Shown here: positions 1 through 64,000 of the stretch, piece by piece | How the letters are laid out: each line of letters begins with the position of its first letter | How positions within the stretch are numbered: the stretch's first letter is position 1 | Source of the DNA: an uncultured Bacteroidales bacterium | GTDB taxonomy: Bacteria > Bacteroidota > Bacteroidia > Bacteroidales > VadinHA17 | Direction of reading: 5' to 3' | DNA length: 64,000 nucleotides | Assembly: GCA_963725785.1 (NCBI GenBank) | Contig: CAVRZV010000011.1 | Span: 165,956 to 229,955, forward strand | Made by a program: the position numbers and the translations under genes | Notes under the pieces: model-generated | Told to the model about the DNA's origin: nothing | Seen by the model: the letters and a program-made list of their open reading frames with translations, nothing else | Database searches by the model: none

Positions 1-3000
1 AGTATAAATACTACAGGACTTGTGACAGCTATTTCAAATGGAACCGTTACGGCAGTTGCTACTGCTTCTGACGCTTCGGGAGTTACTGGTACATTTGCTA
101 TTACTATTAACACCAATTTAATTCCGGTTAGTTATATAACTGTTTTGGGAGCCGGTGGTATCTCTACTATTACCTCAAACCAAGGATCACTTCAGTTAAG
201 TGAAAGTGTATCACCAGCAAATGCAACTGATAATACTGTAATGTGGACCCTCATTAATGGTACCGGACGAGCTACTATCAATTCTTCTGGTCTTGTTACC
301 GCTATTGACAATGGGACAGTAACTGCCAGGGCAACGGCTAATGATGGCTCAGGTATTTTTGGAAATCTTATTATTACTATTTCCAATCAGACCATATTGG
401 TGACAAGTATTAATATCAGCGGATCAGGAGGAGCAACTTCCATAACTACTGATGACGGAACTCTTCAACTTATAGCAACTGTGTTACCCGCAGATGCTGA
501 TATAAATTCTGTGACATGGTCAATAGTCAATGGGACCGGACAGGCTACAATTAGTTCCGGGGGCCTTGTTACTGCCATTGATAACGGAACTGTCCTGGCT
601 GCTGCAACAGCTAATGATGGCTCAGGTGTTTACGGGAGCATGGTTCTTAACCTTTATAACCAGATAATACATGTAACTAATATTTCTGTAAGCGGAACTG
701 GAGGAGTAACTACTATATCTTCTGATAACGGAACTCTTCAGCTTAGTGCAGCAGTATTGCCTGTGAATTCTACTGATAATTCTGTGATATGGTCAATAGT
801 TAACTCAACCGGACATGCTATAATCAGTTCTACAGGTCTCGTGACCGCCATCGACAATGGTACGGTCACGGCCATAGCAACGGCAAATGATGGTTCAGGA
901 ATATCAGGAACCCTTGATATTATTATTTCCAATCAATTGGTGCCGGTAACTGCAATTACCGTCAGAGGAGCAGGAAGCGCAACTACAATCACTACTGATA
1001 ACGGATCGCTTCAATTGAGTGCAGAGTTATTGCCTGTAAATGCTACGGATCAATCGGTAACATGGTCATTGATAAGTGGTACTTCACTTGCCGGCATCAG
1101 TACTACCGGACTGGTGACTGCTATTGATAACGGCACAATTACAGCCCGGGCAACTGCTAATGATGGATCTGGTGTTTATGGCACTCTTGTAATTACTATT
1201 ACCAATCAGATTATTTCTGTTACCGGTATAACTGTTACCGGGTCAGGCGGCAGAACAACAATTACAAATGATAACGGAACACTTCAGCTGTTTGCATCAG
1301 TGGTGCCATCCAATGCAAGTAATAAAGCAGTAACATGGTCGATTGTGAGTGGCGTCGGACTGGCTTCAATAAATTCAAGCGGGCGCGTAACAGCTCTTGA
1401 TAACGGATCCGTTACAGCCAGAGCGACAGCCAGAGACGGCTCCGGTGTTTCCGGAAACCTCATAATTACTATTTCCAATCAAATAATACCAGTGACTTCA
1501 ATAACTGTTACCGGTGCCGGTGGTGGAACTACAATCTCAACCGATAACGGGTCTCTTCAGTTAACTGCAGCAGTGTTGCCTGTCAATTCTACAGATAAAG
1601 CTTATACATGGTCAATAGTAAATGGAACAGGACACGCTACAATTAATTCCACTGGTCTGGTAACAGCTTCGGATAATGGTATTGTTACTGCCAGGGCTAC
1701 TGCAAATGATGGCTCAGGCATTCATGGTGACCTGTTAATAACTATTTCAAACCAGATTGTTCCCGTAACAGGTATCTCGATTACAGGATCAGGAGGGGCA
1801 ACCATTATCGCTACAAATGATGGCACGCTTCAGCTTAGTGCAGTAGTAATACCGGCTAACGCGACGGATAAAACTGTGACCTGGTCTTTGACAAATGGCA
1901 ACGGGCAGGCTGTCATCAATTCCACAGGACTTGTTTCCGCAATTGATAATGGTACCGTTACAGCAACTGCCACAGCTAACGATGGATCAGGAGTATATGC
2001 CTCACTGATAATAGATATATTTAACCAGGTAATACCGGTAACCGGCATTACTGTTACCGGTTCAGGCGGAGTATCTGCCATTAATGTCAATAATGGAACA
2101 CTTCAGATGAGTGCAACGGTTTTGCCGGCAAATGCAAGTGATAAAACCATAACATGGACTTTGGTAAATGGAACTGGCCTGGCTATTCTTAATGCTTCCG
2201 GTTTTATAACAGCAATCAATAATGGATCTGTTACAGTCAGGGCATCAGCTAATGATGGATCTGGCGTCTTTGGAGACAGGGTAATCAATATTTCGAATCA
2301 GATAGGACCTGTAACGTCAATCACTGTATCAGGAGCAGGTGGCGAGACTTCCATTACCACTAATAAGGGATCTCTTCAGCTTAGTGCCGCGGTATTCCCT
2401 GCGAATACTGCTATTCAAACTGTTTCGTGGTCATTTGTCAGTGGCACAGGACTGGCTACCATAAATGCAACTGGTCTTTTATCAGCAATTGATAATGGAA
2501 CTGTTACAGTCAGAGCAACAGCTAATGATGGTTCAGGTGTTTATGGTACCATTGTTATCACAATTTCCAACCAGATAATTCAGGTAACAGGTATAAGTGT
2601 TACCAGTGCAGGTGGAACTAACTATATCGCAACTGATAATGGAACCCTTCAACTAACTGCTGCTGTATTTCCGGCAAGTGCCGCAAATAAATCAGTGACA
2701 TGGTCCATAATCCCGGGTTCCGGACAAGCCACTGTAAGTAACACTGGCCTTGTCACGGCTGTTGACAATGGTACTGTCACGGCAATGGCTACTGCAAATG
2801 ACGGATCGGGAGTTTATGGTGCCATGGGCATCTATATTTCTGCACAGATAACACCTGTATCGGCCATCAGTGTCAGGGGAGCAGACGGGACAACAGCTAT
2901 AACTGATGCTAATGTTTCCCTGCAGTTAATTGCAACTGTTATGCCGGAAAATGCCACAGTCAGCAGTGTTACATGGTCGTTAGTAAAAGGCAGGGAACTG

Positions 3001-3354
3001 GCTGCTATCGATTCTACCGGGCTGGTCACGGCTTTTAATAACGGTACTGTTACGGTTAAGGCTGCAGCCAATGATGGATCAGGAGTGTACGGATCAATCG
3101 TTATTCCAATATTTATAGAAGATTTCGATCTAACCTTTTCGGCTGTTACACGTGATGAATTAAAAATAAAACTAAACAATAACTATATATCCTGGAAAGC
3201 CGGGCTGTATAGTATTCAGGGTAGTTTGTTACTTAGCAAGCTTGTCAATAGTGATGTACTTGTTTTTGATATCTCATCACTTCATTCAGGTTTATATATT
3301 GTCGTTTTATCAAAAGGGAAAAATATAAGAATGGCAAAAGTAATTAAACCATAA
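1..3354 (+). CDS. Large Ig-like (Big_2-type) repeat surface protein with C-terminal T9SS sorting domain; 5' end lies outside the window
   Basis: Frame 1 is open from base 1 (SINTTGLVTA...). About 12 repeats of ~91 aa (273 bp), each containing VTWS...GLVTAIDNGTVTAxATANDGSG. The C-terminus (LYSIQG...FDISSLHSGLYIVVL...KVIKP) resembles a T9SS type A CTD. Confidence 0.85.
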   Translation, partial: SINTTGLVTAISNGTVTAVATASDASGVTGTFAITINTNLIPVSYITVLGAGGISTITSNQGSLQLSESVSPANATDNTVMWTLINGTGRATINSSGLVTAIDNGTVTARATANDGSGIFGNLIITISNQTILVTSINISGSGGATSITTDDGTLQLIATVLPADADINSVTWSIVNGTGQATISSGGLVTAIDNGTVLAAATANDGSGVYGSMVLNLYNQIIHVTNISVSGTGGVTTISSDNGTLQLSAAVLPVNSTDNSVIWSIVNSTGHAIISSTGLVTAIDNGTVTAIATANDGSGISGTLDIIISNQLVPVTAITVRGAGSATTITTDNGSLQLSAELLPVNATDQSVTWSLISGTSLAGISTTGLVTAIDNGTITARATANDGSGVYGTLVITITNQIISVTGITVTGSGGRTTITNDNGTLQLFASVVPSNASNKAVTWSIVSGVGLASINSSGRVTALDNGSVTARATARDGSGVSGNLIITISNQIIPVTSITVTGAGGGTTISTDNGSLQLTAAVLPVNSTDKAYTWSIVNGTGHATINSTGLVTASDNGIVTARATANDGSGIHGDLLITISNQIVPVTGISITGSGGATIIATNDGTLQLSAVVIPANATDKTVTWSLTNGNGQAVINSTGLVSAIDNGTVTATATANDGSGVYASLIIDIFNQVIPVTGITVTGSGGVSAINVNNGTLQMSATVLPANASDKTITWTLVNGTGLAILNASGFITAINNGSVTVRASANDGSGVFGDRVINISNQIGPVTSITVSGAGGETSITTNKGSLQLSAAVFPANTAIQTVSWSFVSGTGLATINATGLLSAIDNGTVTVRATANDGSGVYGTIVITISNQIIQVTGISVTSAGGTNYIATDNGTLQLTAAVFPASAANKSVTWSIIPGSGQATVSNTGLVTAVDNGTVTAMATANDGSGVYGAMGIYISAQITPVSAISVRGADGTTAITDANVSLQLIATVMPENATVSSVTWSLVKGRELAAIDSTGLVTAFNNGTVTVKAAANDGSGVYGSIVIPIFIEDFDLTFSAVTRDELKIKLNNNYISWKAGLYSIQGSLLLSKLVNSDVLVFDISSLHSGLYIVVLSKGKNIRMAKVIKP

Positions 3355-3375
3355 TTTATTGATTTGGTCAGTCAA

Positions 3376-4800
3376 TTAAACTTCTTTAAGCTTCCACTTC
3401 CCTCTTCTGAACACAAGCCAGGCTATAAGAGTCATTAAAGATTCTGCTACTACTATTGCAATAAAGACTCCTTCTTCATTGAAACCTGCTTTTATCGCCA
3501 GTAACCATGCCAGAGGAATTTCAACGCACCAAAAAGCAAAAATATTTATTTTCAAAGGTGTAGATGTATCACCTGCTCCATTGAAAGAATTCACCAGTAC
3601 CATACCGAGACCATACGCTACGAAACCAATACTTACGATCCGAAGGCCAAGTACACCTGCCTTTACAACTGCTTCATCACTTATAAATATCCGTATAAAA
3701 ACTTCCGGAAAAAGTACAAGGAAAATACCTATGGTACCGAGCAATATCATATTTATCCATCCTGTTACCCATACAGCTCTTTCAGCTCTTTCCGGTTTTT
3801 TTGCACCAAGGTTTTGTCCAACAAGAGTTGAAGCAGCATTGCTAATTCCCCATGATGGTAAGATTGTAAATCCGATTATCCTCATAGCAATTGTATAGCC
3901 GGCCACAACTTCACTTCCAAACATAGAAATAATCCTGACAAGTGCTATCCAGCTTGTTGTTCCGATAAGGTTCTGTCCAATGCTGCCAATTGATAACCTG
4001 AGCAATTTCAACATAATTTTGAAATCAATTTCAAGGTGTTTAATTGAAAGTCTGATACGTTTTTTTCCGAAAAACAGAAGATAGAACTGAACAAGAACGG
4101 CAGTCCCTCTGCCAATAGTTGTTGCAACAGCCGCCCCGGTTACTCCCAGATGTGGAAATGGTCCAAGACCAAAAATCAGACATGGATCCAATAAAATATT
4201 TATGATATTCCCGATCCATAGCACCTTCATTGCAAGTGCTGCATCTCCGGCACTTCTGAAAATTGCATTTATGATAAACAGCATCATAATAACTATATTA
4301 CCACCAAGCATAATGGTCGTATACCCGGACATAGTTTTTACAATTGGTTGTGAGGCTCCCATCATACTCAGAAGTTTCTCAGAGAAAAGTGCACCTGGTA
4401 TTCCTATTAACAATGAAACTACTATACCGGTGAGAATTGCCTGAAAAGCTGCAACGGATGCTGCATCAGGATTCTTTTCGCCGATTCTTCTGGAAACCAG
4501 TGACGTTGTTGCAGTTCCCAGACCAATAGAAATAGCATAGATGATAGTCAACATCGATTCGGTAATACCAACTGTGGCAACAGCATTGGCTCCAAGTTTG
4601 GAAACAAAGAAAATATCAACGATTACAAAAATTGATTCCATAACCATTTCCAGAACAGCAGGGATAGATAGTAAAAGAATTGCCCGGCTCAGGGTTCCCT
4701 CCGTATAATCCTGCTCAGTGCCGGAGATAGCTTCGGAAATACTGTTGAAGAAAGACTTTATTTTTCTGTGGATATTTATATTTGTATGTTCAGAATTCAT
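3376..4800 (-). CDS. MATE family efflux transporter
   Basis: 474 aa, about 12 hydrophobic segments, two-fold internal repeat, MATE-like motifs (VDIFFVSKLG, RSAGD, NIILDPCLIFG, GQNLGA). Confidence 0.92.
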   Translation of the reverse strand: MNSEHTNINIHRKIKSFFNSISEAISGTEQDYTEGTLSRAILLLSIPAVLEMVMESIFVIVDIFFVSKLGANAVATVGITESMLTIIYAISIGLGTATTSLVSRRIGEKNPDAASVAAFQAILTGIVVSLLIGIPGALFSEKLLSMMGASQPIVKTMSGYTTIMLGGNIVIMMLFIINAIFRSAGDAALAMKVLWIGNIINILLDPCLIFGLGPFPHLGVTGAAVATTIGRGTAVLVQFYLLFFGKKRIRLSIKHLEIDFKIMLKLLRLSIGSIGQNLIGTTSWIALVRIISMFGSEVVAGYTIAMRIIGFTILPSWGISNAASTLVGQNLGAKKPERAERAVWVTGWINMILLGTIGIFLVLFPEVFIRIFISDEAVVKAGVLGLRIVSIGFVAYGLGMVLVNSFNGAGDTSTPLKINIFAFWCVEIPLAWLLAIKAGFNEEGVFIAIVVAESLMTLIAWLVFRRGKWKLKEV

Positions 4801-5292
4801 ATTATAAGCTGCAAATATTATTTACGCGAAAACGCAACATTTATTAATAATCATCGTTAGAGTGAATATTTTTAATTTAAGATCAGGACGCAAAAGTATT
4901 TTAAATTAATTTCTCTGAGAAATTCCGGTACGATTATTGAGAGTACGCAATACTTAATTTTAATATATAAAAGACAACTTTGCAAATAAATGAGTATATG
5001 GTTTCTAAAGTGATTCGAAAAAACAAGATCAAAAAAGTACCAGATAATAAGATGGTTCCTTTCAGAAATCTATTTGGTATAAAACATTGTATAACAGCGT
5101 TTTAATGCTAGTATATACTACGTGCAGAAAATCGATTGTTAATAAAATGCCAATAGTGTTAATATTTCTGATGGTCGAATGATACATTGTATTTATAGAT
5201 TATATACTTTCGTGACTAATTATTTAAAATAAACATTACTAATTTAAAACAAACAAACTAAAAAGAAAAGGTGAAAAATTTCATCATCTGTT

Positions 5293-6534
5293 ATGAACGC
5301 TAACAATAATGAGGCTACGACGCTCCACGGAGAGAGTCGCCTCGTGGGTTGCTCTTCTGATGAAGAGCCTGGCGCGAAAACCACGATTTTTTCGCAAAAC
5401 GAAATCCCAATTCCGTTAGTTAGCAACCGAAGTTCGGAGTTCATGCACCGCTACTTCCCCCTAACGACTATCGACTCCTGGAATGATTGGAAATGGCAAC
5501 TTCGGAATGCAATCACAAGCATCGAAGATCTAAAGAAAATCATGAAATTATCCGACAAGGAGATTATGGCTATTAATAACCTTAAAGGCCGTTTACCGCT
5601 CCGGATCACACCCTATTTTGCTTCACTAATTTACAACAGTAAACCGTCGCATCCTTTGAGGCGGAATGTAATTCCCGTTGTAGAAGAATTGATTGAATCA
5701 AGTAGTGAACAATCGGATCCTCTGCACGAGAAATCGTTCTCACCTGTTAAGGGAATTGTTCACAGATACCCCGACAGGGTTTTGTTTACAGTAACACAGG
5801 TCTGTTCAAATTATTGCAGGTACTGTACACGCTCGCATTCCGTCGGGAGACTTGACAAACTGGGCCGACAGGATTTTGAAAAGGCTTTTAATTATATTGC
5901 AGGCCATAAAGAAGTACGAGATGTACTTATTAGCGGGGGCGATCCACTCACTTTAAATGATGAGACTCTCGACTATATACTTTCAAATATCCGTAGTATT
6001 GAGCATGTTGAAATTATAAGGATAGGAACCAGAATTCCCGTGGTTCTTCCGCAGCGAATTACTGATAATCTGATAATTATTCTTAAAAAATATCATCCTC
6101 TTTTTATCAGCCTGCATTTTTCACATCCTGATGAAATTACGGATGAATGTGCAAAAGCATGCAATAAACTGGCCGATGGAGGATTCCCTCTCGGAAGCCA
6201 GACAGTTCTTCTTAAAGGTATTAATGATAATGTACCTACTATGAAGGAGCTTATGCATAAATTGCTGAAGATAAGGGTCAGACCCTATTATCTTTATCAA
6301 TGTGATTTAATACCAGGATCAGGGCATTTCAGAACGACCGTCAAAAAAGGTCTTGAAATTATAAAAGGACTACGAGGTTTCACAAGTGGTTATGCAGTAC
6401 CTACATTTGTTGTGGATGCTCCCGGTGGCGGAGGAAAAATTCCTTTACTCCCAAACTACGTTGTAGATCATAATGAAGAGCGGATAGTATTGCGCAACTA
6501 CAAAGGTGTATTATGCGAGTATCCTGAAAAATAA
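5293..6534 (+). CDS. KamA-family radical SAM protein (lysine 2,3-aminomutase-like)
   Basis: HRYPDRVLF, CSNYCRYC (CxxxCxxC), SGGDPL, YQCD, and VDAPGGGGKIP containing the PLP lysine. Confidence 0.9.
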   Translation: MNANNNEATTLHGESRLVGCSSDEEPGAKTTIFSQNEIPIPLVSNRSSEFMHRYFPLTTIDSWNDWKWQLRNAITSIEDLKKIMKLSDKEIMAINNLKGRLPLRITPYFASLIYNSKPSHPLRRNVIPVVEELIESSSEQSDPLHEKSFSPVKGIVHRYPDRVLFTVTQVCSNYCRYCTRSHSVGRLDKLGRQDFEKAFNYIAGHKEVRDVLISGGDPLTLNDETLDYILSNIRSIEHVEIIRIGTRIPVVLPQRITDNLIIILKKYHPLFISLHFSHPDEITDECAKACNKLADGGFPLGSQTVLLKGINDNVPTMKELMHKLLKIRVRPYYLYQCDLIPGSGHFRTTVKKGLEIIKGLRGFTSGYAVPTFVVDAPGGGGKIPLLPNYVVDHNEERIVLRNYKGVLCEYPEK

Positions 6535-6543
6535 GGTTTATAA

Positions 6544-7512
6544 ATGAAAATTGGTTTAACGTATGATCTTCGGTCATGGTATACTGACCGCGGATATTCC
6601 ATGGATGAAACAGCCGAATTTGACAAGCAGGAAACAGTCGATGCCCTTGAAAATTCACTAAAACAGATGGGCCATGAAACTGAACCTGTAGGAAATGTTT
6701 TTCAGTTAATCGAAGCTCTTGCCCACGGGAAAAAATGGGATATCGTTTTTAATATTGCTGAAGGATTGTATGGTGATGGCAGAGAATCTGTTGTTCCTGC
6801 CATTCTCGACCAATACAAAATACCGTATGTTTTTAGCGGTCCGGTGATAATGGGATTATCTCTGAATAAGCACCTTGCAAAACTTGTAGTTGCAGCTTCA
6901 GGAGTACCGGTAAGCCCGGGTTACCTGATAACCGATTTTAAAGATCTGGAAAAATGTAATCTCAATTATCCTCTTTTTGTTAAACCAGTATCTGAAGGAA
7001 CAGGTAAAGGAATTACCGATAAAAGTCTTGTTAATAATCCTGCTGAGCTATCGAAAATGGTTAAATGGATTCTCCATGAATTCCGTCAACCTGCTCTTGT
7101 AGAAGAGTATTTACCAGGGAGGGAATTCACAGTGGGAATTGTAGGATATGGAGATGAAGCTCAAGCAATAGGCGGGATGGAAGTAATGACGATCAATAAT
7201 CTGCCCTATTCAGTTGAAGTAAAAGAAAATTATCAGAATTATTGTACATATAAACCTCTTGATGCAGATATTATCGACGAATGCAAAACGGTCGCTCTCG
7301 GCGCCTGGAAAGCATTGGATGCAGTCGATGCCGGAAGAGTTGATCTGAAAGCCGACCGCTTTGGAAAGATTTGTTTTATTGAAGCAAATCCGTTAGCCGG
7401 ACTTAACCCTGTTCATTCTGACCTTCCAATTCTATCTCGCATGTATGGTATTGAATACCAAACATTAATGGAGATGATAATGAAAGCAGCCATCAAGAGG
7501 ATCAAGGGGTAA
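6544..7512 (+). CDS. ATP-grasp ligase, D-Ala-D-Ala ligase-like (copy 1)
   Basis: FNIAEG, PLFVKPVSEGTGKGI, LVEEYLPGREFTVG, GRVD, IEANPLAG. Lacks the canonical Ddl N-terminal GGxSxEH motif. Confidence 0.85.
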   Translation: MKIGLTYDLRSWYTDRGYSMDETAEFDKQETVDALENSLKQMGHETEPVGNVFQLIEALAHGKKWDIVFNIAEGLYGDGRESVVPAILDQYKIPYVFSGPVIMGLSLNKHLAKLVVAASGVPVSPGYLITDFKDLEKCNLNYPLFVKPVSEGTGKGITDKSLVNNPAELSKMVKWILHEFRQPALVEEYLPGREFTVGIVGYGDEAQAIGGMEVMTINNLPYSVEVKENYQNYCTYKPLDADIIDECKTVALGAWKALDAVDAGRVDLKADRFGKICFIEANPLAGLNPVHSDLPILSRMYGIEYQTLMEMIMKAAIKRIKG

Positions 7513-7554
7513 AAAGCTTATAGAATGTGTTTTAAAAGTTAGAGTCGAGTAATT

Positions 7555-8518
7555 ATGAGGAGATGTTGTATTATTTATAATGAACCGGGTAAAAGCGCTT
7601 TAGCTGATGAACTTGATGTACTTGACCAGGTAGCTCATATCGAAAAACACCTTATTGATCTGGGAATTAAAGTCTTATAGGAAAGGTATTACTGATCAAT
7701 TTATGACTGAGATGGCAGCTCTGGCAAAAGATAAGCCTGATTTTGTTTTTAACCTTGTTGAATCTATCAATAATAAAGGGGAACTCATCTATTTTGTACC
7801 GGCTCTTCTGAATTTGTACGCCCTTCCTTACTCGGGGAATTCGCTGGAATCGATATTTCTGACAAGCAATAAGACAATATGCAGTAAAATGATGAAGAAT
7901 GCGGGAATAAAAAATCCCGGATCATACCTTCCTTCCCAATTTAAGCTTCTTGAAAATGGGAAAAAGTATATTGTTAAACCTATATGGGAGGATGGTTCCC
8001 TTGGAATTAATAGCGAATCAGTATTTGAGTGCAAAAATGGGTTTGAAGAAAAACTAAAAGGTTTGGATGATGCTCATTGGTTTATTGAAGACTTTATTGA
8101 CGGCAGGGAATTTAATATAAGTGTTTTAGCCAAAAAAGACGGTCCTGAGGTTTTGCCTCCGGCTGAGATAGTATTTGTGAACTACGATGCCGACAGACCA
8201 AAGATCATCGATTTTAAAGCAAAATGGGAAATGGACAGTTTTGAATACATAAATACTGTCCGGGAATTTCCAGGTAACAAACTGAACAGCCGTTTATTGT
8301 CAAACCTGAAAAATGCAGCATTATCCTGCTGGAAACTATTTGATTTAAAGGGTTATGCAAGAGTTGATGTCAGAACTGATAACAACGATAATGTTTATGT
8401 AATTGAGATAAATGGCAATCCGTGTATTTCCCCCGACGGTGGATTTGTTGCTGCAACCAGAGAAGCAGGATATCCCTTCACAGAGGTTTTACAGAGGATC
8501 ATTGATGATCTTAATTAG
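7555..8518 (+). CDS. ATP-grasp ligase, D-Ala-D-Ala ligase-like (copy 2), with a +1 indel near 7675
   Basis: ATG at 7555 gives MRRCCIIYNEP...DLGIKV, then the frame shifts to YRKGITDQ...FNLVES...IVKPIWEDGSLGI...EDFIDGREFN...GYARVD...IEINGNP. Confidence 0.8.
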
Positions 8519-8533
8519 TGATTAAAACAGTAA

Positions 8534-8902
8534 ATGAAAGGTCTATATACAGTACTGCTGCTTGTAATGTCAAATACATTCATGACAGTTGCCTGGTATG
8601 GTCATCTTAAGTTAAGGACATTGAGCAGGTTTGAGAACCTGAGTCTGCTTGCAGTGATTCTGCTTAGCTGGGGGGTAGCTTTTTTTGAGTACTCTCTTCA
8701 GGTACCCGCCAACAGAATTGGTTTCCAGGGAAACGGGGGACCATTCTCTCTGATCGAGTTAAAAGTTATTCAGGAAGTTATTTCAATTTTAGTATTCACG
8801 GGATTTACACTCATCGTTTTTAAAAACGAGCATTTCCGCTTAAACCATCTGATCGGATTTGTGTTTCTGATCCTCGCGGTATTTTTTATTTTTAAAAAAT
8901 AG
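8534..8902 (+). CDS. Small DMT-family membrane protein (DUF486-like)
   Basis: 122 aa, four hydrophobic segments, SNxFMTxAWYGHLK, FEYxLQVPANRIG and LKVIQEVI motifs. Confidence 0.85.
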   Translation: MKGLYTVLLLVMSNTFMTVAWYGHLKLRTLSRFENLSLLAVILLSWGVAFFEYSLQVPANRIGFQGNGGPFSLIELKVIQEVISILVFTGFTLIVFKNEHFRLNHLIGFVFLILAVFFIFKK

Positions 8903-8905
8903 ACC

Positions 8906-9355
8906 CTATTTTATAAGGTTAGCATTGTAATATCGAGGATTATAAGTTACTTCCTCGCCCAGCCAATCGGGCTTTGCAAATTGTTCATCATCTGAAACAA
9001 GTTCTATTTCTGCAATTATCAACCCTTCATTTTTTTCATGAAATACATCAACCTCAAATACGTGTCTTTCGTATGGGATCAAATATCTTGTTTTAACTAT
9101 TCTGCCTGGCAGACACATCTGCATCATCTCTTCAGCATCCTTAACCGGAATCTGTAATTCCCATTCATTCCGTGTAATAGAGTTCTTCCCGGGTCTGCCT
9201 TTTATTGTCAGATATGCTTTTTCATCAGCGATCCTTAGACGGATTGTTTTATCGGGATCTATTGACAGATAAGATTGAATAATCTTTATTTCTTTCGCTG
9301 CCATATGCAGGAACTCCCCTTTTACCAGAAATTTTCGTTCTGTTTCTGTAGCCAT
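8906..9355 (-). CDS. CYTH domain protein
   Basis: N-terminal ETERKFLV (ExExK), RLRI, FEVDVF, AEIEL, WLGEEVT. Confidence 0.9.
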   Translation of the reverse strand: MATETERKFLVKGEFLHMAAKEIKIIQSYLSIDPDKTIRLRIADEKAYLTIKGRPGKNSITRNEWELQIPVKDAEEMMQMCLPGRIVKTRYLIPYERHVFEVDVFHEKNEGLIIAEIELVSDDEQFAKPDWLGEEVTYNPRYYNANLIK

Positions 9356-9623
9356 TTTTTATGTAAAGTTAGTATTAATGAAAACCTCTTATAATCTGAG
9401 AATAAAAAAATGTACTGTTACCCGGCTCTTTTCGCTTGTCTGATGTTTCAACTTCAGACGTTATAAATTTATTAACTTGTTCTTATTAATATAGTTAGCA
9501 TCTATTTCCAAAAGAAGAATATATAGCAAGTCATCAATTTCATTAAAATGTTAACAAATTAATATTTATTAACAATTATGCCTCAAATATTGAAATATAT
9601 TAGGTGGGGAGAAGATCATTTCA

Positions 9624-9775
9624 TAAATTTGATATGATAGTTAAAGGGATTCTTCACGATATATATAGTTATTGTGTTTGTCTTTAGAAATATTTTGGAA
9701 TAGTTTTAGTTTAGGTTGTGAGGGTGAACAAGTGGTTATGGGCTGACGGTTTGTGCCGTCAGCCCATATTTTTTT
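9624..9775 (+). ncRNA. Candidate small RNA bounded by a promoter and an intrinsic terminator
   Basis: TAAATTTG (-7 box) at 9624-9631, 13-bp hairpin plus T7 at 9737-9775, no ORF in between. ung has its own TAAATTTG at 9787-9794. Confidence 0.4.
9737..9775 (+). terminator. Rho-independent terminator
   Basis: Perfect stem TATGGGCTGACGG / CCGTCAGCCCATA, 6-nt loop, followed by 7 T. Confidence 0.8.
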
Positions 9776-9842
9776 AATCCATTGTTTAAATTTGTACTTT
9801 AGAGGATCCAAACCGGAAGAGCAAAATAAATATTGAATAATT

Positions 9843-10508
9843 ATGGATGTAAAGATCGGAGAATCCTGGAAGTCGAAACTTCATGGCGAATTTGAAAAAG
9901 AATACTTCATTAAACTTGCAGAATTTATAAAAGAAGAATATAGAATCAGTACAATTTATCCTCCGGGTAGTCTGATTTTTAATGCATTCAATCTTTGTCC
10001 CTTCCAAAATGTCAAAGCTGTTATTATCGGACAAGATCCTTATCACGGCCCCGGGCAGGCACATGGATTATGTTTTTCAGTGAGAGAGGGAGTCGGATTT
10101 CCTCCAAGTCTTGTAAATATTTTTAAAGAGATTAAATCCGATCTCGGTCATGAAAAGCCTGAAAGCGGGAATCTTGAAAGATGGGCTGCACAGGGTGTAT
10201 TGCTGCTGAATGCTACACTTACTGTAAGGGCACATCAGGCCGGGTCGCATCAGAAAAAAGGCTGGGAACAGTTTACTGATAGTGTTATAAGCATACTGAA
10301 CAATGAAAAGAAACATTTAGTCTTCTTCCTGTGGGGAGCATATGCTCAGAAAAAGGGTGAGTCAATTGACAGATCAAAACATCTTGTTTTAGAATCTGTT
10401 CACCCCTCTCCTCTTTCTGCTTCCAGAGGATTCTTTGGGAATAAACATTTCAGCAGATGCAATGAGTATCTTGTAGAACATGATGTTGAACCAATAGACT
10501 GGAAATAA
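9843..10508 (+). CDS. ung: Uracil-DNA glycosylase, family 1
   Basis: GQDPYHGPGQAHGL, PPSLVNI, GVLLLNA, HPSPLSA motifs. Confidence 0.97.
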   Translation: MDVKIGESWKSKLHGEFEKEYFIKLAEFIKEEYRISTIYPPGSLIFNAFNLCPFQNVKAVIIGQDPYHGPGQAHGLCFSVREGVGFPPSLVNIFKEIKSDLGHEKPESGNLERWAAQGVLLLNATLTVRAHQAGSHQKKGWEQFTDSVISILNNEKKHLVFFLWGAYAQKKGESIDRSKHLVLESVHPSPLSASRGFFGNKHFSRCNEYLVEHDVEPIDWK

Positions 10509-10510
10509 AC

Positions 10511-10603
10511 TGAGGCTAAGGCTGAGGCCGAGGTTGAGGTTGAGGTTGAGAATTGTCTTCTTCTAAGCCTTAGCCTTAGCCTCAACCTTAGCTTAGCTCA
10601 ACC
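10511..10603. repeat. Imperfect palindrome built from hexamer units (TGAGGY / RCCTYA) between convergent genes
   Basis: Left arm tgaggctaaggctgaggccgaggttgaggttgaggttgag, right arm aagccttagccttagcctcaaccttagcttagctcaacctta. The right arm overlaps the last codons of the PLP gene. Confidence 0.7.
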
Positions 10604-11778
10604 TTAGCCAGGGCTCCTGAAATCGTCCCTTCAAGTTCCCCATAATCTTCAAATCCCACCGACAACCTGATCATACCTGGTTCCGGATATTTTGTTCCCC
10701 AAACCGCTTCGACAGGCATCAGAATGGTATGCGGATCACCAAGTGTTGGTATCAGCTTTATTTTTTCTGAAACCAGTTCTATGAATTTATCTCTTCTGAT
10801 CTTCTTGTCGTTATTATCTTTCCCGTCAAAATCAAAGGTTATCATAGCACCAAACCCTCTGCCTTTGAAAATCTTGTCAGCAATATTATGTGTAGCATGG
10901 TTTTTTAATCCCGGAAACCAGACTGTTCCAATCAATGGTGATTTTTCAAGATATTCGGCCAGTTTTGATGCATTCTCACACTGACGAGAAAATCTTAGTT
11001 CAAATGATTGCATTTGTGTCTGCAATCTGTACGCATCATCAGGAGAAAGCATGTGCCCGACAAATTTTCTGTATTCTATTGCGGATCGCATAATTTTATC
11101 ATCATTTCCGCAAATCACACCGGCAGTAAGGTTTCCATGACCGGAAAAATACTTTGTAGCACTGTGAATTACTATATCTACACCTTCATTTAGCGGTTTA
11201 TAAAGCCATGGTGTCGCAAATGTATTGTCAATAATAACTTTTGCACCATATTTCTTTGCAATTCCAGCTATGTCTGATACATCTGCAACTATCAGCATCG
11301 GATTTGAAATCGATTCAATATAAACTAACTCAGGATTCAAACCTGCAATCACTTTTTCCAATTCATGAAGATTATAATTTCCATCTTCAGGAGTGAAATA
11401 ATGAATATCAAGTCCTCTTCGCGATTTCAAAACTGATTCAATATATGAGATCGTACCACCATAAATTTCAGTAAAGAATAACCATGGTTTGGTTCCCTTT
11501 CCATGTTGAAAAACTGAAAGTGCCGTATCAATAGCAGACATTCCTGATTGAGTAAGCAGAGCCCATTTGCAGCCTTCAAGTTTCATAATCTCCTCTTCCG
11601 CAGATACAACAGTCGGATTACGATAACGCGAATAAATATAGTTATCAGGTTCTCTGCTGTGTTCAGTCTCTTTTTTGAAAGCTTCAGCTGTTGTTGCAGC
11701 ATCATAAAGTTCAAAACCGGCATCTCTGTAAACCGGAATACGGGAACTGTTAACCTCTCTTTTTTTCATCTCTTTCAA
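10588..11778 (-). CDS. PLP-dependent Cys/Met metabolism (transsulfuration) family enzyme
   Basis: YSRYRNP, SGMSAI, ESISNPML, IDNTFATP, HSATKYFSGH (PLP lysine), IRLSVGFED. Confidence 0.88.
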   Translation of the reverse strand: MKEMKKREVNSSRIPVYRDAGFELYDAATTAEAFKKETEHSREPDNYIYSRYRNPTVVSAEEEIMKLEGCKWALLTQSGMSAIDTALSVFQHGKGTKPWLFFTEIYGGTISYIESVLKSRRGLDIHYFTPEDGNYNLHELEKVIAGLNPELVYIESISNPMLIVADVSDIAGIAKKYGAKVIIDNTFATPWLYKPLNEGVDIVIHSATKYFSGHGNLTAGVICGNDDKIMRSAIEYRKFVGHMLSPDDAYRLQTQMQSFELRFSRQCENASKLAEYLEKSPLIGTVWFPGLKNHATHNIADKIFKGRGFGAMITFDFDGKDNNDKKIRRDKFIELVSEKIKLIPTLGDPHTILMPVEAVWGTKYPEPGMIRLSVGFEDYGELEGTISGALAKVELS

Positions 11779-13066
11779 TATTTAATTGTCTGTCGATCAT
11801 AGTATTAATGTTTACCGGATTAAAATCGATATAAAATAACATCCGGTCAAAAAATTCTCCGGTTAAAAATATGGAAATTGTAATAATATCAGTGATTGGG
11901 TTATGCGAAATCAGCCTGAGCCCGGTAACAATCAGGAAAGCCATCCGGAGGAACCTGATTTCAAAATTTGAACTCTTTCTTTTAAGAATCAGATTATGAA
12001 GTGAGGTTCCTAATTTAACTATTGCTATAAAGATAAACGGCAGAATAATTCCTGAAAAAAAAGAAGCAATCAGAATCGCACTCAAAAAAGTCTGACCGCT
12101 ATGCAGTGTAACTGATTTCCTCTTGTCGGCAAAAATGTATACACTATCAATTGCAATGAGCAGACACAAACCTGCTACCGAGGTCGCAATAAGTAGACCT
12201 GGCAGTTGAAAAATAAGTGTAATAGTGCAAAGTGCCAAATAGATAATAAAGAATACTATCTCGCGGCTCAAAGGGGAGTAACTGAAATTTACAACTGCCC
12301 GCAACGATCTGGCCGGTTTGCCAAGGTGAAAGAATGATATCAATGCTGATAGAGAGTTTACCAGTAAAAAAACTGTTCTTTCCGGGTATACACCCATTAT
12401 AAAAGAGGAGATTACAATTGCCACTGACAATGTGGATAAAAAGCTGAATAGAATCAGGCTCAATTCACCTGAAATGCTTTTTCCGGGTACGACAGACCTG
12501 GCAATTTCAGTTTTATTAATATTCTCCGGAATTATTCTTAAAGGATTAGAGCTCTGTCCGGACAAAAATTCAATCGCAGGATTAAGGTTCTTATTTGGAA
12601 ACCACGGATAGGATGCTTCTGAATCAGAGCGCGAAAGTTGTCCAAACTTCAGAGCGCCTGTAGGACATGAAGATGAACATGCCGGCGGCTGACCAGCTTT
12701 TAATCTATTATAACACAGATTACATTTTGTTATTATTTTTTTTTCACGATCGTATTTTGGGGCATCATATGGACAGTTCCACTGACAATATCTGCATCCA
12801 ATACACTTATTCTCATCAAGTACTATAGCTCCTGTAATCAAGTCACGTTTATATGCGGAAGAAGGACAACCATCCATACAAACCGCTGATTCACAATGAT
12901 TACAGGCTAACGTAATATTGATCAGAACTAATGAGGATTCAGCTTCGGAATTATAAGTATAGATGGTTCTTGGACTTACAGCCCAGCCGTTTTCAAGAAT
13001 ACAGGCTGCACTGCAGGCTTTACAGCTCACACATTTATTATGATCAAAAATAAATCCTTCGCGCAT
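11750..13066 (-). CDS. Fusion of a DmsB-like 4Fe-4S ferredoxin and a DmsC-like membrane anchor
   Basis: Four Cys clusters (CVSCKACSAAC, CNHCESAVCMDGCP, CIGCRYCQWNCP, CNLC...CSSSCP), then multiple TM helices with FFHLGKP...SPLSREI (DmsC-like). Confidence 0.85.
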   Translation of the reverse strand: MREGFIFDHNKCVSCKACSAACILENGWAVSPRTIYTYNSEAESSLVLINITLACNHCESAVCMDGCPSSAYKRDLITGAIVLDENKCIGCRYCQWNCPYDAPKYDREKKIITKCNLCYNRLKAGQPPACSSSCPTGALKFGQLSRSDSEASYPWFPNKNLNPAIEFLSGQSSNPLRIIPENINKTEIARSVVPGKSISGELSLILFSFLSTLSVAIVISSFIMGVYPERTVFLLVNSLSALISFFHLGKPARSLRAVVNFSYSPLSREIVFFIIYLALCTITLIFQLPGLLIATSVAGLCLLIAIDSVYIFADKRKSVTLHSGQTFLSAILIASFFSGIILPFIFIAIVKLGTSLHNLILKRKSSNFEIRFLRMAFLIVTGLRLISHNPITDIITISIFLTGEFFDRMLFYIDFNPVNINTMIDRQLNIERDEKKRG

Positions 13067-15101
13067 TATTCATCAAATCTAATAACCTCAACCCTGTTAT
13101 CGTGAAATGCTGCACCAAATCCAATGTCAGTTTCAGTTTCTGCAATAAGATGATTTCCTCCTCCACCTTCATTGAACCATAACCCATTCGGAAGAACAAC
13201 CAGTCCGGGAGCAATCCTGTTCGATATATTTACTTTACTTATTATTGCCCCGGTTTTGTTGAATACTTTTACTTTCTGACCAGTAGTTATATTTCGTTCC
13301 CTGGCATCCTCAGGAGATATTCCCACTGCCGGTTCAACACTTGTCTCCCTGATTATTCCCAGATTGCCAAACTGGGAGTGGATTCTGCTACCTGTATTCG
13401 GAGTGATAAATACCAAACGGAACATTTCCTTATCAGGAGCATAACCAACCGGTGTAAAATCAGGCAACGGCGAAATGCCCCATTTCTCCTCAGCTTCATT
13501 TGAATATAGTTCAATTTTGCCTGAGGGCGTTTCAAATTTCAGATCCTCAAAGGCAATCATCTGAAGTCCGGGAGCAAGTACAGGGCCAGCTTTAAGTTCG
13601 CCAAGAGTAAGCTCAGAATAGCCTTTGATCCTTTTTTCCAGCCATTTCTCGATATTTAAGTTGCCGGGTTCAGGTACTAAATCATAGCTGATATTCAGAT
13701 CCAACCTTTTACCGATATGGTAATAGATTTCACTCTCAGGAAGAACATCGCCAGGAGATCGGATCACTTTTGGTTTGAATTGTATGTATGGAGACCAGTA
13801 TGATCCGATTATATCAGACTGCTCAAACATATCTTTCGCCGGAAGAATAATATCCGCCAGTGCTGCAGTATCTGTCATGAATTGTTCAACGACGACTTTA
13901 AACTCAAGTGCAGAAAACGCTTTCTTAACACTATTTGTATCAGGCGATTGTAATACCGGATTGCCTCTTTCAATCCAGACCGCTTTCAGCTCAGGATTGA
14001 CCATATTTGACATATCCGACCCAAGTCTCGCCATGGATACTGACTTACGGAAGGGTATATCATGTTCATTATCCGGATAATATGATAACGGTTCTTTGAT
14101 ATCATCAAAAATATAGCTCTGCAGGTTGGCATAATTAAATCCTGAACCGGGTTTTCCGATATTTCCTGTCAGAACTGATAACAAAAGTATGGATCTGATT
14201 GTTTGCCCACCGTTCCAGTGTCGTTGCAAACCATAACCCGGGAGTATTGTTAAGGGCCCTTACTTCCTATTATACCGGCAAGTTCGATTATGTTTTCAGA
14301 AGGAATACCTGTAATTAATTCAGCATCATCCGGTGAAATATGTAATGATTTCTGAATTCATCAAATCCTTTTACATAATTTCTGATGAATTCATGATCAA
14401 TCATATCTTTGTTAATAAGTACGGAAGCAATAGCCAGAGCAAGCGCTCCATCTGTTCCAGGTTTAGGACTGAATAGAATATCAGCTTTATCAGCTGTTGG
14501 AGTTCGCAAGGGATCAATGACTATTACCGGCAACCTTTTTCTTTGGCTCAGGCAATAAATGCAATCTCCTGTATATTTGTTTCTGCCGGATTTTTGCCCC
14601 ATATAATTATTGTTTTAGCGTTTTCAAGATCCCAGGGAACATTATGCTTCACTGATCCCAGGGTCAGTCTCACAGCTTCAAGTCCTGCCGGCCAGCAAAG
14701 ATTTCCATAGGTTGTTGTTGCCCCACCGAATGCTTTCCAGAATGAATATCCGATTTCATTGGTAAGTCCTGACATTCCGCTTCCCTTGTACCAGAGATAT
14801 ACTGTGTGGACCATATTTTTCTCTTATTGTCCCAAGTCTGTTGCTTATAATATCCAGAGCCTCATCATTATGTAGATTTGCTTAAAATTTCCGATTTGAG
14901 GTTCTGATCAGAGGATAAATTATTCGGTCCGGGGAGTTGTGTTCTTTCGAGGTAAGATAACCTTTTATGCAGGGTCCTTCAGGGAGTTGCCAGATTTCCT
15001 GAATATGGAAGAATCCTCCTGATTTTATTATTTTCAACCTGAACCCTGAAAGAACATGTACTATAGCAGTTTCTGGGGCAAGCAGTTATGAATTCTTCCA
15101 T
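13066..15101 (-). CDS. Molybdopterin (DMSO reductase superfamily) oxidoreductase catalytic subunit, broken by several indels
   Basis: ATG at 15101 gives MEEFITACPRNCYSTC...GPCIKG (FeS motif). Fragments TYGNLCWPAG, IIIWGKNPAETN, VIDPLRTPTA, PKPGTDGALAL, ADIILPA and HSQFGN follow in shifting frames. No twin-arginine signal. Confidence 0.82.
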
Positions 15102-15149
15102 TTTCCCTTTTTCCCGCAGGTCACACTATGTGGCAGGAAACTTCTTTAC

Positions 15150-15569
15150 TTATTTTAAAACCAATGCTTCTTCACGAATAACATTACTAATAGTTAGTTC
15201 CCTATTGTTTAGATTTGAAATATATACTTCAAAAGTAATCCTGTCCTGTCCGATATATTGCATATAAGTATAATCTACAGATCCGGTAGAAAACTTAACC
15301 AGCGAGCCACCGGTATTTATCTTTGCAGAGATTTCTGCTTTCTGGTATGCTTTTTTGAAACGGAAATAGTCAGATATGGAGGCTTTTGCAACAGTTCCAA
15401 GAGTATCAATATCTTTTGGGTTTTCAGAAGTCCTGACTATAACCTCTTCAAAAGTGAGATCGGATATATTTCTGATTCTTACATCTGTCGGCCCTTCAGG
15501 GGAGAATTCTTTCTTTTTACAGGCAAGTAATGAGAGCAATATCAGAATAACAGTAACTAGCTTTTTCAT
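15150..15569 (-). CDS. Hypothetical lipoprotein
   Basis: MKKLVTVILILLSLLAC lipobox followed by KKKE; 139 aa. Confidence 0.7.
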   Translation of the reverse strand: MKKLVTVILILLSLLACKKKEFSPEGPTDVRIRNISDLTFEEVIVRTSENPKDIDTLGTVAKASISDYFRFKKAYQKAEISAKINTGGSLVKFSTGSVDYTYMQYIGQDRITFEVYISNLNNRELTISNVIREEALVLK

Positions 15570-15639
15570 GATCAGGAAGTAATATTAATGTATTAATTCT
15601 GACCAGAAATATAGCAAAATAGTTGCAATAGGATTATAT

Positions 15640-16403
15640 TTAAATGAGACTATTTAATGGGACCCAGCCTTTATTTCCATCTGACAGCCTGATCTCAAAC
15701 CACTCTCCCACTTCATCTTCAACAGTTACCTTTGTACCCTCATGCAATACAAAAAGATCAGTTCCGCTCTTATCCGGTGAACTTTTCCCGCTTACCAAAG
15801 GACTGGAGATTATTGCTTTATGACTATCGTATACCAAAGATTTATTTCTTTGTGCAAATGCAGAGGAAGAAAGTGAAAGGACAATGAAAAAGATTCCTAA
15901 CCAGAATCCGTACACCTTATTGCGATATCTTGATGAATATATATACAGATGACAAAAACAACAGAAAAAGAATAAAAGAGGTCATACTTATTTTTGCCCA
16001 GCTGTTTGTGGAAAAAAAAAGCGAAATGAAATTGTACCATTTTATAAAAAAGAGTTCGGGAATTTCCTGAAAACGGTCAACGATCAGGGTTCTTGCAATC
16101 TGAAGATTATAATTGATATCTTCATCAGCAGGCTTTAGAAGGTAAGCACGTTCGTAGAACAGAATTGCTGAAGGAATATTATTTAGTTTAAAATATGCAT
16201 TACCTATGTTATAATCCAGATTTGCCGACCTGTATCCGGTGTTATATATTTCCGTCCAGACCTGCAATGCCTCTTTATAACTGCCGGCAGTAAAATATGT
16301 TACTCCCTGATAGAATTTGTCCTTATTTGATACTTGTGAAAAAGTTACATTAACTGTGAAAAGATAAAAGCAGGAAAAAAATATATTGTTTTTTCATGTT
16401 CAT
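15640..16403 (-). CDS. batE: BatE-like TPR + SH3 protein, frameshifted
   Basis: Fragments YNIGNAYFK...AILFYERA...DINYNL and LHEGTKVTV...WFEIRLSDGNKGWV; last gene of the bat series. Confidence 0.75.
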
Positions 16404-16406
16404 TTT

Positions 16407-18222
16407 TTAGCCTATTAAGTTTTCAACTGACTTAATAAATTGTGATGTACCTTCATAAATAGACTCAGCCTCCGTACCTGAAGATGATGGAGCAAATCGT
16501 GCAAATTCACAGGTATCAAGGATTTTAGACAGCTTATCTATATTATCTTCGTCTATGCCTTGTTCCTTAAGAGCTGCGATGGCATTGGTTCTGGTAAGAT
16601 CCGAAACAGGAATATTCAGCTTGTCGCTCAGATATCCCCAGATTGCTTTTAGAATTTCATCATAAAACTGATCGATTTCATCATTTTTAAGGCAAAGCGA
16701 GGCTTGATGCAACCTTTTTATTGCAACCTTTCCTGCTTTCCTGTTCTTTACCATTGAAAGGTCAGAATTGCGTCTGATATGCTCTCTTCTAAGAAACAGG
16801 ACCAGAAGAAATGCAAGAAGTGAAAATGCATACAGACTATAGAATGATTGCTTTGATAATATTACATTGCCCGATTTTTTGAGGTTTCCCGGATCAGATT
16901 TAATAAACCTTATATCTTTCCCGAGATATTTGACATCTTCTTTTGATACTCCGCCATATACTGTGGTTCCCGTGTTCTGGTCATTCACCTTACGTGCGTT
17001 AAAATGAAACTCCTCGGTAGTGAGTTTTTCGTATCTTCCAGAGGCAATATTGAAATATGAATAGGAAACAGATGGAATTGTAAAATCTCCATAATGTCTT
17101 GGAATCATCATATATTCAAAACTTTTTTGTCCTGTTGTTCCGTTTATTCCATTCTTCAGATCATCGGATATTTTCGGATCATAAACCTCTATATCAGGTG
17201 ACAATTTAAGTATTGGAGCTGATGCAATTTTCAGATTACCGTTCCCCGATATGGTTACTTTAAAATTTACAGCATCATTTACATTTACAGATTCTTTGCT
17301 AAGGGTTGCTTTGATATCAAGTTTTCCAACCACACCTGAAAAGTCAGCAGGTTTAACTCCCGGCAGCGGCTTAACTTTTATCTTCACTAATTTGCTTGCA
17401 ACAGCCTTTGGTATAGTCTGATATGAAGGGAAAAAATCTCCGAAGAAAGGATCAGACTGTGAACGGGTTTTTTGCTGAATAAGAACAGATATCTGAACAG
17501 GGTCGATTGTAATTTCACCGGTTACCTGGGGATATAAGAGAAACTGCTGGACTACTCCCGATCCATAGATAGTACCATTTACATTTTCCTGCCTTAGTGA
17601 TGTGAGAGGAGGTGTTTCTATATCCGACTTCAGGAAGCTGTTAAATGAGGGGTACTTGATTTCATTTATACCGGCAATATTTACACGTGAATATATTTTT
17701 ACAGTCGCTACTATAGGTTCACCAAGATATATCTCTTTCCGGTTTACTGAAAGATTAATGAAAAGATCATTCCCGGCAGATTCCACTGGTCCATCATCAA
17801 CTGAGTTATTGCCTCCTGATGTTACATTCTGTTTTTGAGATGAACTTCCAACAACTTCAATGTGCATTGAATCGGAGGAGTACGTTTTATTCTTCAGAGT
17901 AAATGTAGCCGGTGGAATAACATATTTTCCCTCCTTAACTGCCTGAAGATAATAAACATAGGAATAGGAAGTCTCATTTGACATTTTTCCGTTTATAATT
18001 TGGGTGTTTGAACTGTAGGATGTTTGCGGACCCATAAAGTTTATAGAATCCATTAAATGATGGAGCTGAAAACTCTCCTCCTCCTGCATTTACAGTCCAC
18101 ATCACAGTGAACTGGTCTCCGCTGTTCACAACAGCAGGATATTCAGCTTTTACATATACATCCTGTCCTGAAACTGAGTATGAAAATATAAAGATCAACA
18201 GATATAATAATGCCTTTTTCAT
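16407..18222 (-). CDS. batD: BatD family protein, frameshifted near 18060
   Basis: Signal peptide, repeated beta-rich domains, FSGVVGK, VNFKVTISGNGN, C-terminal TM and CEFARFAP; bat operon context. Confidence 0.82.
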
Positions 18223-18238
18223 TTTTATCCTTTACAGA

Positions 18239-18965
18239 TTACCAGTTTTTCACTGTTCTGACTTTAGTTTCGATGCTTTTGCAAGTTTAACTTTTTCCTG
18301 GACATTTTTTTCATCATTGGCCAGTGAATTTAGTAGTCTTTGAGCATCTTCTTTAGAAATTTCCTGCTTCTGGGGCTGCTGTTGTTGTTTCTGATCCTGA
18401 TTATCCTTCTGATCCTTTTGCTGATCTTTGTTTTTATCCTTCTGATCTTTCGGATCCTTTTTCTGGTTATCCTTTTTATTGTCCTTGTTCTGATCCTGTT
18501 TATCCTTATCCGTTGCTGCTGCTTTTGTTGCTCCTGCTGTTGTTTCAACAAGATCCTGTGCATACGACAGATTATATTTTGCTTCCTTGTTATCGGGCCG
18601 GAGCTTAAGTGAGTTTTTATATGCTTCAATACTTTCTTGCAGTTTATTTGCCTTTAGTAAAGAGTTTCCAAGATTATATAATCCTGCTGACTTCTTTACC
18701 TTGTCATCATTCCATTTGTACTTTCAGTAAATTGTTTACCGGCTTCTTCAAATTTATTCTGTTTATAAAGTGCATCTCCAACATTAAAAACTGCATCGGC
18801 TGATTGTTTATTATTATCAATGGCTTTTCTGTATGATATTTCAGATTCTGAATATTTGCTCTTTTCATACTCCCTGTTGCCCTTCCTGATAAATTTCTTA
18901 TCGTTCTGTGCATTCAGAGCGGAAAAAATAATAAGCATTATACTTATTAATAAGCATCTGACCAT
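18239..18965 (-). CDS. batC: BatC-like TPR protein with Q/D/K-rich linker, frameshifted
   Basis: KKFIRKGNREY...YRKAI...FNVGDALYKQ, low-complexity CAG/GAT/AAG region, ends ...KNW*. Confidence 0.75.
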
Positions 18966-19019
18966 TGATTTGTTTTCCTATATTTGAATCACTCCTGACA
19001 TCACAACTATCACGATAGA

Positions 19020-20062
19020 TTAAACTTTAAATTTAAATAACCTGATGTTTGCCAGTCTCCTGTTTTTCCTTTCCATAATAATAAAATCGACTAACAGCAG
19101 AAATAGGGCAATTGCCGCAAATATCTGGAACTGATCGTTGTACTCAGTATACATTGTACTTTCAAGATCCTGCTTTTTCATTTTTTTAATCTCGCTAAAG
19201 ATCTCATCCAGACCTATATTTGAATTGCTTGCTCTTACATAATTTCCATTTGTGCTTAAAGCAATTTTCTTAAGGATATCTTCATCGAGCTTTGTAACAA
19301 CTGTATTGCCATCTTCATCTTTCAGATAATCCTTTCTGCCATTAATTACCACCGGTATCGGAACTCCTTCTGTGGATCCTATGCCTATTGTATGTATAAC
19401 TATACCCGTCCTTTGAAGCTTCTTCAGCATCCTTAACAGGATCATCTTCATGGTTTTCTCCATCGGTAATTATTATCATTGCTTTGCTTTTTCCTTCTCC
19501 CGGACTAAATGATCTTACACCAAGATTTATTGCAGCTCCGATTGCAGTTCCCTGCTTTGGTACCATATTCGGATTTATTGCAGAAAGAAACATTTTTGCA
19601 GAGATATAATCTGTAGTTATGGGAATTTGAATATATGCATCACCTGCAAAAACAATTAATCCTATTTTGTCATTATCGAGGTTATCAACCAGCCGTGAAA
19701 TTGCCTGTTTTGCCCTTGTAAGTCTGTCGGGCTGAATATCTTCTGCAAGCATCGAATTACTTACATCAAGGGCAATTATTACTTCCACACCCTGCTTTTT
19801 GACATCTTCAATTTTAGAACCAAACTGTGGTCGTGCAAGCATTATTATACCTGCTGCCAAAAGCAATTAACTGCAGGATGAATTTTATCAGAGTACGGAT
19901 TCCTGACATTTCAGGTATCAGTCCGTTGACCAGGTTTGTATCACCTAATCGCTTTAAGGCTTTCTTTTTTCTTATCTCATTAATAATAAATAAAAGAATC
20001 ATAACCGGAAGCAGAAGCAACAGGTACAGAAAGTCGGGATTTGCAAATCTGAACAATTGCAT
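19020..20062 (-). CDS. batB: BatB VWA domain protein, frameshifted
   Basis: LARPQFG, IIALDVSNSMLAED, GLIVFAGDAY, IIITDGENH, IGIGSTEG. Confidence 0.85.
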
Positions 20063-20076
20063 TTTCACTATTACAT

Positions 20077-21071
20077 TTAAGTAAGGTTCTTGAATATTGT
20101 ATTTCTGGCAATTATTTCAACTACCAGCAGATAAAAGGCTAATAAGTGCCGGTATAAGATATTTCTCTTCCTTTCTGCTGAATTGTCTGACATCAATTTT
20201 TGATTTCTCAAGCTTATCAATTTCTTTATAAACCTGTAAAAGTTTATCATTATCAGTTGCCCTGAAATATTTACCACCGGTCATCTGAGCAATTTCCTGA
20301 AGTATTCCTTCATCAATTTCCACAGGCATATCCTGATATTGAATACCATAGGGTGTCTGAACAGGATATGGTGCCATTCCCTGAGTGCCGACACCTATTG
20401 TATAAACCCTTATGCCAAAAGTTTTTGCAATACCTGCAGCAGTTGCAGGAGCAATTTCGCCCCTGTTATTGACACCATCTGTAAGAAGAATAATAACTTT
20501 GCTTTTTGCTTTTGAGTCTTTATCCTGTTGACTGCTGTCGCAAGTCCCATTCCGATTGCAGTCCCATCTTCAATCATTCCGCTCTGGATTTCACGCAGAA
20601 GATTTATCAGAACTGCATGATCGGTGGTTAGTGGACACTGTGTAAAAGATTCACCGCTGAATACAACAAGACCAATCCTGTCATAAGGTCTTCCCGAAAT
20701 AAATTCAGTGGCAATATTTTTTGCGGCCTCACAGCCTGTCGGGTCTGAAATCACGGGCAAGCATACTTCCCGAAATATCCTGGGCAAGCACAATATCTAT
20801 TCCTTCGGTGGATACATCCTGAAATTTATCAGTTTTCTGCGGACGGGCAAGTACAATAATCAGCAGAGCTAATGCAGTCATCCGGAGCGCAAAAAGAATA
20901 TGTCGGAGATAGTGCCTGAATGTAGTTCCTGTATGTGGCAAATGGCTGTAATCCCGGCATTCTGACAGATGCGGTAACCTTCTGCTGTTTCAGGATATAA
21001 AATGCAATCATAGCAGGAATTACTAAAAGCAGATACAGAAAAAGTGGTTCGGCAAATTTTATCCCTTTCAT
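20077..21071 (-). CDS. batA: BatA VWA domain protein, frameshifted
   Basis: FAEPLFLYLL, LARPQ, DISGSMLARDFRPDRL, DRIGLVVFSGESFTQCPLTTD, GTAIGMGLATA, GGKYFRATD. Confidence 0.85.
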
Positions 21072-21075
21072 ACAC

Positions 21076-22059
21076 CTACCCTCCTTCCCACTTATTTTTC
21101 TGTCGACTGATTCTGCAACCTGATTTCATTCTCTTTTGTTGCATGAACAAAATTCCATGGAGTTCTGAAAATGTGATTCATTTTCTGTGGCATGCAGGGT
21201 TATACTTTGGCAAATTTTACCAGATCGGCACCGGTCAGAACAGTTTTAAGATCATCGTATGATCCATTCTTTTTAAAACCTGTTTTTACAAGTGCATCAA
21301 GTGTCTCAGCAGTGGTTAATTCAAGAGAGTACACTCTGAACCTGTTTTCCAGATACTGACGTAATATTTCGGTCAGCCTTGTATAGTATTTTTTGATTTC
21401 ACCTTTTTGCCAGAGTTCTTCACTTTTAAGATTTTCGAGTTCCCGGAAAGCAATAACATGAGCCGGATCAGAAGGAATGAATACATTCGTTCAGCGTTTT
21501 CGGATTTTTTATGTTTTCGCATATATCTTATAGCTGCCCAGGTCAAGATGCCCGCTAATAGCAGCGATAAGAAACCAGGGAAGCACCTCTCCGATAGTTA
21601 TAGGTGAGCTATAGGGCTCAATTATATCAAATATTTTTGCTGTGGTATCAGCCGGAGCAATTTTAACTCTCATGACTTCGAGCATGGAATAATCAGAATA
21701 AAATCTTTTAAGTCCACCTGCATTTTTAGCCTCTGCAAAAACAGGCTTAACCTGATAACGTCCTGAATCAAATGATGTTATAAGATATTTTTGTATAATC
21801 TTAATCCTTCCGTTCTGGCTTGCAATGCTGTCGATCTTTGGTCCTGATATAATTTCAATATTTTTACATAGAGTATCTTTAAAGACAGGAAGCGTTAAGC
21901 TTAAGGTCGGATGGCTTATCAACTGTAACCGTATATTTTATCTGATCACCGATATAATATTTTCGTGGAATCAAATGATGAGGTAATTTTTACCTCCTGC
22001 CCGATTGATGAAGAAACAATTGAAATAAACAGAAATATCGAAAATATGAACTTCTTCAT
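21076..22059 (-). CDS. Conserved bat-operon membrane protein, frameshifted
   Basis: ATG at 22059 with a signal-like start; fragment ITSFDSGRY...IFDI..P..IGEVLPW followed by a TM segment; lies between DUF58 and batA. Confidence 0.6.
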
Positions 22060-22064
22060 AGACA

Positions 22065-22933
22065 TTATCTTTTCTCAAACAACTTAATAAGTGGATTAAC
22101 ATAATCAAGGTCAGTTCTTAATTCTGTATGAATCCACTCCACATCTTTTGAAAGTATTTTTAATGATTTCCATGTGATTGATCCACCATTTTTCATATGC
22201 TTTCCTGGTAAACTACCGATGAAGTATCAATCCATTTCTCTTCTCCTGTTTCCGAATCTGAGACTTTTACCAGTCCGATATCAGGTATTGACTGTTCAAC
22301 CGGATCATACACTTTCAGTGCAACAATATCATGTTTGTTGGAAGCAATTCTGAGAGCTTCTTCAAATTCCGGAACCATAAAATCGGAAATAATAAAAGCT
22401 GTGCATCTTTTTTTAATTGCATTTGTAAGGAATCGCAATGGTTCATCAAGATTGGTCCTTTTGCTATTGCGATGTGAAAGTCCAGAAGTTCCCTTATTAT
22501 CCTTAGAATATGTTTTCTCCCTTTTAGCGGCGGTATGAATTTTTCGACTTTATCGGAAAAGAAATATTACACCAATCTTATCGTTATTATAGATTGCAGA
22601 GAAAGAAAGAACAGCAGCTACTTCAGTCATTATATCCCTTTTATAGCTGACTTTTGTTCCGAAATTTCCCGATCCGCTTACATCAATAAGCAACATAACT
22701 GTAAGTTCCCTCTCCTCTTCAAATACTTTTACATAGGGATGGTTGAAACGGGCTGTAACATTCCAGTCAATACTTCTTATGTCATCACCATACTGATATT
22801 CCCTCACTTCACTGAAGGCTATCCCACGTCCTTTAAAGGCACTGTGATATTCACCGGCAAATATATGCCGGCTTAATCCCCTGGTCTTTATTTCAATTCT
22901 CCGGACTTTTTTTAATAATTCAGTTGCTTCCAC
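22065..22933 (-). CDS. DUF58 domain protein, frameshifted
   Basis: AGEYHSAFKGRGIAFSEVREYQYGDDIRSIDWNVTAR, EERELTVMLLIDVSGS, FIISDF. Confidence 0.88.
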
Positions 22934-22944
22934 TTTACAACAAA

Positions 22945-23351
22945 TTATTTTTCAGATTCAATAGATATAACACACGACCATTTTCCTTCATTGATCTCAA
23001 TAATATAATCTTTCCCATCATGTTTGTCGATCCATTTATTATCACCATTCTTCATATATTGGGAATTGAACTCCTTCACTTTTTCAGATTTCATACTTGC
23101 GTCACAAATTATTCTCACGCTTCTGCAGACTGAATCGGGATTAAGAAAAAACAGCATAGTCTGGTTCTCCTGATTATCTGAATATTTCAGATAACTGAAC
23201 TTACTATTTACCACATTATTATAATTCATTTCGCTGTGATTCTCTTTCATGTATTTCACGAATGTCCTTTTCCTTTATACCCAATAAGATTCTGACTCTG
23301 TGCACAAATGCAGATCAATATCAGAGCTGCTGATAGTGTGATGATTTTCAT
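22945..23351 (-). CDS. Hypothetical secreted protein, frameshifted near 23270
   Basis: ATG at 23351 gives MKIITLSAALILICICAQSQNLIGYK, which joins the track ORF KYMKENH... after one indel. Confidence 0.55.
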
Positions 23352-23361
23352 ATAGTCTCTG

Positions 23362-24359
23362 CTATGGAACTTCAACAACATTAAGAATTTCGGAGATTAT
23401 ATGATCCTGATTAATATTCTCAGCTTCAGCTTCATATGTCAGACCAATCCTGTGGCGCATAACATCGTGACATATTGTTCTGATATCTTCAGGAATAACA
23501 TATCCCCGTCTTTTTATAAATGCAAATGCTTTTGCTGCAAGAGAAAGATTAATTGAAGCTCTGGGAGATGCTCCGTATGAGATCATATTTTTAAATGCAG
23601 GAAGACCATATTTTTCCGGATTACGGCTTGCAAAAACAATATTCAGAATATAATTTTCGATTTTTTCATCCATATAGACTTCCCTCACAACATTTCGGGC
23701 TCTGATTATATCTTCAGTTTTCAGAACTGTATTGGCTTTTGGAAAATCCTTGGCCAGATTTTCCCTGATGATCAACTTCTCTTCATCCATTGCCGGATAA
23801 TCAATAATGACTTTCATCATGAATCTGTCGATCTGAGCTTCAGGCAGAGGATATGTTCCTTCCTGTTCAATCGGGTTCTGTGTGGCAAGAACCAAGGAAT
23901 GGTTCATCAAGCTTAAATGTATTCTCTCCGATTGTGATCTGTCTCTCCTGCATTGCTTCAAGCAAGTGCGCTCTGAACTTTTGCAGGCGACCTGTTAATC
24001 TCATCGGCAAGAATAAAGTTGGCAAAGACCGGTCCTTTCTTTACTATAAACTCCTCCTTCTTCTGACTGTAAATCATTGTACCTATGAGGTCAGCCGGAA
24101 GGAGATCAGGAGTAAACTGAATCCTGCTGAATTTTGCATCTATTATGGATGCAAGTGATTTTATCGCAAGTGTTTTTGCCAGACCCGGAACACCTTCAAG
24201 CAGGATATGACCATTTGCAAGAAGACCTATCATAAGGCTGTCGGTCAGATGTTTCTGACCAATAATAACTTTGTTCATCTCCATTCTGACAATGTCGACA
24301 AACGAACTCTCTTTTTCTATTTTTTCATTTAAGATCCTGATGTCAGCAGTTTGCTCCAT
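23362..24359 (-). CDS. MoxR-family AAA+ ATPase, two +1 indels (~23962, ~23893)
   Basis: GHILLEGVPGLAKT (Walker A), RIQFTPDLLPAD, LADEINRSPAKVQSAL, LATQNPIEQEGTYPLPEAQIDRF, GASPRA. Confidence 0.9.
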
Positions 24360-24520
24360 GGCTTAAAAATTTAAGTAGCAAATATAATAATTTGAGTATC
24401 ATTAACCATACCGTGATTTCTGTTGGAAAATCGGTTCACAAAAGAAGTTTAAGAATTTCTAACTTCTTGTTAAGGAGTGTTAAAAATTCGTTAAAGTCTT
24501 AATATTAGTCGGGAGCTTTT

Positions 24521-24615
24521 CTCAGTGCCCCTCTGTGCTCCTCCGTGTGACTCTGTATCAGCTCTTATTTTTAGTTACACAGAGATTCACAGAGAAGCAC
24601 AGAGGACCACAGAGG
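24521..24615. repeat. Imperfect palindrome made of CTCTGTG-containing ~10-bp units
   Basis: ctcagtgcccctctgtgctcctccgtgtgactctgta ... ttacacagagattcacagagaagcacagaggaccacagagg. Confidence 0.65.
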
Positions 24616-25814
24616 AATAGTACAACTAGTTTTGGTATCGAAAGCGGATTCCACTCAAATTCACATCTTACAGAACTCCTGACCAGCAGGATTATTGCCA
24701 GAAGAGAAAATGCAATATTAAATTCCTGTGGTAAAATAAATTGCAGAACAAGAAATCCAGCAGAGATAAAGAAAACAATTCTGAACCAGAGTGTTCCGGC
24801 TTTATTCAGGATCAGCATTATCAGACAAACAATGATAAACGGATTCAGCCAGATAATATTCAGATTCCATCTCATCTGCAGATGATCGGTGAAAAAATTA
24901 AAAAAGATCATCAATACTGAAAGTATTGAAAACACAGAATAGATGACAATATCAGATAATCCTGATTATTTTCCTGCTTTTTATCAAAGCAGCCAGAATC
25001 AGGATCAATATTATTGCAAGTGTAAAAATAAATGGCGGAGAAGTAAAAGAGAATCATCTGTTTTACTTCCGGGGCACCAAAATCTAGCAAAACTTCAGGA
25101 TTCTGAAGCAGTGGGATCATTTTGCCGGACCTGTATACAAATGATTCAGATAATTCATTCTTCAGATCGATTGGAAGGAACATTCTGTCGCTGAAGACGG
25201 CTTTTTTATCAGCAGTCGATCCCATTATCAGATCAACTCCGAATTTATACCATGGGTATGGTTTCTGGTATTTTCCAACCATGTCCCTGAAAGTTGGTAT
25301 TTTCCCTGGTTCAGCAGGTGGATATTTAAGCTTTTCACCAATTGATTTTTCAAGCAGGTCGCGAATTCTTGTTGAACAATCATCATAGAAAAAATCATAC
25401 CTGTACTTTACGTTTTCAGGTTTCAGATTTTCATTGATAAGTCCGATAAGTACTCTTGCTTCCGATGCATCAATGATTTATTTTCTGAGAATATACATAT
25501 CTCTGCTCAAAAAAATATCCCTGCAGAAACCCTTTCAGGGATTCTCCTATGAGCATGTAGTCTAATCTTCCTTTGGCAAACTTCCAGACAAAATTTGTTG
25601 TATTGAAATCGAAGACCCCCCAGTTATAAACAGTATCCGTATGTTTTTCAGGAATTGCTATTCTCAACGCACTGTGACCATATATTGAATATGATTCAGT
25701 ACCGGGTCCACAGGTTAATAAATAGACGAGAGTATCGTTTGATGGCTGTGATAAACCATTTTTAAAAGAAAACAGGCTAAATATAATACCCAAAAGAAAT
25801 ATCTTTCTTATCAT
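24558..25814 (-). CDS. DUF4105 / Lnb-like (lipoprotein N-acyltransferase-like) membrane protein, frameshifted
   Basis: LLTCGPG..YS.YGHSALRI...YNWGVFDF N-terminal domain, YRYDFFYD-type segment, C-terminal TM helices with WNLNIIWLNP; split over several frames. Confidence 0.65.
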
Positions 25815-26042
25815 AGCGGTATAAATTGTCTTTTTGTAAACGTAAGGGATTTTTGGCAATTGTGAAAGAATGTATCGAATGATTTTTGATTGTAAAATAT
25901 TCATCATTTTTCAAGATACTGATTCAGATTATTCGTTTTTGATGACCCTTAATTGTTTATGAAATAAGAGATAGATTTCTTATCTTGCATATGTCCTATT
26001 GGAAATTAACACAGTGTAAAAACTGAAGAGATATTATTTAAG

Positions 26043-26408
26043 ATGAAGCGAAGCTGGAAAAAGAAGATCTTAGGTGGATTAAGTCTTACAAGTGCCCTTT
26101 TTATTTTTCAGGCTTGTTATGGCACTCCCCAGGACATGGGGCTTGATATCTTTATAGAAGGTCAGGTTAAATCGGATAAAACAAGCAAACCGGTAAAAGG
26201 AATAAAAGTATCCGTCGAAGATAAGATGCAGTATCAATATACTGACGAAAGCGGTAAGTTTTCATTCTATACCGAAACTGCGATCAGTTATAAAATAAAA
26301 TTTGAAGATACTGACGGAAATCAAAACGGTATCTTCGTGGGAAAAGACACCCTCCTTACAAACATTGATAAAGCAATTTATCTGGATATTGCATTGGAAG
26401 AGAAATAG
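26043..26408 (+). CDS. Radical SAM-associated putative lipoprotein (TIGR04134-like)
   Basis: Signal peptide ending FIFQAC followed by YGTP; directly abuts the radical SAM gene. Confidence 0.75.
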   Translation: MKRSWKKKILGGLSLTSALFIFQACYGTPQDMGLDIFIEGQVKSDKTSKPVKGIKVSVEDKMQYQYTDESGKFSFYTETAISYKIKFEDTDGNQNGIFVGKDTLLTNIDKAIYLDIALEEK

Positions 26409-27467
26409 ATGTTCCTGGAACTTAAAAAAAAATCTTTTCAGAGATTTAAGAAATATGAAACAAAGATTCATGAATTGAATTATTTGTTCTGGGAATGTAC
26501 CTCACGATGCAATCTGAGTTGTTTACATTGTGGCAGTGATTGTTCCACTGACGGCTCATCAGAAGATATGCCCCTGGCTGACTTCTTAGCTGCTCTGGAT
26601 ACAATTAAATCGAAATCCAACAATTTTACCGTCGTTTTAACAGGAGGTGAGCCGCTTTTACGCAACGATATTGAATTGTGCGGCAGGGAAATAAGAAAAC
26701 ATGGAGCACGATGGAGCCTGGTCACAAATGGATATCTGTTCGACCGTCAAAAATATATAGCATTGCTTAATGCAGGTTTAGGTGCTCTGACAATAAGTCT
26801 TGATGGACTCGGGGAGACTCACAACTGGTTACGTAATTCGAATTATAGCTTCGAAAAAGTTGACAGGGCAATTAGTTTAGCGGCAAGTTCGTCGAGATTG
26901 AATTTTGATGTCGTTACCTGTGTAAATGGCAGGAATATACATGAATTGTCTTCAATATATGATTATCTGGCCGCAAAAGGCATTAAGGCCTGGCGATTGT
27001 TTACAATAACTCCGATAGGCCGGGCAAAAAATAATCCGGAATTATTACTGACTGATTTTCAATTTAAGGAATTATTGGACTTTATAAGTCTTAAAAGAAA
27101 ACTGAAGTCAATAGATTTAAAATTCGGTTGTGAAGGATATGTAGGACCCTATGAATTAAAAGTCAGAGATAGTTTCTTCTTTTGCCGAGCCGGAATTAAT
27201 ATTGGGTCGATACTCATTGATGGTTCAATATCTGCCTGCCCTAATATTGACAGAGCTTATTCACAGGGGAACATAAACAAAGACAATTTTTACGAAGTAT
27301 GGGAAAACAGATTCCAACTTTTCAGAGATAGAAGCTGGACAAAAACAGGAAAATGTGAGAGTTGCTCAGATTATTCGTTTTGTCAGGGCAATGGATTACA
27401 CAATTGGAATATTAACAGTAAAGATGTGTTAGTATGCCACAAAGAAAAAATACGGTTAGCAGTGTAA
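26409..27467 (+). CDS. Radical SAM/SPASM protein (TIGR04133-like, rSAM/lipoprotein system)
   Basis: WECTSRCNLSCLHCGS, TGGEPLLR, SLDG, and SPASM cysteines (CRAG...SACP...CESCSDYSFCQGNG...C). Confidence 0.82.
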   Translation: MFLELKKKSFQRFKKYETKIHELNYLFWECTSRCNLSCLHCGSDCSTDGSSEDMPLADFLAALDTIKSKSNNFTVVLTGGEPLLRNDIELCGREIRKHGARWSLVTNGYLFDRQKYIALLNAGLGALTISLDGLGETHNWLRNSNYSFEKVDRAISLAASSSRLNFDVVTCVNGRNIHELSSIYDYLAAKGIKAWRLFTITPIGRAKNNPELLLTDFQFKELLDFISLKRKLKSIDLKFGCEGYVGPYELKVRDSFFFCRAGINIGSILIDGSISACPNIDRAYSQGNINKDNFYEVWENRFQLFRDRSWTKTGKCESCSDYSFCQGNGLHNWNINSKDVLVCHKEKIRLAV

Positions 27468-27522
27468 TACTAAATACACGTTGCATTATTCATTTATATG
27501 TTTTACTAACAGGCTACATTCT

Positions 27523-28623
27523 ATGGAAAGGAAAATCTTAGTAATTATTATCTTCTTTTTGCTTTTTAATCCTGGTATTTCTGCTCAAAAAGAGATTCAT
27601 ACTATCGTGAGTATTAAAAATGATCAGTTCTTCATAAATGGGAAACCCACCTATGAAAAGAGGTATTGGAAAGGTTATAAGATAGAGGGGCTTCTTTTAA
27701 ACTCGCGAATGGTTCAGGGAATTTTTGATGATCTTAATCCTGCGACTGCAGCAAACTGGAAATATCCTGATACGAAAAGATGGGATGCGAACCGCAATAC
27801 TGAAGAATTTATTCTGAATATGGAAAAATGGTATTCTTATGGTCTGCTTTCATTCACTATTAATATGCAGGGCGGAAGCCCCCAGGGTTATTCGGCTGTC
27901 CAGCCATGGGTTAACTCAGCATATTACGAAGACGGATCATTACGGCCGGATTATCTTTCGCGACTTGAGAAAATCCTGAATAAGGCAGATGAACTGGAGA
28001 TGGTTCCAATACTCGGACTATTCTATTTTGGACAGGATGAGCATCTGAGGGATGAAAAAGCAGTCATAAATGCTGTAAATAATATGATTGACTGGCTTTT
28101 TACAAAGAATTACAGGAACATTCTTATTGAAATAAACAATGAATGCAATATTGATGAATACAACCACGAGATTCTTAAACCGACTAGGGTACACGAACTT
28201 ATAAATATGGTGAAGCAGAAGGAAAAGAATGGTTTCAGTTTTTATGCAGGTACCAGTTACGGAGGTGGATTTATCCCGCTACCCAACGTAGTCAGGTCTT
28301 CTGACTTTATTCTGATTCACGGGAATGGTGTCCATGATCCCCAAAAGATTACGACGATGATTGAAGAGACAAGAAAAGTTAATGGCTATACTCCAAAACC
28401 AATCCTGTTCAATGAGGATGATCATTTTAATTTTGAGAGTGAACCAAACAATTTTACATCAGCGATCAAAGGTTATGCATCATGGGGATTTTTTGACTAC
28501 CGGATGAAAGATGAGTCATTTACAGAAGGTTATCAGAGTATTCCTGTCGATTGGGGGATAAACTCAAAACGAAAAACAGGTTTTTTCAACCTTTTAAAAG
28601 AAATATCCGGTAAAAATAACTAA
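27523..28623 (+). CDS. Secreted hypothetical protein, glycoside hydrolase-like TIM barrel
   Basis: Signal peptide; LLLNSRMVQG, LGLFYFGQD, EINNEC, PILFNEDDH, SWGFFD. Family not determined. Confidence 0.5.
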   Translation: MERKILVIIIFFLLFNPGISAQKEIHTIVSIKNDQFFINGKPTYEKRYWKGYKIEGLLLNSRMVQGIFDDLNPATAANWKYPDTKRWDANRNTEEFILNMEKWYSYGLLSFTINMQGGSPQGYSAVQPWVNSAYYEDGSLRPDYLSRLEKILNKADELEMVPILGLFYFGQDEHLRDEKAVINAVNNMIDWLFTKNYRNILIEINNECNIDEYNHEILKPTRVHELINMVKQKEKNGFSFYAGTSYGGGFIPLPNVVRSSDFILIHGNGVHDPQKITTMIEETRKVNGYTPKPILFNEDDHFNFESEPNNFTSAIKGYASWGFFDYRMKDESFTEGYQSIPVDWGINSKRKTGFFNLLKEISGKNN

Positions 28624-28697
28624 GCCCAAATTTTGTTACAGTTTACTTTTTGGTAGCTTTGCCACCGCTTTACGGAGCTCAGTAAATAATTGACAGA

Positions 28698-29342
28698 ATG
28701 GCAAACTTTGATTTAGCCCGTATCCTAATTTTCCTGCCGGGAATAATCCTGGGATTGACAGTACACGAATACTGTCATGCGTTGGTTGCGCATATGTGCG
28801 GAGATTCAACAGCAAAAGACCAGGGAAGAGTCTCGCTTAACCCTTTGAAGCATATAGATCCTCTGGGCTTTATAATGCTGATAATTGCCGGGTTTGGATG
28901 GGCTAAACCGGTACAGTTTAACGAGCAGAATCTGAGAAATCCTAAAAGAGATGTAATAAAAATAGCTCTGGCTGGACCATTATCAAATGCGGTAATCGCA
29001 ATGATACTATCTGTTGTATTCTCACTTTTATCATCAGCCTACCCCGAATATCACACACCTGTTATCAGGGTAATATTTGAAGTATTAAGTTCAGCTATTT
29101 ATTTGAACTGGGCACTCTTTATATTTAATCTTATTCCACTACCTCCTCTTGATGGTTCTCACCTTTTATTGTCTCAGTTTAGAAAATTTCCGGCTCTCTA
29201 TAATGGTTTGTACAAATATGGATCACTCCTATTATTCGGACTGATAATTGTAAGCTTTGTCACTAAAATAAATGTCTTCCCTATTTTGCCCGCCATACAA
29301 TTTTTAGGTAATGGATTTCTCTCACTTGTTGGATTCAGATAA
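28698..29342 (+). CDS. Site-2 protease family (M50) membrane metalloprotease
   Basis: TVHEYCHA (HExxH), NPLKHIDP, FGWAKPV, ALAGP, FNLIPLPPLDG. Confidence 0.92.
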   Translation: MANFDLARILIFLPGIILGLTVHEYCHALVAHMCGDSTAKDQGRVSLNPLKHIDPLGFIMLIIAGFGWAKPVQFNEQNLRNPKRDVIKIALAGPLSNAVIAMILSVVFSLLSSAYPEYHTPVIRVIFEVLSSAIYLNWALFIFNLIPLPPLDGSHLLLSQFRKFPALYNGLYKYGSLLLFGLIIVSFVTKINVFPILPAIQFLGNGFLSLVGFR

Positions 29343-29467
29343 CGGCTAACCGGCACAAGGGCGCAACGGTGAACTGACTTACAGACATACCTGATAGTTA
29401 CCAGCATACAAACAGATTTTTTTGAAGTAAAGCAGGAATTTATTATCTTGCAGGAAATAAGCATGTT

Positions 29468-30157
29468 GTGCGGCTGATATTAATATTAGTTATCTCAATT
29501 ATGTGGAAATATTCTTTTCCGCAGGTTGACAAGTACACTTCTGTCAGGAATGATATGGTAAAGTACCAGATATCCGACAGGGGAATTTACAATAGTGCGG
29601 TATTAAACGCAATGAGAAAAATACCCAGGCATCTTTTCGTTCCTGTTGAATATCAAAATGAAGCATATGGCGATTATCCTTTGTCAATAGGTCATGGTCA
29701 GACAATATCTCAGCCATATATAGTTGCTTACATGACCGCCGTTGTTAAACCGGATAAGAAGAAGAAAGTACTGGAGATTGGTACGGGTTCAGGATATCAG
29801 GCAGCTGTTCTTGCAGAGATAACAGATACGGTTTATACAATTGAGATTGTCCCGGAACTGGCAGTTGAATCAGCATCCCGACTAAAAAACATGGGATACA
29901 ATAATATTATATGTAAATCCGGCGATGGGTATAATGGCTGGCAGGAGCACTCTCCTTTTGATATTATTATTGTAACCGCAGCTGCCGCTGAAATCCCGAA
30001 ACCACTTATTGACCAGCTTGCTGAAAACGGTCGGTTGGTTATTCCCGTTGGCAGACCAGGTGAATTACAAAACCTCATGTTGCTTATTAAAAAGAAAGGT
30101 AAGCTTGAAAAGAAACTGCTTACAATAGTGAGATTTGTGCCATTCAGAAGATTATAA
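29468..30157 (+). CDS. pcm: Protein-L-isoaspartate O-methyltransferase
   Basis: IPRHLFV, AYGDYPLSIGHGQTISQPYIVA, LEIGTGSGYQAA, GDGYNGW, LVIPVG. Confidence 0.93.
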   Translation: MRLILILVISIMWKYSFPQVDKYTSVRNDMVKYQISDRGIYNSAVLNAMRKIPRHLFVPVEYQNEAYGDYPLSIGHGQTISQPYIVAYMTAVVKPDKKKKVLEIGTGSGYQAAVLAEITDTVYTIEIVPELAVESASRLKNMGYNNIICKSGDGYNGWQEHSPFDIIIVTAAAAEIPKPLIDQLAENGRLVIPVGRPGELQNLMLLIKKKGKLEKKLLTIVRFVPFRRL

Positions 30158-30188
30158 TCTATAAGTAATATTTAATAACCGAAAAGTT

Positions 30189-30398
30189 ATGGAATACTAT
30201 GCTGTTCAGAAACTAAAAGATGCCTGGGGCAAAAAACAATGCGATCATCCACATCTGGAAAAAGAGTACTATGTCGGGGCCTTTCTGATTAATTATGTCT
30301 GTATACAGTGTGGTAAAGAGTTTACTATCGCCCAAAAACTTGAACTGGACAAAACAAGAAAGGAAATCATCAGTAAAGATAATCCTGTTGGAATATAA
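30189..30398 (+). CDS. Small hypothetical protein with possible Zn ribbon
   Basis: 69 aa with CDH and CIQCG motifs; A-rich upstream region. Confidence 0.6.
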   Translation: MEYYAVQKLKDAWGKKQCDHPHLEKEYYVGAFLINYVCIQCGKEFTIAQKLELDKTRKEIISKDNPVGI

Positions 30399-30406
30399 AA
30401 ATTTTG

Positions 30407-30480
30407 TGATTCCGGAGCGACTCGAACGCTCGACCCACAGCTTAGAAGGCTGTTGCTCTATCCAACTGAGCTACGGAACC
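30407..30480 (-). tRNA. tRNA-Arg (anticodon TCT)
   Basis: GGTTCCG/CGGAATC acceptor stem, TAGCTCAGTTGGATAGAGC D arm, ACAGC-CTTCTAA-GCTGT anticodon arm, GTTCGAGT T loop. TATTTTTG promoter box at 30493-30500. Confidence 0.96.
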
Positions 30481-30626
30481 TTTTACAGGCTGCAAAAATA
30501 CATTTTTTTTCAGTTTTTACAACAGTATTTCTTACTCATCATACTTTTTCACGAAAGTCGATGAAACGATTAGGTTTTGACTGCTTTTTAGCCATTGAGC
30601 CCTTGCGCCTTTGCACCTTTGAGCCT

Positions 30627-32402
30627 TCATCTTGTTTTCATATAGTTAACGAGTCCTTTCCTGTCAATAATCTGTTTTAGTTTTTCAGGAAGCGGCTCGA
30701 AAGAAAATGTTGATGATCCGATCATTATCTCTCCTTTCTCGAAGTTAATATCAACCTGATCACCTGGCTTATAAGCTTCGGCGGCTTCCCTGTGAACTAC
30801 AAGCAGCAAACCCTGGTTTATAGAAGAACGATAAAATATCCTGTTCACAGATTTGACTATTATGGCTTTGATACCAATGTATGAAAGTCCGACAGACGGA
30901 TGCTCCCTGGAGCTGCCACAACCAAAATTGTCACCTGCTATAATAATATCATCCTTCATTACATTTTTGCTGAATCCCGGATCAAAATCCGCAAAGAGCA
31001 GTGGTGTTATGGCGGCAGGATCGGTGCTTAAAATATTATAGGTATGTTTCCCGGCAAACATCTGATCGGTATTCAGATTATCTACATCGGTATAATTCCA
31101 GACTGAACCGACTCTTCTGTTTTCACCGGATTTAATTTCGAAAGTCCTGCTTTGTGAAATTTTATATGGAAACTTTTCTTTTCCTGCATACATTCTTGGA
31201 TCTGTGATAACCCCTGTCAGCGATGAATGTGCCACTGTTGCAGGTGATGCCAGATAAATCTGAGCTTCCTTATTCCCCATTCTGCCCAAAAAATTCCGGT
31301 TAGCTGTGGAAATAACTACATGTCCGTTAGCAGGGATCCCCTGACCTGTACCCAGACAAGGTCCGCACGATGGAGTAAGAACATTTGCTCCTGCTTCAAT
31401 AAATATCGAAATCAGACCCTCCTCGATAGCCTGGAGGAATATCTTTCTTGAGGCCGGAATTATGTTCAGCTGAAAACTATCCTTAATAGTTTTACCCGCC
31501 AGAATCGCAGCAGCAATCCGCATATCTTCGATCCTTCCATTTGTACAGGTACCAAGAAGTCCCTCGTGAACAACAGTCCCGGCAACTTCAGCAACCGATT
31601 TAATATTATCTACATTATGCGGAGCTGCAATGACCGGGAATATTTCGTTCAGGTCAATATTGATCTCACTAAAATATTTTGCTCCGTCGTCTGCCCATAT
31701 TCCTGGTATTTTTTCGCCATAAAATTTATCCAGGACTTCATCAGCAGGAAAGACTGCATTTTTTGCACCCATTTCAGAGGCAAGGTTAGCAATTGTCATT
31801 CGATCGGAAATATCAAGCGTTCTGACGCCCTCTCCATGGTACTCTATCGACATATAGTTTGCACCGTCCGATCCGATCATTCCAATAATCCATAATGCCA
31901 GATCCTTTGCCGAAACATTTTCGTTTAGCCTGCCTGAAAGAGATATTCTGATTGATTCAGGTACCCGGAACCAGGTCTCTCCTCTTTTCCATATGCCGGC
32001 TGATTCGGTCCGGTCTATTCCGGCAGCCAGGGAGTTGAAAGCTCCTGCAGTTGAAGTATGACTATCGCTGCCGACGATAAGCATTCCGGGACGGGCATGA
32101 TACGACATTATCTGATGACATATTCCTTTCCCGGCATCATAGAATTTTTTTATTCCCTGCTTTTCGACAATATCCCTGATTTCCTGATACTGTGTTGCTA
32201 GTTTTGCATCAGCGGGAGGAGCATTATGGTCAAGAACAACAAGCATCTGGTCGGGATTGGCAACATTCATACCTCCCATCTTCTGAAACGTCTTATAGAT
32301 ACTAAATGTATTGTCATGAGTCAGAATTATATCGGGCCTGGCAAAAACGATCGCCCCGGCAGGAGCTTTGAATATCTTTTCAGCAAATGTTTGTGAAGAC
32401 AT
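30627..32402 (-). CDS. Aconitase-family hydratase, fused large (LeuC/HacA-like) and small (LeuD/HacB-like) subunits, copy 1
   Basis: LTHDN, LDHNAP, GICHQ, GSDSHT, GTCTNGR, SCGPCLG, STANRNFLGRMG; then NLNTDQM and NFGCGSSREH. Confidence 0.9.
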   Translation of the reverse strand: MSSQTFAEKIFKAPAGAIVFARPDIILTHDNTFSIYKTFQKMGGMNVANPDQMLVVLDHNAPPADAKLATQYQEIRDIVEKQGIKKFYDAGKGICHQIMSYHARPGMLIVGSDSHTSTAGAFNSLAAGIDRTESAGIWKRGETWFRVPESIRISLSGRLNENVSAKDLALWIIGMIGSDGANYMSIEYHGEGVRTLDISDRMTIANLASEMGAKNAVFPADEVLDKFYGEKIPGIWADDGAKYFSEINIDLNEIFPVIAAPHNVDNIKSVAEVAGTVVHEGLLGTCTNGRIEDMRIAAAILAGKTIKDSFQLNIIPASRKIFLQAIEEGLISIFIEAGANVLTPSCGPCLGTGQGIPANGHVVISTANRNFLGRMGNKEAQIYLASPATVAHSSLTGVITDPRMYAGKEKFPYKISQSRTFEIKSGENRRVGSVWNYTDVDNLNTDQMFAGKHTYNILSTDPAAITPLLFADFDPGFSKNVMKDDIIIAGDNFGCGSSREHPSVGLSYIGIKAIIVKSVNRIFYRSSINQGLLLVVHREAAEAYKPGDQVDINFEKGEIMIGSSTFSFEPLPEKLKQIIDRKGLVNYMKTR

Positions 32403-32541
32403 AATTCATTGACTAAGTGATTAAATTGCTAATTACTTAAATTTTAGCAACAAAGGTATAAAATAAAAATAACCTCTTCTCGCTTGAAATAGGAATCTGA
32501 TTCGGCTGAGTGTAAGTCGGGAAGTAATTTAAAATAATATC

Positions 32542-32718
32542 CAGGGAGATTCCTCGCTGACGCTCGGAATGACATGGTATTTAGGTGGTTACTGGGGTGA
32601 AGAAGTGGCGATTCGAACGCCTATTATGTAGGAAAATGCGTCTGCGAATCGCCACTTCTTCACCCCATCACAGACCCCAAACACGCTGTCATCCCGAGCG
32701 TTAGCGAGGGATCTCCTG
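32542..32718. repeat. Nested palindromic element, copy 1 (REP/CGTC-like outer arms, GGGGTGAAGAAGTGGCGATTCG inner arms)
   Basis: Outer ~30-bp imperfect inverted repeat, perfect 22-bp inner inverted repeat, small central hairpins. Homologous to 54915..55086. Confidence 0.85.
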
Positions 32719-32844
32719 TTTATATCCGCAGATGCCTTTAGGAAAACTTTTCAGGCAAACCAGTGTGATACCAGATATATTAATGTAAAAGATCACAGAT
32801 TGTAATCCCTATATCAGTTGAAGTAAAGTGAGATAGAAATAGTT

Positions 32845-34662
32845 TTATTTACCCAGTAAACCACCATTCTGGTAAACCTCGAACTGAACATCTGAAAATG
32901 GTTCTGCATGTACAATTAATTTATTAATGAGATTTTCAATTTCTCCTGTTTTCAGATTAACTCTGATATGGTCTCCATTTTTCAGTTCAAGTGCGGATAT
33001 TGTTTTGCAGCTTATGATCGGAAATGCGGCATTTATTGCGTTCCTTTCGTAAATAGAACCAAAAGAATCAGCAATAATAGCCTGTATTCCAAGGGCTGCG
33101 AAACAATCTACGGCCTGTTGTCTGGAGCTTCCGCACCCGAAGTTTTTTCCTGTTACAACAATATCTCCTGGTTCAGCTAACCTCGAAAAATCTTCAAATC
33201 CACTCAGGTTATCAAAAGTATACCGGCCCATCTCCTTTATATCTGTAATTGCAAGATAACGGTTATGGAAAATCATATCTGTGTCAATATTATCTTTTGG
33301 TATAAGCCAGATTTTTCCTTCAATCACAGATCCTTTCACAAAGGATGCCTTTTCATGATTACTCCTCACTTTTGCTTCTTCAAGTCTTTTGGGTTTTATA
33401 AATAATGAAGGTTTTTCGGGTATTTTGTCAGCTGTAGTAATATAACCAGCAACAGCGGATGCTGCCACTGTTTCAGGAGAAGCAAGATAAACGCTGCCCT
33501 TACCCTGTTTCCCGGGAAAATTTCTGTTTCCTGTACTTATTGTTACTTCTCCCGCACCGTTTTGTCCGACCTGACCGGCAGCGCACCCGGCGCAACCTGC
33601 ATTGGAAACAAGAGCACCTGCCTTCTTAAAAATATCAATAAGACCTTCAGTAAGGCATTGTTTCCAGATTTCATCGGTAGCCGGAACAATTTTAAGAACC
33701 ACTCCCGGCGCAACTTTCCTGTTTTTCAGGATAGCCGCAGCCATATTCATGTCATTCATCCTGCCATTGGTGCAGCTTCCAATAAATGCCGAATCAATTT
33801 TAATACCGGGAATTTGTGAAACATTCACCGTATCGTGTGGTTTTCCTGGAAGTGAAACCATTGGCTGAAAATCATTCACATTAATTGTAAAAGTTTTCTC
33901 ATAGGTTGCAGTAGTATCAGCAAAAATTGGTTGAAAACTCTTTTTAGAACGTTTTGTACAATAATCTATGATTTCTTTCGATGGAGGAAACAGAATTATT
34001 ATTGCTCCCATTTCAGTTGCCATTGAGGAAATAGTTATCCTGTCGTCGATATCAAGATCGTCAACCACAGGGCCATAGATCTCAATTGAATAACCAAGGA
34101 GTGTATTTGCTCCGAATGTTTTAAGGAGGTTGAGAATAATGTCTTTTGAACTGATATTATCAGGAATTTTTCCTTCAAAATTTATTTTTACCGATGGTGG
34201 TATTTTGAACCAGACTTTTCCGTTATGCCAGGCTGCAGCAATATCCATATCGCCCATCCCCTGGCCAAATGCACCGATGGCACCCAGAATATTAGCATGT
34301 GAATCAGTAGATACAGCAGTGGAGCCCGGGTAAACATATCCCTTATCCAACAATATATGAGTACCGATTCCGGCATCAATATCATACACTTTAATTCCCT
34401 GTTCCCGTGCATACAGGCGGCATGTGTGCTGGTTTACGGCATATTTCTGATCAGAACCGGTAGGATTACAATCGAATGTGAATAAAGTTTTACCGGGGTC
34501 ATTTATTGTTAAACCAAAATCAATAAGATTCTTAACCACATTTGCGCCTCCAAAATCACGAGCAACCCTGGTATCGATCTCAATGTCTACAATTTGACCC
34601 GGACGTACAGTATCATGTTTTGAATGAGCTGCGAGTATTTTTTCAAGCAATGTCATTGCCAT
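32845..34662 (-). CDS. Aconitase-family hydratase, fused large and small subunits, copy 2
   Basis: ARDFGG, TFDCNP, GIGTH, STDSHA, GSCTNGR, GCAGCAAG, STGNRNFPGKQG; then NIDTDMI and NFGCGSSRQQA. Confidence 0.9.
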   Translation of the reverse strand: MAMTLLEKILAAHSKHDTVRPGQIVDIEIDTRVARDFGGANVVKNLIDFGLTINDPGKTLFTFDCNPTGSDQKYAVNQHTCRLYAREQGIKVYDIDAGIGTHILLDKGYVYPGSTAVSTDSHANILGAIGAFGQGMGDMDIAAAWHNGKVWFKIPPSVKINFEGKIPDNISSKDIILNLLKTFGANTLLGYSIEIYGPVVDDLDIDDRITISSMATEMGAIIILFPPSKEIIDYCTKRSKKSFQPIFADTTATYEKTFTINVNDFQPMVSLPGKPHDTVNVSQIPGIKIDSAFIGSCTNGRMNDMNMAAAILKNRKVAPGVVLKIVPATDEIWKQCLTEGLIDIFKKAGALVSNAGCAGCAAGQVGQNGAGEVTISTGNRNFPGKQGKGSVYLASPETVAASAVAGYITTADKIPEKPSLFIKPKRLEEAKVRSNHEKASFVKGSVIEGKIWLIPKDNIDTDMIFHNRYLAITDIKEMGRYTFDNLSGFEDFSRLAEPGDIVVTGKNFGCGSSRQQAVDCFAALGIQAIIADSFGSIYERNAINAAFPIISCKTISALELKNGDHIRVNLKTGEIENLINKLIVHAEPFSDVQFEVYQNGGLLGK

Positions 34663-34713
34663 ATTGCAAAATATTAAAGTTAATTGAATTGCGAAATTAC
34701 AATTAATTAGACA

Positions 34714-35562
34714 CTAATTGAATTGTGCCCTGTAATCTCGTGGTGATATTCCTTCCGTCTTACGGAATTGCTTGTTAAAATTTGAGATGCTTGCAAAACC
34801 GCATTCCAGAGCAATATCGTGTACCTGGTATTCTGTTTCCCGCAGCAGGTAGCATGCTTTGTTTGTCCTCACCCGGTTCAGGTACTCAATAAATCCGGCT
34901 CCGCAGTTTTTCTTGAAGTATCTGCTGAAAGCAAACGGGCTCATTTTCGCCACTTTTGCGATCTTCTCAAGAGGAATAGGTTTGAAATAATTTTCTCTTA
35001 TATATGTGTAAACATCTGACATCCTTTTATTTCCTCTCTCATCAAATGCCAGTTTATAGTTCTCAGAACAAAGTAAAGCCTTATTTTCTGAGGCACATAA
35101 TACTATCATGATATTTAAAAAATCGATCATTTTAGCTATTCCCTTATTTCTGATCATTTGTAAGAAATATGTTTCAGCCTTTCTGGAATCTTCAACAGAA
35201 AAGACTATTCCTCGTTCGGCATCATGCAAGAGTTCTTTGAGACAGTGAAGTTCATGTTGTGCTAATAATGCCTCGCCGATTGATTCCAGCTTGAAATGAA
35301 CAATTATGCCATGATTTTCGGGAAGAATATTATTTTGCCTGTAATAATTCCAGCAATGAGGAATATTGCCTGCAATTAGCACCATATCGTACAGATCAAA
35401 TAATTCAACACTGTCACCAATTATCCTGGTTCCGTTGCTTTTGATATTGAGAGTAAGTTCGTACTCCGGGTGAAAGTGCCATAAACCACCGGTATCATTA
35501 ATATATGCGGCTCTGAATCCACCGCCATCATCATATAATATTTTCTCAAGTTCGGCTACCAA
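34714..35562 (-). CDS. AraC-family transcriptional regulator
   Basis: WHFHPEYELT cupin-like start; C-terminal FSRYFKK...IALECGFASISNFNKQFRK..GISP. Confidence 0.92.
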   Translation of the reverse strand: MVAELEKILYDDGGGFRAAYINDTGGLWHFHPEYELTLNIKSNGTRIIGDSVELFDLYDMVLIAGNIPHCWNYYRQNNILPENHGIIVHFKLESIGEALLAQHELHCLKELLHDAERGIVFSVEDSRKAETYFLQMIRNKGIAKMIDFLNIMIVLCASENKALLCSENYKLAFDERGNKRMSDVYTYIRENYFKPIPLEKIAKVAKMSPFAFSRYFKKNCGAGFIEYLNRVRTNKACYLLRETEYQVHDIALECGFASISNFNKQFRKTEGISPRDYRAQFN

Positions 35563-35703
35563 GGCAAAAGGTTATCGATTCTGATCAGATACTATAAAAT
35601 TAGGCAATATTTTATCAATTATTAACATATGTTTGAGATAATTTTTTGAGGTTTTTTTTGATTTAATGATTTATTTAACTAAATTTGTTCCAGGCTCATA
35701 CTA

Positions 35704-35915
35704 TTGGTATTAAGAGGAGATGAGCAAGGGTTGGGGGTGAAAATCAACAGGATTGTATTGCAGACATTGACTTTCACATCAGGAATCTTAGGACTAGCGC
35801 CAGCTAACCGTGGTTCCATCCTTTTATCAGACAGTAGACACGGGAGTTATCTCATTAATAAAGCCCGCTCCTGATTATCACAACCACCCTTTTCTCCTCT
35901 TATTTTTCTTACCAA
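35704..35915 (+). ncRNA. Candidate ~200-nt rod-shaped structured RNA (6S-like)
   Basis: TAAATTTG at 35680-35687 with upstream TTTG; long-range pairing TTGGTA/TACCAA, TAAGAGGAGA/TCTCCTCTTA, AGGGT/ACCCT, GTGA/TCAC, CAGGA/TCCTG; apical GGAA..TAGC-GCCA-GCTA..TTCC; no ORF. Confidence 0.4.
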
Positions 35916-35940
35916 ATCCCCTTGATTTAAAATATGACTT

Positions 35941-36039
35941 CTTAATTCTGATTTCGAATGTTCGTTATTCTTAATTGGTATTGAATTGCCTGATTGAACT
36001 AAGAACGCTGAACAAACGAACAGCGAATTAAGAATTAAG
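35941..36039. repeat. Imperfect AT-rich palindrome
   Basis: CTTAATTCT/AGAATTAAG, TGTTCGTT/AACGAACA and TTCTTA/TAAGAA pair in nested order. Confidence 0.55.
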
Positions 36040-36182
36040 GGGAAGCCTGGAGTGAGTGAAAAATAACTGACAGAAGGAGTTAACCTGATCCAAATGAATT
36101 AATTAAAATTTAGGTTATCTTTGCCTACTTTCAGTGAATGGGGATATCTGAATATAATTATATATAATCTGTATAGAGTATT

Positions 36183-36914
36183 ATGAAGACCTATATCAGA
36201 AGACGGGAAAAGAATAATCAGCTTGTTGTCTTATATGGTGGCTGGGGAACTGATGAAAATGTCTTCACGCCGCTCTGCAATGATGAGTTTGATTTTATAC
36301 TTTTTTATAATTATTCTGCTGATGAAGCGCTTGTGCTTCCGGAGATGAAAACTTATGAAAAAATCACCCTGATAGGGTGGTCTCTGGGAGTATGGGCTGC
36401 CGAGTATCTTTCGCCTAAAACAGGTATCAGACCCGACATTACAATTGCTGTTAACGGTACTCCGATACCTGCTGATGATCAGTATGGAATACCGCTTAAT
36501 GTATTTGAAGGTACATTGAATAATATTAATGAAGAAAACATCGACAAATTCTATCTCAGAATGTTCGGTGACAGAAAATCGTACCAGACGAACATTGACA
36601 GGATCCCGCAGCGTAGTCTAAAATCCTTGCACGATGAACTAAGGTGGCTGTACAACCGTATCATGGAGCAAAAAGAACCTGGTTTCAGATGGGATTATGC
36701 AGTAACCAGTGAAATTGACCGGGTTTTTCCTTCAAAAAATCTGGCAGGTTACTGGGAACAAAAAATTGACACAAAACACATAGTCCTTAAACTTCCCCAT
36801 TATCTGTTTAATAAATGGAAATCATTTTCTGAGTTTATTAGCTTTGTTGAAAATTTTAAGGAAGAGAAGCCTGGGAAGAAGGCAAAAGCATTAAGGAAAA
36901 CTAAAGATCTTTGA
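36183..36914 (+). CDS. DUF452 / BioG-like alpha/beta hydrolase (pimeloyl-ACP methyl ester esterase-like)
   Basis: GGWGTD, GWSLG nucleophile motif, AVNGT, DRVFP, PHYLF. Confidence 0.78.
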   Translation: MKTYIRRREKNNQLVVLYGGWGTDENVFTPLCNDEFDFILFYNYSADEALVLPEMKTYEKITLIGWSLGVWAAEYLSPKTGIRPDITIAVNGTPIPADDQYGIPLNVFEGTLNNINEENIDKFYLRMFGDRKSYQTNIDRIPQRSLKSLHDELRWLYNRIMEQKEPGFRWDYAVTSEIDRVFPSKNLAGYWEQKIDTKHIVLKLPHYLFNKWKSFSEFISFVENFKEEKPGKKAKALRKTKDL

Positions 36915-38238
36915 TTAAAATATTTGAATCTGATTTTGCGACCAGCCGGTCAAACTTCTCAAGCATTGAAATGATTTTTTCATAGTCCTTATTCCTGATC
37001 ACCATTATCTGCTCAACACCCCTCTTATCAAGACGTGTAAAAACGTAACTCACTGTCAGCCGGTTTATGTCGATAGCTGGTTGATATAATCGCTCAATCT
37101 CTTCATTTTCATGAATTACAGAAACAAGATTTACGCTGCTCAGATCCTGAAGTATGTCACGCGCCAGTCGTACCGGTATTTTTAGATTTGTCGCAATATA
37201 TGAGGCGCTGATTGGTTTTTCACCGATGGAAAAATTCCGTATAATCATATGCATTATCATAAGCACTAATGCCCTCTTTTGATAGTTGCTGATATTCAAC
37301 GCTTCAGACTCCAATTCATAACGCGATATATTCTGATTGGCAAAAGAAATTTCCGCTCCCAGGAGGACTACGATCCAACTGCTCTGTAACCAGATAATAA
37401 AAAGAGGTACTGCCGCAAAACTTCCATAGATAGCATTCAGCTTTGTGATCCCGAATTGAAGATCAATATATAACCACTGAATACCCTGAAGTATTGTACC
37501 GGCTATTATACCTGAAATCACAGCAGGAACAAACTTGACTTTAGCATTTGGCATTATTATGAACAGTATTGTAAGAGATATCCAGTTGAGAAAATATGGT
37601 GAAAACTTGACAAGAAAACTAATTACAGGTTTAAAAAAGTCAAGTATTGGCGCTGTCGACATATAAGAAGGAAGCTGCGTGCTTATAAATACAGTTATGC
37701 CACTGGAAAGAATAATGAAAACAGGCGCAATCAACATTATAGTCAGGTAATCGGTAAATTTTCTGTGCCATGGTCGGGATGATCTGATCTGCCAGATGTG
37801 ATTGAAGGAGCTTTCTATATGATTGAGCAATGACATTACCGACCAGAAAAGTATTATAATACCTACGCCAGCGATATAACCTCCACTGGTTTTTTCGATA
37901 GCTGTCCTTGCATTCTGTAACAACCATTTAAGAACCTCCTGCTCAGACTGGGTTTTTTTGATTATCTGATCCTGAAGGGTTTGATCGAGGCCAAATCCTT
38001 TTGCAATTGCAAATACTATGGCTGCAATGGGTATTACAGAAAGAAGGGAATAGAATGTCAGAGCTGAAGCACGAAGTGAAACTTTATCATTGGAAAAACC
38101 TTTTGCGGCCAGAATAAAAATCCTCAATTGCTTTAATAAGAACGTTTTACCTCTGGATATTTCCGATAGAGGTGTATGCCAGATCAGATCATTCAGCTGC
38201 TTTAACTTGTCCAGTGCCCATGTAACAGGATTTTCCAT
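36901..38238 (-). CDS. YihY/BrkB family membrane protein with C-terminal HTH-like extension
   Basis: RASALTFYSLLSVIP, IESSFNHIW, AIYGSFAAVPLFIIWLQSSWIVVLLGAEI. Confidence 0.9.
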   Translation of the reverse strand: MENPVTWALDKLKQLNDLIWHTPLSEISRGKTFLLKQLRIFILAAKGFSNDKVSLRASALTFYSLLSVIPIAAIVFAIAKGFGLDQTLQDQIIKKTQSEQEVLKWLLQNARTAIEKTSGGYIAGVGIIILFWSVMSLLNHIESSFNHIWQIRSSRPWHRKFTDYLTIMLIAPVFIILSSGITVFISTQLPSYMSTAPILDFFKPVISFLVKFSPYFLNWISLTILFIIMPNAKVKFVPAVISGIIAGTILQGIQWLYIDLQFGITKLNAIYGSFAAVPLFIIWLQSSWIVVLLGAEISFANQNISRYELESEALNISNYQKRALVLMIMHMIIRNFSIGEKPISASYIATNLKIPVRLARDILQDLSSVNLVSVIHENEEIERLYQPAIDINRLTVSYVFTRLDKRGVEQIMVIRNKDYEKIISMLEKFDRLVAKSDSNILIKDL

Positions 38239-38372
38239 AATGCTATATTTGCATTTATATCAGCATGTTAATTCAATAAACTGCTATCAGGTTCAAATAT
38301 ACGAAATACCTGAGGGAGTGAAAAGAGATATGCTAAAAATATTGTTATTTTCACCTGACAAAAAAAAGTAAA

Positions 38373-39065
38373 ATGAAGATTGATATCCTCGAGTTTGTTG
38401 AAGGTGCAAGAAAAGCAAAAGGGGTTGCAGTTATAATAGATGTATTCAGGGCTTTTTCAGTAGCATGTTATGCTTTTGATGCAGGTGCTGTCAGGATAAT
38501 TGCCACATCGGAAATTTCTGACGCATTTCAATTAAAAAAGAAGTACATTAATTCTGTTCTTGTTGGTGAGAGAGATGAAAAGAAAATTGAGGGGTTCGAT
38601 CTGGGAAACAGTCCGACAGAGATTATTAAAACTGATCTTACGGGGAAAACCGTAATCCATACCACAACAGCCGGTACACAGGGTCTTATCAATGCCGTGA
38701 ATGCGGATATTGTTCTGACTGGCAGTCTTGTAAATTGCGGTGCAATTGTAAGATATATAAAAACTCTTGATCCCGATCACGTTTCACTTATTGCAATGGG
38801 GTATCGGGCGTCAATATCAGCTGAAGAGGATCTGTTGTGCGCAGAATTAATAGCCACTGAACTGAAAAACAAAAATTTCATTGCAGGCAAGAAAATAGCA
38901 GATCTTCAGAGCACTTCAGGCAGGAGATTCTTCATTCCTGCCAATATCGAATTTTCACCTCCTACCGACTTTTTCCTCTGTACAATGGTTAATAAGTTCG
39001 ATTTTGTACTTAATGCAACAAGAAGAATCGATGGCAATATTGATCTTATGAGAATGGATGTTTAA
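38373..39065 (+). CDS. 2-phosphosulfolactate phosphatase (ComB) family protein
   Basis: VIIDVFRAFS, GER, FDLGNSP, TTTAGTQG, EEDLLCA. Confidence 0.88.
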   Translation: MKIDILEFVEGARKAKGVAVIIDVFRAFSVACYAFDAGAVRIIATSEISDAFQLKKKYINSVLVGERDEKKIEGFDLGNSPTEIIKTDLTGKTVIHTTTAGTQGLINAVNADIVLTGSLVNCGAIVRYIKTLDPDHVSLIAMGYRASISAEEDLLCAELIATELKNKNFIAGKKIADLQSTSGRRFFIPANIEFSPPTDFFLCTMVNKFDFVLNATRRIDGNIDLMRMDV

Positions 39066-39166
39066 TAGTTTGAAAAAAACCTGATTCGCACCGTATCTGA
39101 GAAATGCGAATTGAAGAACAGAGATTAATATCTTAACGCCTTCGCAAAAAATATTCTCAACGGATT

Positions 39167-40111
39167 TTAAAATCTTCCAAAAAATGGAAATATTGTTTTT
39201 CTCCTGTGAATCTCGCGGTAAGTGCAAAACATGCTCATTTTATAAAAACTAAACAACAGTAGTGAAATTTTTCCTGAGTCAAGCCTTATCTCCATCTTTT
39301 CACGGTATTTTATATATAATGCAGCAAATATTCGTGTCAGTCCCAGGAAACTGAGTTTTTGATAAATCCCAAGCATCTTAACTGTTTTTGAGAATGACTT
39401 CTTGTCGGTGACACTATCATATAGTTTACTCAGATTTTCTATACCGAGCTTAGTCTTATTAAGAAAGTCCCTGTTAGACTCGAGTCCTTCGTGTACCAGA
39501 CCATTATCAATATGGAGAATATCTATTCCGGCTTTTTTCAACTGGTAGCCCATCAAGGTATCTTCGTGACCATATTGCTTCAATTCTTCATTGAACCGTA
39601 TCTTCGAAAATACCGATTTTTCGAAAAGAACATTGAATGTTGAAAAACCTGCATGTGGGTGCCTGTTTCTTTCAGCGGCTTTGCGTTGTTCCCGCCATTT
39701 TCCGTATTTCCATCTGAGAAGTTTGTCGGGATCACCCGGAGCACTGTCGTGATATAAAACTCCCCCACACTGTACCCGTGATGTTTTCAAATTTGGAATC
39801 CACTTCAGAATATATGCCTCAGCTGTTCCGGGTAACATTGTATCTGCATCAATAAAAAGTAAAAAATCACCCCTTGCTTCAAGAGCAAGCTTGTTTCTTA
39901 TGGCTGCTCTTCCGATGTTTTTCTCAGAGTATATCACCCTGACATTATCACCCTCAAGAGACTTATATTTTTCCCTGAATTCAGCAGATGAACCGTCATC
40001 TCCTATAAGAATTTCTTGAAATTCAGGTACGACACCAAGGGCATTTTTCATGCTGTGAACAAGAGCAACAATGTCATAATCGAATACAGGAATAAGAAGA
40101 GAAATCATCAT
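39167..40111 (-). CDS. Glycosyltransferase family 2
   Basis: ISLLIPVF, ILIGDDGS, NIGRAAIRN, LFIDAD, YGHED. Confidence 0.88.
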   Translation of the reverse strand: MMISLLIPVFDYDIVALVHSMKNALGVVPEFQEILIGDDGSSAEFREKYKSLEGDNVRVIYSEKNIGRAAIRNKLALEARGDFLLFIDADTMLPGTAEAYILKWIPNLKTSRVQCGGVLYHDSAPGDPDKLLRWKYGKWREQRKAAERNRHPHAGFSTFNVLFEKSVFSKIRFNEELKQYGHEDTLMGYQLKKAGIDILHIDNGLVHEGLESNRDFLNKTKLGIENLSKLYDSVTDKKSFSKTVKMLGIYQKLSFLGLTRIFAALYIKYREKMEIRLDSGKISLLLFSFYKMSMFCTYREIHRRKTIFPFFGRF

Positions 40112-40232
40112 TTTGATAAATGGTTCTTATATCAAATGTACAAAATTTATTTTTAATTTTTTGGCTGACAAACTTTGGCAGAGAAATTGCATTGGCTATT
40201 TTTGCAGATATCTTTAATAATCATAACTATAA

Positions 40233-41651
40233 ATGAGGAGGATAATATTTTATATTTTATTTTCGACTGCGCCAACATTCTTATCTGGCCAGGTAAAAAC
40301 TGGTTACGCGATTGATATTACAATAAATGATCTGCAGGATTCCACTGTTTTTCTGGCCTATCATCTTGGCGATAAGCAGTATATTAAAGATACTATTAAG
40401 CTTGACAAAACAGGACACGGAGTTGCACATGGGCAGGAAGTACTTCCTGAAGGAATTTATATGATCGTATTACCCGGTAAAAAATATTTTGAATTATTAC
40501 TATCTAAAGAACAGCACTTTAAATTAAGCTGCCTGAACAGTGATTATTTCAAAACTCTGAAATTTAATGGATCTGAGGAAAATTCCGCATTCGTCGAATA
40601 TCAGAAAAAATGGTTGACTATGCAGCAACGGGCGAGTGCTATCGCGAGAAGAGTTCAGAACAATAAGCAAAACAGTGATTCACTGAAGATCCTTGGATCA
40701 ATTCAAAAACTTCAGGAGGAGAACATGAAGTCGTATCTTAAAGGTGTTATCAAAGTCAATGATGGGAATTTACTTGCCACTCTCGTAAAATCATTATTAC
40801 CTGTTGACGTTCCTCAGTTCTCAATACCCGCCGGAACGACAAATCCTGATTCTGTAAGATGGATTTTAAATTATAACTATAACAAGAATCATTTTTTTGA
40901 CAATACTGATCTCTCTGATGAAAGACTTGTTCGTACTCCTATTCTGTATGCCAGGCTGGAAGCCTTCTTCACTAATGTTTTAATACAATCGCCCGATTCA
41001 ATCAATAAAGAAATTGACAGACTGCTACTAAAATGCAGCGGTAACTATAAGATCTTTCAGTTTGTATCTGTCTTTCTTTTTAATCATTTCCGCGAAAGTC
41101 AAATAATGGGACAAGATGCAGTATTGGTCAAACTCGCTGATGAAATTTATCTTTCCGGGAAAGCCGATTGGGTGACAAAGGAATTCAAAGACAATCTCCG
41201 GAAACAGGTTGATCTTTTACGACCAAATCTCATTGGTAAAAAAGCCGAAAATCTGGTAATGGATTCCTACAAGGGGATATTTGTATCATTATATGATATT
41301 GAAAAAGATTTTACTATCCTTTATTTCTGGGAACCCGATTGCGGACACTGCAAAGAGTCTACTCCAAAGCTTAAAGAATATTATGCGAAACCCAAAGATT
41401 ACAGCATGGAAGTATTTGCTATATGCACTACAAAAGATAAAGAAAAATGGACCAGGTATATTGAGGAAAATAAACTGACCTGGATAAACGGCTGGGATCC
41501 TGAAAGAAGTTCACATTTTGATTATTATTATAATGTTCAATCTACACCTACTATATATATACTGGATAAAAACAAGAAAATAATTGCAAAGAAACTGGCA
41601 GTTGAAGATATAGGTTCTTTTATTGATAACTACAGAAAGTACTTTAATTAG
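40233..41651 (+). CDS. DUF5106-like / TlpA thioredoxin-domain periplasmic protein
   Basis: Signal peptide; C-terminal ILYFWEPDCGHC (CxxC) and YNVQSTPTIYILD. Confidence 0.78.
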   Translation: MRRIIFYILFSTAPTFLSGQVKTGYAIDITINDLQDSTVFLAYHLGDKQYIKDTIKLDKTGHGVAHGQEVLPEGIYMIVLPGKKYFELLLSKEQHFKLSCLNSDYFKTLKFNGSEENSAFVEYQKKWLTMQQRASAIARRVQNNKQNSDSLKILGSIQKLQEENMKSYLKGVIKVNDGNLLATLVKSLLPVDVPQFSIPAGTTNPDSVRWILNYNYNKNHFFDNTDLSDERLVRTPILYARLEAFFTNVLIQSPDSINKEIDRLLLKCSGNYKIFQFVSVFLFNHFRESQIMGQDAVLVKLADEIYLSGKADWVTKEFKDNLRKQVDLLRPNLIGKKAENLVMDSYKGIFVSLYDIEKDFTILYFWEPDCGHCKESTPKLKEYYAKPKDYSMEVFAICTTKDKEKWTRYIEENKLTWINGWDPERSSHFDYYYNVQSTPTIYILDKNKKIIAKKLAVEDIGSFIDNYRKYFN

Positions 41652-42666
41652 TACCGGTCTGTTCTTTGCCTAAATATGTTATTAATTCATAAATAGTCCG
41701 GAACTCATATTGTGTGTTATATGTGATTAATTGCCAGTTCTCGTCCGTTGCTGAAGGTGCTACTATATAAGGAATTTTTTTTTCGTCGGTTACAGTAAAG
41801 CCGGCTCTGATGATTGCCTTTTCGGTCCAGAGCTTTTTAAAACCTTCACCTTCGATGTACATACTTCCCTTTTCTTCAATACGGAAGGAAAAAGTTCCGT
41901 CTCCGTGATTAAAACTTACAGCCGAGTTATCAAATAAATGGTCAAATGCCCCTGCAATAATAAGATCTTCAGGAGCTCCTTCAATAAGTTCATCATCAAG
42001 TATCAGCCATATTTTATCCGACCGGTTAATAGCCATCTGGAGGTCATGGGTTGAAAATATAATAGTCTTCATGTTTATGGCCGAAAGCGTATGCATTAAC
42101 TGAAGGATTTCGTACCTGGCAGCTATGTCGAGAAAAGCAGTTGGTTCATCCATTATCATTATTCCGGTATCCTGTGCTAAAATTCTCGCAATCATTGCTT
42201 TCTGACGTTCACCATCAGAAAGTTCTGAGACATATTTTCTGTAAAATGGTTTAATTGAAGTCTTTTCTATCGCATCCATTATTGCCTCATGATCTTTCAG
42301 ATCAATTTTCCCGATCCAGTTGGTATGTGGAAACCGTCCAAGAGCAACAAGATCATACACGCTCATATTACTTACCTTTACAATATCCGTTGAAATATAG
42401 CCAACTCGCTGTGCAAGATCCATCCGGGAATAATTTTTAATATTTTCACCGCTATAAAAGATTTCACCTCCCAGAGGCTTTTGAAGTCCTGCAATTGTTC
42501 TTAAAAGCGTGCTTTTACCGATTCCGTTTCTCCCGATAACAGCTATAAGTTCTCCGCTGCTGGCCCTGGCATTCAGTGGAGGAAGAAGGATATTTTCAAT
42601 TTTCCCTGAAACATAACCTATTTTCAGAGAGTCAAAAGACATTATATCAGTTAAGTTGCTTTTCAT
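41644..42666 (-). CDS. Cobalamin/iron-chelate ABC transporter ATPase (BtuD/FecE-like)
   Basis: GRNGIGKST, LSDGERQK, MDEPTAFLD, STHD. Confidence 0.9.
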   Translation of the reverse strand: MKSNLTDIMSFDSLKIGYVSGKIENILLPPLNARASSGELIAVIGRNGIGKSTLLRTIAGLQKPLGGEIFYSGENIKNYSRMDLAQRVGYISTDIVKVSNMSVYDLVALGRFPHTNWIGKIDLKDHEAIMDAIEKTSIKPFYRKYVSELSDGERQKAMIARILAQDTGIMIMDEPTAFLDIAARYEILQLMHTLSAINMKTIIFSTHDLQMAINRSDKIWLILDDELIEGAPEDLIIAGAFDHLFDNSAVSFNHGDGTFSFRIEEKGSMYIEGEGFKKLWTEKAIIRAGFTVTDEKKIPYIVAPSATDENWQLITYNTQYEFRTIYELITYLGKEQTGTN

Positions 42667-43733
42667 CTGAATGAATCAGAAAAATTTCTGTTTCTCAGGA
42701 TAACCCATATAACTACAGGAATGCCAATAAGTGATGTTACAGCATTTACAGGCAGAACACTCTCGGAACCGGGCAACTGAGATATAATATCGCTGAGGAG
42801 CATAATAGCTCCACCTGACAGAATCGTCCCTGGTATCAGAATCTTATGATCAGAAGTCTTAAATATTATTCTGGCTATGTGGGGTACTGCGATCCCAATG
42901 AATCCTATTGGTCCGCAGAATGCAGTCACACTTCCCGCCAGAATACTTGTACAGACAAAAACAATTGTCCTGGCGAACCTTATATTTAGTCCTATACTGC
43001 TTGCATAGGTTTCACCCAGCAATAAAGCATTCAATATTTTGGATGAAAACAGACTTATGATAATGCCGGCTGATACTGAAACCAGAAGAACATTAAGCTG
43101 ACTTGCTGTGAGATTTCCTAAACTTCCCATTGTCCAGATAACATATGCTTTTAACATTGTCTCATTGCTGAAATACTGCATAATTGTTACTACAGCCGAA
43201 ATACCGCTTGAAAGCATTATTCCCAGAATCAGGATTGTCATTATATCTTTCACCTTTGATGAGATAACCATGATCAAAAGCATTACTAAACCAGCCCCTA
43301 TCCAGGAAGCCGCAACCAGAATCCAGTTGCCGAGGCCATTCAGACTACCCGGTGAAATATCACGGGAAAAACCTAAAATTACAAAAGCCACACCCAGACT
43401 GGCTCCTGAGCTTATCCCAAGAACATAGGGCCCTGCCATCGGATTCCTGAAAACCGTCTGCATCTGCAAACCGCTTATAGATAAAGCGATACCTACGGTC
43501 AAAGCAGTGATGGCTTTTGGCAATCTGAATTTCAGAACAATGGTTTCATAATTACTGTGTTCACCGGAAAAGAACACTTTGATTATTTCTGAGGCTTTAA
43601 TGCTTACCGAGCCCAGAAAAATATCAAGGATCAATAGAAATAATACAAGAACAAACAGTACGGTGAATATAATTCTGAATCTTCTTAGTGATTCAATGCC
43701 GGTGGACAATTCTATTTGTTTATTAGTTTTCAA
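42663..43733 (-). CDS. FecCD-family ABC permease (BtuC-like)
   Basis: RLPKA, GLQMQTVFRNPMAGPYVLGISSGA, GPIGFIGIAVPH. Confidence 0.92.
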   Translation of the reverse strand: MKTNKQIELSTGIESLRRFRIIFTVLFVLVLFLLILDIFLGSVSIKASEIIKVFFSGEHSNYETIVLKFRLPKAITALTVGIALSISGLQMQTVFRNPMAGPYVLGISSGASLGVAFVILGFSRDISPGSLNGLGNWILVAASWIGAGLVMLLIMVISSKVKDIMTILILGIMLSSGISAVVTIMQYFSNETMLKAYVIWTMGSLGNLTASQLNVLLVSVSAGIIISLFSSKILNALLLGETYASSIGLNIRFARTIVFVCTSILAGSVTAFCGPIGFIGIAVPHIARIIFKTSDHKILIPGTILSGGAIMLLSDIISQLPGSESVLPVNAVTSLIGIPVVIWVILRNRNFSDSFR

Positions 43734-43740
43734 TAATCCT

Positions 43741-44892
43741 TTAATAGATTTTTCTGTAAAAAATCAAATCTGTATCACTGAACAATTCAGGATGCAGGAT
43801 TGTGGCTATATCTTTCAGGATCAGATGAGGATAAAGACTGCCGGATTCCCAGTAATCATTTGCACCTTTTGCATTTGTCCTTTTAATATTATTATAGAGA
43901 TTATCATTTTTAAAACAATTAAGATTTGCCAGACGAGGATCAACATTCATAATCTCTTTCCTCGAACTGATGCTTCCGATGTTCAGCCAGTAATCTGCAG
44001 CAAGACCACTTAAATAGACATTTTCTATACCCAACGGCATTGATACGGAGGATCTGGTATTCTGCCACAGATAATTTCCCCCTGCATCGTTTATCATCTT
44101 GCTGATAAACGAATTTCCAGGTGAAATATACCAGGTATCCTTATAAGGAAAACCGAGCAAAACTTTTGGTTCGCTTTTAGCATTCCTTTCAATAAATGAT
44201 CGCAACTTTGAGTATTCATCAACTTCTTTATTATAAATACTGTCTGCCAGATTCTCCTTGCAATACAATGCTCCGAAAAATTTAATCCATTCCGCCCTGC
44301 CCAGCGGATCTGTTTCGAGATAATCTGCATTAAAAACAACTTTAACACCTAACTCTTCAATTTTGGCGGTATAGCTTTCAGATTCACTCCCGATACCATA
44401 CATCATTATCAGATCAGGAGAGATCTTGAGTATCAATTCCTTGTTCAGATCTGCATCATAACCTACGTCCTCTATAAGACCAAGTTCTACATTCCTTATC
44501 AGATCAGGCGAATATATGAATCCTGTCCCCGACATTCCGGAAATTGTCTTTGCTTCACCCAGAGCAGAGATCATCATTATATGGGTCGTTGACATACAGA
44601 TTATTTTTTTCAACGGGACAAAGATCACTGATGAGGAATCGAGACCAAGTGGCACCTCAGATCCTTTTTTCACCAGATAATAAACCTTGTTAACATCATT
44701 TGCTCCCTGCCACGGATTAATAATTGTTGCTATCGTATAGCTGCCAATTTTCCGAAGAGTGAATCGTTCGGCTCTGACTATCAGAGCTTCATTGCTCTCA
44801 ATACGTGGAACGCGATGATTTTCAGCCATCCTGCCGCATGATCCAAGATAAATTATAAATACTGCAAATACCGGTATCGAGAGAAATTTCAT
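43741..44892 (-). CDS. ABC substrate-binding lipoprotein (BtuF-like)
   Basis: Lipobox LGSC; VPLKKIICMSTTH, YLETDPLGRAEWIKFFG, YWESG. Confidence 0.88.
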   Translation of the reverse strand: MKFLSIPVFAVFIIYLGSCGRMAENHRVPRIESNEALIVRAERFTLRKIGSYTIATIINPWQGANDVNKVYYLVKKGSEVPLGLDSSSVIFVPLKKIICMSTTHIMMISALGEAKTISGMSGTGFIYSPDLIRNVELGLIEDVGYDADLNKELILKISPDLIMMYGIGSESESYTAKIEELGVKVVFNADYLETDPLGRAEWIKFFGALYCKENLADSIYNKEVDEYSKLRSFIERNAKSEPKVLLGFPYKDTWYISPGNSFISKMINDAGGNYLWQNTRSSVSMPLGIENVYLSGLAADYWLNIGSISSRKEIMNVDPRLANLNCFKNDNLYNNIKRTNAKGANDYWESGSLYPHLILKDIATILHPELFSDTDLIFYRKIY

Positions 44893-44895
44893 TTT

Positions 44896-46854
44896 TTAAT
44901 TTTTAAAATGGAATGATAGCATCAGAAAATAGTTTCTGCCGGGTTGCGGATAATAAGCTATTGTTTTATAAGTGACATCAAAAATATTTTCTACTTTAAA
45001 ACTTAAGTCAATATGATTCTCTTTAAAATTAAATTTCATACCACCTGTCAGATTATTTAAAGTATACCCTTTCAATGAACCTGAATTATCGGCAGTTGTA
45101 TATATACGTCCCTTAAAATTGACCAGCCAGATTGCATAAATATTTTTAAAAGCCAGATGGAGGGAGCTATTTGCCTGATTTTCGGGAATATAAATCAATT
45201 GTTTACCATCAGTTTCTGATGTTCCGCTGTTCATTTCTATGGCTCTTGTGTAGGAATATCCGGCATTAAGGTTAACCGACAGGTTATTATTCAGATATTT
45301 TGCAGCCAATGATGCTTCTACACCTGAGGATTTGACACTCCCGATATTATCGGCGACCCAGAAAGAGGAATCTCCTGGTCTCCATTGTATCATATCCCGT
45401 ATATAATTATTAAAATAATTCAGTTCAGAACCAAAGGATACTGAACTGGAAATCTGGTGGTCGAGCTTATATCCGAATTCGTACGAGTATGCATATTCAT
45501 TTTTCAGATCAGGGTTGCCACCAGGATTCCAGAAAAGATCATTCAGAGACGGAATTTTGGAATTTCTCGATATATTCAGTTTCAGATAATGTTCTTCTCC
45601 CCTGAAAACCCTGAATTCAAATCCTGCTGAATAATCTGGTATGAGAAACGATCTGTCATCAAGAGTCTCTCTGAGAAGTAGTACCGCGCCGAATCTTTTA
45701 CCTTTTTTTCTTTCAGCTGAAAGAGTGACAGATGCATTGTTGCGCCGGGCTCCTTCTTTATAATTATTTGATTCAATATTGTTTAATTCCTCACTTAAGA
45801 CGATCTTAAAACGTGAATACTCTCCGAGCGGAGTAGTTATGCCACCTTTAAGTACATAAGTGTTAGCCTTATTTTTAGACTCAATAGAGTAAAGCTCACT
45901 GGTATAGTTTAGATTAGATAGCATCCAGGCAGCCGTTACGAAATATTCTTTCTTTCCATCTACAAAATCATAGTTAACCAGACTCCTGAATGAATTATCG
46001 GATTGTTTCTCACCTGCATACCCGTATAGTGTTGACCCGGGCAGGTCACGGTCAGAAGACTGATACCAGAATCGGGCAGACAGGACATTTTCAGCCTTCC
46101 TCAGATATAGTTCCTGCATAAAACCATTCTGCATGATTTGATCATTTTTCCTCCGTTTCCATATAGGGTCAGGAATAGCATCAGTATCAAAATATGAGAA
46201 ATTGTTTTGTGATGAGTTCAGATAACCTTTAGTAACTGACTGGAAATGATCGTTTCCCGTACTCGCTTTGACGAATGCTGAATATCTCCCAAAGCTTCCT
46301 GCTCCCGTACCAGCCTCAATAAGAGTCCGTTTCTTCCAGCCGGGTTCATTCTCCAGATTTATAATTCCTCCAATTGCACCATTACCCAGATCCATTGAAG
46401 CACCGCCAAAACTTACCAGGACATTTTCTATCATAGCGGAAGGTATAAGTGAAAAGTCAGACTGCCCCAGCATAGGATCGTTAATATTGATACCGTTCCA
46501 TGTCACCTGAGTATGACCGGCAGATGTACCCCTGAATGATGAAGTTGCTGCTCCGCCTGACCCATAGTATTTAACAAATAAGGGTGTGTTATCGTTCAAT
46601 ACTTCGGTAAGGGAGAACAACGGGTAATCCCGGAGCTGTGAGGAGTCTATTCTGAAGAATTTGAAGCCTGGCTGCTCAGAACTTATCTGTTTTCGGGTGA
46701 TTAATACTTCCTGGATTTTCAGGGTATCATTTTCAAGCTGTATTTGTCCGTTTAGTTGTAACGACAAACAGCCTGCCATAATCAAGAGACTCGCTCCGGA
46801 AATGGATTTCATGTTTTTCTGATTAATTGTTTTCTCCATAATAACACTTATCAT
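44896..46854 (-). CDS. TonB-dependent receptor, cobalamin (BtuB-like)
   Basis: Plug motifs SFRGTSAGHTQVTWNGININ and GAIGGIINL; C-terminal ENIFD...YYPQPGRNY; downstream of a cobalamin riboswitch. Confidence 0.88.
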   Translation of the reverse strand: MISVIMEKTINQKNMKSISGASLLIMAGCLSLQLNGQIQLENDTLKIQEVLITRKQISSEQPGFKFFRIDSSQLRDYPLFSLTEVLNDNTPLFVKYYGSGGAATSSFRGTSAGHTQVTWNGININDPMLGQSDFSLIPSAMIENVLVSFGGASMDLGNGAIGGIINLENEPGWKKRTLIEAGTGAGSFGRYSAFVKASTGNDHFQSVTKGYLNSSQNNFSYFDTDAIPDPIWKRRKNDQIMQNGFMQELYLRKAENVLSARFWYQSSDRDLPGSTLYGYAGEKQSDNSFRSLVNYDFVDGKKEYFVTAAWMLSNLNYTSELYSIESKNKANTYVLKGGITTPLGEYSRFKIVLSEELNNIESNNYKEGARRNNASVTLSAERKKGKRFGAVLLLRETLDDRSFLIPDYSAGFEFRVFRGEEHYLKLNISRNSKIPSLNDLFWNPGGNPDLKNEYAYSYEFGYKLDHQISSSVSFGSELNYFNNYIRDMIQWRPGDSSFWVADNIGSVKSSGVEASLAAKYLNNNLSVNLNAGYSYTRAIEMNSGTSETDGKQLIYIPENQANSSLHLAFKNIYAIWLVNFKGRIYTTADNSGSLKGYTLNNLTGGMKFNFKENHIDLSFKVENIFDVTYKTIAYYPQPGRNYFLMLSFHFKN

Positions 46855-46951
46855 TTTATATGATAACCATTATCAGGGCTGACAGGAGTGTAAGTAAGGA
46901 ATCATTCAATGATCCGGCGCTTTTCTTCCCGAAAGCTGTGAATATGGTTTT

Positions 46952-47140
46952 GTCTGGCAGGTCTTCTGACTTATCCCGGTTTTGTGAAGCCTTCCCATAA
47001 CCTTAAATTGTCACAGTGGCAGGTATTCACAAAACCATAATCGTTAGAACGATCGGGCATCACAGCAGCGGGTACTGTTGCGGATTCAAACCGCATTCCC
47101 TTTTCATTACAATGATTTAATTTCATTGTAACACCAAAAC
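46952..47140 (-). ncRNA. Cobalamin riboswitch
   Basis: Minus strand reads AAAAGGGAATGCGGTTTGAATCCGCAACAGTACCCGCTGCTGT...GCCACTG...GGGAAGGC...AAGTCAGAAGACCTGCC, the B12-box consensus, upstream of a TonB receptor. Confidence 0.93.
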
Positions 47141-47216
47141 ATTACAAAGATAAAAGTTATTTTTATTCTGAAATAGTTTGACCCCAGTCAGATATCAACA
47201 TTTATTAACAACTATT

Positions 47217-48253
47217 CTAAATTGTGCCGCAGGAATTTCTCACAATAAGTTCCGGAGATATATTTACCTGACGTTTAAATTTCCCTTTTCCTGAGTTTTT
47301 AACTTCCGACCAGATCATGTTTGCCACTTTGGTGGAAATATCTGCCAGGGGCTTTCGAAGACAGGTCACAGGAGAAAACATAAGGTCGAATCCCGTGCCC
47401 TCTTCCATCGAAACAACGGCAATATCCTGAGGAACCCTCAGCTTTTTTTTCCTCAAGCAATGTCATTATTGGATAGACAAGACTTGCCTTCATTATGATC
47501 ATAATATCAGCCCGGTAAGGAGGGCGAAGATACTTTTCAAACTGTTCATATTCGATATTCTCACCTGCTGGTTCATTTTCCAACTCGACAACTACCGGTC
47601 TGTTGATTTCTGGTTTCTTGACCCACCGCATCAATAATATCCTGAACTGCCATACTGTCCGAACGGATTGATCTGTGGTCAGCTATGATTATAATGTTTT
47701 TATAGCCAAGTTTCTCAAGGTGATTTACAACAAGTTGAGCTCCGGCAGCAGTATCAGTGCTAACAGTATTCAGTCGTAGTGTCTTTAGGGGTTTTTCAAG
47801 AAGTACAAATGGATAATCCGTTGCTCTTAGCGCCCTAATCGTAGTTTCATCAGCTGCATCTCCAAGGAGTATGAGTCCGCTATAGAACTTTTTAAAAGCT
47901 CCCACAAGCCTGTCAAATCGCTGATCGTCGGGATCTTTTGTTACAATAGAGAATCCAACGCCAATGCTCGAAAAAGCTTTTTGAAGAAATGGTGTTATCT
48001 GAATAATAAAAGGATCATTAATTGAAGGAACAATCATACCCAGTACCCCTGGTTTCTCTTCAACAGGTGAACTCTCATTCTTCTCCTGAGCGGATTCAAA
48101 ATACCCCATTTGTCTGGCCAGCAAAAGAACTTTCTCCTGGGTATCCTTACGGATCCCCTGCTGATCGGCCTTATTGTTTAGTACCAGTGATACCAATGTA
48201 CCAGATACACCAAGCCTTGCGGCTAAATCTTTGTTTTTAAATTTTTTTCCCAT
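47217..48253 (-). CDS. LacI-family transcriptional regulator, frameshifted near 47600
   Basis: KDLAARLGVSGTLVSLVLN HTH; C-terminal VPQDIAVVS...ELIVRNSC. Confidence 0.85.
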
Positions 48254-48423
48254 TTCCCCATTTTTGGAAGAAATAAATTTAGCATTTTTTTCAAATGGTA
48301 GATGGGATTTAATAATATTTAACTTTTATGACTAAAAAAGATCCAACGCCAAAGACAAAAGTGAGAGAATGTGATCCCTCGCTTTTGCTCTTTTGCGACA
48401 CCTCATAATGATTTGTTAGTTTT

Positions 48424-50397
48424 TTATTTTTTAGAAGGATTTATTCCTCTTTGTTTGGCTGCAGCTTCAAGGCGTTGCTGCCATTTTGATTTTTGAAGCG
48501 GTTTCTTTTTATTCTGCTCCAGAGTTGCCAGTACCGCATCGGCATTTATAAACCTTTTAGATATCATATTCTGAGCATAAGTAAGCATATTCGCCAGGAA
48601 ATAGTAATAGGTCAGACCTGAAGAGAAATTATTAAGGATCAGCATAAACATTACAGGCATCATGTACATCATCACTTTCATTCCGGGTTGATCGGAACCG
48701 GGCGAAGAACCTGTCATTTTCATAGTAAGCAATGTTGAAGCTGTCATGAGAAGAGTAAAAAGACTTACATGGCTTCCATACATCGGGATTGAGAATGGGA
48801 GCGTGAGAATTGAATCATAGGTTGATAAGTCAGTCGCCCACAGGAAGTGTTCCTGACGCAGCTCAATTGAGACTGGAAAGAATCTGAACATGGCAAAGAG
48901 AATAGGCATCTGAAGAAGCATTGGAAGACAACCACCCATCGGGTTCACTCCTGCCCTCTTATACAGATCCATAGTAGCCTGCTGTTTTTTCATTGCATCC
49001 TCTTTCTTGGGAAACTTCTTGCCCAATTCTTCAACCATTGGCTTCAAAACCTGCATTTTTGCCGTTGACTGGTACGATTTGAAGGTGAGCGGAAAGAGTA
49101 CAACTTTTATGATAACGGTAAGTATAAGAATAATCAGACCAAAATTGTTTATGAAATGGTTTAGCCAGTTAAAGATCGGTATAATGGCAAACCTGTTGAT
49201 CCACCCTATAATATTCCTGCCCAGGAAAACAAGTTTATCGAGCTCAAGTCCTTCTTTTTTAAGAATAGTAAAGCTATTTGGCCCATAATACAACTTCATG
49301 TTGATGGCATTTGAAGAAGCTGGATTATACGGTACTCCGACCTCAGATGTGTAATATCTTATATATTTCTTGGATGTCAATGTCCGTGTTGACGACAGAG
49401 AACCATTCAGAAAGAAATCGTTAGATACTATAACTGAAGAAAAGAACTGATCCTGAAAAGCTACCCAGCTCAGTTTAGTAGTTACATCAACTTTTTCTAA
49501 TTCTTTACTTTGCCTTTGCTTCAAATAAGTAACATCGTCCTGATAGTATTTATAAGTAACATCAGAATAATTCTCTTCATTCTGCCTTCCTTTTTCCTGC
49601 TGAGGCATATATAATCTCCAATCCAGAGTAATACTGTTTTGATTTGAAGCAATAATGCCATCCATCGATTTGAAAGTTACATTAAAGTCAACCATGTATT
49701 TATCAGGAGCAAGAGTATATTTATATTCAATGTATTTATCTTCACCTGCCGATAACCTCAGAACTACGCTTTGGGGCTGGGAGCTCACAACATAAGATCT
49801 CTGATCAGTTACAGGTTTGAAAAAAAGGTTGTTAGTCTGAACTCTCTTATTGTCCATTGAAAAGAAATTAAACCCGAATACGGTTGAGTCGCCTTCAAAT
49901 AGGATCAGAGGCTTTGAATCAAATGTTTTGTAGTCCTTTAATCTTACAGAATATACCCTTCCCCCCCTGAGCGAAATTTTAAGGTCAACTTTGTTATTCT
50001 CAAGAGTTATGAATTCATTCTCACCGGTAGCATCTTTGGCAAAAACGCCATATTGAGATACATCTGTCTGAGCTTCAGGCGATTTGGGAACAGTAATGTC
50101 GGGTTTTATCTGATTCAGATTCAGAGAATCCGTGTTCTGTTTCCCGGGTGCGATCCCGAGTTTCGAGTTGATATCATTTATTTTTTTACTTATTGCTTCT
50201 GCCTGATTTGGTTTATTAAATCTCAGCGCACTCATATAGAGCGCTCTGGCAGCTTCAAGATCACCTTTTGCATAATCAGCATCAGCAGCAGACAAAGTCT
50301 TTTCAAATTCTTTAGTTACCTTGCTGCTATTATATATACTGAACCCTATAAAGATTACAAAAATCAAGATAAGGCCTGTTATTGTATTTCTATCCAT
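48424..50397 (-). CDS. yidC: Membrane protein insertase YidC
   Basis: MDRNTITG; NFGLIILILTVIIKVVLFPL; GVNPMGGCLPMLLQMP; FLWATDLS; SGLTYYY. Confidence 0.96.
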   Translation of the reverse strand: MDRNTITGLILIFVIFIGFSIYNSSKVTKEFEKTLSAADADYAKGDLEAARALYMSALRFNKPNQAEAISKKINDINSKLGIAPGKQNTDSLNLNQIKPDITVPKSPEAQTDVSQYGVFAKDATGENEFITLENNKVDLKISLRGGRVYSVRLKDYKTFDSKPLILFEGDSTVFGFNFFSMDNKRVQTNNLFFKPVTDQRSYVVSSQPQSVVLRLSAGEDKYIEYKYTLAPDKYMVDFNVTFKSMDGIIASNQNSITLDWRLYMPQQEKGRQNEENYSDVTYKYYQDDVTYLKQRQSKELEKVDVTTKLSWVAFQDQFFSSVIVSNDFFLNGSLSSTRTLTSKKYIRYYTSEVGVPYNPASSNAINMKLYYGPNSFTILKKEGLELDKLVFLGRNIIGWINRFAIIPIFNWLNHFINNFGLIILILTVIIKVVLFPLTFKSYQSTAKMQVLKPMVEELGKKFPKKEDAMKKQQATMDLYKRAGVNPMGGCLPMLLQMPILFAMFRFFPVSIELRQEHFLWATDLSTYDSILTLPFSIPMYGSHVSLFTLLMTASTLLTMKMTGSSPGSDQPGMKVMMYMMPVMFMLILNNFSSGLTYYYFLANMLTYAQNMISKRFINADAVLATLEQNKKKPLQKSKWQQRLEAAAKQRGINPSKK

Positions 50398-50502
50398 TCT
50401 TTAATATGAATTAATTTTTTGGGGTTAAAATTAAAAAACTATTACTATTTAATATAGGGCAGATACGCTGTGCATCCTTCGGAGATGCAATTCATGGCGT
50501 CT

Positions 50503-52116
<1,614 letters not shown>

Positions 52117-52146
52117 TTATTTTTTAAATTATAGATATCTTTAAAA

Positions 52147-54350
52147 TTAATCATCCAGCCCTGACTGGTCGATCATTCTGACTTTTTCCTCAAGTGTTTT
52201 TATCAGTTTTTTTGCGCTTTCGATTTTGTCTTCCACCTCTCTGATCATGGTATCAGCGTTGGTAGATTTTGCAAAAAAACCAATATTATTCTCCCACAAA
52301 ACTATGTCACTTTCAAGCTGTTTAATCTTTGTAAAAAACTTATCACGCTCATTTCTGACTTTTCTTGAAGCTTTAGGATTTGCTTTAAGATTGTCAAGTT
52401 TAGTTTTATATTTAAGGATACTTTTGTCCTCATCACCAATTTTCAGTTTATCAAACTCTTTATTAATGGCTGCCCGATATTTATTGGTGATTTCATCTTT
52501 CATATTAAACGGAACAAAACCAATCTCAGTCCATTTCCTCTGCAATTCTTTCAGGCGTTCGAAAGCAGATTGAACATCAGTTCCCGGTTCAAATTTCTCA
52601 AGTTCATCAATGATGGAGAGTTTTGCTTTCAGATTATCTTCGTAAGATGTATCGAGTGCGGTAAAAAACTCTGTCTTCCTGTTAAAAAAATGATCACATG
52701 CTTTGCGGAATCTCTTCCAGCATCTTTCCGATTGTTTCCTGGGAACGGGACCAATTTCTTTCCACTCTTTCTGCAGTTTTATCAGAGCATCGGAAGTAGC
52801 TTTCCAGTCTGTGCTTTCCTGAAGACTCTCAGCCTGGATACATAATTCCGTCTTCAGCTGCAGGTTATTCATCTGAATCTCTTTATTGTCTGCATAGAAA
52901 CCACGCTTCTTCTCAAAAAAAGTATCACATGCGTCTCTGAATCTCTGATAAACCCTGTTATTTTGCTTTTTAGGAGCAAATCCAATTGTACGCCACATTT
53001 TCTGTAACTCAACTACCTTATCTGCCCTTTCATCAAATTCTTTGAAGTTTTTAATTTCCAGCAGGTTTATGGCATCTACCTCTTCACACAGAGCTATTTT
53101 AGCATCAAGGTTTTTTCTCTGATCGTCTTTCTGTTTTTCAAAGTACTCATGATGTCTTTTGTTTATTTGAGAGGTAGCTTCCTTAAATCTCTCCCAGATC
53201 TCATTTTTTGATTCCTGTGGAACAGGGCCTATCTCGCGCCACTGGTTATGAAAATCCTGTAAAAATCTGAAGGCGTTGACCGGATTTGGTTCGAGAAGGA
53301 GTTCTTCTGCCTTTTCGCATAACAAAACTTTTGCCTCAAAATTCTTTTTAAGGTCAAGGTCTCTCAGCTCTTTATTTATTTTAATATAATCATAGAAAAT
53401 TTCCACATAATGATGATAATTCTCCCAAAGATCTTTCAGCGAAGTCTGAGGCACCACGCCAATAGAATGCCATTCATTCTGAAGCGCTCTGAAGTCATGA
53501 AATGTCTTATTTATTGATTCTTCCCTGTTTACCAGATCTTTGATTTTATCTATTATGTCATACTTTTTTTTCAGGTTTTCATATTTTTCAGCTTCCTGAA
53601 TTTTATTATAGTCGGTTTTTTTCTCTCTGTATTTTTCGAGCAGGTGTTTTACGCGGGCATCTTCAGGGTCAACCCATTGCCTGTACTCCTCAATTTTGCC
53701 TCCACCTTCAAGAAACTTGGCTTTCCTCTCTTCAGCTTCACTCTTTAATTTCTTATAGAAGTGTATTTTTAAGCGTTCAACATCATCCCTGATCTCAACA
53801 GTAGGCCTGTTTTCAATAATCAGAGCCAGTGTCTCAACAAGTTCATGCTTTGAATAACCGGAATAATCAACCTGCGGCAGCTCAATATTTTCAGACTCAT
53901 CAGCTTCCGCAATCACAGGTTCTTCCTTAACCTCCTCAACTACAGGTTCTTCCTTAACCTCCTCAACTATAGGTTCTTCCTTAACCTCCTCAACTATAGG
54001 TTCTTCCTTAACCTCCTCAACTACAGGTTCTTCCTTAACCTCCTCAACTACAGGTTCTTCCTTAACCTCCTCAACACAGGTTCTTCCTTAACCTCCTCAA
54101 CTACAGGTTCTTCCTTAACCTCCTCAACTACAGGTTCTTCCTTAACCTCCTCAATCACAGGTGTCTCATCCGGCTTAAGCCCTTCATTTTCGGTTATTGT
54201 CTCTGTATTAATTTCAGGATCTCCTGCGTCACCAGGAGATTCAAGTTCTTGCGCGTTGTCCGCTTGTGTGGCATCCTCAGTTCCGGTGGCGTTTTCGATA
54301 GCCCCGGATTGTTCTTTACGAACAGAGTCATCCGGATTTTTCTTGGTCAT
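52147..54350 (-). CDS. DUF349 domain protein with acidic N-terminal repeat tract; frame broken in the tract
   Basis: Repeated WRxIGxVP...W.RF...CD.FF units. The N-terminal ORF (54048..54350) joins via the VEEVKEEPV repeats. Confidence 0.85.
53915..54156 (-). repeat. 27-bp tandem repeat, 9 units, encoding VEEVKEEPV
   Basis: Unit ACAGGTTCTTCCTTAACCTCCTCAACT on the + strand; unit 6 (54050-54075) is 26 bp and shifts the frame. Confidence 0.92.
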
Positions 54351-54644
54351 AATCAATCCTTTTATAGTTCAGATCATTGTCAGATATTTGCACACCATGG
54401 CAATCCATGGAATTTTCAGAGTACGAAAATATTGAAATATTTAATAAAACTCAAAGTTTTGACATAAATAAATGTGAGAATCAGATATTAAGACCCTCTT
54501 TAAATGAAGTATTGAAAATATAGAAGTTGACAATTTCATATTTTAAGATGTCAATTACAGGAATTCAGAGAGATAAATTCTATATTTGACCATAAATATG
54601 ATCTAAAAAGGTACTCTGACAAAATAAAATTAAAATATTGAAAG

Positions 54645-54824
54645 ATGGATAAAACTCAAATATTTATCTATTCAGCTGTAATTGCATTAGTGGCTGTAAG
54701 ACTATATCAAAAATTTGTTAAGAAAGATAAAGGTAAATTGGGATCAGATGCTAAACATGGTTCAGATAACTCGATGTTGTCTTCTTCAAAAGATGATGAT
54801 TATGAACCGTACTCCAAAAAGTGA
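54645..54824 (+). CDS. Small single-TM protein (59 aa), not in the ORF track
   Basis: MDKTQIFIYSAVIALVAVRLYQKFVKKDKGK...SSSKDDDYEPYSKK*; A-rich upstream region. Confidence 0.6.
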   Translation: MDKTQIFIYSAVIALVAVRLYQKFVKKDKGKLGSDAKHGSDNSMLSSSKDDDYEPYSKK

Positions 54825-54914
54825 ATAGAAGGAATACTTAACTTTTGTGGGCTCACATTCTACCTGGTATTTGACAGTCTGTAATGGAATAATGGAACTT
54901 TCAGACAGTAGAAC

Positions 54915-55086
54915 AGGAGATCCTTCGCTTCGCTCAGGATGACAGCATTGTTGATGAACACATGGGGTGAAAAAGTGGCGATTCGTACCACTAATCTATC
55001 AATTAGATTTATCTACGAATCGCCACTTTTTCACTCCAATAACACCCTAATTATCTTGTCATCCTGAGCGAAGCGAAGGATCTCCT
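54915..55086. repeat. Nested palindromic element, copy 2
   Basis: Perfect 30-bp outer inverted repeat AGGAGATCCTTCGCTTCGCTCAGGATGACA; inner arms GGGGTGAAAAAGTGGCGATTCGTA / TACGAATCGCCACTTTTTCACTCC. Confidence 0.88.
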
Positions 55087-55132
55087 ACTCACATCATTAG
55101 CAAACTCTCATTTAAAGTATTCTGTTAATAAT

Positions 55133-56422
55133 CTATTTTCTGTTTTTCGACACCATATACCGGAATGGATTTATAATCTTCTGGAGAAGTCTGATCCTCT
55201 CGGTAATGATTTCCGCTGTACCCTGCATATTCTGATTAAAATCAAGTTTTTTACCATATAACGTCGAGAGGCCATCAGGCAATTCAATTTCAATAACATA
55301 AGCATCACCGGAAGGAACTAGTGATTTTGATTTTACAGTACCTCTCACAATTCCATATTCGAGGTAAGGATAACCACTCAGTTTGATATTAACCTTTTGA
55401 TTTATTTTCACTTTGCCGGATCGTTGCATTTTAAGATATATTCTTCCCAGATAGCTGCCAGTAGACAGAGGAACTATGCTCACCACCTGTTCATCTTTAA
55501 CAACTGACTGATTGGCACTCCAGAACTTTGTAAATGAAACAATTCCATCAATGGGCGAAATAAGAAGATAAGTATTCTCCCATAAATTTATCTGGGCCTT
55601 GAGGTTTAAAAAAGATTCGCGCAAAACTGAAACAAGCTTTTCCTTTTCATCCACACGGGTTATGCGATAATCCTGCAAAAGCTGTCGTTTTTCTGCTATC
55701 TCAATTGATTTTGCGGCATGGTCAAGCCTGACCTGCTGAAGCTCTATGTTGACTTTTAAAAGTGATTGATGTGATGTCTCAAATTCACTTTCAGGTATAA
55801 CCTTTCCTGCAAAAAGAGAAGAATCTCTCTTGTACTTTTTTGCCTCAAGACGCCGGTTTTCAGAGTAGAGATTTTCTTTTACTTTTAATCTGCTGACATA
55901 TTCCTGGATACTGACTATTTCATTGTTAAGCGAAGCTATTTTATTACCATACAAATCGTTGGTAATATAGCTATTTAAGTCAGACAGGTTTTTAAGAAAA
56001 GAGCCGTAAATTCCCTGTAATTCACCAAGCCCGGCCAGTAGAGGTAACATCCTGGCAGAAAGTAATTCAGGCCACCTTATAGTATCAATTGTCTGTTTAA
56101 GTAAATTAATTTCCTTCATTGACGCTGTTGTTTCCATTACAGCAATTAATTGTCCGGCCTTAACTTCTTCCTTTTCTTTTACAGAGAAATAGTTAATGCG
56201 TCCGGTTACTTTTGTGACAAGATTCACAGGCGGATTAGTTGTTGTAATTTCGACCGGAGCAGGAATAGTATCCGGATACCTGATCAGCCAGGCAAATACA
56301 ATAAACAGAATAAAAAGCAAAAGAAGAGTAGTTGTACCCCATCTGAGAATTCTCCCCGGCGGTCTTCCCATAATTTCTTTTACAGGTTCAGAGTACTTTA
56401 TTTCCGGCTGCTGATTCTTCAT
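55133..56422 (-). CDS. HlyD-family membrane fusion protein of a peptide exporter
   Basis: N-terminal TM, coiled-coil middle, LISPIDGIV, GKVKINQKVNIKLSGYPYLEYG, GTAEIITE. Confidence 0.9.
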   Translation of the reverse strand: MKNQQPEIKYSEPVKEIMGRPPGRILRWGTTTLLLLFILFIVFAWLIRYPDTIPAPVEITTTNPPVNLVTKVTGRINYFSVKEKEEVKAGQLIAVMETTASMKEINLLKQTIDTIRWPELLSARMLPLLAGLGELQGIYGSFLKNLSDLNSYITNDLYGNKIASLNNEIVSIQEYVSRLKVKENLYSENRRLEAKKYKRDSSLFAGKVIPESEFETSHQSLLKVNIELQQVRLDHAAKSIEIAEKRQLLQDYRITRVDEKEKLVSVLRESFLNLKAQINLWENTYLLISPIDGIVSFTKFWSANQSVVKDEQVVSIVPLSTGSYLGRIYLKMQRSGKVKINQKVNIKLSGYPYLEYGIVRGTVKSKSLVPSGDAYVIEIELPDGLSTLYGKKLDFNQNMQGTAEIITERIRLLQKIINPFRYMVSKNRK

Positions 56423-56431
56423 AAATGATCG

Positions 56432-58618
56432 CTAATTACCCAGTTCAAGTTGATTTTTTACCAGATTGTAATATGCTCCCCGCTTCCCGATAAGTGATTC
56501 GTGTGTACCAGTTTCTATTATCCTGCCGCTATCGAGAACAACAATTTTATCAGCATCTCTTACAGTGCTTAGCCTGTGAGCAACAACAATAACTGTTTTG
56601 TCTTTAAAGAATCCTGTAAGGTTTTCAACAATTGCTTTTTCGTTATTTGCATCAAGAGAGTTGGTTGCTTCATCAAAAATTATAATATCCGGATCCTTAT
56701 AGATTACCCTGGCAATAAGCAGTCTTTGTTTCTGTCCTTCGCTCAGACCATGGCCATTTGCTCCTATCCTGGTATTATATCCGAGAGGCAGTGATTCGAT
56801 AAATACTTTTATATTTGCTATATCAACTGCTCTGACCAACTTTTCCTCATTAATATCTTCTGATCCGGGAGCAATATTAGCTGCAATAGTATCGGGGAAA
56901 AGGAAACCATCCTGCATAACCGCACCCACTTTCTCTCTCCAGACTTTCAGGCTGAGATTTGATAAACGAGTATCGCCAATAAGTATTTCACCGGCTACAG
57001 GATGATAAAAACCAAGCAACATTTTTAATAAAGTTGTTTTTCCACTACCGCTCGTACCGACAATTGCAGTTACTTTATTCCCTTCGATAAACAAATCAAT
57101 GTCTTTTAAAGCAAACGGTGACCGGGGGCCCTCATACTGGTAAGAAAGACTATTAATATATATATCCTTTTTGTCGGGAAGTTTTCTTACTTTCATCTCA
57201 GGTTCAGGCTCTTCTTCCTGCAGGTTATGTACTTCAGCCAGCCTGTCGAGACTCATTTTCGCATCCTGCGACATACGAAAAAAGCCAATTATCTGGCTGA
57301 CAGGTACATTCAACTGACCTATAATAAACTGAACTGCAAGCATCATTCCAAGGGTCATATTACCTTTCAGAACTGCTGTTGCCGCAACTATAGTTATCAG
57401 GACGTTGGTGACTTCATTAATGAATGTAGCGCCTGCTGATTGATACTGGATTATGCTCAATCCTCTGATCTTCAATCCAAACAACGTCGCCTGCAGCTTT
57501 TCCCAATCCCATCGCATACTCAATTCACTCTGGGTCAGCTTAATCTCCTGCATTCCGTTTACTATATTAATAAGCTTGTTTCCTGAAACAGACATTTGCT
57601 TAAAACGCTGATGATCCAGAGCAGCCCTCGATTTCATGAAAATTGAAACCCAAAGTATATATAGTACTGACCCCGTCAGAAATAAAGCGAGGATTTTAAT
57701 ACTATATACTGCAAGAACAATTCCAAAAACAACCAGATTGAAAAATGAGAACAAAATGTTCAGACTTGCAGAAGTAAGAAACTCTTCAATCCGGTTGTTA
57801 TCTTCAATCCGTTGAAGGATATCACCTGTCAGCTTGGTATCAAAAAAAGCCACAGGAAGTGACATCAGTTTTTGAAGAAATCCCGATATCACGGCCACAT
57901 TCACTCTTGACCCGATATGTAGAAGCAACCAGCCTCTTATGAATTCAACAGACATCCTCCCAAAAACAAGAGCAAGCTGGGCAAAAAGAATCAGATAAAT
58001 AAATCCTATATCGTTGTTATTAAGGCCAATATCTATAATTGACTGGGTAAGAAAAGGAATAACCAGCTGGATACAGCTTCCAAGAACTAATCCCAGAACC
58101 AATTGGTAGAGATATTTCCGATAGATTCGAAAATATTTAAAAAGGAATTTAAAACCGTTTGTTTTATCCGGTTCATTCTCATTGTCATAAAGTGCCGGAG
58201 TAGGTTCAATTATTAATACCAGGCCTGCCGGTATTCCATCAACAACGGTAGATGCCCAGTTCTGAACAAATTCTTCACGAGTGAATTCCATTAGTCCAAC
58301 AGCAGGATCGGCGATCCAGATTTTGTCGTTTTTGATCTTGTAAACAACTACAAAATGTTTTTGCCTCCAGTGAACTATACATGGAAATGGGACATTCTCA
58401 TTCAAAATCTCAAAATGGACTTTTACTCCTATAGTTCTGAATCCCAAAGAATCAGCAGCTTCTGATAGTCCCAGGAATGAGACTCCCTCTCTTGTTATGT
58501 AACACTTTTTTCTTAGAGATTCAAGTGAAAAATTCATTTTGTAAAACCCTGCTACCATCTTTAGACAGGCAGGTCCGCAATCCATTGCATCAGGCTGTTT
58601 TACAAATGGGAAAGACAT
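56432..58618 (-). CDS. Peptidase-containing ABC transporter (C39 peptidase + TMD + ATPase)
   Basis: QPDAMDCGPACL (Cys), HWRQKHFVV (His), IADPA (Asp); six TM helices; GTSGSGKTT, LSEGQKQR, FDEATNSLD, VAHRLST. Confidence 0.95.
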   Translation of the reverse strand: MSFPFVKQPDAMDCGPACLKMVAGFYKMNFSLESLRKKCYITREGVSFLGLSEAADSLGFRTIGVKVHFEILNENVPFPCIVHWRQKHFVVVYKIKNDKIWIADPAVGLMEFTREEFVQNWASTVVDGIPAGLVLIIEPTPALYDNENEPDKTNGFKFLFKYFRIYRKYLYQLVLGLVLGSCIQLVIPFLTQSIIDIGLNNNDIGFIYLILFAQLALVFGRMSVEFIRGWLLLHIGSRVNVAVISGFLQKLMSLPVAFFDTKLTGDILQRIEDNNRIEEFLTSASLNILFSFFNLVVFGIVLAVYSIKILALFLTGSVLYILWVSIFMKSRAALDHQRFKQMSVSGNKLINIVNGMQEIKLTQSELSMRWDWEKLQATLFGLKIRGLSIIQYQSAGATFINEVTNVLITIVAATAVLKGNMTLGMMLAVQFIIGQLNVPVSQIIGFFRMSQDAKMSLDRLAEVHNLQEEEPEPEMKVRKLPDKKDIYINSLSYQYEGPRSPFALKDIDLFIEGNKVTAIVGTSGSGKTTLLKMLLGFYHPVAGEILIGDTRLSNLSLKVWREKVGAVMQDGFLFPDTIAANIAPGSEDINEEKLVRAVDIANIKVFIESLPLGYNTRIGANGHGLSEGQKQRLLIARVIYKDPDIIIFDEATNSLDANNEKAIVENLTGFFKDKTVIVVAHRLSTVRDADKIVVLDSGRIIETGTHESLIGKRGAYYNLVKNQLELGN

Positions 58619-58741
58619 TTCAGGTCTATGGAAATTGATTTTTAAGCAAAGTAAAGATATTTATTTTGGTTCAGATATCCCACGATTAAGATAAAATCAG
58701 TACCTCAAGGTATATAACGGGAGTTTTGACTTTTGAAATAC

Positions 58742-58749
58742 TATATTTG
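58742..58749 (+). promoter_or_regulatory. Bacteroidota housekeeping -7 box upstream of the ECF sigma gene
   Basis: TATATTTG matches TAnnTTTG; TTTG about 20 nt upstream; 28 nt before the start codon. Confidence 0.6.
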
Positions 58750-58777
58750 CCATTTGATTCTTCTTAAGTAAAAGGGG

Positions 58778-59344
58778 TTGTTTAAAAAAATATCTGATAT
58801 TGACTTACTTGAGGGTGTACGCAATCAGGATGGAAAAGTCCTGAATTGGCTATATGACAATTATTTACAAGCTGTCAAAAAACATGTTCTTAATAACAGC
58901 GGATCTATTGAAGATGTTTCCGATGTTTTTCAGGATACCATAATAATTCTGTATAAACAGATATCAGAGGACCATTTGAGTCTAACAACCGACCTCAAAG
59001 GTTATTTTTTTGGGATCGCACGTAACGTCTGGAGTGCACAGCTTAGAAAAAAACAAAAAACATTTGAACTGGAATTTGAAATTACCGATGAAGCGGAATC
59101 GGAAAACAGATACGACCCTACTCTGGAGAGGATTGTCAGCAGAGTATTTCAAAAACTAAAGCCTGATCAGCAGATGGTGCTGAATTTGTTCTCCGAAGGT
59201 ATTTCCTACGAAGAGATCGCGTCGAAGATGAATCTTAAAAATGAGATCTACGCCAGAAGGAAAAAATATCTGTGCAAAGAGTCTCTTCTTGAGCTTCTGA
59301 AAGAAGATCCTGAATATCAGGAGTATTTGCGTTTTCTAAAATAA
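58778..59344 (+). CDS. ECF (sigma-70 family) sigma factor
   Basis: 188 aa; region 2 (LYDNY...EDVSDVFQDTIIILY...YFFGIARNVW) and region 4 (LKPDQQMVLNLFSEGISYEEIASKM). Confidence 0.9.
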   Translation: MFKKISDIDLLEGVRNQDGKVLNWLYDNYLQAVKKHVLNNSGSIEDVSDVFQDTIIILYKQISEDHLSLTTDLKGYFFGIARNVWSAQLRKKQKTFELEFEITDEAESENRYDPTLERIVSRVFQKLKPDQQMVLNLFSEGISYEEIASKMNLKNEIYARRKKYLCKESLLELLKEDPEYQEYLRFLK

Positions 59345-62300
59345 AATCCGTAAAACAGAAGCAGGATTACAATGGGTACTGTAACAAAAACTTTCCATTT
59401 GGCAGAATAGTACAAAGGCTCATTATTTCCATATACTACCAGCGCAGACCAGAAATAAGGATGTGACCTTAACCTGTCGGCTGTTTTTAAGAAGCCGATT
59501 CTTGCCTTTCTTAGTGATACACTTTTCGAATACCCTCTTTTGAGGTTTTTATAGAACATTTCAACAATCTCAGTACCCGATTTATCTTCGATTTCCCACA
59601 TTGACATCACCACTGACTGACTTCCTGAATAGATAAAGCCTCTGGCAAGACTTAAAATACCTTCACCTGAATTCAACAGTCCTGTTCCGGTATTACACGA
59701 GCTGAGTACCACCATTTTGGCTTTAAGGGGAATTCCATAAATTTCAAATGTCTTGAGATACCCATCTTCAGGAGGATCATTTCCCCGGTCGAAGATCAAT
59801 GTTGAATGCATAGGATCTTTTTCATTTACCAGGGTATGCATAGCCAGATGGATAATATCGTATTTCCCTGATTCATTTTTATATACCGATTCTTTTGCTT
59901 CATTGTTTTCAAAAAGAATTCCCCCTGTTATTCTTGATACATATTCTGCTTCCTGCCGGGCATAGGGTAGATCGTTTAGCTTACCCAATCCTGCCTGTCT
60001 CGACATTAATACTGATTGTATATCAATGGGTTCAGGGTAATTTGGAGCAAATGCAATTAGCTTGTTCCTTCTGCTGGATTCCTTTTTTGACGATTCAGCT
60101 AAAAAAGTAGCAGAGTATGTATACGAAATATCAAAATCGTTCATCATGTAATTCAAATCCCTGTACATAAGGCCTTCTCTCTGAACTGCATCAGTTGGAA
60201 TAGTTTCAAATGGCAGGTATGAAAGAAAACTGTCAGGTGAAATAAATACCTTGTCAGAAATAAGGTATGATCTGACCGGTTCTATCAAAATTTTATATAA
60301 CCTGTATCCGGTTGACTGGAATTCATTAAATTTCTTAGAAGCATTTTCAGCAGGCAATGGCAGCGATAACAGACCCCTGAACCGTTTAACATCATTGAAG
60401 AATGATGTATCGACAGGTATTGCAAGCAACTGCTGATTTTTCCTGTTTACAACAAAAGTATACAATACAGTATCTGAGATCACATAATTAATATAATTTC
60501 CATTGTGGCCAATTACTGCAGGAATATCCTTAAGCCCAATCGTTTGAGTGTTATATTTAATGGCATAATACTCCGGATATTGTTTTTCAAATACAAGAAT
60601 GAGGGAATCTCTTTTTCTTATATCCTCCAGAAGATTTTCCTTCCATTTTGCTATTAATAGCATATTTGGGGTTTCTCCGGCCGATTCTTCGGCTATGCGG
60701 ATATTGAACAGGCTGATTTCACGCTTCAGATCCCTTTCATAGTCTCCTATCTCAGAAGGGATATGAAACTGTGCTGCCTTCAATTCCCGGGTGGAAGTCA
60801 ATAAAACTGCAACTTTGCTTTTTTCCGAATATTCAAATGCCTTTTCTCGGAAATACGGATCAGCAGTTTTATTGTACAGGAGATTAAAATCCCGTATCGC
60901 ATTTAGATACGACTCCCTGTATTTGTCTCCCAATATTAACCTGCTTTCCTCTTCACTGATATTTATTCTGACTCTATCGATCAGCGAAACAATTAATTCT
61001 GAAGTATTTGATGCCGCTTCAAGGATTTTCTGTTCGGGCTTTCTCATATAGATATCCCATAAAATATTATATTTTAGCCTGAGTATCCTGAGAGAAGTTT
61101 GGTCGGGCTTCAAAGATTCAAGTCCGGGATTAACTAAATTTGCTTTTATAGCAATATTATCACTGTCCGGAAAAAGTAATGACTGAATTATTTCCAAAGC
61201 TTTTTCTGATTTGCCTTCTACTTCCAGTGAACGAGAATAACCTATATAAACAGATGTTTTTAAGAATTGGTCATGAACATTTTTATTAACATAATCCATG
61301 CACTCCAGATAACATTCAATTGATTTTCTATTGTCGATCCTGTAATCTCTTAAATAGGCTGCATAATTATTTAAAACTTCAAAATAATCGCGGGGATTAA
61401 GTTCAAATCGGGCTTTTGACCTGACCAGAGCATTTTTCAACAGTTTCTCACCCTTTTTTTCTTCATTATCATTCCCAAGAAAAATACAATAGCTGTTTAT
61501 CAGGTTATAGCTTAATGATGAATTGTTGGAAATAGAAAGTGCTACCCCCTTCTCGTAATACTTACCTGCTTCTTCTTTGAGGCCAAGAGCATAATAAGTT
61601 ATTGCCAGGCCATTCAGTAAATTAATAAAATTGTCATTTTGATCGATGCCGGAAGTTTCATAAATTGATTCAGTTTTGTCGAGGTAGATTTTTGCTTTCG
61701 AGAAATCAGCCAGCCTGTTATAGCATACACCTAAATTGTAGTAGAGATCGGCCATTACAGCAGAAGATACCTTTCCGGGGTTTTTGTTTGCGATTGACAG
61801 CGCAATATTTGAATTATTTAATGCTATTTCATATTTTTTCTGCTCTACATAAGCTGAAATCAGCGACAAATATAAGCTTACCAGATCCGGACTTGATTCA
61901 CTATAAATTACTTTACCTATCTCAACCGATTTCGATGCATATTCCTCAAACTTATTTAAATCTTCGAGATTGGAGTATACAACACTAAGATTATAAAGTG
62001 CCCTGGCATAGCGAATATCAAGTTCATTGTTTTTTTCTTTTATAGAAATGCATCGATTGAGGTACAATATTGCTTCATTATAGCTTTTTATCTTTAAAAA
62101 ATAGATCCCGATTAAATAATAAGACTCCGACAAGATGGTATCACCAATGCTATTGGCACTTATCTTTTGCAATATGTTGTTAACTGTTAGTCTGCCCTGT
62201 GACATATCACCGTTAGTAAGCCTGGTTTTAAGGGATTCATTCAGATATTCGACCTCCTTTGAGGTCTTGTTAATGGAATCATTAAGCGGGCTTATGATCT

Positions 62301-62421
62301 GTTTATTCAGGTCAAAGTTTAAAAAAGATCGTTCGGTACCATAGATAACAGATGTATGAAGAGATCCGGTAGAGATTAAAACATAAAATATAAATCTTAT
62401 AATTCGATTCCTCGATTTCAT
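59317..62421 (-). CDS. TPR + CHAT (caspase-like) protease with C-terminal membrane anchor
   Basis: Multiple TPR-like repeats; ISPDSFLSYLPFETI, IIHLAMH (His), VVLSSCNTG (Cys), SVVMSMWEIED, HPYFWSALV; C-terminal hydrophobic helix followed by RKRK. Confidence 0.9.
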   Translation of the reverse strand: MKSRNRIIRFIFYVLISTGSLHTSVIYGTERSFLNFDLNKQIISPLNDSINKTSKEVEYLNESLKTRLTNGDMSQGRLTVNNILQKISANSIGDTILSESYYLIGIYFLKIKSYNEAILYLNRCISIKEKNNELDIRYARALYNLSVVYSNLEDLNKFEEYASKSVEIGKVIYSESSPDLVSLYLSLISAYVEQKKYEIALNNSNIALSIANKNPGKVSSAVMADLYYNLGVCYNRLADFSKAKIYLDKTESIYETSGIDQNDNFINLLNGLAITYYALGLKEEAGKYYEKGVALSISNNSSLSYNLINSYCIFLGNDNEEKKGEKLLKNALVRSKARFELNPRDYFEVLNNYAAYLRDYRIDNRKSIECYLECMDYVNKNVHDQFLKTSVYIGYSRSLEVEGKSEKALEIIQSLLFPDSDNIAIKANLVNPGLESLKPDQTSLRILRLKYNILWDIYMRKPEQKILEAASNTSELIVSLIDRVRINISEEESRLILGDKYRESYLNAIRDFNLLYNKTADPYFREKAFEYSEKSKVAVLLTSTRELKAAQFHIPSEIGDYERDLKREISLFNIRIAEESAGETPNMLLIAKWKENLLEDIRKRDSLILVFEKQYPEYYAIKYNTQTIGLKDIPAVIGHNGNYINYVISDTVLYTFVVNRKNQQLLAIPVDTSFFNDVKRFRGLLSLPLPAENASKKFNEFQSTGYRLYKILIEPVRSYLISDKVFISPDSFLSYLPFETIPTDAVQREGLMYRDLNYMMNDFDISYTYSATFLAESSKKESSRRNKLIAFAPNYPEPIDIQSVLMSRQAGLGKLNDLPYARQEAEYVSRITGGILFENNEAKESVYKNESGKYDIIHLAMHTLVNEKDPMHSTLIFDRGNDPPEDGYLKTFEIYGIPLKAKMVVLSSCNTGTGLLNSGEGILSLARGFIYSGSQSVVMSMWEIEDKSGTEIVEMFYKNLKRGYSKSVSLRKARIGFLKTADRLRSHPYFWSALVVYGNNEPLYYSAKWKVFVTVPIVILLLFYGFYFRKRKYS

Positions 62422-62462
62422 TTGCTGATTTAAAATTGATATGTTCCCCTTTTTTTCCTGAT

Positions 62463-62470
62463 CAAAGATA
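62463..62470 (-). promoter_or_regulatory. Bacteroidota housekeeping -7 box upstream of the CHAT gene
   Basis: Minus strand TATCTTTG, about 40 nt before the ATG at 62421. Confidence 0.55.
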
Positions 62471-62661
62471 ATAAAACCAAATCATTTTAATTAATTATGA
62501 AAAATGCATAGCTCTCTAATCAATTGATTATGTGTAAGAAAAAAAATATTTTAAAAATATGTGTTTTTTTTGTGTCACAAAATACCATCTTCGGACATGT
62601 AGTAGTGTGTAATCTGAATTAAAGAATGTCAAGACTAAGTACTAAACTAAAAATAACTGAT

Positions 62662-62796
62662 ATGAAAACCGAGAATTCAAAAATGACTATCGACAATTTC
62701 AATAATTTTGCACTTTCAAATGAAGAGATGATTAACATTCGTGGTGGCGAAGGTGATCCGACTATAAAAATAACAAAACCCCCGATAATTATCTGA
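62662..62796 (+). CDS. Double-glycine-leader peptide precursor (44 aa), not in the ORF track
   Basis: MKTENSKMTIDNFNNFALSNEEMINIRGG|EGDPTIKITKPPIII*. The leader matches LSxxE(L/M)xxIxGG exactly. A-rich translation initiation region; hairpin just downstream; C39 exporter in the same cluster. Confidence 0.85.
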   Translation: MKTENSKMTIDNFNNFALSNEEMINIRGGEGDPTIKITKPPIII

Positions 62797-62808
62797 CAAC
62801 AAGAATAC

Positions 62809-62832
62809 TTCCTGTTTTAGCGAAGACAGGAA
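62809..62832 (+). terminator. Hairpin after the peptide gene (probable terminator or stabiliser)
   Basis: TTCCTGTTT-TAGCG-AAGACAGGAA; the T tract that follows is weak. Confidence 0.5.
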
Positions 62833-63032
62833 CCGTTTATTTGATATACTTCAGTTGAGTTAAAGAGGATGTGAATTATACAATCCACTGGTCAATCAGT
62901 GGTCTTGCTATGAATCGAACATTAATAAAACATATGCTGACAATTTAGAATTTATACCTGACTTTAAACAGATTAAAACGATCGGCAGGTTATGAGATGG
63001 ATTTAATTAAAACGAAATAATATTTAATCTCT

Positions 63033-63782
63033 ATGAAAACAGTAGATTTTTCATACTTCATCGAACGGCATATTGCCGGTGAGATGAGTGATGCAGAAAA
63101 ACAGTGGTTCCTTAAGGAACTTGACGGTAACGAGAAACTCAGAAATGAGGTCAATCTCAGGAAGAGAACCGATGAAATTCTCAAGGATCGAAACGTAATG
63201 TCGTTAAGAAATAAACTTTCTGAAATTGAGAAGACCAGAAACGGAGCAATTGAACCTTCGAAAACCTCTAAAAAATCAAATTTCATTAAGTATGCCGCAG
63301 TTATTGCAGGAGTGGCGCTTATTGGAAGCTTAACATTGTTCTCGGGGAAGCATCTTAGTAATGATGAAATCCTGAAACGCTATTACAAAACTTATGAACC
63401 ACCGACAAGTCAGAGGTCAGCAAATATAGAAACTGATGAAGATTTTACTCTGGCTCTTGAGTTTTATAATACACGCGATTATGAGAAGGCTGCAATTCTT
63501 TTCAATAAAGTTCTTGAAAATAAGCCAAACGATATGCAGACTGTTTTACTAAAAGGTGTTTCAAATTTTGAAGAACAAAAATATCCGGAAGCCAAACAAT
63601 CATTTAATAAGGTGATAGACAACAAAGACAATCTTTATATTGATCAGGCTCAATGGTATCTGTCCTTATGTTATCTGAATACCAATGAAAATGACAAAGC
63701 TATACAACTATTGAAAGTAATTGTAAAAGATAATGGCAATTATAAAGACGAGGCAAACAAGATAATCAGGGAATTAAAATAA
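63033..63782 (+). CDS. Anti-sigma-like membrane protein: N-terminal helical domain, one TM, C-terminal TPRs
   Basis: IERHIAGEMSDAEKQWFLKELDGNEKLRNEV (zinc-free anti-sigma-like), TM FIKYAAVIAGVALIGSLTLF, TPR motifs ALEFYNTRDYEKAA and QAQWYLSLCYL. Confidence 0.72.
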   Translation: MKTVDFSYFIERHIAGEMSDAEKQWFLKELDGNEKLRNEVNLRKRTDEILKDRNVMSLRNKLSEIEKTRNGAIEPSKTSKKSNFIKYAAVIAGVALIGSLTLFSGKHLSNDEILKRYYKTYEPPTSQRSANIETDEDFTLALEFYNTRDYEKAAILFNKVLENKPNDMQTVLLKGVSNFEEQKYPEAKQSFNKVIDNKDNLYIDQAQWYLSLCYLNTNENDKAIQLLKVIVKDNGNYKDEANKIIRELK

Positions 63783-63839
63783 ATCTTATTTACTTCATTT
63801 TATACCAAAGGTTAATTAAGAAGATATGATTCACAATAG

Positions 63840-64000
63840 ATGACGAGCGAGATGGAGAATGATTCGAATATATCGAGGAATGATATGGTAAATTGCCCGA
63901 CAGTTTTAATTGGGATCTCTCATGAGATGAGAACTCACATGAATGCAATTGTAGCATTTTCATTTCTCATGAAAGATAATGGTTGCAACGATTCGGACCG
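63840..64000 (+). CDS. Start of a HisKA-domain (histidine kinase-like) protein, truncated by the window end
   Basis: ATG at 63840 gives MTSEMENDS...VLIGISHEMRTHMNAIVAFSFLM, matching the H-box pattern SHE(I/M)RTPMNAI. Confidence 0.65.
   Translation, partial: MTSEMENDSNISRNDMVNCPTVLIGISHEMRTHMNAIVAFSFLMKDNGCNDSD

Follow-up and report, generated by a model that had tools for sequence, protein, structure and literature searches.

The window, a 64,000-nucleotide stretch of DNA from an uncultured Bacteroidales bacterium, carries at positions 5293-8902 what is probably one representative of a biosynthetic cassette, conserved and apparently undescribed, in which beta-lysine would be made and then joined by two Ddl-derived ligases into a small compound. 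We infer this chemistry from active-site residues and from gene linkage. An earlier note on this DNA had described four co-directional genes with short gaps. Order, strand (+) and gaps of 9, 42 and 15 nt were correct; the third gene, however, is split and does not form one open reading frame. The kamA-like gene (5293-6534, 413 aa) encodes a KamA-family radical SAM/PLP aminomutase, predicted to be an L-lysine 2,3-aminomutase without the Zn/C-terminal domain. After 9 nt it is followed by ligase 1 (6544-7512, 322 aa), a Ddl-fold ATP-grasp amide ligase, and, 42 nt further on, by a second Ddl-fold ATP-grasp ligase in two frames. The N-terminal part of ligase 2 (7555-7680, 41 codons, MRRCCIIYNEPGK...GIKVL) ends at an in-frame TAG at 7678-7680; its body (7676-8518) continues in frame +1 and lies in a mechanical ORF of 287 aa (7655-8518). 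After another 15 nt comes an optional 3' member of the operon, a four-helix half-size DMT membrane protein of 122 aa (DMT_6, DUF486; 8534-8902).

Upstream of kamA two direct repeats of TGTTAATA, 20 nt apart at 5137-5144 and 5157-5164 of the forward strand (element 5137-5166), formed invariant columns in a 12-genome alignment. They belong to a genus-conserved promoter region and are a candidate regulator-binding site. The Bacteroidetes -7 promoter consensus is TAnnTTTG. The genus-conserved TACTTTCG at 5205-5212 (+) departs from it by one mismatch and is a putative promoter box. A riboswitch or leader RNA 5' of kamA was considered and rejected: Rfam gave no match at E<=1, and conservation in the genus alignment was promoter-like only.

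The first enzyme looks like a lysine 2,3-aminomutase. Aligned with the lysine 2,3-aminomutase (LAM) structure PDB 2A5H it keeps every active-site residue: the cluster cysteines C125/C129/C132 (CxxxCxxC, here CSNYCRYC), Arg134, Asp293, Asp330 and the PLP-binding Lys337. This bears out the earlier reading that the radical SAM triad, the PLP lysine and the Asp of VDAPG are retained. The segments CTR, YQCD and VVDAPGGGGK, which house Arg134, Asp293, Asp330 and Lys337, were invariant in 36 cassette KamAs. The clostridial Zn site (C268 plus a C-terminal Cys cluster) and the C-terminal oligomerisation domain are missing: C268 is replaced by Asn and the protein ends at the equivalent of LAM residue 368. 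The window KamA is 85-96% identical to its genus orthologues, its AF2 model reached a pTM of 0.80, and it is the only KamA encoded in the source genome. It passed the subfamily model TIGR00238 (373 bits, cut-off 199) and failed the EpmB model (258 bits, cut-off 369). The best-scoring model was that of the AblA equivalog, TIGR03820, with 503 bits over model positions 3-360 of 417, below the cut-off of 525.4. That the protein lies just under this cut-off and is devoid of the Zn/C-terminal domain counts against the pathway.

By its looks the aminomutase is not part of lysine fermentation, EF-P modification or an AblB pathway. The absence of kamDE, epmA and an AblB-type acetyltransferase, noted earlier for the window, extended to the whole genome for EpmA and AblB; for kamDE, where tblastn proxies were used, it probably does so too, and a GNAT of the cassette type is present in trans. 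The best match of the EpmA model in the source genome scored 229 bits (cut-off 287) and lies in an open frame of 587 aa, taken to be lysyl-tRNA synthetase. No AblB homologue was found in the source genome. The two genes flanking a second, putatively fermentation-type KamA at locus L110, one of them presumably Kdd, had no tblastn homologues there, and a MutS-like gene as query retrieved generic MutS matches only.

Database annotation calls the cassette ligases cell-wall D-Ala-D-Ala ligases. The data support a different assignment. As in Ddl and VanA, the cassette enzymes have all ATP/Mg and catalytic residues and the equivalent of Glu15: by alignment and HMMER, Glu15, K97, K144, E187, K215, R255, D257, E270 and N272 are invariant across Ddl, ligase 1 and ligase 2. 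The model of a ligase-1 orthologue superposes on all three Ddl domains (TM 0.84 to Ddl), and in sequence and fold searches of the PDB both ligases matched solved structures of Ddl exclusively. In contrast to Ddl and VanA, ligase 1 reaches only about half of the cut-off of the best Ddl model (127 vs 243 bits) and ligase 2 less than half (95 vs 243), with 80 and 70 bits, respectively, for Dala_Dala_lig_C. The earlier claim that both ligases are without the Ddl N-terminal motif was right in that the GGxS loop is gone, yet the Glu15 equivalent is invariant in both ligase families. The acceptor pocket is altered as well. Ligase 1 keeps G276 and S281 of the D-Ala2 pocket and has an invariant Asp in place of L282; in ligase 2 all three are missing and the loop is rebuilt as NPCISPDGG. 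Finally, the cassette ligases are always linked to KamA, and a genuine Ddl is encoded elsewhere in the genome (C8:123927-124898); it scored 353, 280 and 278 bits, over three Ddl-model cut-offs.

The genes are conserved together. The trio of KamA, ligase 1 and ligase 2 was kept in 23 of 24 congeners and, patchily, in three of 16 other families of the order. At least 581 relatives were found among species-level genomes, and a separate count gave 542 clusters at 50% identity with E<=1e-30, so that the earlier expectation of similar KamA/double-Ddl clusters elsewhere was well founded. In essentially all of 80 loci examined the trio was intact; in none of these 80 did the ligases stand apart from KamA, and in some lineages its genes are fused. 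Natural fusions cover all four consecutive pairs: KamA-ligase 1, ligase 1-ligase 2, ligase 2-GNAT and GNAT-like-HDAC. Because linkage and fusion of these genes recur in many lineages, an amide product containing beta-lysine is the best reading. The carriers number hundreds of species, most of them uncultured, with labels such as Bacteroidota, Deltaproteobacteria and Bacteriovoracaceae. Their record titles name fen, lake sediment, digesters and groundwater, mostly low-salt and largely anoxic sources; the low salt weakens the idea of an osmolyte.

In most cassette loci the fourth gene is a small GNAT of about 160 aa. It is absent from the window; a cassette-type copy is encoded in trans at C10:423574-424053. 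Every genome of the genus has exactly one copy, which is either part of the cassette or unlinked to it. Cassette GNATs did not match the AblB model TIGR03827, whereas the 286-aa GNAT of G034, a genome of the same order with a true ablA-ablB pair, scored 290 (cut-off 205). A 969-aa M28-peptidase gene beside the trans GNAT was rejected as a pathway member: it is not adjacent in G006 and G040 and absent from all cassette loci. About ten distant cassettes contain an HDAC-type amidohydrolase, which suggests a cycle of acetylation and deacetylation. The DMT_6 assignment is firm (PF04342, 140 bits over the full length, cut-off 25). The gene adjoins the cassette in about ten congeners, is a decayed remnant in G008, G018 and G023 and is absent from the remaining congeners and from L011 and L012; in all, about half of the congeners have no intact copy. 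It also occurs in families without the cassette. Export had been proposed as part of the pathway; with a DMT_6 that is optional, clade-restricted and often decayed, it is not integral. A literature search for DUF486 returned only false matches, to DUF4861 and DUF4867.

The following scheme is suggested. In view of its completely conserved active site, the KamA homologue would convert L-lysine to beta-lysine. By activating a carboxylate as acyl phosphate, each ligase would then make one amide bond, resulting in a small peptide or conjugate that contains beta-lysine. In ligase 1 the Ddl site that takes an acceptor with a carboxylate is retained, and the Asp at 282 would suit a cationic side chain, e.g. 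that of lysine or beta-lysine. As the rebuilt loop of ligase 2 lacks the carboxylate-binding Ser, its acceptor is probably different. The dedicated small GNAT may N-acetylate an amine of the product, here in trans. DMT_6 would be a co-transcribed, dispensable membrane partner in this clade only. [quoted passage not shown] Like AblA, the cassette KamA, for which the AblA model is the nearest, is paired with a GNAT and apparently serves neither fermentation nor EF-P. Unlike in the AblA/AblB route, two Ddl-derived ligases stand between aminomutase and GNAT, the ~160-aa GNAT misses the AblB model, and the KamA has an N-terminal acidic-proline tail and no C-terminal domain; the product must hold at least one extra amide bond. 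No published description of the cassette was found, and literature combining 'aminomutase' and 'ATP-grasp' yielded nothing relevant. An earlier in silico prediction is possible, likeliest in the amidoligase survey of Iyer et al. (2009).

Does the cassette work in the source genome? Ligase 2 (7555-8518, 964 nt) contains one extra base at 7674/7675 of the forward strand: in a DNA alignment the window reads GTC-T-TAT, the congeners G020, G010 and G007 GTT-TAT. Ligase 2 was intact in more than 20 congeners and in two metagenome contigs of 87% identity; intact copies in relatives measured 319-323 aa. When metagenome contigs were scanned for the exact pattern of either allele, no match appeared. A programmed frameshift was rejected because the relatives are all single-frame and the UUA-UAG context bars a +1 re-pairing slip. 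The insertion thus is either a genuine mutation, which would leave the local copy inactive beyond ligase 1, or an assembly error. That the frameshift is genuine and the local cassette a decaying, non-functional remnant without a final product is a serious possibility, if somewhat short of an even chance. The extra base is not inside a homopolymer, the adjacent Mo-oxidoreductase gene is also broken (at least three frames), 2 of 42 ABC domains have in-frame stops, the GNAT has left the operon, and the decaying cassette of G022 demonstrates that such decay can happen. On the other hand, KamA, ligase 1 and DMT_6 have unbroken frames and high conservation, nine neighbouring genes (~11 kb) are intact too, and ligase 2 has a single lesion, outside of which its identity to unbroken orthologues is 86-88%. 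Single-base insertions of this kind can arise as MAG consensus errors at strain-variable codons. The frameshift, the decay in G022 and the repeated loss or relocation of GNAT and DMT_6 indicate that selection on the full pathway is not uniform.

The N-terminal tail of the cassette KamAs deserves separate consideration. In the window, kamA codons 21-29 (5353-5379, +) encode an acidic-proline motif, SSDEEPGAK, within a disordered tail (residues 1-39). The motif was found in 60 of 60 cassette KamA tails compared with 3% of shuffled tails, and its Glu25 is nearly invariant. It is lacking in KamAs outside the cassette, those of the AblA type and the MutS-linked ones included. In the AF2 model the motif had a pLDDT of 32-39, and the disordered tail was not docked on KamA, a prediction that speaks neither for nor against docking. 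Some cassettes have lost KamA; there the motif block is kept with changes in third codon positions only, while the remainder of the kamA remnant decays. Hence in these cassettes the motif is under protein-level selection without the KamA body. At locus L080 the motif and ligase 1 form a fusion that contains no internal start codon. A similar tail-ligase fusion in L121/P0149 is a weaker case, since translation could begin at an internal GTG and a GC content of 76% makes open frames cheap. Mini-ORFs in L102 and L106 were dismissed as independent tail-peptide genes; what remains there is the 5' end of a deleted kamA, in which the motif block is still selected. The motif is not universal: it is missing in the high-GC cassettes L127 and L128 and weak in L129.

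Probably the acidic-proline motif recruits or activates the ligases. Its conservation means that they might act on a peptide and not solely on free amino acids. More tentatively, it may be a dedicated peptide handle for Ddl-fold ligases, be it a leader-like element for docking and activation or a covalent Glu acceptor for a beta-lysine adduct; we consider this possible rather than likely. The leader-like version has a counterpart in microviridin-type graspetide systems (MdnA-E), where a motif of the leader peptide binds and activates the ligases. The gene logic of two ATP-grasp ligases, a GNAT and a transporter is alike, and L080 would be the natural counterpart of a leader-ligase fusion. Unlike those systems the cassette lacks a precursor peptide built around a Thr/Ser/Lys-Asp/Glu core, the motif mini-ORFs being kamA remnants; no graspetide ligase was among the PDB sequence and fold matches, and the constant partner is an enzyme predicted to form beta-lysine.

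The covalent proposal, that the tail motif with its nearly invariant Glu25 is the acceptor or carrier and that the product is built or kept on the protein, appears unlikely. One ligase would place beta-lysine on a tail carboxylate and the other would extend it, comparable to LysW/LysX, RimK or TTLL. The restriction of the motif to cassette KamAs, its disorder, its retention in KamA-less cassettes and the L080 fusion would all fit, and the HDAC-type amidohydrolase could cut an N-acyl-lysine bond. As with LysW/LysX of Thermus and Sulfolobus, an ATP-grasp ligase goes along with a short acidic peptide segment, here kept after loss of its host domain, and the conceptual parallel is an amino-acid derivative built on a Glu carboxylate. 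However, the solved structures that come nearest to the ligases are without exception those of small-molecule Ddl enzymes, and both ligases keep the Glu that binds the substrate ammonium, a group absent from the side chain of a peptide Glu. The core cassette has no conserved release hydrolase, the motif is dispensed with in L127 and L128, and AF2 predicted no docking of the disordered tail on ligase 1, a weak negative. Further, KamA-less cassettes depend on a tail-less KamA encoded elsewhere in the same genome, and beta-lysine must then diffuse freely. Compared with LysW/LysX, a Zn-ribbon carrier, a C-terminal EDWGE and a LysK-type release enzyme are absent, the motif is internal to the KamA tail and not universal, and the ligases are of the Ddl and not of the LysX/RimK clade.

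Beta-lysine is the modifier of EF-P in gamma-proteobacteria. Beta-lysylation of a cellular protein such as EF-P, with the ATP-grasp ligases in place of the absent EpmA and hence in a vacant role, is nevertheless very improbable, because the KamA is far below the EpmB cut-off, two ligases with GNAT, HDAC and DMT_6 better fit small-amine chemistry, and the cassette is patchy in the order and decays in G022. The resemblance to EpmA/EpmB is that a KamA-family enzyme would feed beta-lysine to a dedicated ligation step; the cassette differs from it in having a KamA of another type than EpmB and ligases of another fold.

For the preferred reading, a small beta-lysine-containing amide, identification would bring a new beta-lysine metabolite to light, perhaps a solute, a polyamine-like cation or a protein tag. 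A widespread mis-annotation of the ligases would be mended with it, and the known chemistry of the Ddl fold widened. Should the motif indeed be a peptide handle, these would be the first Ddl-family ligases to depend on a protein-borne peptide, and the KamA tail might point to a mode of ATP-grasp ligation, peptide-guided or carrier-based, that is new.

The cassette begins with a KamA-family gene (5293-6534, plus strand). On the same strand it is followed by a Ddl-like ATP-grasp gene, ligase 1 (6544-7512), after a gap of 9 nt, by a second Ddl-like gene, ligase 2 (ATG at 7555, the stretch extending to 8518), after 42 nt, and by a DMT_6/DUF486 gene (8534-8902) after 15 nt. The four co-directional genes and the gaps described in the earlier note were found as stated; a frameshift in ligase 2 had been overlooked there. 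The flanks are a divergent MATE transporter gene (3376-4800, minus strand) and a convergent CYTH gene (8906-9355), followed by ung. The 165 nt 5' of kamA were conserved in an alignment of the genus. On the plus strand, TGTTAATA occurs in this region as a direct repeat, its two copies spaced 20 nt apart (5137-5164), and a -7-like box lies at 5205-5212; the kamA leader matched none of the known RNA families. A Big_2 repeat protein (more than 1100 aa) is encoded at positions 1-3354; in close relatives its gene is 1.5-2 times longer. Its equivalents in L011 and L012, two metagenome contigs, had a weak C-terminal match to Por_Secre_tail, a type IX secretion sorting domain, in precomputed Pfam data.

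In 23 of 24 genomes of the genus, the trio of KamA, ligase 1 and ligase 2 occupied one and the same chromosomal position, between MATE and CYTH/ung; in one of these genomes (G022) it is visibly decaying. Three of 16 further families in the order have it as well. Relatives of ligase 1 numbered at least 581 in a scan with one genome per species; in essentially all of the best 80 of these loci the trio was constant. An exhaustive profile-free search resulted in 542 clusters at 50% identity (E<=1e-30). This substantiated the earlier statement that similar clusters exist elsewhere. Natural fusions were detected for every consecutive pair, in gene order: KamA-ligase 1 (library protein P0152), ligase 1-ligase 2 (P0123-P0127) and ligase 2-GNAT (locus L122). 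At about ten loci (L082, L083, L084, L086, L088, L091, L093, L096 and L101 among them) KamA and ligase 1 are separated by a gene of 580-590 aa, in which a weak N-terminal GNAT-like domain is fused to an amidohydrolase of the histone-deacetylase/acetylpolyamine-amidohydrolase type (PF00850, about 250 bits). Conserved linkage and fusions are strong evidence that these genes would operate in one pathway. The kamA cassette of L083, a distant one, is directly preceded (5-2725) by genes for a RimK/Ddl-like ATP-grasp protein, a GCS2-type carboxylate-amine ligase and an N-formylglutamate amidohydrolase-family protein. These may constitute a second amidoligase set that is functionally linked to the cassette.

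Which substrate does KamA use? The protein scored above the cut-off of the KamA subfamily model and slightly below that of the AblA equivalog (503 vs 525 bits). Alignment with Clostridium lysine 2,3-aminomutase (LAM, PDB 2A5H) confirmed the radical SAM triad, the PLP lysine and the lysine-binding Asp noted before: the three cluster cysteines, Arg134, Asp293, Asp330 and PLP Lys337 are all retained. The zinc ligand C268 and the entire C-terminal domain are missing. In LAM, Asp293 and Asp330 are reported to bind the epsilon-ammonium group of the substrate. The retention of both residues argues for lysine as the substrate. The genome has this single KamA. The reported absence of epmA and of an AblB-type acetyltransferase extended from the window to the whole genome, where no EpmA exceeded the cut-off and no AblB homologue was found. 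The two genes which flank a second KamA at locus L110, one of them putatively Kdd, have no homologues in this genome. KamA has two further gene contexts in other members of the order. A genome from another family (G034) has a canonical ablA-ablB pair (L023, 2492-6360; AblB model 290 bits) with a gene for a sodium:solute symporter after it. In G026 and G027 KamA adjoins a MutS-like gene, which we read as the lysine-fermentation type. No paper on the cassette was found in the literature searched; the 2009 Iyer amidoligase survey was outside that search, and an earlier computational mention is possible. The Pelobacter genome paper has plain ablAB only.

Both ligases matched exclusively Ddl among solved structures. 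In superposition, the predicted model of a ligase 1 orthologue matched Ddl over each of the three domains (TM 0.84), and its top 50 matches were all Ddl. Each ligase scored less than half of the Ddl cut-offs; a bona fide Ddl, which passes three Ddl models, is encoded elsewhere in the genome (C8:123927-124898). Alignment of Ddl with the two ligase families showed the equivalents of Glu15, K97, K144, E187, K215, R255, D257, E270 and N272 to be invariant in both of them. Therefore, both should be active as amide ligases, with a carboxylate donor that bears an ammonium group nearby. The pocket of ligase 1 retains G276, H280 and S281, and the Leu282 position is an invariant Asp. Tentatively, this Asp would fit an acceptor that has a carboxylate and whose side chain is cationic, e.g. 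(beta-)lysine. In ligase 2 the acceptor loop is rebuilt (NPCISPDGG) and lacks the carboxylate-binding Ser; the assignment of acceptor roles is likewise tentative. Among library proteins, P0261 (980 aa) joins a leucine-rich-repeat N-terminal region, eukaryotic-looking in style, to a ligase-1-like domain (40% identity). P0130, P0141, P0142, P0159 and others form a sister family of about 650-720 aa with two tandem ligase-1-like domains of the NLKR...EAEFD type, separate from the ligase 1-ligase 2 fusions.

The usual fourth gene of the cassette codes for a GNAT of about 160 aa, which did not match the AblB model. It is missing from the window cassette; a homologue is located at C10:423574-424053 (44% identity, E=1e-32). 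Within the genus 12 genomes have the GNAT in the cassette, 11, including this one, have it unlinked only, no genome has both copies and a single genome is without either. This distribution is strictly complementary; therefore, the window cassette has its GNAT in trans and is not GNAT-less. The neighbours of the relocated gene (L117, 6572-7054, minus strand) are an M1-like peptidase gene and a gene for a protein of 969 aa whose C-terminal domain is an M28 peptidase. The M28 gene was rejected as a member of the pathway: it does not lie beside the GNAT in G006 or G040 and occurs in none of the cassette loci. DMT_6 is confined to a clade. It adjoins the cassette in about ten congeners and in some cases shares bases with the stop codon of the GNAT gene; the intact cassette of G004/L013 runs KamA, ligase 1, ligase 2, GNAT, DMT_6. 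G008, G018 and G023 have only remnants full of stops, and the gene is absent from the other congeners and from L011/L012 but exists in families without the cassette. Given this patchy distribution the exporter is not integral to the system, contrary to the earlier suggestion that export is part of it.

All 60 full-length cassette KamAs sampled have an N-terminal extension of 60-100 residues, which non-cassette KamAs lack. Some 20-30 residues into the extension comes an acid-Pro-(Pro/Gly/Leu) motif (SSDEEPGAK in the window, PEEPPS, DDEPPS, GQEPPSG or DAEVPLV in others). One Glu of the motif (Glu25 in the window) is nearly invariant, in a linker that otherwise cannot be aligned. The strict pattern was present in 54 of 60 tails vs 3% of shuffled tails. 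The motif is absent from the high-GC cassettes L127 and L128 and barely traceable, if at all, in L129. AF2 predicted residues 1-39 as disordered and not docked on KamA; tail plus ligase 1 gave no docking either, a weak negative. Two lineages have lost the cassette KamA. In the first (L102; L106/L103) only the 5' end of the cassette kamA has escaped deletion, and beta-lysine could come from a tail-less KamA encoded elsewhere in these genomes. A block of 10 codons, (E/D)FSE(D/E)(D/E)EPPS, still aligns with L104, a relative in which kamA is intact. Its variable columns, seven in number, are without exception at third codon positions (six substitutions, one alignment gap), and we read the block as being under protein-level selection. 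The sequence 3' of the block has decayed to 24-48% identity; the flanking genes share 80-85% protein identity. In L080, the second lineage, a separate deletion has joined the tail to ligase 1 in one frame, with no alternative start codon between the tail ATG and the ligase core. P0149/L121 is a weaker candidate for a third case, as its ligase could start at an internal GTG. The need to keep a promoter and a start codon could account for part of the retention of the 5' end.

In the window, the ligase 2 stretch (7555-8518) comprises 964 nt. Codons 1-41 (MRRCCIIYNEPGK...GIKVL) end at a TAG (7678-7680) and the remainder is in the next frame. DNA alignment located an extra base at 7674/7675, where the window reads GTC-T-TAT vs GTT-TAT in three congeners. 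The other copies are in a single frame of 318-333 aa: those of more than 20 congeners, of L011 and L012 (about 87% DNA identity to the window) and of nearly all of 80 further loci. Among the copies compared only two other assemblies have a split ligase 2. Neither allele turned up when public metagenome contigs were scanned for the exact pattern. The break may be a real, recent lesion or a consensus error, and we consider the odds close to even. Frame breaks in this assembly are clustered, not uniform, and its coding density is normal. The gene for a molybdopterin oxidoreductase catalytic subunit (13066-15101, minus strand) is spread over three or more reading frames, and its counterpart in L011 is one ORF of 677 aa; this is either a pseudogene or locally poor assembly. 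Nine genes nearby (about 11 kb) have intact frames. Two of 42 ABC domains in the genome have in-frame stops. These ABC-ATPase domains, with one TGA at C7:20081-20527 and two at C11:11787-12233, are possibly pseudogenes or assembly errors.

We propose that KamA would convert lysine to beta-lysine and that the ligases would form two successive ATP-dependent amide bonds. The KamA tail motif may recruit or activate the ligases. The product would be N-acetylated by the GNAT and, in some lineages, deacetylated; a membrane partner would be optional. The copy in the window has no GNAT in cis, carries the optional DMT_6 and is interrupted in ligase 2 by one extra base. The cassette itself is real, widely conserved and apparently undescribed, and is predicted to be a beta-lysine ligase cassette.

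Follow-up and report, generated by a model that had tools for sequence, protein, structure and literature searches.

The repeats that most resemble the element described here are the CGTC-tagged REPs and the hairpin targets of the Ssn nucleases. A CGTC-tagged REP has an unpaired CGTC tag, of which TGTC and CCTC variants are allowed, at one end of a short palindrome. The stem is 8-9 bp long with A-T complementarity at the first two positions, the loop has 4-5 nt and a short 3' tail follows (Di Nocera et al. 2013, PMC3733652). Most CGTC-tagged REPs are head-to-head dimers, heterodimers included, and their spacers of 20-100 bp can hold stem-loops. The superfamily has been reported in Bacteroidetes with no link to a dedicated transposase or to a RAYT (PMC3733652). 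In Neisseria, the single-strand nuclease SsnA cleaves the NTS repeat (NTS/dRS3), CGTCATTCCCGCG..GCGGGAATC. Cleavage is governed by the three bases that precede the palindrome, and binding depends chiefly on the C that follows it (Chenal et al. 2025, PMC11893778). Binding of these hairpins by Ssn enzymes is confined to single-stranded DNA, and the cut is made a few bases upstream, while the reverse strand, duplex DNA and RNA are ignored (PMC11893778).

REPINs, which are mobilised by RAYTs, are comparable in architecture. In both REPINs and the present element, two REP hairpins in inverted order make up a larger fold-back structure, and many gene-less copies accompany a few gene copies flanked by repeats. 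The present element differs in its partner, a GIY-YIG nuclease rather than a Y1 (HUH) transposase, in its tag, TGTC rather than GTAG, and in that Ssn enzymes have no known transposition chemistry. The Neisseria intergenic mosaic elements (NIMEs) are repeat units bounded by inverted dRS3 repeats. NIMEs and the Bacteroidales element are alike in that short units are bracketed by inverted hairpins of the same class, but NIMEs are arrays of varied units whereas the Bacteroidales element is a single unit with one defined hairpin spacer.

The element was found as a nested palindrome in a 64,000-nt stretch of DNA, called the window below, which corresponds to positions 165956-229955 of contig C11 of an uncultured Bacteroidales genome (G000). 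This genome is a MAG of 3.85 Mb in 19 contigs and is 90% complete. The element is probably an Ssn-associated REP dimer with a lineage-specific hairpin spacer. The repeat class and its link to the enzyme are already published; the new part is the fixed three-hairpin unit in Bacteroidales. The literature searched contained no description of a three-hairpin unit with a long covarying inner stem in this order, and a search on the arm sequence returned no relevant paper.

Two copies of the nested palindrome in the window

Both copies in the window are intergenic and are separated by 22,370 bp. Each has outer arms of 30 nt, linkers, an inner stem of 23-25 bp and a loop that varies between the copies. 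The coordinates and the pairing agree with the preliminary description, which had reported two intergenic copies of the same nested design 22 kb apart. The parts of the two copies are as follows (bit scores are those of the covariance model R1, which was built from nine copies).

32545..32716, + strand: copy 1, whole nested element, 172 bases; best strand +, 160.5 bits
32545..32574, - strand: copy 1 left arm; the bottom strand is TGTCATTCCGAGCGTCAGCGAGGAATCTCC, with the TGTC tag, self-pairing ATTCC/GGAAT and then C; a REP hairpin resembling the Ssn-related motif (SRM)
32575..32592, + strand: copy 1 left linker, TGGTATTTAGGTGGTTAC, with the TTAGGTGGTTA motif of many copies
32593..32615, + strand: copy 1 inner stem, 5' arm, purine-rich, TGGGGTGAAGAAGTGGCGATTCG
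32616..32644, + strand: copy 1 variable loop, 29 nt, with a small internal hairpin
32645..32667, + strand: copy 1 inner stem, 3' arm, CGAATCGCCACTTCTTCACCCCA; pairs 23/23 with 32593-32615
32668..32686, + strand: copy 1 right linker, C-rich then A-rich, directly 5' of the right-arm hairpin
32687..32716, + strand: copy 1 right arm, TGTCATCCCGAGCGTTAGCGAGGGATCTCC, with a self-pairing ATCCC/GGGAT stem; within-arm compensation relative to the left arm
54825..55132, no strand: lineage-specific spacer of about 300-305 bp around copy 2; the site is empty in four congeners
54915..55086, - strand: copy 2, whole nested element; 170.3 bits on the - strand
54915..54944, - strand: copy 2 arm; the bottom strand is TGTCATCCTGAGCGAAGCGAAGGATCTCC
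54963..54987, + strand: copy 2 inner stem arm, TGGGGTGAAAAAGTGGCGATTCGTA
55014..55038, + strand: copy 2 inner stem arm, TACGAATCGCCACTTTTTCACTCCA; 24/25 paired
55039..55056, - strand: copy 2 conserved linker; the reverse complement is AGATAATTAGGGTGTTAT
55057..55086, + strand: copy 2 arm, TGTCATCCTGAGCGAAGCGAAGGATCTCC

The outer arms match each other at 27 of 30 positions in copy 1 and at all 30 in copy 2; a shuffle control for the arm gave 0 matches in 100 shuffles. The differences between the copies are compensated within each of them, GAAGAAG/CTTCTTC in one being replaced by GAAAAAG/CTTTTTC in the other, and the arm centres behave in the same way. Both sets of exchanges had been pointed out before and were found again. 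Folded as single-stranded DNA, copy 1 reaches -62 to -63 kcal/mol on either strand (z = -12 to -13 against shuffles).

Asymmetry of the linkers and the loop gives the element an orientation. The TTAGGTGGTTA motif of the left linker, being recurrent in many copies, defines this orientation, and a TGGTAATTAGGTGGTTAC-like linker recurs on one side of the element only. Copy 2 has the opposite orientation to copy 1 (R1 gives it 170.3 bits on the - strand and 147.0 on the + strand). On the bottom strand, the left linker of copy 1 lies directly 5' of the left-arm hairpin. Read toward their TGTC hairpins, the two linkers have in common a weak profile that is C-rich and then A-rich.

Several other features of the window were recorded. 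Copy 1 lies between two genes of about 600 aa each, 30627-32402 and 32845-34662, both on the - strand, and in most congeners this gene pair is separated by only 19-66 bp. Ten tandem copies of a 27-nt unit, GGTTCTTCCTTAACCTCCTCAACTACA, occupy positions 53860-54189, where long minus-strand ORFs break off, and probably specify a peptide repeat of 9 residues. Twelve diverged tandem repeats with a period of 273 nt and 60-73% identity are present at 4-3086; they probably encode a run of about 91-aa domains in a large surface protein. An Rfam scan of the window detected a cobalamin riboswitch at 46939-47154 (- strand, 96 bits) and a tRNA gene at 30407-30480 (- strand).

Pairing in the outer arms and the inner hairpin

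Read from its inner end, an arm consists of TGTC, ATYCY, GA, a short stem-loop (typically GC-GAA-GC), GA, RGRAT, C and a short tail; GAGCGAAGCGA is the core of the hairpin. The TGTC-ATYCY...RGRAT-C arrangement is present in both arms of copies 1 and 2 and in at least 60 related elements. All arms have the tag followed by the palindrome, as in the TGTC variant of the CGTC-tagged REPs, and nearly every arm in G000 belongs to a head-to-head pair. The outer arms had been likened to CGTC-class REP palindromes, and the tag, the AT-starting stem and the head-to-head dimers bear this out. The AT stems, the short unpaired tail, the heterodimers and the structured spacers are likewise common to the two groups (PMC3733652). 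Three properties set the Bacteroidales element apart from the published class. The stem, which starts AT..AT, is composed of 5 bp, a tandem G.A step and 2 bp around a GAA-type loop of 3-4 nt rather than of a plain 8-9-bp helix, and it is followed by a CTCC or CTCA tail, not CCA. One arm, usually the right one, often has an extra hairpin inserted between its two G.A steps. The spacer hairpin is much longer, and its structure is conserved across the genus and neighbouring families.

The arms also have the bases on which cleavage and binding of the SRM repeats depend in Neisseria, namely GTC directly 5' of an AT-starting palindrome and C directly 3' of it (PMC11893778). The published degenerate SRM pattern, HGTCWYN(0-2)YYVSBRHN(0-5)WNVSBRGN(0-2)RNCYNB, nevertheless has only 7 matches in G000, of which 1 is an arm (about 40 arms are present), and the arms of copies 1 and 2 are not among them. 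The pattern misses the arms because of the tandem G.A step in the Bacteroidales stem. A further difference from the SRM repeats is that the arms occur here nearly always as head-to-head pairs around a spacer of about 115 nt with a perfect hairpin of 19-26 bp.

Pairing statistics were collected from 46 parsed elements. The 5-bp arm stem is Watson-Crick in 96% of cells when paired within an arm and in 87% when paired between arms. In at least 17 elements, the arms are unlike each other and each is internally compensated, with ATTCC/GGAAT on one side and ATCCC/GGGAT or ATCCT/AGGAT on the other; copy 1 belongs to this group. The outer arms are therefore better described as two self-folding hairpins forming a head-to-head dimer than as one long outer stem. 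Of the outer layout proposed earlier, the paired arms stand and the single long stem does not.

Three nested elements of G000 (C7:165152, C16:335481 and C10:396647) have an insertion of a module of about 28 nt, ATTACCTTCGGTGAGCTCGCATTCCGCTCGG, at the same position in one of their outer arms (GGAGAT^TCC). The first half of the module, AATTACCTTCGGTGAGCTCGG, recurs about nine times in the gene clusters C6:6127-26219 and C10:290469-301001 within a longer conserved context.

The inner hairpin was surveyed in 71 elements from at least 12 genomes. The spacer holds a long perfect stem in all of them, commonly of 19-26 bp and with a purine-rich 5' arm, and the sequence of this stem differs widely between copies. 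In the alignment to the model, every one of the 22 pairs of the inner stem has undergone double changes, with 96.9% of cells paired; shuffled and slid controls came nowhere near this pairing. Double changes were counted at 39 of 48 pairs, and no shuffle reached the observed covariation values. The earlier suggestion that structure is conserved over sequence is well founded. All four Watson-Crick pair types occur at many positions of the inner stem, and G.T accounts for about 0.5%. Covariation with almost no G.T points to DNA rather than RNA, and the pattern fits either pairing that is read at the DNA level or arms that are copied from each other. An RNA helix, in which G.U would be tolerated, is at odds with it.

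In pairs of closely related copies, the differences are found in the loops and linkers. The elements L153 and L158 differ at 16 positions, none of which is among the 48 stem bases (P about 0.0003). The stems of the close pairs contain two compensated changes, one of them G>T with C>A in the C18 copy, and about six uncompensated ones.

The preliminary description had left the choice between a REPIN- or MITE-like non-autonomous element and a structured RNA family. A non-coding RNA, either an sRNA or a cis-regulatory element, whose helices are maintained by selection for RNA pairing would account for the strong covariation (the double changes at 39 of 48 pairs), for the very stable fold and for the intergenic position of all copies. 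However, the inner helix is almost devoid of G.U in spite of hundreds of double changes, transversions included, and the two strands fold equally well. The copies are found in both orientations with respect to their neighbours, between convergent, tandem and divergent genes, and no T-run terminator follows the hairpin. The Rfam scan of the whole window gave no family for the element at gathering thresholds; a search of the element at E values up to 10 produced generic hairpin noise, the best sub-threshold hits being models of microRNA-precursor hairpins with 27 bits where 79-90 are required. In addition, the arm hairpins flank a gene for a DNA nuclease in many phyla and the module rides inside a MITE, as described below. 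The RNA part of the earlier proposal is thus very unlikely to be correct, and the REPIN-like, non-autonomous part stands.

Copy number, distribution and probable gain of the element

The genome was searched with R1 and with sequence patterns. The model gave 42 matches over both strands, which correspond to about 21 elements, and the two kinds of search together place about 21-24 elements in G000, considerably more than the two copies first noticed. All are intergenic, with tandem, convergent or divergent neighbours, and they have three forms. The first comprises eight intact solo elements like the pair in the window, as well as one decayed and one truncated copy. The second, with four copies, has the same arms and an inner hairpin closed by a 3-5-nt loop. 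In the third, the module lies inside a MITE-like element of about 410 bp, of which at least eight near-identical copies are present.

The 410-bp element (C16:241492-241902 and at least seven other sites) has 23-bp terminal inverted repeats, CTAATCT..CATCACATCTTTTT, which begin CTAATCT and end AGATTAG. Each outer arm of the module nested in it is enlarged by an extra hairpin of about 45 nt. A separate repeat of about 115 bp, with about 25 copies in the genome, adjoins the 410-bp element. One short copy of this carrier (C11:24680-24911) has a single hairpin in place of the whole module, which is the expected outcome of a deletion between direct half-arm repeats.

The family was found in 16 of 25 genomes sampled from the genus, with 0-25 copies in each genome of the sample, and in 6 of 16 other families sampled from the order. 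A phylum-wide search with the model, which used a thin sample, scored 11 candidates per genome and had low sensitivity, detected almost no elements. The intergenic location, the multiple copies and the patchy occurrence among species are properties of the SRM repeats as well (PMC11893778).

Comparison with congeners revealed orthologous sites that lack the element. The site of copy 2 is empty in G007, G010, G016 and G020, as judged from the convergent stop codons, which are 8-10 bp apart in these four genomes (76-79% gene identity). The extra DNA at copy 2 amounts to about 300 bp and thus exceeds the 172-bp element; the added flanks are not repeated elsewhere. At the site of copy 1, G001, G008, G009 and G010 have spacers of 19-181 bp with no element, and G007 has the element with compensated stem differences. 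The intergenic DNA at this site is too diverged for more than presence or absence and spacer length to be read from it. The copies were probably gained at their present sites during the history of the genus.

The ends of the element were compared for signs of transposition. No target-site duplication and no target motif were found in 61 aligned element ends. Similarity among the solo copies of a single genome is no higher than 72-80%, and signs of a recent burst are confined to modules carried by larger repeats. The divergence of the solo copies and the lack of a target-site duplication mean that there is no sign of recent autonomous movement of the solo form. These data bear on the reading of the element as an ordinary MITE, in which the 30-bp outer arms would be terminal inverted repeats for a DDE transposase. 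The inverted termini, the many copies and the patchy distribution are in keeping with it, as is the variant inside the 410-bp element, which has terminal repeats of its own and near-identical copies. A MITE of this kind is most unlikely, however: besides the 61 ends with neither duplication nor target motif and the old, diverged solo copies, the arms are often unlike each other and each is still self-complementary, and no transposase gene with these ends was found, whereas full elements adjoin a gene for a GIY-YIG nuclease of about 100 aa.

The adjoining GIY-YIG gene and the proposed mode of action

This gene, designated type B, directly adjoins full nested elements in congeners. Its conserved residues are YYVYILTN..VLYTGVTN.LERR..EH...KYNVDKLVYFE...REKQIKGYSR.KK. 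Five type-B genes of congeners have a full element within 130-270 bp: that of G008:C22 has one on each side, and those of G020:C87, G007:C182, G008:C8 and G016:C36 have one each. A scan of public genomes with the type-B alignment returned 80 loci. In the best 16 Bacteroidia loci among these, an element is present 35-800 bp from the gene in 14-16 cases, in several of them on both sides; adjacency by chance is expected for about 1% of genes at 25 elements per 4 Mb. Type-B homologues in Alphaproteobacteria, Planctomycetota, Bacillota, Chloroflexota, Nitrospirota, Cyanobacteria and Deferribacter are also flanked by head-to-head dimers, which have the same GTCAT...GAGCGAAGCGA...ATC core and spacers of only 6-20 nt.

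The type-B proteins are single-domain proteins of 102-110 aa, within the size range of the Ssn family cd10448 (single-domain GIY-YIG, about 94-110 aa), and Pfam PF01541 covers residues 6-78 in five of five members. Searches of NCBIfam and the PDB gave only weak GIY-YIG or UPF0213 matches, the nearest solved structures being UPF0213. By its sequence, type B appears to be a small Ssn-like GIY-YIG nuclease. The SRM repeats resemble the present ones in flanking a single-domain GIY-YIG gene of about 100 aa, often on both sides (PMC11893778). This arrangement, with the Ssn-like type B as the gene, is present in congeners and in other Bacteroidia but not in G000, and the window's genome differs from the Neisseria system in having the repeats without the matching gene type. 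No type-B gene was found in the 90% complete MAG, and its copies therefore look non-autonomous. None of its own small GIY-YIG genes adjoins an element; the three that are present lie in tRNA arrays or are accompanied by a different hairpin type (ATTGC/GCAAT).

These other GIY-YIG genes have features of their own. A type-A paralogue at C7:22821, possibly frameshifted, has its own hairpins with ATTGC/GCAAT stems, in about six copies. Small GIY-YIG genes of 81-95 aa are located within tRNA gene arrays at C3:15594-16745 and C11:77818-78630, with tandem partial tRNA copies before the gene and another tRNA-like fragment after it, an arrangement that looks like a nuclease cassette targeting tRNA genes. 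At C9:200187-200900, a high-GC stretch with a uvrC-like GIY-YIG fragment passes without transition into low-GC sequence; this part of the MAG is probably chimeric or a contaminant.

A linked RAYT or GIY-YIG gene had been named beforehand as the partner to look for. The GIY-YIG gene was found, in congeners; the RAYT was not, as the only RAYT of G000 has different REPs. The idea that the element is a REPIN mobilised by a RAYT draws on this one Y1 transposase gene (C13:34283-34755), which has a short-loop element about 300 bp upstream. The gene is frameshifted, though, and has arrays of a different REP (GGAACNNCTCCGNNGTTC) on either side, the CGTC class as a whole is not linked to RAYTs (PMC3733652), and in other genomes the elements adjoin GIY-YIG genes and not Y1 genes, which makes mobilisation by a RAYT exceedingly improbable. 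The region of this gene (C13:33700-35000) has three copies of CAGAACCGCGGAGCGGTTC upstream and about six of TGGAACACCTCCGGTGTTC downstream.

The explanation that we consider likely is that the nested palindrome acts as DNA: a pair of TGTC REP hairpins with a hairpin spacer of about 115 nt would be the target of an Ssn-type nuclease, the gene-less copies being non-autonomous. Two head-to-head hairpins of the CGTC-REP class, to which the Neisseria dRS3/NTS and SRM hairpins also belong in kind, enclose the spacer, which itself folds into a long perfect hairpin with purine/pyrimidine asymmetry. By analogy with the published enzyme, either strand, once single-stranded, would present one correctly oriented hairpin (GTC, palindrome, C) at its 3' side, preceded by the long inner hairpin and an A-rich linker predicted to be unpaired. 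The arm hairpin would be recognised and bound by a small Ssn-type nuclease with a single GIY-YIG domain, which would nick the linker a few bases upstream, so that the expected cut would fall within the unpaired A-rich linker, held between the inner and the arm hairpins. The inner hairpin may help to extrude or to hold the structure. The gene-less copies of G000 would be related to the gene-bearing cassette but non-autonomous, much as REPINs are with respect to their RAYT, and the hairpins would be kept either by selection for pairing in DNA or by correction of one arm by the other.

A more far-reaching proposal, which we regard as unlikely though worth stating, is that the unit [nested element]-ssn-[nested element] is an autonomous mobile element whose sole protein is the single-strand GIY-YIG nuclease of about 100 aa. 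The palindromes that lack the gene would be non-autonomous descendants of this element and would correspond to REPINs, but with a non-HUH enzyme. Nicks 5' of each TGTC hairpin, on opposite strands, would bracket the spacer, and copying would pass through a folded single strand. Such a route would account for the perfect, strictly Watson-Crick pairing of the inner stems in spite of their divergent sequences.

The element could also be a DNA signal recruited by the host, such as a signal that restricts the uptake or recombination of single-stranded DNA, the role proposed for the Neisseria NTS; it would then be kept by the host and not be selfish. Old solo copies do keep perfect stems, the changes between close copies avoid them (0 of 16 in stem bases for L153 and L158), and the Neisseria repeats modulate transformation. 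Against this, the family is absent from 9 of the 25 congeners and its copy number varies from 0 to 25, its positions are not conserved and the cognate type of nuclease is missing from the window's genome. We give host recruitment a very low probability. It does not exclude the explanation in terms of an Ssn-type nuclease target, since it concerns the use of the repeats.

Before the description of the Ssn nucleases in 2025, no enzyme was known to partner the CGTC-class REPs. The findings described here extend the pairing of REP and Ssn to uncultured Bacteroidales of soil and peat, in which the target hairpins are parts of a fixed three-hairpin unit and not single hairpins. For annotation, they explain a recurrent intergenic palindrome that could be misread as a terminator or an RNA gene. 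Each strand of the unit has one oriented predicted nuclease site, beside an unpaired linker between two stable hairpins, and the unit is a ready-made substrate for asking whether Ssn enzymes act on cruciforms extruded from double-stranded DNA. It is equally suited to the question of whether these enzymes drive the spread of their own repeats.

Follow-up and report, generated by a model that had tools for sequence, protein, structure and literature searches.

Close to one end of a 64,000-nucleotide stretch of DNA from an uncultured Bacteroidales bacterium (the window), genes for a GG-leader peptide and a C39-type exporter are found next to genes for an ECF sigma factor, a TPR-CHAT protease and an anti-sigma-like membrane protein. 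This arrangement raises the question whether two independent systems happen to be neighbors or whether the peptide belongs to the regulation of the sigma factor. An earlier note on this DNA had proposed a quorum-sensing-like loop, in which the exported core binds to the CHAT protease, which then cuts the anti-sigma protein and frees the sigma factor. The comparison of many related genomes leads us to conclude that the locus is one functional module, which probably forms a self-reinforcing gene switch.

Gene content and conservation of the locus

Profile searches and ORF reading recovered every part named in the earlier note (Table 1), including the HisKA gene start at 63840, which belongs to a complete kinase gene when the ORF is read from the genome past the window end. 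Neither a RiPP-modifying enzyme nor a recognizable immunity gene is encoded in the locus, as had been stated before. The nearest radical-SAM gene, situated about 3 kb beyond the kinase gene and part of the conserved housekeeping flank in every orthologous locus read, is taken to be a QueE-like candidate judged by its N-terminal sequence.

Table 1. Features of the locus with their window coordinates
Feature	Position	Strand	Evidence
Small hydrophobic protein, 59 aa	54645-54824	+	orthologous position
HlyD-family adaptor (membrane fusion) of the peptide exporter	55133-56422	-	HlyD_3 5.1e-08; TIGR01843 7.3e-23
PCAT (C39 double-glycine protease, ABC permease, ATPase)	56432-58618	-	Pfam/NCBIfam matches: Peptidase_C39 1.4e-38, ABC_membrane 1.5e-28, ABC_tran 3.4e-30, TIGR01193 3.3e-127
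ECF sigma factor, 188 aa	58778-59344	+	Sigma70_r2 6.6e-07; Sigma70_r4_2 2.7e-05; TIGR02937 7e-15 (above cutoff)
TPR-CHAT protein, 1034 aa	59317-62421	-	CHAT 1.6e-51 (residues 704-999)
Two-block ECF-type promoter of the peptide gene	62573-62601	+	blocks kept across loci
GG-leader peptide, 44 aa	62662-62796	+	orthologues
Hairpin with T-rich tail, probable leaky terminator	62809-62832	+	terminator-like site, fold
Anti-sigma-like TM-TPR protein, 249 aa	63033-63782	+	TPR families, AF2 model
Histidine kinase, 261 aa	63840-64625 (window ends at 64000)	+	HisKA match at H-box ISHEMRTHMNAIV

The gene order HK<anti-sigma<GG-peptide<CHAT>ECF<PCAT>HlyD is common to 80 species-level Bacteroidales MAGs, in which the locus occupies a fixed chromosomal site and is not patchily distributed. 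The housekeeping genes at its flanks are syntenic across these 80 loci as well, hence they represent one inherited arrangement and not 80 independent observations. The reading of the gene content revealed no defense genes in the cluster or the adjoining flanks, which comprise DUF349, CTP synthase, YidC, NamZ and a 5'-nucleotidase. Whether the small 59-aa protein is a member of the module is uncertain. It has a hydrophobic N-terminal stretch, which is below the threshold of the TM scan, and a conserved C-terminal DDYEPYSKK, and it matched no Pfam or NCBIfam family; its gene is located between those for HlyD and DUF349, and orthologues occupy the corresponding position in L003-L005 and in the majority of the 80 clade loci.

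Linkage of the peptide and exporter genes with the CHAT and ECF genes

More informative than the clade itself are 12 order-level genomes that represent at least 10 further GTDB families. In these, GG-leader peptide genes directly adjoin the CHAT gene despite a rearranged gene order and flanks that differ from those in the window's clade. A PCAT is encoded in all 12 of them, in 10 cases within 15 kb (0.17 expected), compared to only 7 of 27 non-peptide genomes (Fisher p=1.3e-5). Moreover, the only two strict GG-leader ORFs in the own genome adjoin its only two CHAT genes. The gene set is held together far beyond chance. The idea that its two halves are unrelated neighbors joined only by inherited synteny could appeal to the housekeeping flanks, which in the window's clade are as conserved as the cluster; however, it is hardly credible given the recurrence of the association in these other families with different order and flanks, its reappearance at the second locus of the own genome, and the PCAT presence that tracks peptide-type CHAT loci across genomes. 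The linkage in other genomes, on which the earlier proposal depended, is therefore found also where synteny has been broken up.

The peptide and its exporter

The 15-aa core assumed in the earlier note was retained, whereas the start of the peptide had to be moved to the internal Met at 62662 according to the orthologues. The precursor consists of the leader MKTENSKMTIDNFNNFALSNEEMINIRGG and the core EGDPTIKITKPPIII; the leader portion preceding the core is given as ...LSNEEMINIRGG. The CFB GG-leader model TIGR04149 produced only a weak, sub-threshold match. Orthologous peptides exist in at least 70 species, with Cys-free cores of 12-18 aa that contain 26% Pro, have a mean net charge of -0.8, and share a [DE]-x-[DE]-P start and a conserved C-terminus PP[IV]x[IL]. 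Because it is short, Pro-rich, net acidic, free of Cys and conserved at its C-terminus, and because the locus is fixed in 80 species, the peptide looks like a ligand and not like a toxin.

The PCAT contains the N-terminal DCGPAC cysteine, and the own assembly has no other PCAT reading frame that is full-length and unbroken. The HlyD gene is always immediately downstream of the PCAT gene in the clade and in the order-level loci, and its product has an N-terminal TM segment at residues 24-53 according to the TM scan. From what is known of this exporter family, it is likely that the precursor is cut after Gly-Gly and that the core is exported by this adjoining pair. A PCAT that works with an HlyD adaptor normally carries its substrate through both membranes, hence the peptide of approximately 1.6 kDa would need to re-enter the periplasm to act there; a peptide importer is not encoded in the cluster.

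Sigma factor, promoter and probable terminator

The ECF sigma gene has a TTG start and overlaps with its 3' end the convergent CHAT gene by 28 nt. Of 40 order-level loci, about 35 have an ECF homologue beside the CHAT gene. The promoter in front of the peptide gene is composed of TGTCACAAA, a variable spacer and CGGACATGTA. Both blocks are kept around a variable spacer in L003-L007, and the exact pattern was found in 55 clade loci. In at least 71 of the 80 clade loci the motif occurs once and always before the peptide gene; the own genome has one comparable site elsewhere, which is not followed by an ORF. An assignment as Bacteroidota housekeeping box was rejected, since the motif is not TAnnTTTG.

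In the window's lineage, the ECF gene itself is not preceded by the peptide-type promoter and carries a housekeeping-like TATATTTG box. Other lineages carry this motif in front of the ECF gene and also in front of the peptide or cargo gene, and it co-varies between the two sites, for example GGTTACCTTTT...GGAATAT at both sites in L011 and GGGACATTTT...ATGTTATAAAT at both sites in L042. The promoter can be assigned to this sigma factor by analogy with these sister lineages, whose ECF gene has a co-varying copy of the motif; the comparison thus supports the view that the peptide gene is an output of the neighboring ECF sigma factor. Among RNA runs, none was found that contains the sequence of this locus. 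The stop codon of the peptide gene is immediately followed by a predicted hairpin of 10 pairs with a T-rich tail (fold -14.2 kcal/mol, z -1.96). Inspection by eye shows hairpin-forming arms at the corresponding position in L004 and, less clearly, in L005. This structure is probably a leaky terminator before the anti-sigma gene, which would pass some transcripts into the anti-sigma and kinase genes.

The anti-sigma-like protein, the CHAT protease and the kinase

The 249-aa protein shows the layout of an anti-sigma factor, with a predicted cytoplasmic helical N-domain (residues 1-71), a TM segment (84-106), a linker and a periplasmic 3-TPR domain (136-248), though its Pfam matches are TPR families only. 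Its suggested role as anti-sigma partner is strengthened by the pairing in most relatives, where the genes are adjacent and co-directional like a sigma/anti-sigma operon with the anti-sigma homologue directly after the ECF gene. In the AF2 model (pLDDT 78.6) residues 126-132 are disordered; this linker includes R128-S129, which is invariant in 33 clade sequences, and the Arg-Ser is kept in at least 80% of the rows in an alignment of 43 anti-sigma homologues of both the peptide and cargo type. It is a possible cleavage site, and its conservation in a disordered linker is the only hint that CHAT cuts the anti-sigma protein. The TPR part matches the peptide-binding TPRs of YbgF, BamD, Hop, CHIP and Sti1, which makes the modeled 3-TPR domain an equally good candidate receptor of the core as the TPRs of the CHAT protein.

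The TPR-CHAT protein comprises a signal peptide, about nine TPR pairs, a helical scaffold, the CHAT domain and a C-terminal TM anchor (residues 1005-1030 in the TM scan) followed by RKRKYS; several TPR families matched in Pfam. From the signal peptide and the C-terminal TM segment the bulk of the protein is predicted to be periplasmic. The residues H858, H862 and C909 are invariant in two alignments with 29 and 38 homologues, so that the protein keeps an intact His/Cys dyad and appears protease-competent. The AF2 model is confident for the TPR part and poor for the CHAT part. The TPR array is the fastest-evolving domain with a pairwise distance of 0.59, close to that of the peptide core (0.55). 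In partial Mantel tests, core divergence tracks the TPR domains of the anti-sigma protein (partial r 0.42) and of CHAT (0.38) and not the C39 domain (0.00); however, the ECF sigma factor and the CHAT catalytic domain show such correlations as well, which are thus unspecific to receptor domains and a weak sign of ligand binding.

TM scan and profile search detected neither a TM segment nor a sensor domain in the kinase. Its orthologues match HisKA and, faintly, HATPase_c, and most of the 80 clade loci that are complete contain the gene, as do about 13 of 40 distant loci. The triad of ECF sigma factor, anti-sigma protein and TPR-CHAT protease occurs in numerous families of the order and is rarer in the rest of the Bacteroidota. 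Most relatives have the triad without the peptide, which indicates that it needs no peptide ligand; a T9SS cargo gene occupies the same slot at about 22 of 40 loci, and the GG peptide was found in none of 40 triad loci outside the order. Peptide-type and T9SS-cargo-type proteins fall apart on the CHAT tree.

A possible self-reinforcing loop and its alternatives

We assign a probability of about 0.5 to the whole reading as a peptide-linked, self-reinforcing sigma/anti-sigma/CHAT loop. The released 15-aa Pro-rich peptide would be bound in the periplasm, either by the 3-TPR domain of the anti-sigma protein or by the fast-evolving TPR array of CHAT. Binding would license CHAT to cut the juxtamembrane linker of the anti-sigma protein at the conserved Arg-Ser, and a site-2 protease, for which an M50 enzyme encoded in the own genome is a candidate, together with cytoplasmic proteases would complete its removal. 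The freed sigma factor would then enhance transcription of the genes for the peptide, the anti-sigma protein and the kinase, and the sensor-less kinase might pass the state to a response regulator. From the loop of the earlier note, the linkage of the halves, the sigma/anti-sigma pairing and a predicted periplasmic CHAT protease with its dyad have been upheld, and the step from sigma factor to peptide gained comparative support; we infer the export, the ligand binding, the cleavage and the role of the kinase.

The peptide could also be an output only, if the triad senses some other cue and the sigma factor switches on a secreted product without feedback, which would act outside the cell, e.g. 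on competitors, surfaces or nutrients. Depending on the lineage, the slot beside the CHAT gene holds unrelated secreted products, both kinds with a sigma-type promoter, the triad lacks a peptide in most genomes, the PCAT/HlyD architecture suggests export from the cell, and Casas-Pastor et al. cautioned that neighbors of ECF genes may be targets and not regulators (PMC7826278). Nevertheless, we regard this as rather unlikely. The core is too short, acidic and Pro-rich for a typical class II bacteriocin and an immunity gene is absent, the locus is fixed and universally kept in a large clade, unlike patchy weapon loci, and the separate clades of peptide-type and cargo-type CHAT indicate that the protease diverged with the neighboring product, which is not required of a pure output.

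It is improbable that CHAT trims, matures or destroys the exported peptide, or that the peptide sets CHAT activity as competitive substrate or inhibitor. This would leave unexplained why CHAT accompanies the ECF/anti-sigma pair in peptide-less loci, and the conserved Arg-Ser is found in the anti-sigma protein and not in the peptide. Peptide and CHAT genes are immediate divergent neighbors in every peptide-type locus, and the common [DE]-x-[DE]-P start of the cores is a possible acidic target, and clan CD proteases have strict P1 specificity; however, cleavage before proline is generally disfavored. The triad might finally be a phage- or stress-sensing defense regulator with the peptide genes as incidental cargo, because it has TPR-CHAT, anti-sigma and ECF parts in common with DdvA/DdvS, the controller of a CBASS/CRISPR island (PMC11506125). 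Given the statistically strong peptide-PCAT-CHAT association, and with no defense genes in the gene content read for the cluster and its flanks, such a role is very improbable.

Comparison with known systems

In the papers searched, no description of the eight-gene set was found, but several systems share parts of it. As in ComC/ComAB/ComDE and BlpC/BlpAB/BlpHR, a GG-leader precursor is combined with a PCAT and an accessory protein, and in these Gram-positive pheromone systems the peptide gene is part of the regulon it induces. They perceive the peptide with a polytopic histidine kinase in the membrane, which works with a response regulator, whereas the only kinase here is soluble and sensor-less and has no response regulator gene beside it, and an ECF sigma factor serves as transcription factor. 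In PorA-PorXY-SigP of Porphyromonas gingivalis, the T9SS cargo PorA is the ligand of an envelope sensor whose signaling leads to an ECF sigma factor (PMC12152298). This parallels the T9SS-cargo-type sister modules of the triad, but the PorXY sensor is a two-component system instead of an anti-sigma protein with a CHAT protease, and a GG peptide is not involved. In the type III-E Craspase, the TPR-CHAT protease Csx29 cleaves Csx30, which holds an RpoE-like sigma factor (PMC10028731). Both systems link the gene of a TPR-CHAT protease to those of a sigma factor and of a sigma-binding partner, the partner being the substrate in Craspase. However, Craspase acts in the cytoplasm, guided by RNA and in complex with Cas7-11, while the protease here is predicted to be periplasmic and occurs without CRISPR genes; the III-E sigma model NF041236 matched the present ECF sigma factor below its cutoff (2.2e-4).

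The closest known systems are MibX/MibW and DdvA/DdvS, and in view of them the earlier claim of a circuit without precedent was overstated: the latter joins TPR-CHAT to an anti-sigma factor and the former has an exported peptide that frees an ECF sigma factor. According to the summary of Foulston & Bibb 2011 in PMC4203916, the exported ribosomal peptide microbisporicin of Microbispora is proposed to inactivate a membrane anti-sigma factor, and the freed ECF sigma factor would boost the peptide's own gene cluster in a feed-forward manner. That peptide is an actinomycete lanthipeptide antibiotic with modification and immunity genes, and the system has neither a CHAT protease nor a C39-domain PCAT. 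DdvA of Myxococcus xanthus is a transmembrane anti-sigma factor with a periplasmic TPR-CHAT domain, and DdvS is its ECF sigma factor; a signal-induced CHAT cut of the juxtamembrane linker (site-1) followed by RseP has been proposed, and the authors detected DdvA-like fused proteins in species of Myxococcota and in a single Comamonas species, a member of the Pseudomonadota (PMC11506125). In the present locus, protease and anti-sigma factor are two proteins, of which CHAT has a signal peptide and a C-terminal anchor of its own, while the anti-sigma protein carries only a 3-TPR domain and, by eye, no H-x3-C-x2-C zinc-ligand motif in its N-domain. Furthermore, the His/Cys dyad is invariant here, while the DdvA active site was described as incomplete (PMC11506125), no defense island seems to be controlled here, and the set additionally includes a GG-leader peptide and a PCAT. 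By this analogy, the triad can be viewed as DdvA, the fused Myxococcus anti-sigma factor, split into separate proteins.

Gene content of the locus

The ORF list and domain scans bore out the gene inventory that the earlier note had read from the sequence, with a C39 peptidase-ABC exporter (PCAT) and its HlyD-family adaptor, an ECF sigma factor, a TPR-CHAT protein (CHAT), a GG-leader peptide, a TM-TPR anti-sigma-like protein (ASF) and a HisKA kinase (see the table). The window corresponds to C11:165956-229955 in an assembly of 3.85 Mb in 19 contigs, and in the sequence read past its end unrelated housekeeping genes are found downstream of the kinase. No response regulator adjoins this kinase; the nearest single-domain receiver is situated about 6 kb off in the syntenic flank. 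The same note had seen neither a RiPP-modifying enzyme nor an immunity gene, and this was upheld by the domain scans of 54645-64625, which detected no modifying domains of the RiPP type. A radical-SAM gene about 3 kb away is a member of the housekeeping flank, which is conserved. The locus revealed no gene resembling an immunity gene, its one uncharacterised small protein being that of 59 aa, which has an invariant C-terminal (D/E)(D/E)YEPYSKK and is encoded between HlyD and DUF349 in most orthologous loci. Upstream of DUF349, a 102-aa acidic ORF with the threefold repeat EEVKEEPVV is found at window 54048-54356; it probably extends the DUF349 protein at its N-terminus, because the DUF349 orthologues have 658-662 aa compared to 589 aa called here.

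Features of the module in the window and of the paralogous second module on contig C10 of the same genome
Feature	Position	Strand	Evidence or remark
59-aa small protein	54645-54824		hydrophobic N-terminal stretch; matches no family
HlyD-family adaptor	55133-56422	-	domain scan
C39 peptidase-ABC exporter (PCAT)	56432-58618	-	Peptidase_C39 1.4e-38; TIGR01193 3.3e-127
ECF sigma	58778-59344	+	TIGR02937 55 bits vs cutoff 42.9; Sigma70_r2/r4_2
TPR-CHAT protein, 1034 aa	59317-62421	-	CHAT 1.6e-51
GG-leader peptide gene	start at internal Met 62662		44-aa precursor
TM-TPR protein (ASF), 249 aa	63033-63782	+	domain scan
HisKA kinase, 261 aa	63840-64625 (beyond window end)		no TM, no sensor domain
C10 short kinase	10356-11321	-	
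C10 ECF sigma	11809-12426	+	
C10 ASF-like protein, 345 aa	12694-13728	+	
C10 CHAT open frame, 732 aa	13692-15887	-	
C10 GG-leader ORF	16576-16815	-	core EGEGDGGCPVIIIPNQKCEKNS...

Conservation and linkage of the module

The CHAT protein is represented by more than 120 cluster representatives with 58-89% identity in metagenomes and by 12,778 representatives at E<=1e-30 in a 50%-clustered library. The gene order HK<ASF<peptide<CHAT>ECF<PCAT>HlyD>sm59<DUF349>CTP synthase>YidC, in which HK is the kinase and sm59 the small protein, is common to four metagenome loci and 80 species-level GTDB loci. All loci of this 80-member clade belong to uncultured members of the Bacteroidales, with fens, peat, sediments, lakes and digesters as their sources, and their CHAT proteins are 46-72% identical to that of the window. 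This shows that the locus is a fixed, vertically inherited chromosomal site, unlike patchy bacteriocin islands. The order within the clade is, however, no independent proof of functional linkage, because the housekeeping flanks are conserved equally.

More distant relatives were also compared. A search of 301 genomes at the level of the order revealed CHAT homologues with 27-39% identity in 68, from which 40 loci were fetched. In about 35 of these 40 loci CHAT is flanked by ECF and ASF homologues, mostly as an adjacent, co-directional pair. The GG-leader peptide gene is found directly beside CHAT in 12 of them, from at least 10 other families, with a rearranged order, different flanks and one to four tandem peptide copies. 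The earlier note would have given up the circuit if the peptide/PCAT and CHAT/ECF halves were not linked in other genomes, and here they are: a full-length PCAT is present in 12/12 peptide-type genomes, within 15 kb of CHAT in 10 of them (expected 0.17), whereas a PCAT occurs anywhere in only 7/27 genomes that lack a peptide next to CHAT (Fisher p=1.3e-5). The linkage between peptide-PCAT and CHAT-ECF is real.

In the window's own genome, a strict scan revealed two GG-leader ORFs in all, each beside one of the two CHAT genes. The second is part of a paralogous module at C10:10356-16815 (partly covered by locus L002), which lacks a dedicated PCAT. Besides the window's PCAT, the genome has one C39 gene, located with a HlyD gene at C7:17427-20760; this transporter is broken into two frames, of 509 and 139 aa, and represents a pseudogene or else an error of the assembly, and no GG-leader ORF was found near the pair. 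Two further observations concern contig C10. Short tandem repeat runs, translated HPAPSTQ/GAGCWVP, occur on both sides of the module and again 6 kb further on (C10:12250-12590, 17440-17860, 23570-24140) and may represent a simple repeat or the scar of a mobile element. Moreover, the Arg/Ala/Pro-rich, high-GC-looking frames at C10:1-2200, in a genome of about 37% GC, look like a chimeric contig end or contamination.

A sister architecture with T9SS cargo

In 22 of the 40 order-level loci (L008, L012-L014, L016, L018, L019, L022-L028, L031-L034, L036-L038, L046) the slot upstream of CHAT is occupied by a co-directional gene for a protein of about 413 aa with a signal peptide, CarboxypepD_reg, dockerin-like parts and a T9SS C-terminal sorting domain. 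These cargo-type loci form a single supported clade in the CHAT tree (SH-aLRT 98), while the peptide-type loci comprise the window clade (SH-aLRT 100) and a poorly resolved grade. Neither GG peptide nor PCAT was found in 40 CHAT loci from outside the order (24-33% identity), which also have fewer detectable ECF/ASF neighbours; regex matches to GG peptides in this set were spurious. The triad of ECF sigma, ASF and CHAT is therefore the general unit; its linkage to a peptide is a lineage-restricted variant, which these data confine to one order.

The peptide and its promoter

According to the orthologues, translation of the precursor begins at the internal Met, which gives a leader ending in ...EEMINIRGG and a core EGDPTIKITKPPIII of 15 aa. 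The precursor matches no Pfam family, and in NCBIfam only the CFB GG-leader model was hit, below threshold. Among 69 distinct cores of the clade, the length is 12-18 aa with 26% Pro, 18% Ile, a mean net charge of -0.8 and essentially no Cys or aromatic residues; an acidic [DE]-x-[DE]-P is found at the start and PP[IV]x[IL] is conserved at the C-terminus. The double-glycine leader, C39 PCAT and HlyD accessory protein are traits shared with class II bacteriocins, but the cores of those are usually 25-60 aa long, cationic, amphipathic and membrane-active, whereas the core found here has 15 aa, is net acidic and is accompanied by no dedicated immunity gene in the locus. The core properties fit better with an extended TPR ligand than with a membrane-active bacteriocin. 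Tandem peptide genes occur in other genomes: L071 from an uncultured Bacteroidales MAG has five identical copies at ~8950-9760 with 196 bp spacing, each ...GG|DGDPIVMPTQPPIII; in L039 the four copies have diverged, and both L011 and L017 contain two.

The promoter of the peptide gene (window 62573-62601) consists of TGTCACAA, a variable spacer of 11-14 nt and GACATGTA. The exact two-block pattern is present in 55 clade loci and with up to 2 mismatches in at least 71/80, once per locus and invariably in front of the peptide gene, and it is essentially unique in the genome. A second promoter-like site at C10:187056 was dismissed as chance, since no ORF follows it, and the element differs from the housekeeping box of Bacteroidota. 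A related motif, GGTTACC-TTTT...GGAATTAAT, is found in other lineages in front of the ECF gene as well as of the cargo or peptide gene. The sequences of these two sites vary in step, being GGTTACCTTTT...GGAATAT at both positions in L011 and GGGACATTTT...ATGTTATAAAT at both in L042. Similarly, the cargo gene has the ECF-gene motif GGTTACC...AATTAAT in many loci (such as L013, L016, L023, L027, L028, L036-L038), while it was not evident within 180 nt in a few (such as L014, L024, L033). Because the sites of ECF gene and product gene co-vary, and autoregulated promoters are the rule for ECF sigma factors, there is good comparative evidence that the sigma factor of the module drives the neighbouring gene for the secreted product. 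In the window lineage the ECF gene has a TATATTTG box instead of the two-block motif; here, the peptide promoter is assigned to the module's sigma by analogy.

The peptide stop codon is followed by a hairpin and a T-rich tail (62809-62832), and by eye a similar hairpin-forming sequence is visible in L004 and less clear in L005. It suggests that the peptide is transcribed abundantly and that a fraction of the transcription extends through to ASF and the kinase. Among public reads, no RNA run with this sequence was found, and only two DNA metagenome runs matched a minor part of its words.

Topology of the protease and the anti-sigma-like protein

The TPR array and protease domain of CHAT should be periplasmic, because the protein has an N-terminal hydrophobic signal and a predicted TM segment at 1005-1030 followed by the basic tail RKRKYS. 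Residues H858, H862 and C909 do not vary in either of two independent alignments (n=29 and n=38). The AF2 model is good in the TPR part and poor in the CHAT part (pLDDT 30-60 over 842-948). In the fold search against the PDB this model matched TPR superhelices alone (LGN, OGT, Ctr9), the CHAT part being poorly modelled, and when the family profile was compared with PDB sequences, the best 60 of 78 matches were all in the TPR part (residues 47-301).

For ASF, the AF2 model (mean pLDDT 78.6) has four N-terminal helices at 6-71, a TM helix at 86-100, a disordered stretch at 126-132 and three TPRs at 136-248. Its N-domain is predicted to be cytoplasmic, because basic residues precede the TM helix, and in the structure search its TPR part resembles the small peptide-binding TPR domains of YbgF, BamD, Hop, Sti1 and CHIP. 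Fold and profile searches gave no match to a solved anti-sigma domain and were both dominated by TPR matches; hence, the anti-sigma identity of ASF rests on its layout and gene context. In the window the ECF and ASF genes are not adjacent, as they are in most relatives.

Some 22-25 residues beyond the TM helix, ASF has an Arg-Ser pair that is conserved in at least 80% of the rows among 43 homologues of both architectures, and R128-S129 is invariant in 33 clade sequences. Since clan CD proteases are P1-specific, with several of them accepting Arg, and since this pair is conserved within the linker predicted to be disordered, R128-S129 is a candidate site-1 cleavage site. Genes for M50 site-2 proteases are present in the genome. 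A short Peptidase_M50 match is found in a 218-aa frame at window 28731-29183 (C11:194686-195138), and a second M50 gene at C16:101945-103205 is apparently broken across three frames.

Proposed mechanism

In the boldest reading of these data, the PCAT-exported, linear and proline-rich peptide would be a specific ligand gating the stand-alone periplasmic CHAT, which would act as a ligand-dependent site-1 protease and cut the TPR anti-sigma at its conserved Arg-Ser linker, so that the freed ECF sigma could drive the peptide's own gene; in the sister modules the T9SS cargo protein might be read likewise. We put the probability of this full chain, sister modules included, at somewhat less than one in five, while we see even odds for the layered explanation of the module overall. 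Its two arms differ in standing. The arm from sigma to peptide has comparative support from the promoter sequences, and the putative arm from peptide via protease to anti-sigma is a reasonable inference.

The clear weakness of the latter arm is the route by which the exported peptide would reach the periplasmic TPR domains, and one clear rival is that the peptide is output only. Mean pairwise distances are 0.59 for the CHAT TPR array (the fastest part of the module), 0.55 for the core, 0.35 for the catalytic domain and 0.19-0.23 for PCAT. Partial Mantel tests controlled by a housekeeping protein related core divergence to the TPR parts of ASF (r 0.42) and CHAT (0.38), weakly to the cytoplasmic ASF N-domain (0.15) and not to the C39 domain (0.00). 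However, the relation is significant not only for the periplasmic domains but also for the ECF sigma and for the catalytic domain of CHAT, which makes the mirror-tree signal non-specific and weak. Even if the peptide is output only, the locus still defines an ECF group that is large and uncharacterised and has its own dedicated protease.

Significance and relation to known systems

Literature searches found no paper on this Bacteroidales module or its transduction principle, nor on a genetically encoded peptide signal in Bacteroidota, and we know of no such signal described for the phylum. To our knowledge, the triggering of ECF anti-sigmas with large periplasmic domains is also mostly unexplained. 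The module has few parts and is tractable: there is a candidate ligand of 15 aa, the promoter is defined, a cleavage site is predicted at R128-S129 and the active site of the protease is clear (C909 with H858 or H862). If the full chain holds true, caspase-like proteases would be sensors in bacterial envelope signalling, and a handle would be given on cell-cell or secretion-state sensing in abundant uncultured Bacteroidales of peat, sediment and digesters.

Gram-positive GG-pheromone quorum sensing of the ComCDE/BlpCHR type relies on a histidine kinase as membrane receptor, encoded together with its response regulator, whereas the module's kinase has no TM or sensor region and no adjacent response regulator. 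In RRNPP systems the TPR receptor is cytoplasmic and carries an HTH or a phosphatase as its output domain, and the peptide is re-imported; here, in contrast, both TPR proteins are predicted to be periplasmic and have no HTH, and the cluster has no Opp-type importer. NprR appeared in the CHAT-family profile search as a generic TPR match (1.7e-6, among the best 60 of 78 matches). With Craspase, the theme of a TPR-CHAT protein leading to a sigma factor is the sole shared feature; type III-E Craspase links its TPR-CHAT protein with Cas7-11 (gRAMP) and Csx30/Csx31, and no cas genes were found in the window region or in orthologous loci. ECF54, a group said to have CHAT neighbours, was rejected as a counterpart, being actinobacterial and without an anti-sigma; the main text of the ECF reclassification paper leaves CHAT unmentioned.

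The concept of an exported ribosomal peptide that frees an ECF sigma already exists, as it has been proposed for MibX/MibW of microbisporicin (summarised in PMC4203916), and in P. gingivalis a T9SS cargo protein is a ligand upstream of an ECF sigma (PMC12152298). The closest known system is DdvA/DdvS of Myxococcus. Its anti-sigma, DdvA, combines in one chain a zinc-binding N-domain, a TM segment and a periplasmic TPR-CHAT domain, and the model put forward is that CHAT cuts the linker of DdvA itself ahead of RseP; such fused proteins have been found in Myxococcota species and one Comamonas species (PMC11506125). As in DdvA/DdvS, the ECF sigma is encoded with the module and the CHAT domain is predicted to be periplasmic. 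Unlike DdvA/DdvS, the module has an intact dyad and is found without a defence island, and ASF has no H-x3-C-x2-C within residues 1-70, as inspected by eye. Above all, the Bacteroidales module is split, with a CHAT protein without an anti-sigma domain and a 249-aa ASF without a CHAT domain, and, if the proposed chain is true, this split system would be a natural test of the autoproteolysis model of DdvA.

What the first reader, a model, noticed from the sequence alone, without database searches (positions are those of the whole stretch)
59317..62421. CHAT protease appears extracytoplasmic and membrane-tethered, with intact catalytic dyad
The His (HLAMH) and Cys (LSSC) motifs are both present. 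The N-terminus has basic residues followed by a hydrophobic stretch (signal-like), and the C-terminus ends in a hydrophobic helix plus RKRK. This predicts a periplasmic TPR-CHAT body on the same side as the anti-sigma's TPR domain, i.e. a site-1-protease role. The well-studied CHAT proteases (Csx29, separase) are cytoplasmic. The gene overlaps the ECF gene tail-to-tail by 28 bp.
Basis: partly seen in the sequence, partly recalled or inferred. Interest (0 to 1): 0.72.

Follow-up and report, generated by a model that had tools for sequence, protein, structure and literature searches.

The report
Periplasmic membrane-anchored caspase-like protease beside sigma switch
This gene encodes a caspase-like (TPR-CHAT) protease that is almost certainly exported and held on the outer face of the inner membrane; it belongs to a conserved, undescribed Bacteroidales gene set with an alternative sigma factor, its membrane inhibitor and, in this lineage, a small exported peptide.

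Summary
ORF 59317..62421(-) encodes a 1034-aa TPR-CHAT protein with an invariant HLAMH/LSSC dyad, a signal-peptide-like N-terminus, and a C-terminal TM helix with a basic tail. These topology signals recur in about 200 orthologues and in 27-39%-identical paralogues from many Bacteroidales genera, several with textbook signal peptides or lipoboxes. A periplasmic, C-terminally tethered body is therefore well supported (about 0.85-0.9), though only by prediction.

The gene sits in a fixed module in 80 of 80 related loci: GG-leader peptide and ASD-TM-TPR anti-sigma-like protein, then CHAT, then ECF sigma (16-31-bp tail overlap), then PCAT and HlyD. Distant paralogues keep the sigma/anti-sigma/CHAT triad without the peptide genes.

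M. xanthus DdvA (2024) is an anti-sigma factor with a fused periplasmic TPR-CHAT domain. This protein looks like a split, stand-alone version of that design.

The site-1-protease role is plausible but untested (about 0.35). I rate it a new variant of a known kind, interest about 0.65.

The parts
59317..62421 (-). TPR-CHAT protease gene (1034 aa)
   Evidence: ORF. Pfam CHAT and TPR hits. AF2 model has pLDDT 82 and pTM 0.72. Foldseek top hits are separase, Csx29 and DdvA at E about 1e-12 to 1e-13.
62341..62421 (-). Residues 1-27: signal-peptide-like N-terminus (n-region MKSRNRIIR, h-region FIFYVLISTGSL)
   Evidence: AF2 gives helix 2-25 followed by a disordered stretch at 26-49. Paralogues have canonical signal peptides or lipoboxes.
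60511..62274 (-). Residues 50-637: TPR and helical-repeat superhelix
   Evidence: Pfam TPR hits at 72-330. AF2 shows an all-helical array from H50 to H637.
59428..60501 (-). Residues 641-998: CHAT (caspase-like) domain. His858 is at 59848-59850, His862 at 59836-59838 and Cys909 at 59695-59697.
59320..59400 (-). Residues 1008-1034: C-terminal TM helix (1008-1028) plus basic tail RKRKYS (1029-1034)
   Evidence: KD peak of 2.06. In the family the Hessa dG median is -2.4 kcal/mol and the tail has at least 3 K/R in 59 of 65 members. AF2 gives helix 1007-1033.
59317..59344 (.). 28-bp convergent overlap of the CHAT and ECF genes (dual coding: FRKRKYS* against QEYLRFLK*)
58778..59344 (+). ECF-type sigma-70 factor (188 aa)
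   Evidence: Pfam Sigma70_r2 and r4_2; TIGR02937 at E 7e-15. A TATATTTG box lies upstream.
62573..62605 (+). Conserved bipartite promoter-like element, TGTCACAAA-N-GACATGTAG
   Evidence: Present with a fixed 15-nt gap in 64 of 68 loci, 39-83 nt upstream of the peptide ATG. It occurs only once in the 3.85-Mb genome.
62662..62796 (+). 44-aa double-glycine precursor peptide, MKTENSKMTIDNFNNFALSNEEMINIRGG|EGDPTIKITKPPIII
   Evidence: Found in about 70 of 72 related loci.
63033..63782 (+). Anti-sigma-like protein: 4-helix N-domain, TM at 84-104, periplasmic TPRs at 133-249
   Evidence: In distant loci its homologue lies directly after the ECF gene.
56432..58618 (-). Peptidase-C39 ABC exporter (PCAT)
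55133..56422 (-). HlyD-family membrane fusion protein
63840..64000 (+). Start of a 261-aa sensor-less HisKA protein, which runs off the window
   Evidence: Conserved after the anti-sigma gene in 63 loci.

Best explanation
The protein is a Sec-exported TPR-CHAT cysteine protease. Its whole TPR-CHAT body lies in the periplasm. A C-terminal TM helix starts about 10 residues after the catalytic domain and holds it on the inner membrane, leaving only the basic tail (RKRKYS) in the cytoplasm.

It is the protease/sensor arm of a conserved triad with an ECF sigma factor and a single-pass ASD-TM-TPR anti-sigma factor. In effect this is a split form of M. xanthus DdvA.

In this lineage the triad is also wired to a self-made linear peptide. 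A PCAT/HlyD pair exports the peptide after cleaving it behind GG.

Proposed mechanism (inferred):
1. The TPR surfaces of the protease and/or the anti-sigma factor sense the periplasmic signal, here probably the peptide.
2. The membrane-proximal CHAT domain cuts the periplasmic part of the anti-sigma factor (site-1-like).
3. An M50 site-2 protease finishes the job and releases the sigma factor.
4. The sigma factor drives the single TGTCAC-N15-GACAT promoter ahead of the peptide, anti-sigma and HisKA operon.

My odds by step: periplasmic tethered location about 0.85-0.9; functional coupling to the sigma/anti-sigma pair about 0.8; CHAT cleaves the anti-sigma factor about 0.35.
For: Topology:
- Basic n-region plus a 12-residue h-region, and a C-terminal TM plus K/R tail.
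- The same signals appear in 120 orthologues and in 27-39%-identical paralogues, some with textbook ...AQ|K signal peptides or lipoboxes.
- AF2 shows terminal helices flanking a confident TPR-CHAT body.

Active enzyme: His, His and Cys are invariant in all 50 orthologues and all 24 paralogues examined.

Coupling:
- The gene order is identical in 80 of 80 loci.
- An ECF gene and an anti-sigma-like gene flank the CHAT gene in 18 of 20 distant loci. There the sigma and anti-sigma genes are adjacent and co-directional.
- A second, paralogous triad lies in the same genome.

Anti-sigma identity: the N-domain model matches only RslA and RsiW anti-sigma domains in the PDB.

Precedents:
- DdvA fuses an anti-sigma domain, a TM and a periplasmic TPR-CHAT. 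It is proposed to self-cleave before RseP acts (PMC11506125).
- Csx29 cleaves Csx30, which is linked to an ECF sigma factor (PMC10028731, listed).

Other support:
- An M50 protease gene is present in the genome.
- The CHAT gene has its own TATCTTTG sigma-A-type box. The peptide operon instead has a unique, conserved ECF-like element.
- The mature peptide covaries weakly with the periplasmic TPR parts of CHAT and the anti-sigma factor, but not with the ASD, TM or PCAT.
Against: - No dedicated predictor (SignalP, DeepTMHMM) and no experiment was available. The window protein's own h-region is short and contains no clear AXA site.
- Cleavage of the anti-sigma factor by CHAT is not shown for any member. 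In DdvA it is also only proposed.
- The anti-sigma N-domain has no significant sequence hit, and its fold hits have E 0.7-6.6.
- Synteny among related MAGs may partly reflect shared ancestry.
- The covariation signal is weak (partial r 0.18-0.26 across 13 tests).
- No transcript data could be found.
- An earlier check in this scan priced the protease-cuts-anti-sigma step low.
Confidence: 0.45

Rival explanations
1. The protease is periplasmic and belongs to the sigma/anti-sigma circuit, but the anti-sigma factor is not its substrate. It might instead trim or destroy the exported peptide (maturation or quenching), cleave itself or another envelope protein, or simply hold the anti-sigma factor through TPR-TPR contacts, like an RseB-type co-regulator.
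For: The same topology and synteny evidence applies. The peptide covaries best with the CHAT TPR segment 221-420. DdvA dyad mutants had no phenotype in unperturbed cells. An earlier scan check rated anti-sigma cleavage as unlikely.
Against: Distant triads lack the peptide and PCAT genes yet keep the invariant dyad, so peptide processing cannot be the family's core function. The catalytic domain sits about 10 residues from the membrane, which is well placed for a juxtamembrane target.
Confidence: 0.3
2. The protease is an envelope-directed effector, for example a defence or suicide protease. It would be triggered by phage or by damage. Under this reading the sigma/anti-sigma pair only accompanies it or regulates it.
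For: DdvA/DdvS controls an antiphage island. CHAT domains occur as effectors in CBASS and CRISPR systems.
Against: There are no PADLOC defence hits. The neighbours are chromosomal housekeeping genes. The CHAT gene carries a housekeeping-type promoter box rather than the ECF-like element. The locus is fixed in position and order across many genera, with no sign of a mobile island.
Confidence: 0.1
3. The body is cytoplasmic. The N-terminal hydrophobic stretch would not be a working signal, and the protein would be tail-anchored by its C-terminal helix, as HetF has a cytoplasmic CHAT domain.
For: The window protein's h-region is only about 12 residues, with an Arg just before it. HetF is a membrane-anchored CHAT protease; its CHAT domain is N-terminal with no signal peptide, so I take it to be cytoplasmic.
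Against: This topology would put the K/R-rich tail outside the cell, against the positive-inside rule, in nearly every family member. Paralogues have canonical signal peptides or lipoboxes. The partner's TPRs and the exported peptide are both extracytoplasmic.
Confidence: 0.05
4. It is a catalytically dead scaffold (pseudo-protease) that only binds partners.
For: The DdvA active site is described as incomplete. No activity has been shown for any member.
Against: His858, His862 and Cys909 and the surrounding motifs are invariant down to 27% identity.
Confidence: 0.05

Closest known systems
DdvA/DdvS of Myxococcus xanthus (PMC11506125; PDB 8rot, 8rw5)
   Same: Both have a periplasmic TPR-CHAT with a His-Cys dyad and are genetically paired with an ECF sigma factor. 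The lengths are similar (about 1000 aa) and the CHAT domain is C-terminal. DdvA is proposed to act as a site-1-like protease ahead of RseP. DdvA is among the top Foldseek matches (E 1e-12).
   Different: DdvA is itself the anti-sigma factor: zinc ASD, then TM, then TPR-CHAT in one chain, anchored at the N-terminus. Here the protease has no ASD, is anchored at its C-terminus, and the anti-sigma factor is a separate, zinc-free ASD-TM-TPR protein. DdvA-like fusions are reported only from Myxococcota and one Comamonas, whereas this family is in Bacteroidota. No sequence-level hit to DdvA was found. DdvA has no associated peptide or PCAT.
Csx29 (TPR-CHAT) / Csx30 / RpoE of type III-E CRISPR (craspase)
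   Same: Both have the TPR-CHAT fold (Foldseek E about 5e-13). Both link the protease to an ECF-type sigma factor through a cleavable inhibitor.
   Different: Csx29 is cytoplasmic, RNA-guided and bound to Cas7-11. No cas genes or CRISPR array lie nearby here, and there is no PADLOC hit. The present protein carries export and anchor signals.
Separase
   Same: It is the best overall fold match (9hma, E 1.3e-13). It has a helical-repeat array followed by a C-terminal caspase-like domain.
   Different: Separase is eukaryotic, cytoplasmic or nuclear, larger, and has an unrelated function.
HetF of Anabaena (PMC8406250)
   Same: It is a CHAT protease with one TM segment and TPRs.
   Different: In HetF the CHAT domain is N-terminal (aa 1-555), there is no signal peptide, and the order is CHAT-TM-TPR. 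It acts in cell division and heterocyst control, not with a sigma factor.
Peptide-triggered ECF release in microbisporicin biosynthesis (MibX/MibW; summarised in PMC4203916)
   Same: In that model an exported ribosomal peptide inactivates an anti-sigma factor and frees an ECF sigma factor, giving feed-forward expression.
   Different: It occurs in an actinomycete, the peptide is a lantibiotic, and no CHAT protease is involved.

Membership tests
CHAT domain / clan CD caspase-like peptidases (PF12770) | Profile match above the curated cut-off | tested here: met
   175.9 bits against a cut-off of 24; residues 704-999 cover profile positions 3-289 of 289.
CHAT domain / clan CD caspase-like peptidases (PF12770) | His-Cys catalytic dyad present | tested here: met
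   HLAMH at 858-862 and LSSC at 906-909. These are invariant in 50 orthologues and 24 paralogues.
TPR-CHAT / separase-type architecture | Helical-repeat array followed by a C-terminal caspase-like domain, confirmed by fold | tested here: met
   AF2 model. Foldseek matches separase, Csx29 and DdvA at E 1e-13 to 1e-11.
DdvA-type transmembrane anti-sigma factors | N-terminal (zinc) anti-sigma domain fused to the TPR-CHAT chain | tested here: not met
   Only about 9 residues precede the hydrophobic segment, and there is no ASD. The ASD-like domain is on a separate protein.
DdvA-type transmembrane anti-sigma factors | TPR-CHAT located in the periplasm | tested here: inconclusive
   Sequence rules and family conservation predict this strongly, but it has not been measured.
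DdvA-type transmembrane anti-sigma factors | Cognate ECF sigma gene adjacent | tested here: met
   The ECF gene overlaps the 3' end of the CHAT gene. ECF genes are present in 18 of 20 distant loci.
DdvA-type transmembrane anti-sigma factors | CHAT active site lacks the three-helix motif and is completed in a dimer | not testable with these tools
   No coordinates and no multimer prediction were available.
Craspase accessory protease Csx29 | Encoded with Cas7-11/gRAMP, Csx30 and a CRISPR array | tested here: not met
   The neighbours are PCAT, HlyD, ECF sigma, the anti-sigma-like gene and the HisKA gene. No Csx29 hit in PADLOC.
Sec/SPase-dependent exported proteins | n-region with K/R, a hydrophobic h-region of about 8-15 residues, and a polar c-region | tested here: met
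   By rule-based scan: 56 of 65 orthologues have a hydrophobic 12-residue window, and 58 of 65 have K/R before it. Among paralogues 20 of 24 pass, 3 of them with a lipobox. SignalP itself was not available.
C-terminal sorting signals (exosortase / rhombosortase / sortase type) | Several proteins in the genome share the motif + TM + basic tail | tested here: not met
   The genome scan gave 36 heterogeneous TM + K/R C-termini, and none shares the ...YGNNxPLYYS...FYFRKRKYS pattern. It is therefore treated as a plain anchor.
Class I anti-sigma factors (for the partner protein at 63033..63782) | N-terminal 3-4-helix anti-sigma domain | tested here: inconclusive
   The model has four helices at pLDDT 81. 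All 8 PDB fold matches are the anti-sigma factors RslA and RsiW, but with E 0.7-6.6. No Pfam or PDB sequence hit.
Class I anti-sigma factors (for the partner protein at 63033..63782) | HxxxCxxC zinc motif (ZAS subclass) | tested here: not met
   The aligned positions read KELDGNEKL, with no Cys or His ligands.
Class I anti-sigma factors (for the partner protein at 63033..63782) | Encoded directly downstream of its ECF sigma gene | tested here: met
   This is not so in this module, where the CHAT gene separates them. It is so in most of the 18 distant loci and in the second triad of this genome.

The most novel reading that the evidence does not exclude
A stand-alone periplasmic caspase-like protease is the receptor-effector for a self-made, PCAT-exported linear peptide. 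Peptide binding to its TPR array would switch on the membrane-proximal CHAT domain. That domain would then act as the dedicated site-1 protease of a zinc-free anti-sigma factor. The result would be a peptide-autoinduction circuit in Bacteroidota that runs through regulated intramembrane proteolysis instead of a two-component system.
Probability: 0.2. Interest if true: 0.85.

Novelty: new variant of a known kind. Interest (0 to 1): 0.65.

Why it matters
DdvA is the only periplasmic TPR-CHAT studied so far. It is a fusion protein whose trigger and substrate are both unknown. The family described here separates protease and anti-sigma factor into two proteins, and it is widespread in Bacteroidales (35 of 208 sampled genera). 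In this lineage it also comes with an obvious candidate ligand, a 15-residue linear peptide that can be synthesised. Together these make it directly testable whether caspase-like proteases act as site-1 proteases for ECF sigma factors. They also offer a possible first case of peptide signalling in Bacteroidota.

Tried and rejected
- Sequence searches of the PDB with the protein and with its family profile hit only TPR proteins, not DdvA, Csx29 or separase. The relationship shows up only at fold level, and DdvA is no closer than separase or Csx29.
- Pfam, NCBIfam and PDB profile searches gave no significant hit for the anti-sigma N-domain.
- The peptide matches no family. It has only a weak leader-region hit to TIGR04149 (E 0.09).
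- I tested whether the near-invariant RKRKYS tail is a sorting signal and rejected that. Its conservation is better explained by dual coding with the ECF C-terminus DPEYQEYLRFLK, on top of a general need for basic residues.
- PADLOC found no defence-system membership.
- No RNA-seq runs hold this locus; only two DNA runs share about 5% of its words. Expression and transcription start sites are therefore unknown.
- Model coordinates are not exposed, so I could not measure the His-Cys distance, TPR occlusion of the active site, or the three-helix motif.
- Literature searches for this module in Bacteroidota found nothing. The ECF reclassification paper does not mention CHAT in its main text, and its supplements are not held.
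Full report
**The observation**

The ORF 59317..62421(-) encodes 1034 aa. Pfam places a full-length CHAT domain at residues 704-999 (E 1.6e-51) and TPR families at about 72-330. HLAMH is at 858-862 and LSSC at 906-909.

The two most hydrophobic segments of the protein are its two ends. One is FIFYVLISTGSL, preceded by MKSRNRIIR. The other is KVFVTVPIVILLLFYGFYF, followed by RKRKYS. The gene overlaps the convergent ECF sigma gene (58778..59344) by 28 bp.

**Topology**

No dedicated predictor was available, so I relied on family conservation and simple physical rules.

- A database search returned 878 relatives, and the best 120 are 58-89% identical and about 1034 aa long. Nearly all full-length ones start with a basic stretch and a hydrophobic run, and end with a hydrophobic helix plus [RW]KRKYS.
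- I used the Hessa biological hydrophobicity scale, with values recalled from memory. The C-terminal 19-residue window has a median of -2.4 kcal/mol. The tail has at least 3 K/R in 59 of 65 members and almost no acidic residues.
- The N-terminal 12-residue window is hydrophobic (median -1.4), but the 19-residue window is not (+3.4). That fits a cleavable signal peptide better than a TM anchor.
- An even sample of the order found homologues of about 1100 aa, at 27-39% identity, in 55 of 301 genomes and 35 of 208 genera. I fetched 20 of these loci.
- Of their 24 CHAT proteins, 20 have a signal-like N-terminus. Several are textbook cases (...LHAQ|K...AFT|Q), and three have lipoboxes. Twenty-three have a C-terminal TM plus basic tail.
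- A cytoplasmic, tail-anchored topology would place the K/R cluster outside the cell in essentially every member.
- The AF2 model (pLDDT 82, pTM 0.72) shows helix 2-25, a disordered stretch at 26-49, a helical-repeat array at 50-637, the CHAT domain at 641-998, and helix 1007-1033. The catalytic domain therefore sits about 10 residues from the membrane.
- The C-terminus is not a shared sorting signal. No other protein in the genome carries the same pattern.

**Catalytic site**

H858, H862 and C909 are invariant in 50 orthologues. The motifs hHhAMHT and LSxCxTG are invariant in all 24 distant paralogues. I could not measure the active-site geometry.

**Genomic context**

All 80 related loci fetched from species-level genomes are Bacteroidales MAGs. 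Those long enough to show the flanks keep one gene order: the anti-sigma-like gene (divergent), then CHAT, then the ECF gene (convergent), then C39-ABC (PCAT), then HlyD. The CHAT/ECF overlap is 16-31 bp in 76 of 78 loci. The CHAT tail FRKRKYS* is co-encoded with the ECF C-terminus QEYLRFLK*, and this explains why the tail is so strongly conserved.

The gap of about 580 bp between the anti-sigma gene and the CHAT gene holds a conserved double-glycine precursor on the anti-sigma strand. In the window it is at 62662..62796 and reads MKTENSKMTIDNFNNFALSNEEMINIRGG|EGDPTIKITKPPIII. About 70 of 72 loci have it, and one locus has five tandem copies.

A bipartite element, TGTCAC-N15-GACAT, lies upstream of the peptide gene. 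It has invariant spacing in 64 of 68 loci and occurs only once in the 3.85-Mb genome. The CHAT and ECF genes instead carry TAnnTTTG boxes.

Downstream of the anti-sigma gene lies a conserved sensor-less HisKA protein. Beyond HlyD the genes are housekeeping.

**The partner protein**

The 249-aa protein has a highly conserved N-domain, a TM segment at 84-104 with K/R on its N-side, and C-terminal TPRs. It has no sequence-level match to known anti-sigma domains.

Its modelled N-domain has four helices at pLDDT 81. The model finds only eight PDB matches, and all are the anti-sigma factors RslA and RsiW (TM-score 0.5-0.69), although E is 0.7-6.6.

In 18 of 20 distant loci a homologue of this protein and a related ECF gene lie next to the CHAT gene. 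In most of those loci the homologue directly follows the ECF gene. The same holds in a second, paralogous triad on contig C10 of this genome. I accept it as the likely anti-sigma factor, zinc-free, with its TPRs in the periplasm.

**Comparison with known systems**

Foldseek places the model with separase, Csx29 and DdvA at E 1e-13 to 1e-11.

DdvA of M. xanthus is an anti-sigma factor with a zinc ASD, one TM, and a periplasmic TPR-CHAT domain of about 900 residues (CHAT at 702-991, H862, C907). Its structure is solved. It is proposed, but not shown, to clip itself before RseP acts, and it is reported only from Myxococcota and one Comamonas.

The present protein fails the defining DdvA feature of a fused ASD, and it is anchored at the opposite end. 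It is best described as a split, stand-alone variant.

Other comparisons:
- HetF is a membrane CHAT protease whose CHAT domain is N-terminal with no signal peptide, so it is presumably cytoplasmic.
- Exported-peptide release of an ECF sigma factor has a modelled precedent in MibX/MibW.
- PADLOC gives no defence assignment.
- I found no paper on this Bacteroidota module.

**Mechanism**

Shown by sequence: the export and anchor signals, the intact dyad, and the fixed association with the sigma and anti-sigma genes.

Inferred: the TPR surfaces sense a periplasmic cue, here probably the peptide. The CHAT domain then cuts the anti-sigma ectodomain. An M50 protease, which is present in the genome, completes sigma release. 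The sigma factor then drives the peptide, anti-sigma and HisKA operon.

There is one weak piece of support for peptide sensing. The mature peptide's C-terminus covaries with CHAT residues 221-420 (partial r 0.26) and with the anti-sigma TPRs (0.18). It does not covary with the ASD, TM, linker or PCAT. I treat this as exploratory only.

Because distant triads lack the peptide, the core job of the protease is tied to the sigma/anti-sigma pair, not to peptide processing.

Earlier notes from this scan reached similar readings on other genomes, and one later check priced the cleavage step low.

**Verdict**

The periplasmic, tethered location is well supported by prediction. The site-1 role is plausible but untested. 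I rate it a new variant of a known kind, interest 0.65.

Noticed in passing
window 63840-64000 (continues to L083:796-1581): A 261-aa HisKA protein with no sensor domain and no TM starts 57 bp after the anti-sigma gene. It is conserved there in 63 loci, and related copies lie near several distant triads. It may be the output of the circuit.
   Followed up: partly
genome contig C10:11830-15884: A second paralogous triad: ECF sigma (199 aa), then a 343-aa TM-TPR protein, then a convergent CHAT-TM gene. The CHAT open frame (732 codons) lacks a start codon and an N-terminal signal, so it may be truncated or a pseudogene.
   Followed up: partly
window 62573-62605: The element TGTCACAAA-N-GACATGTAG occurs exactly once in the 3.85-Mb genome. 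If it is the ECF promoter, the regulon is a single operon. It also contains a TGTC/GACA inverted repeat, so it could instead be an operator.
   Followed up: partly
L027 (gap between the anti-sigma and CHAT genes) and L021: One relative carries five identical tandem copies of the precursor peptide gene, and another carries two divergent copies.
   Followed up: no
L083:1663-3799 (downstream of the window): A TPR-PD40-OmpA protein is a single ORF of about 700 aa in relatives (for example L004:1581-3701). In this genome it is split into overlapping ORFs of 243 and 509 aa. This may be a frameshift or an assembly error.
   Followed up: no
window 63033-63782, residues 111-127: The juxtamembrane linker of the anti-sigma factor carries a conserved RYYKxYEPPTxQRS motif. 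The mature peptides end in PP[IV]x[IL]. The shared Pro-Pro could mean mimicry of a binding or cleavage site, but this is pure speculation.
   Followed up: no
window 54048-54356 (-): A 102-aa ORF with EEVKEEPVV repeats lies just upstream of a DUF349 protein (52147..53916). It may be an N-terminal extension or a separate acidic repeat protein.
   Followed up: no
window 59317-59344: Convergent overlapping transcription of the CHAT and ECF genes is conserved. It could allow antisense interference between the two transcripts.
   Followed up: no
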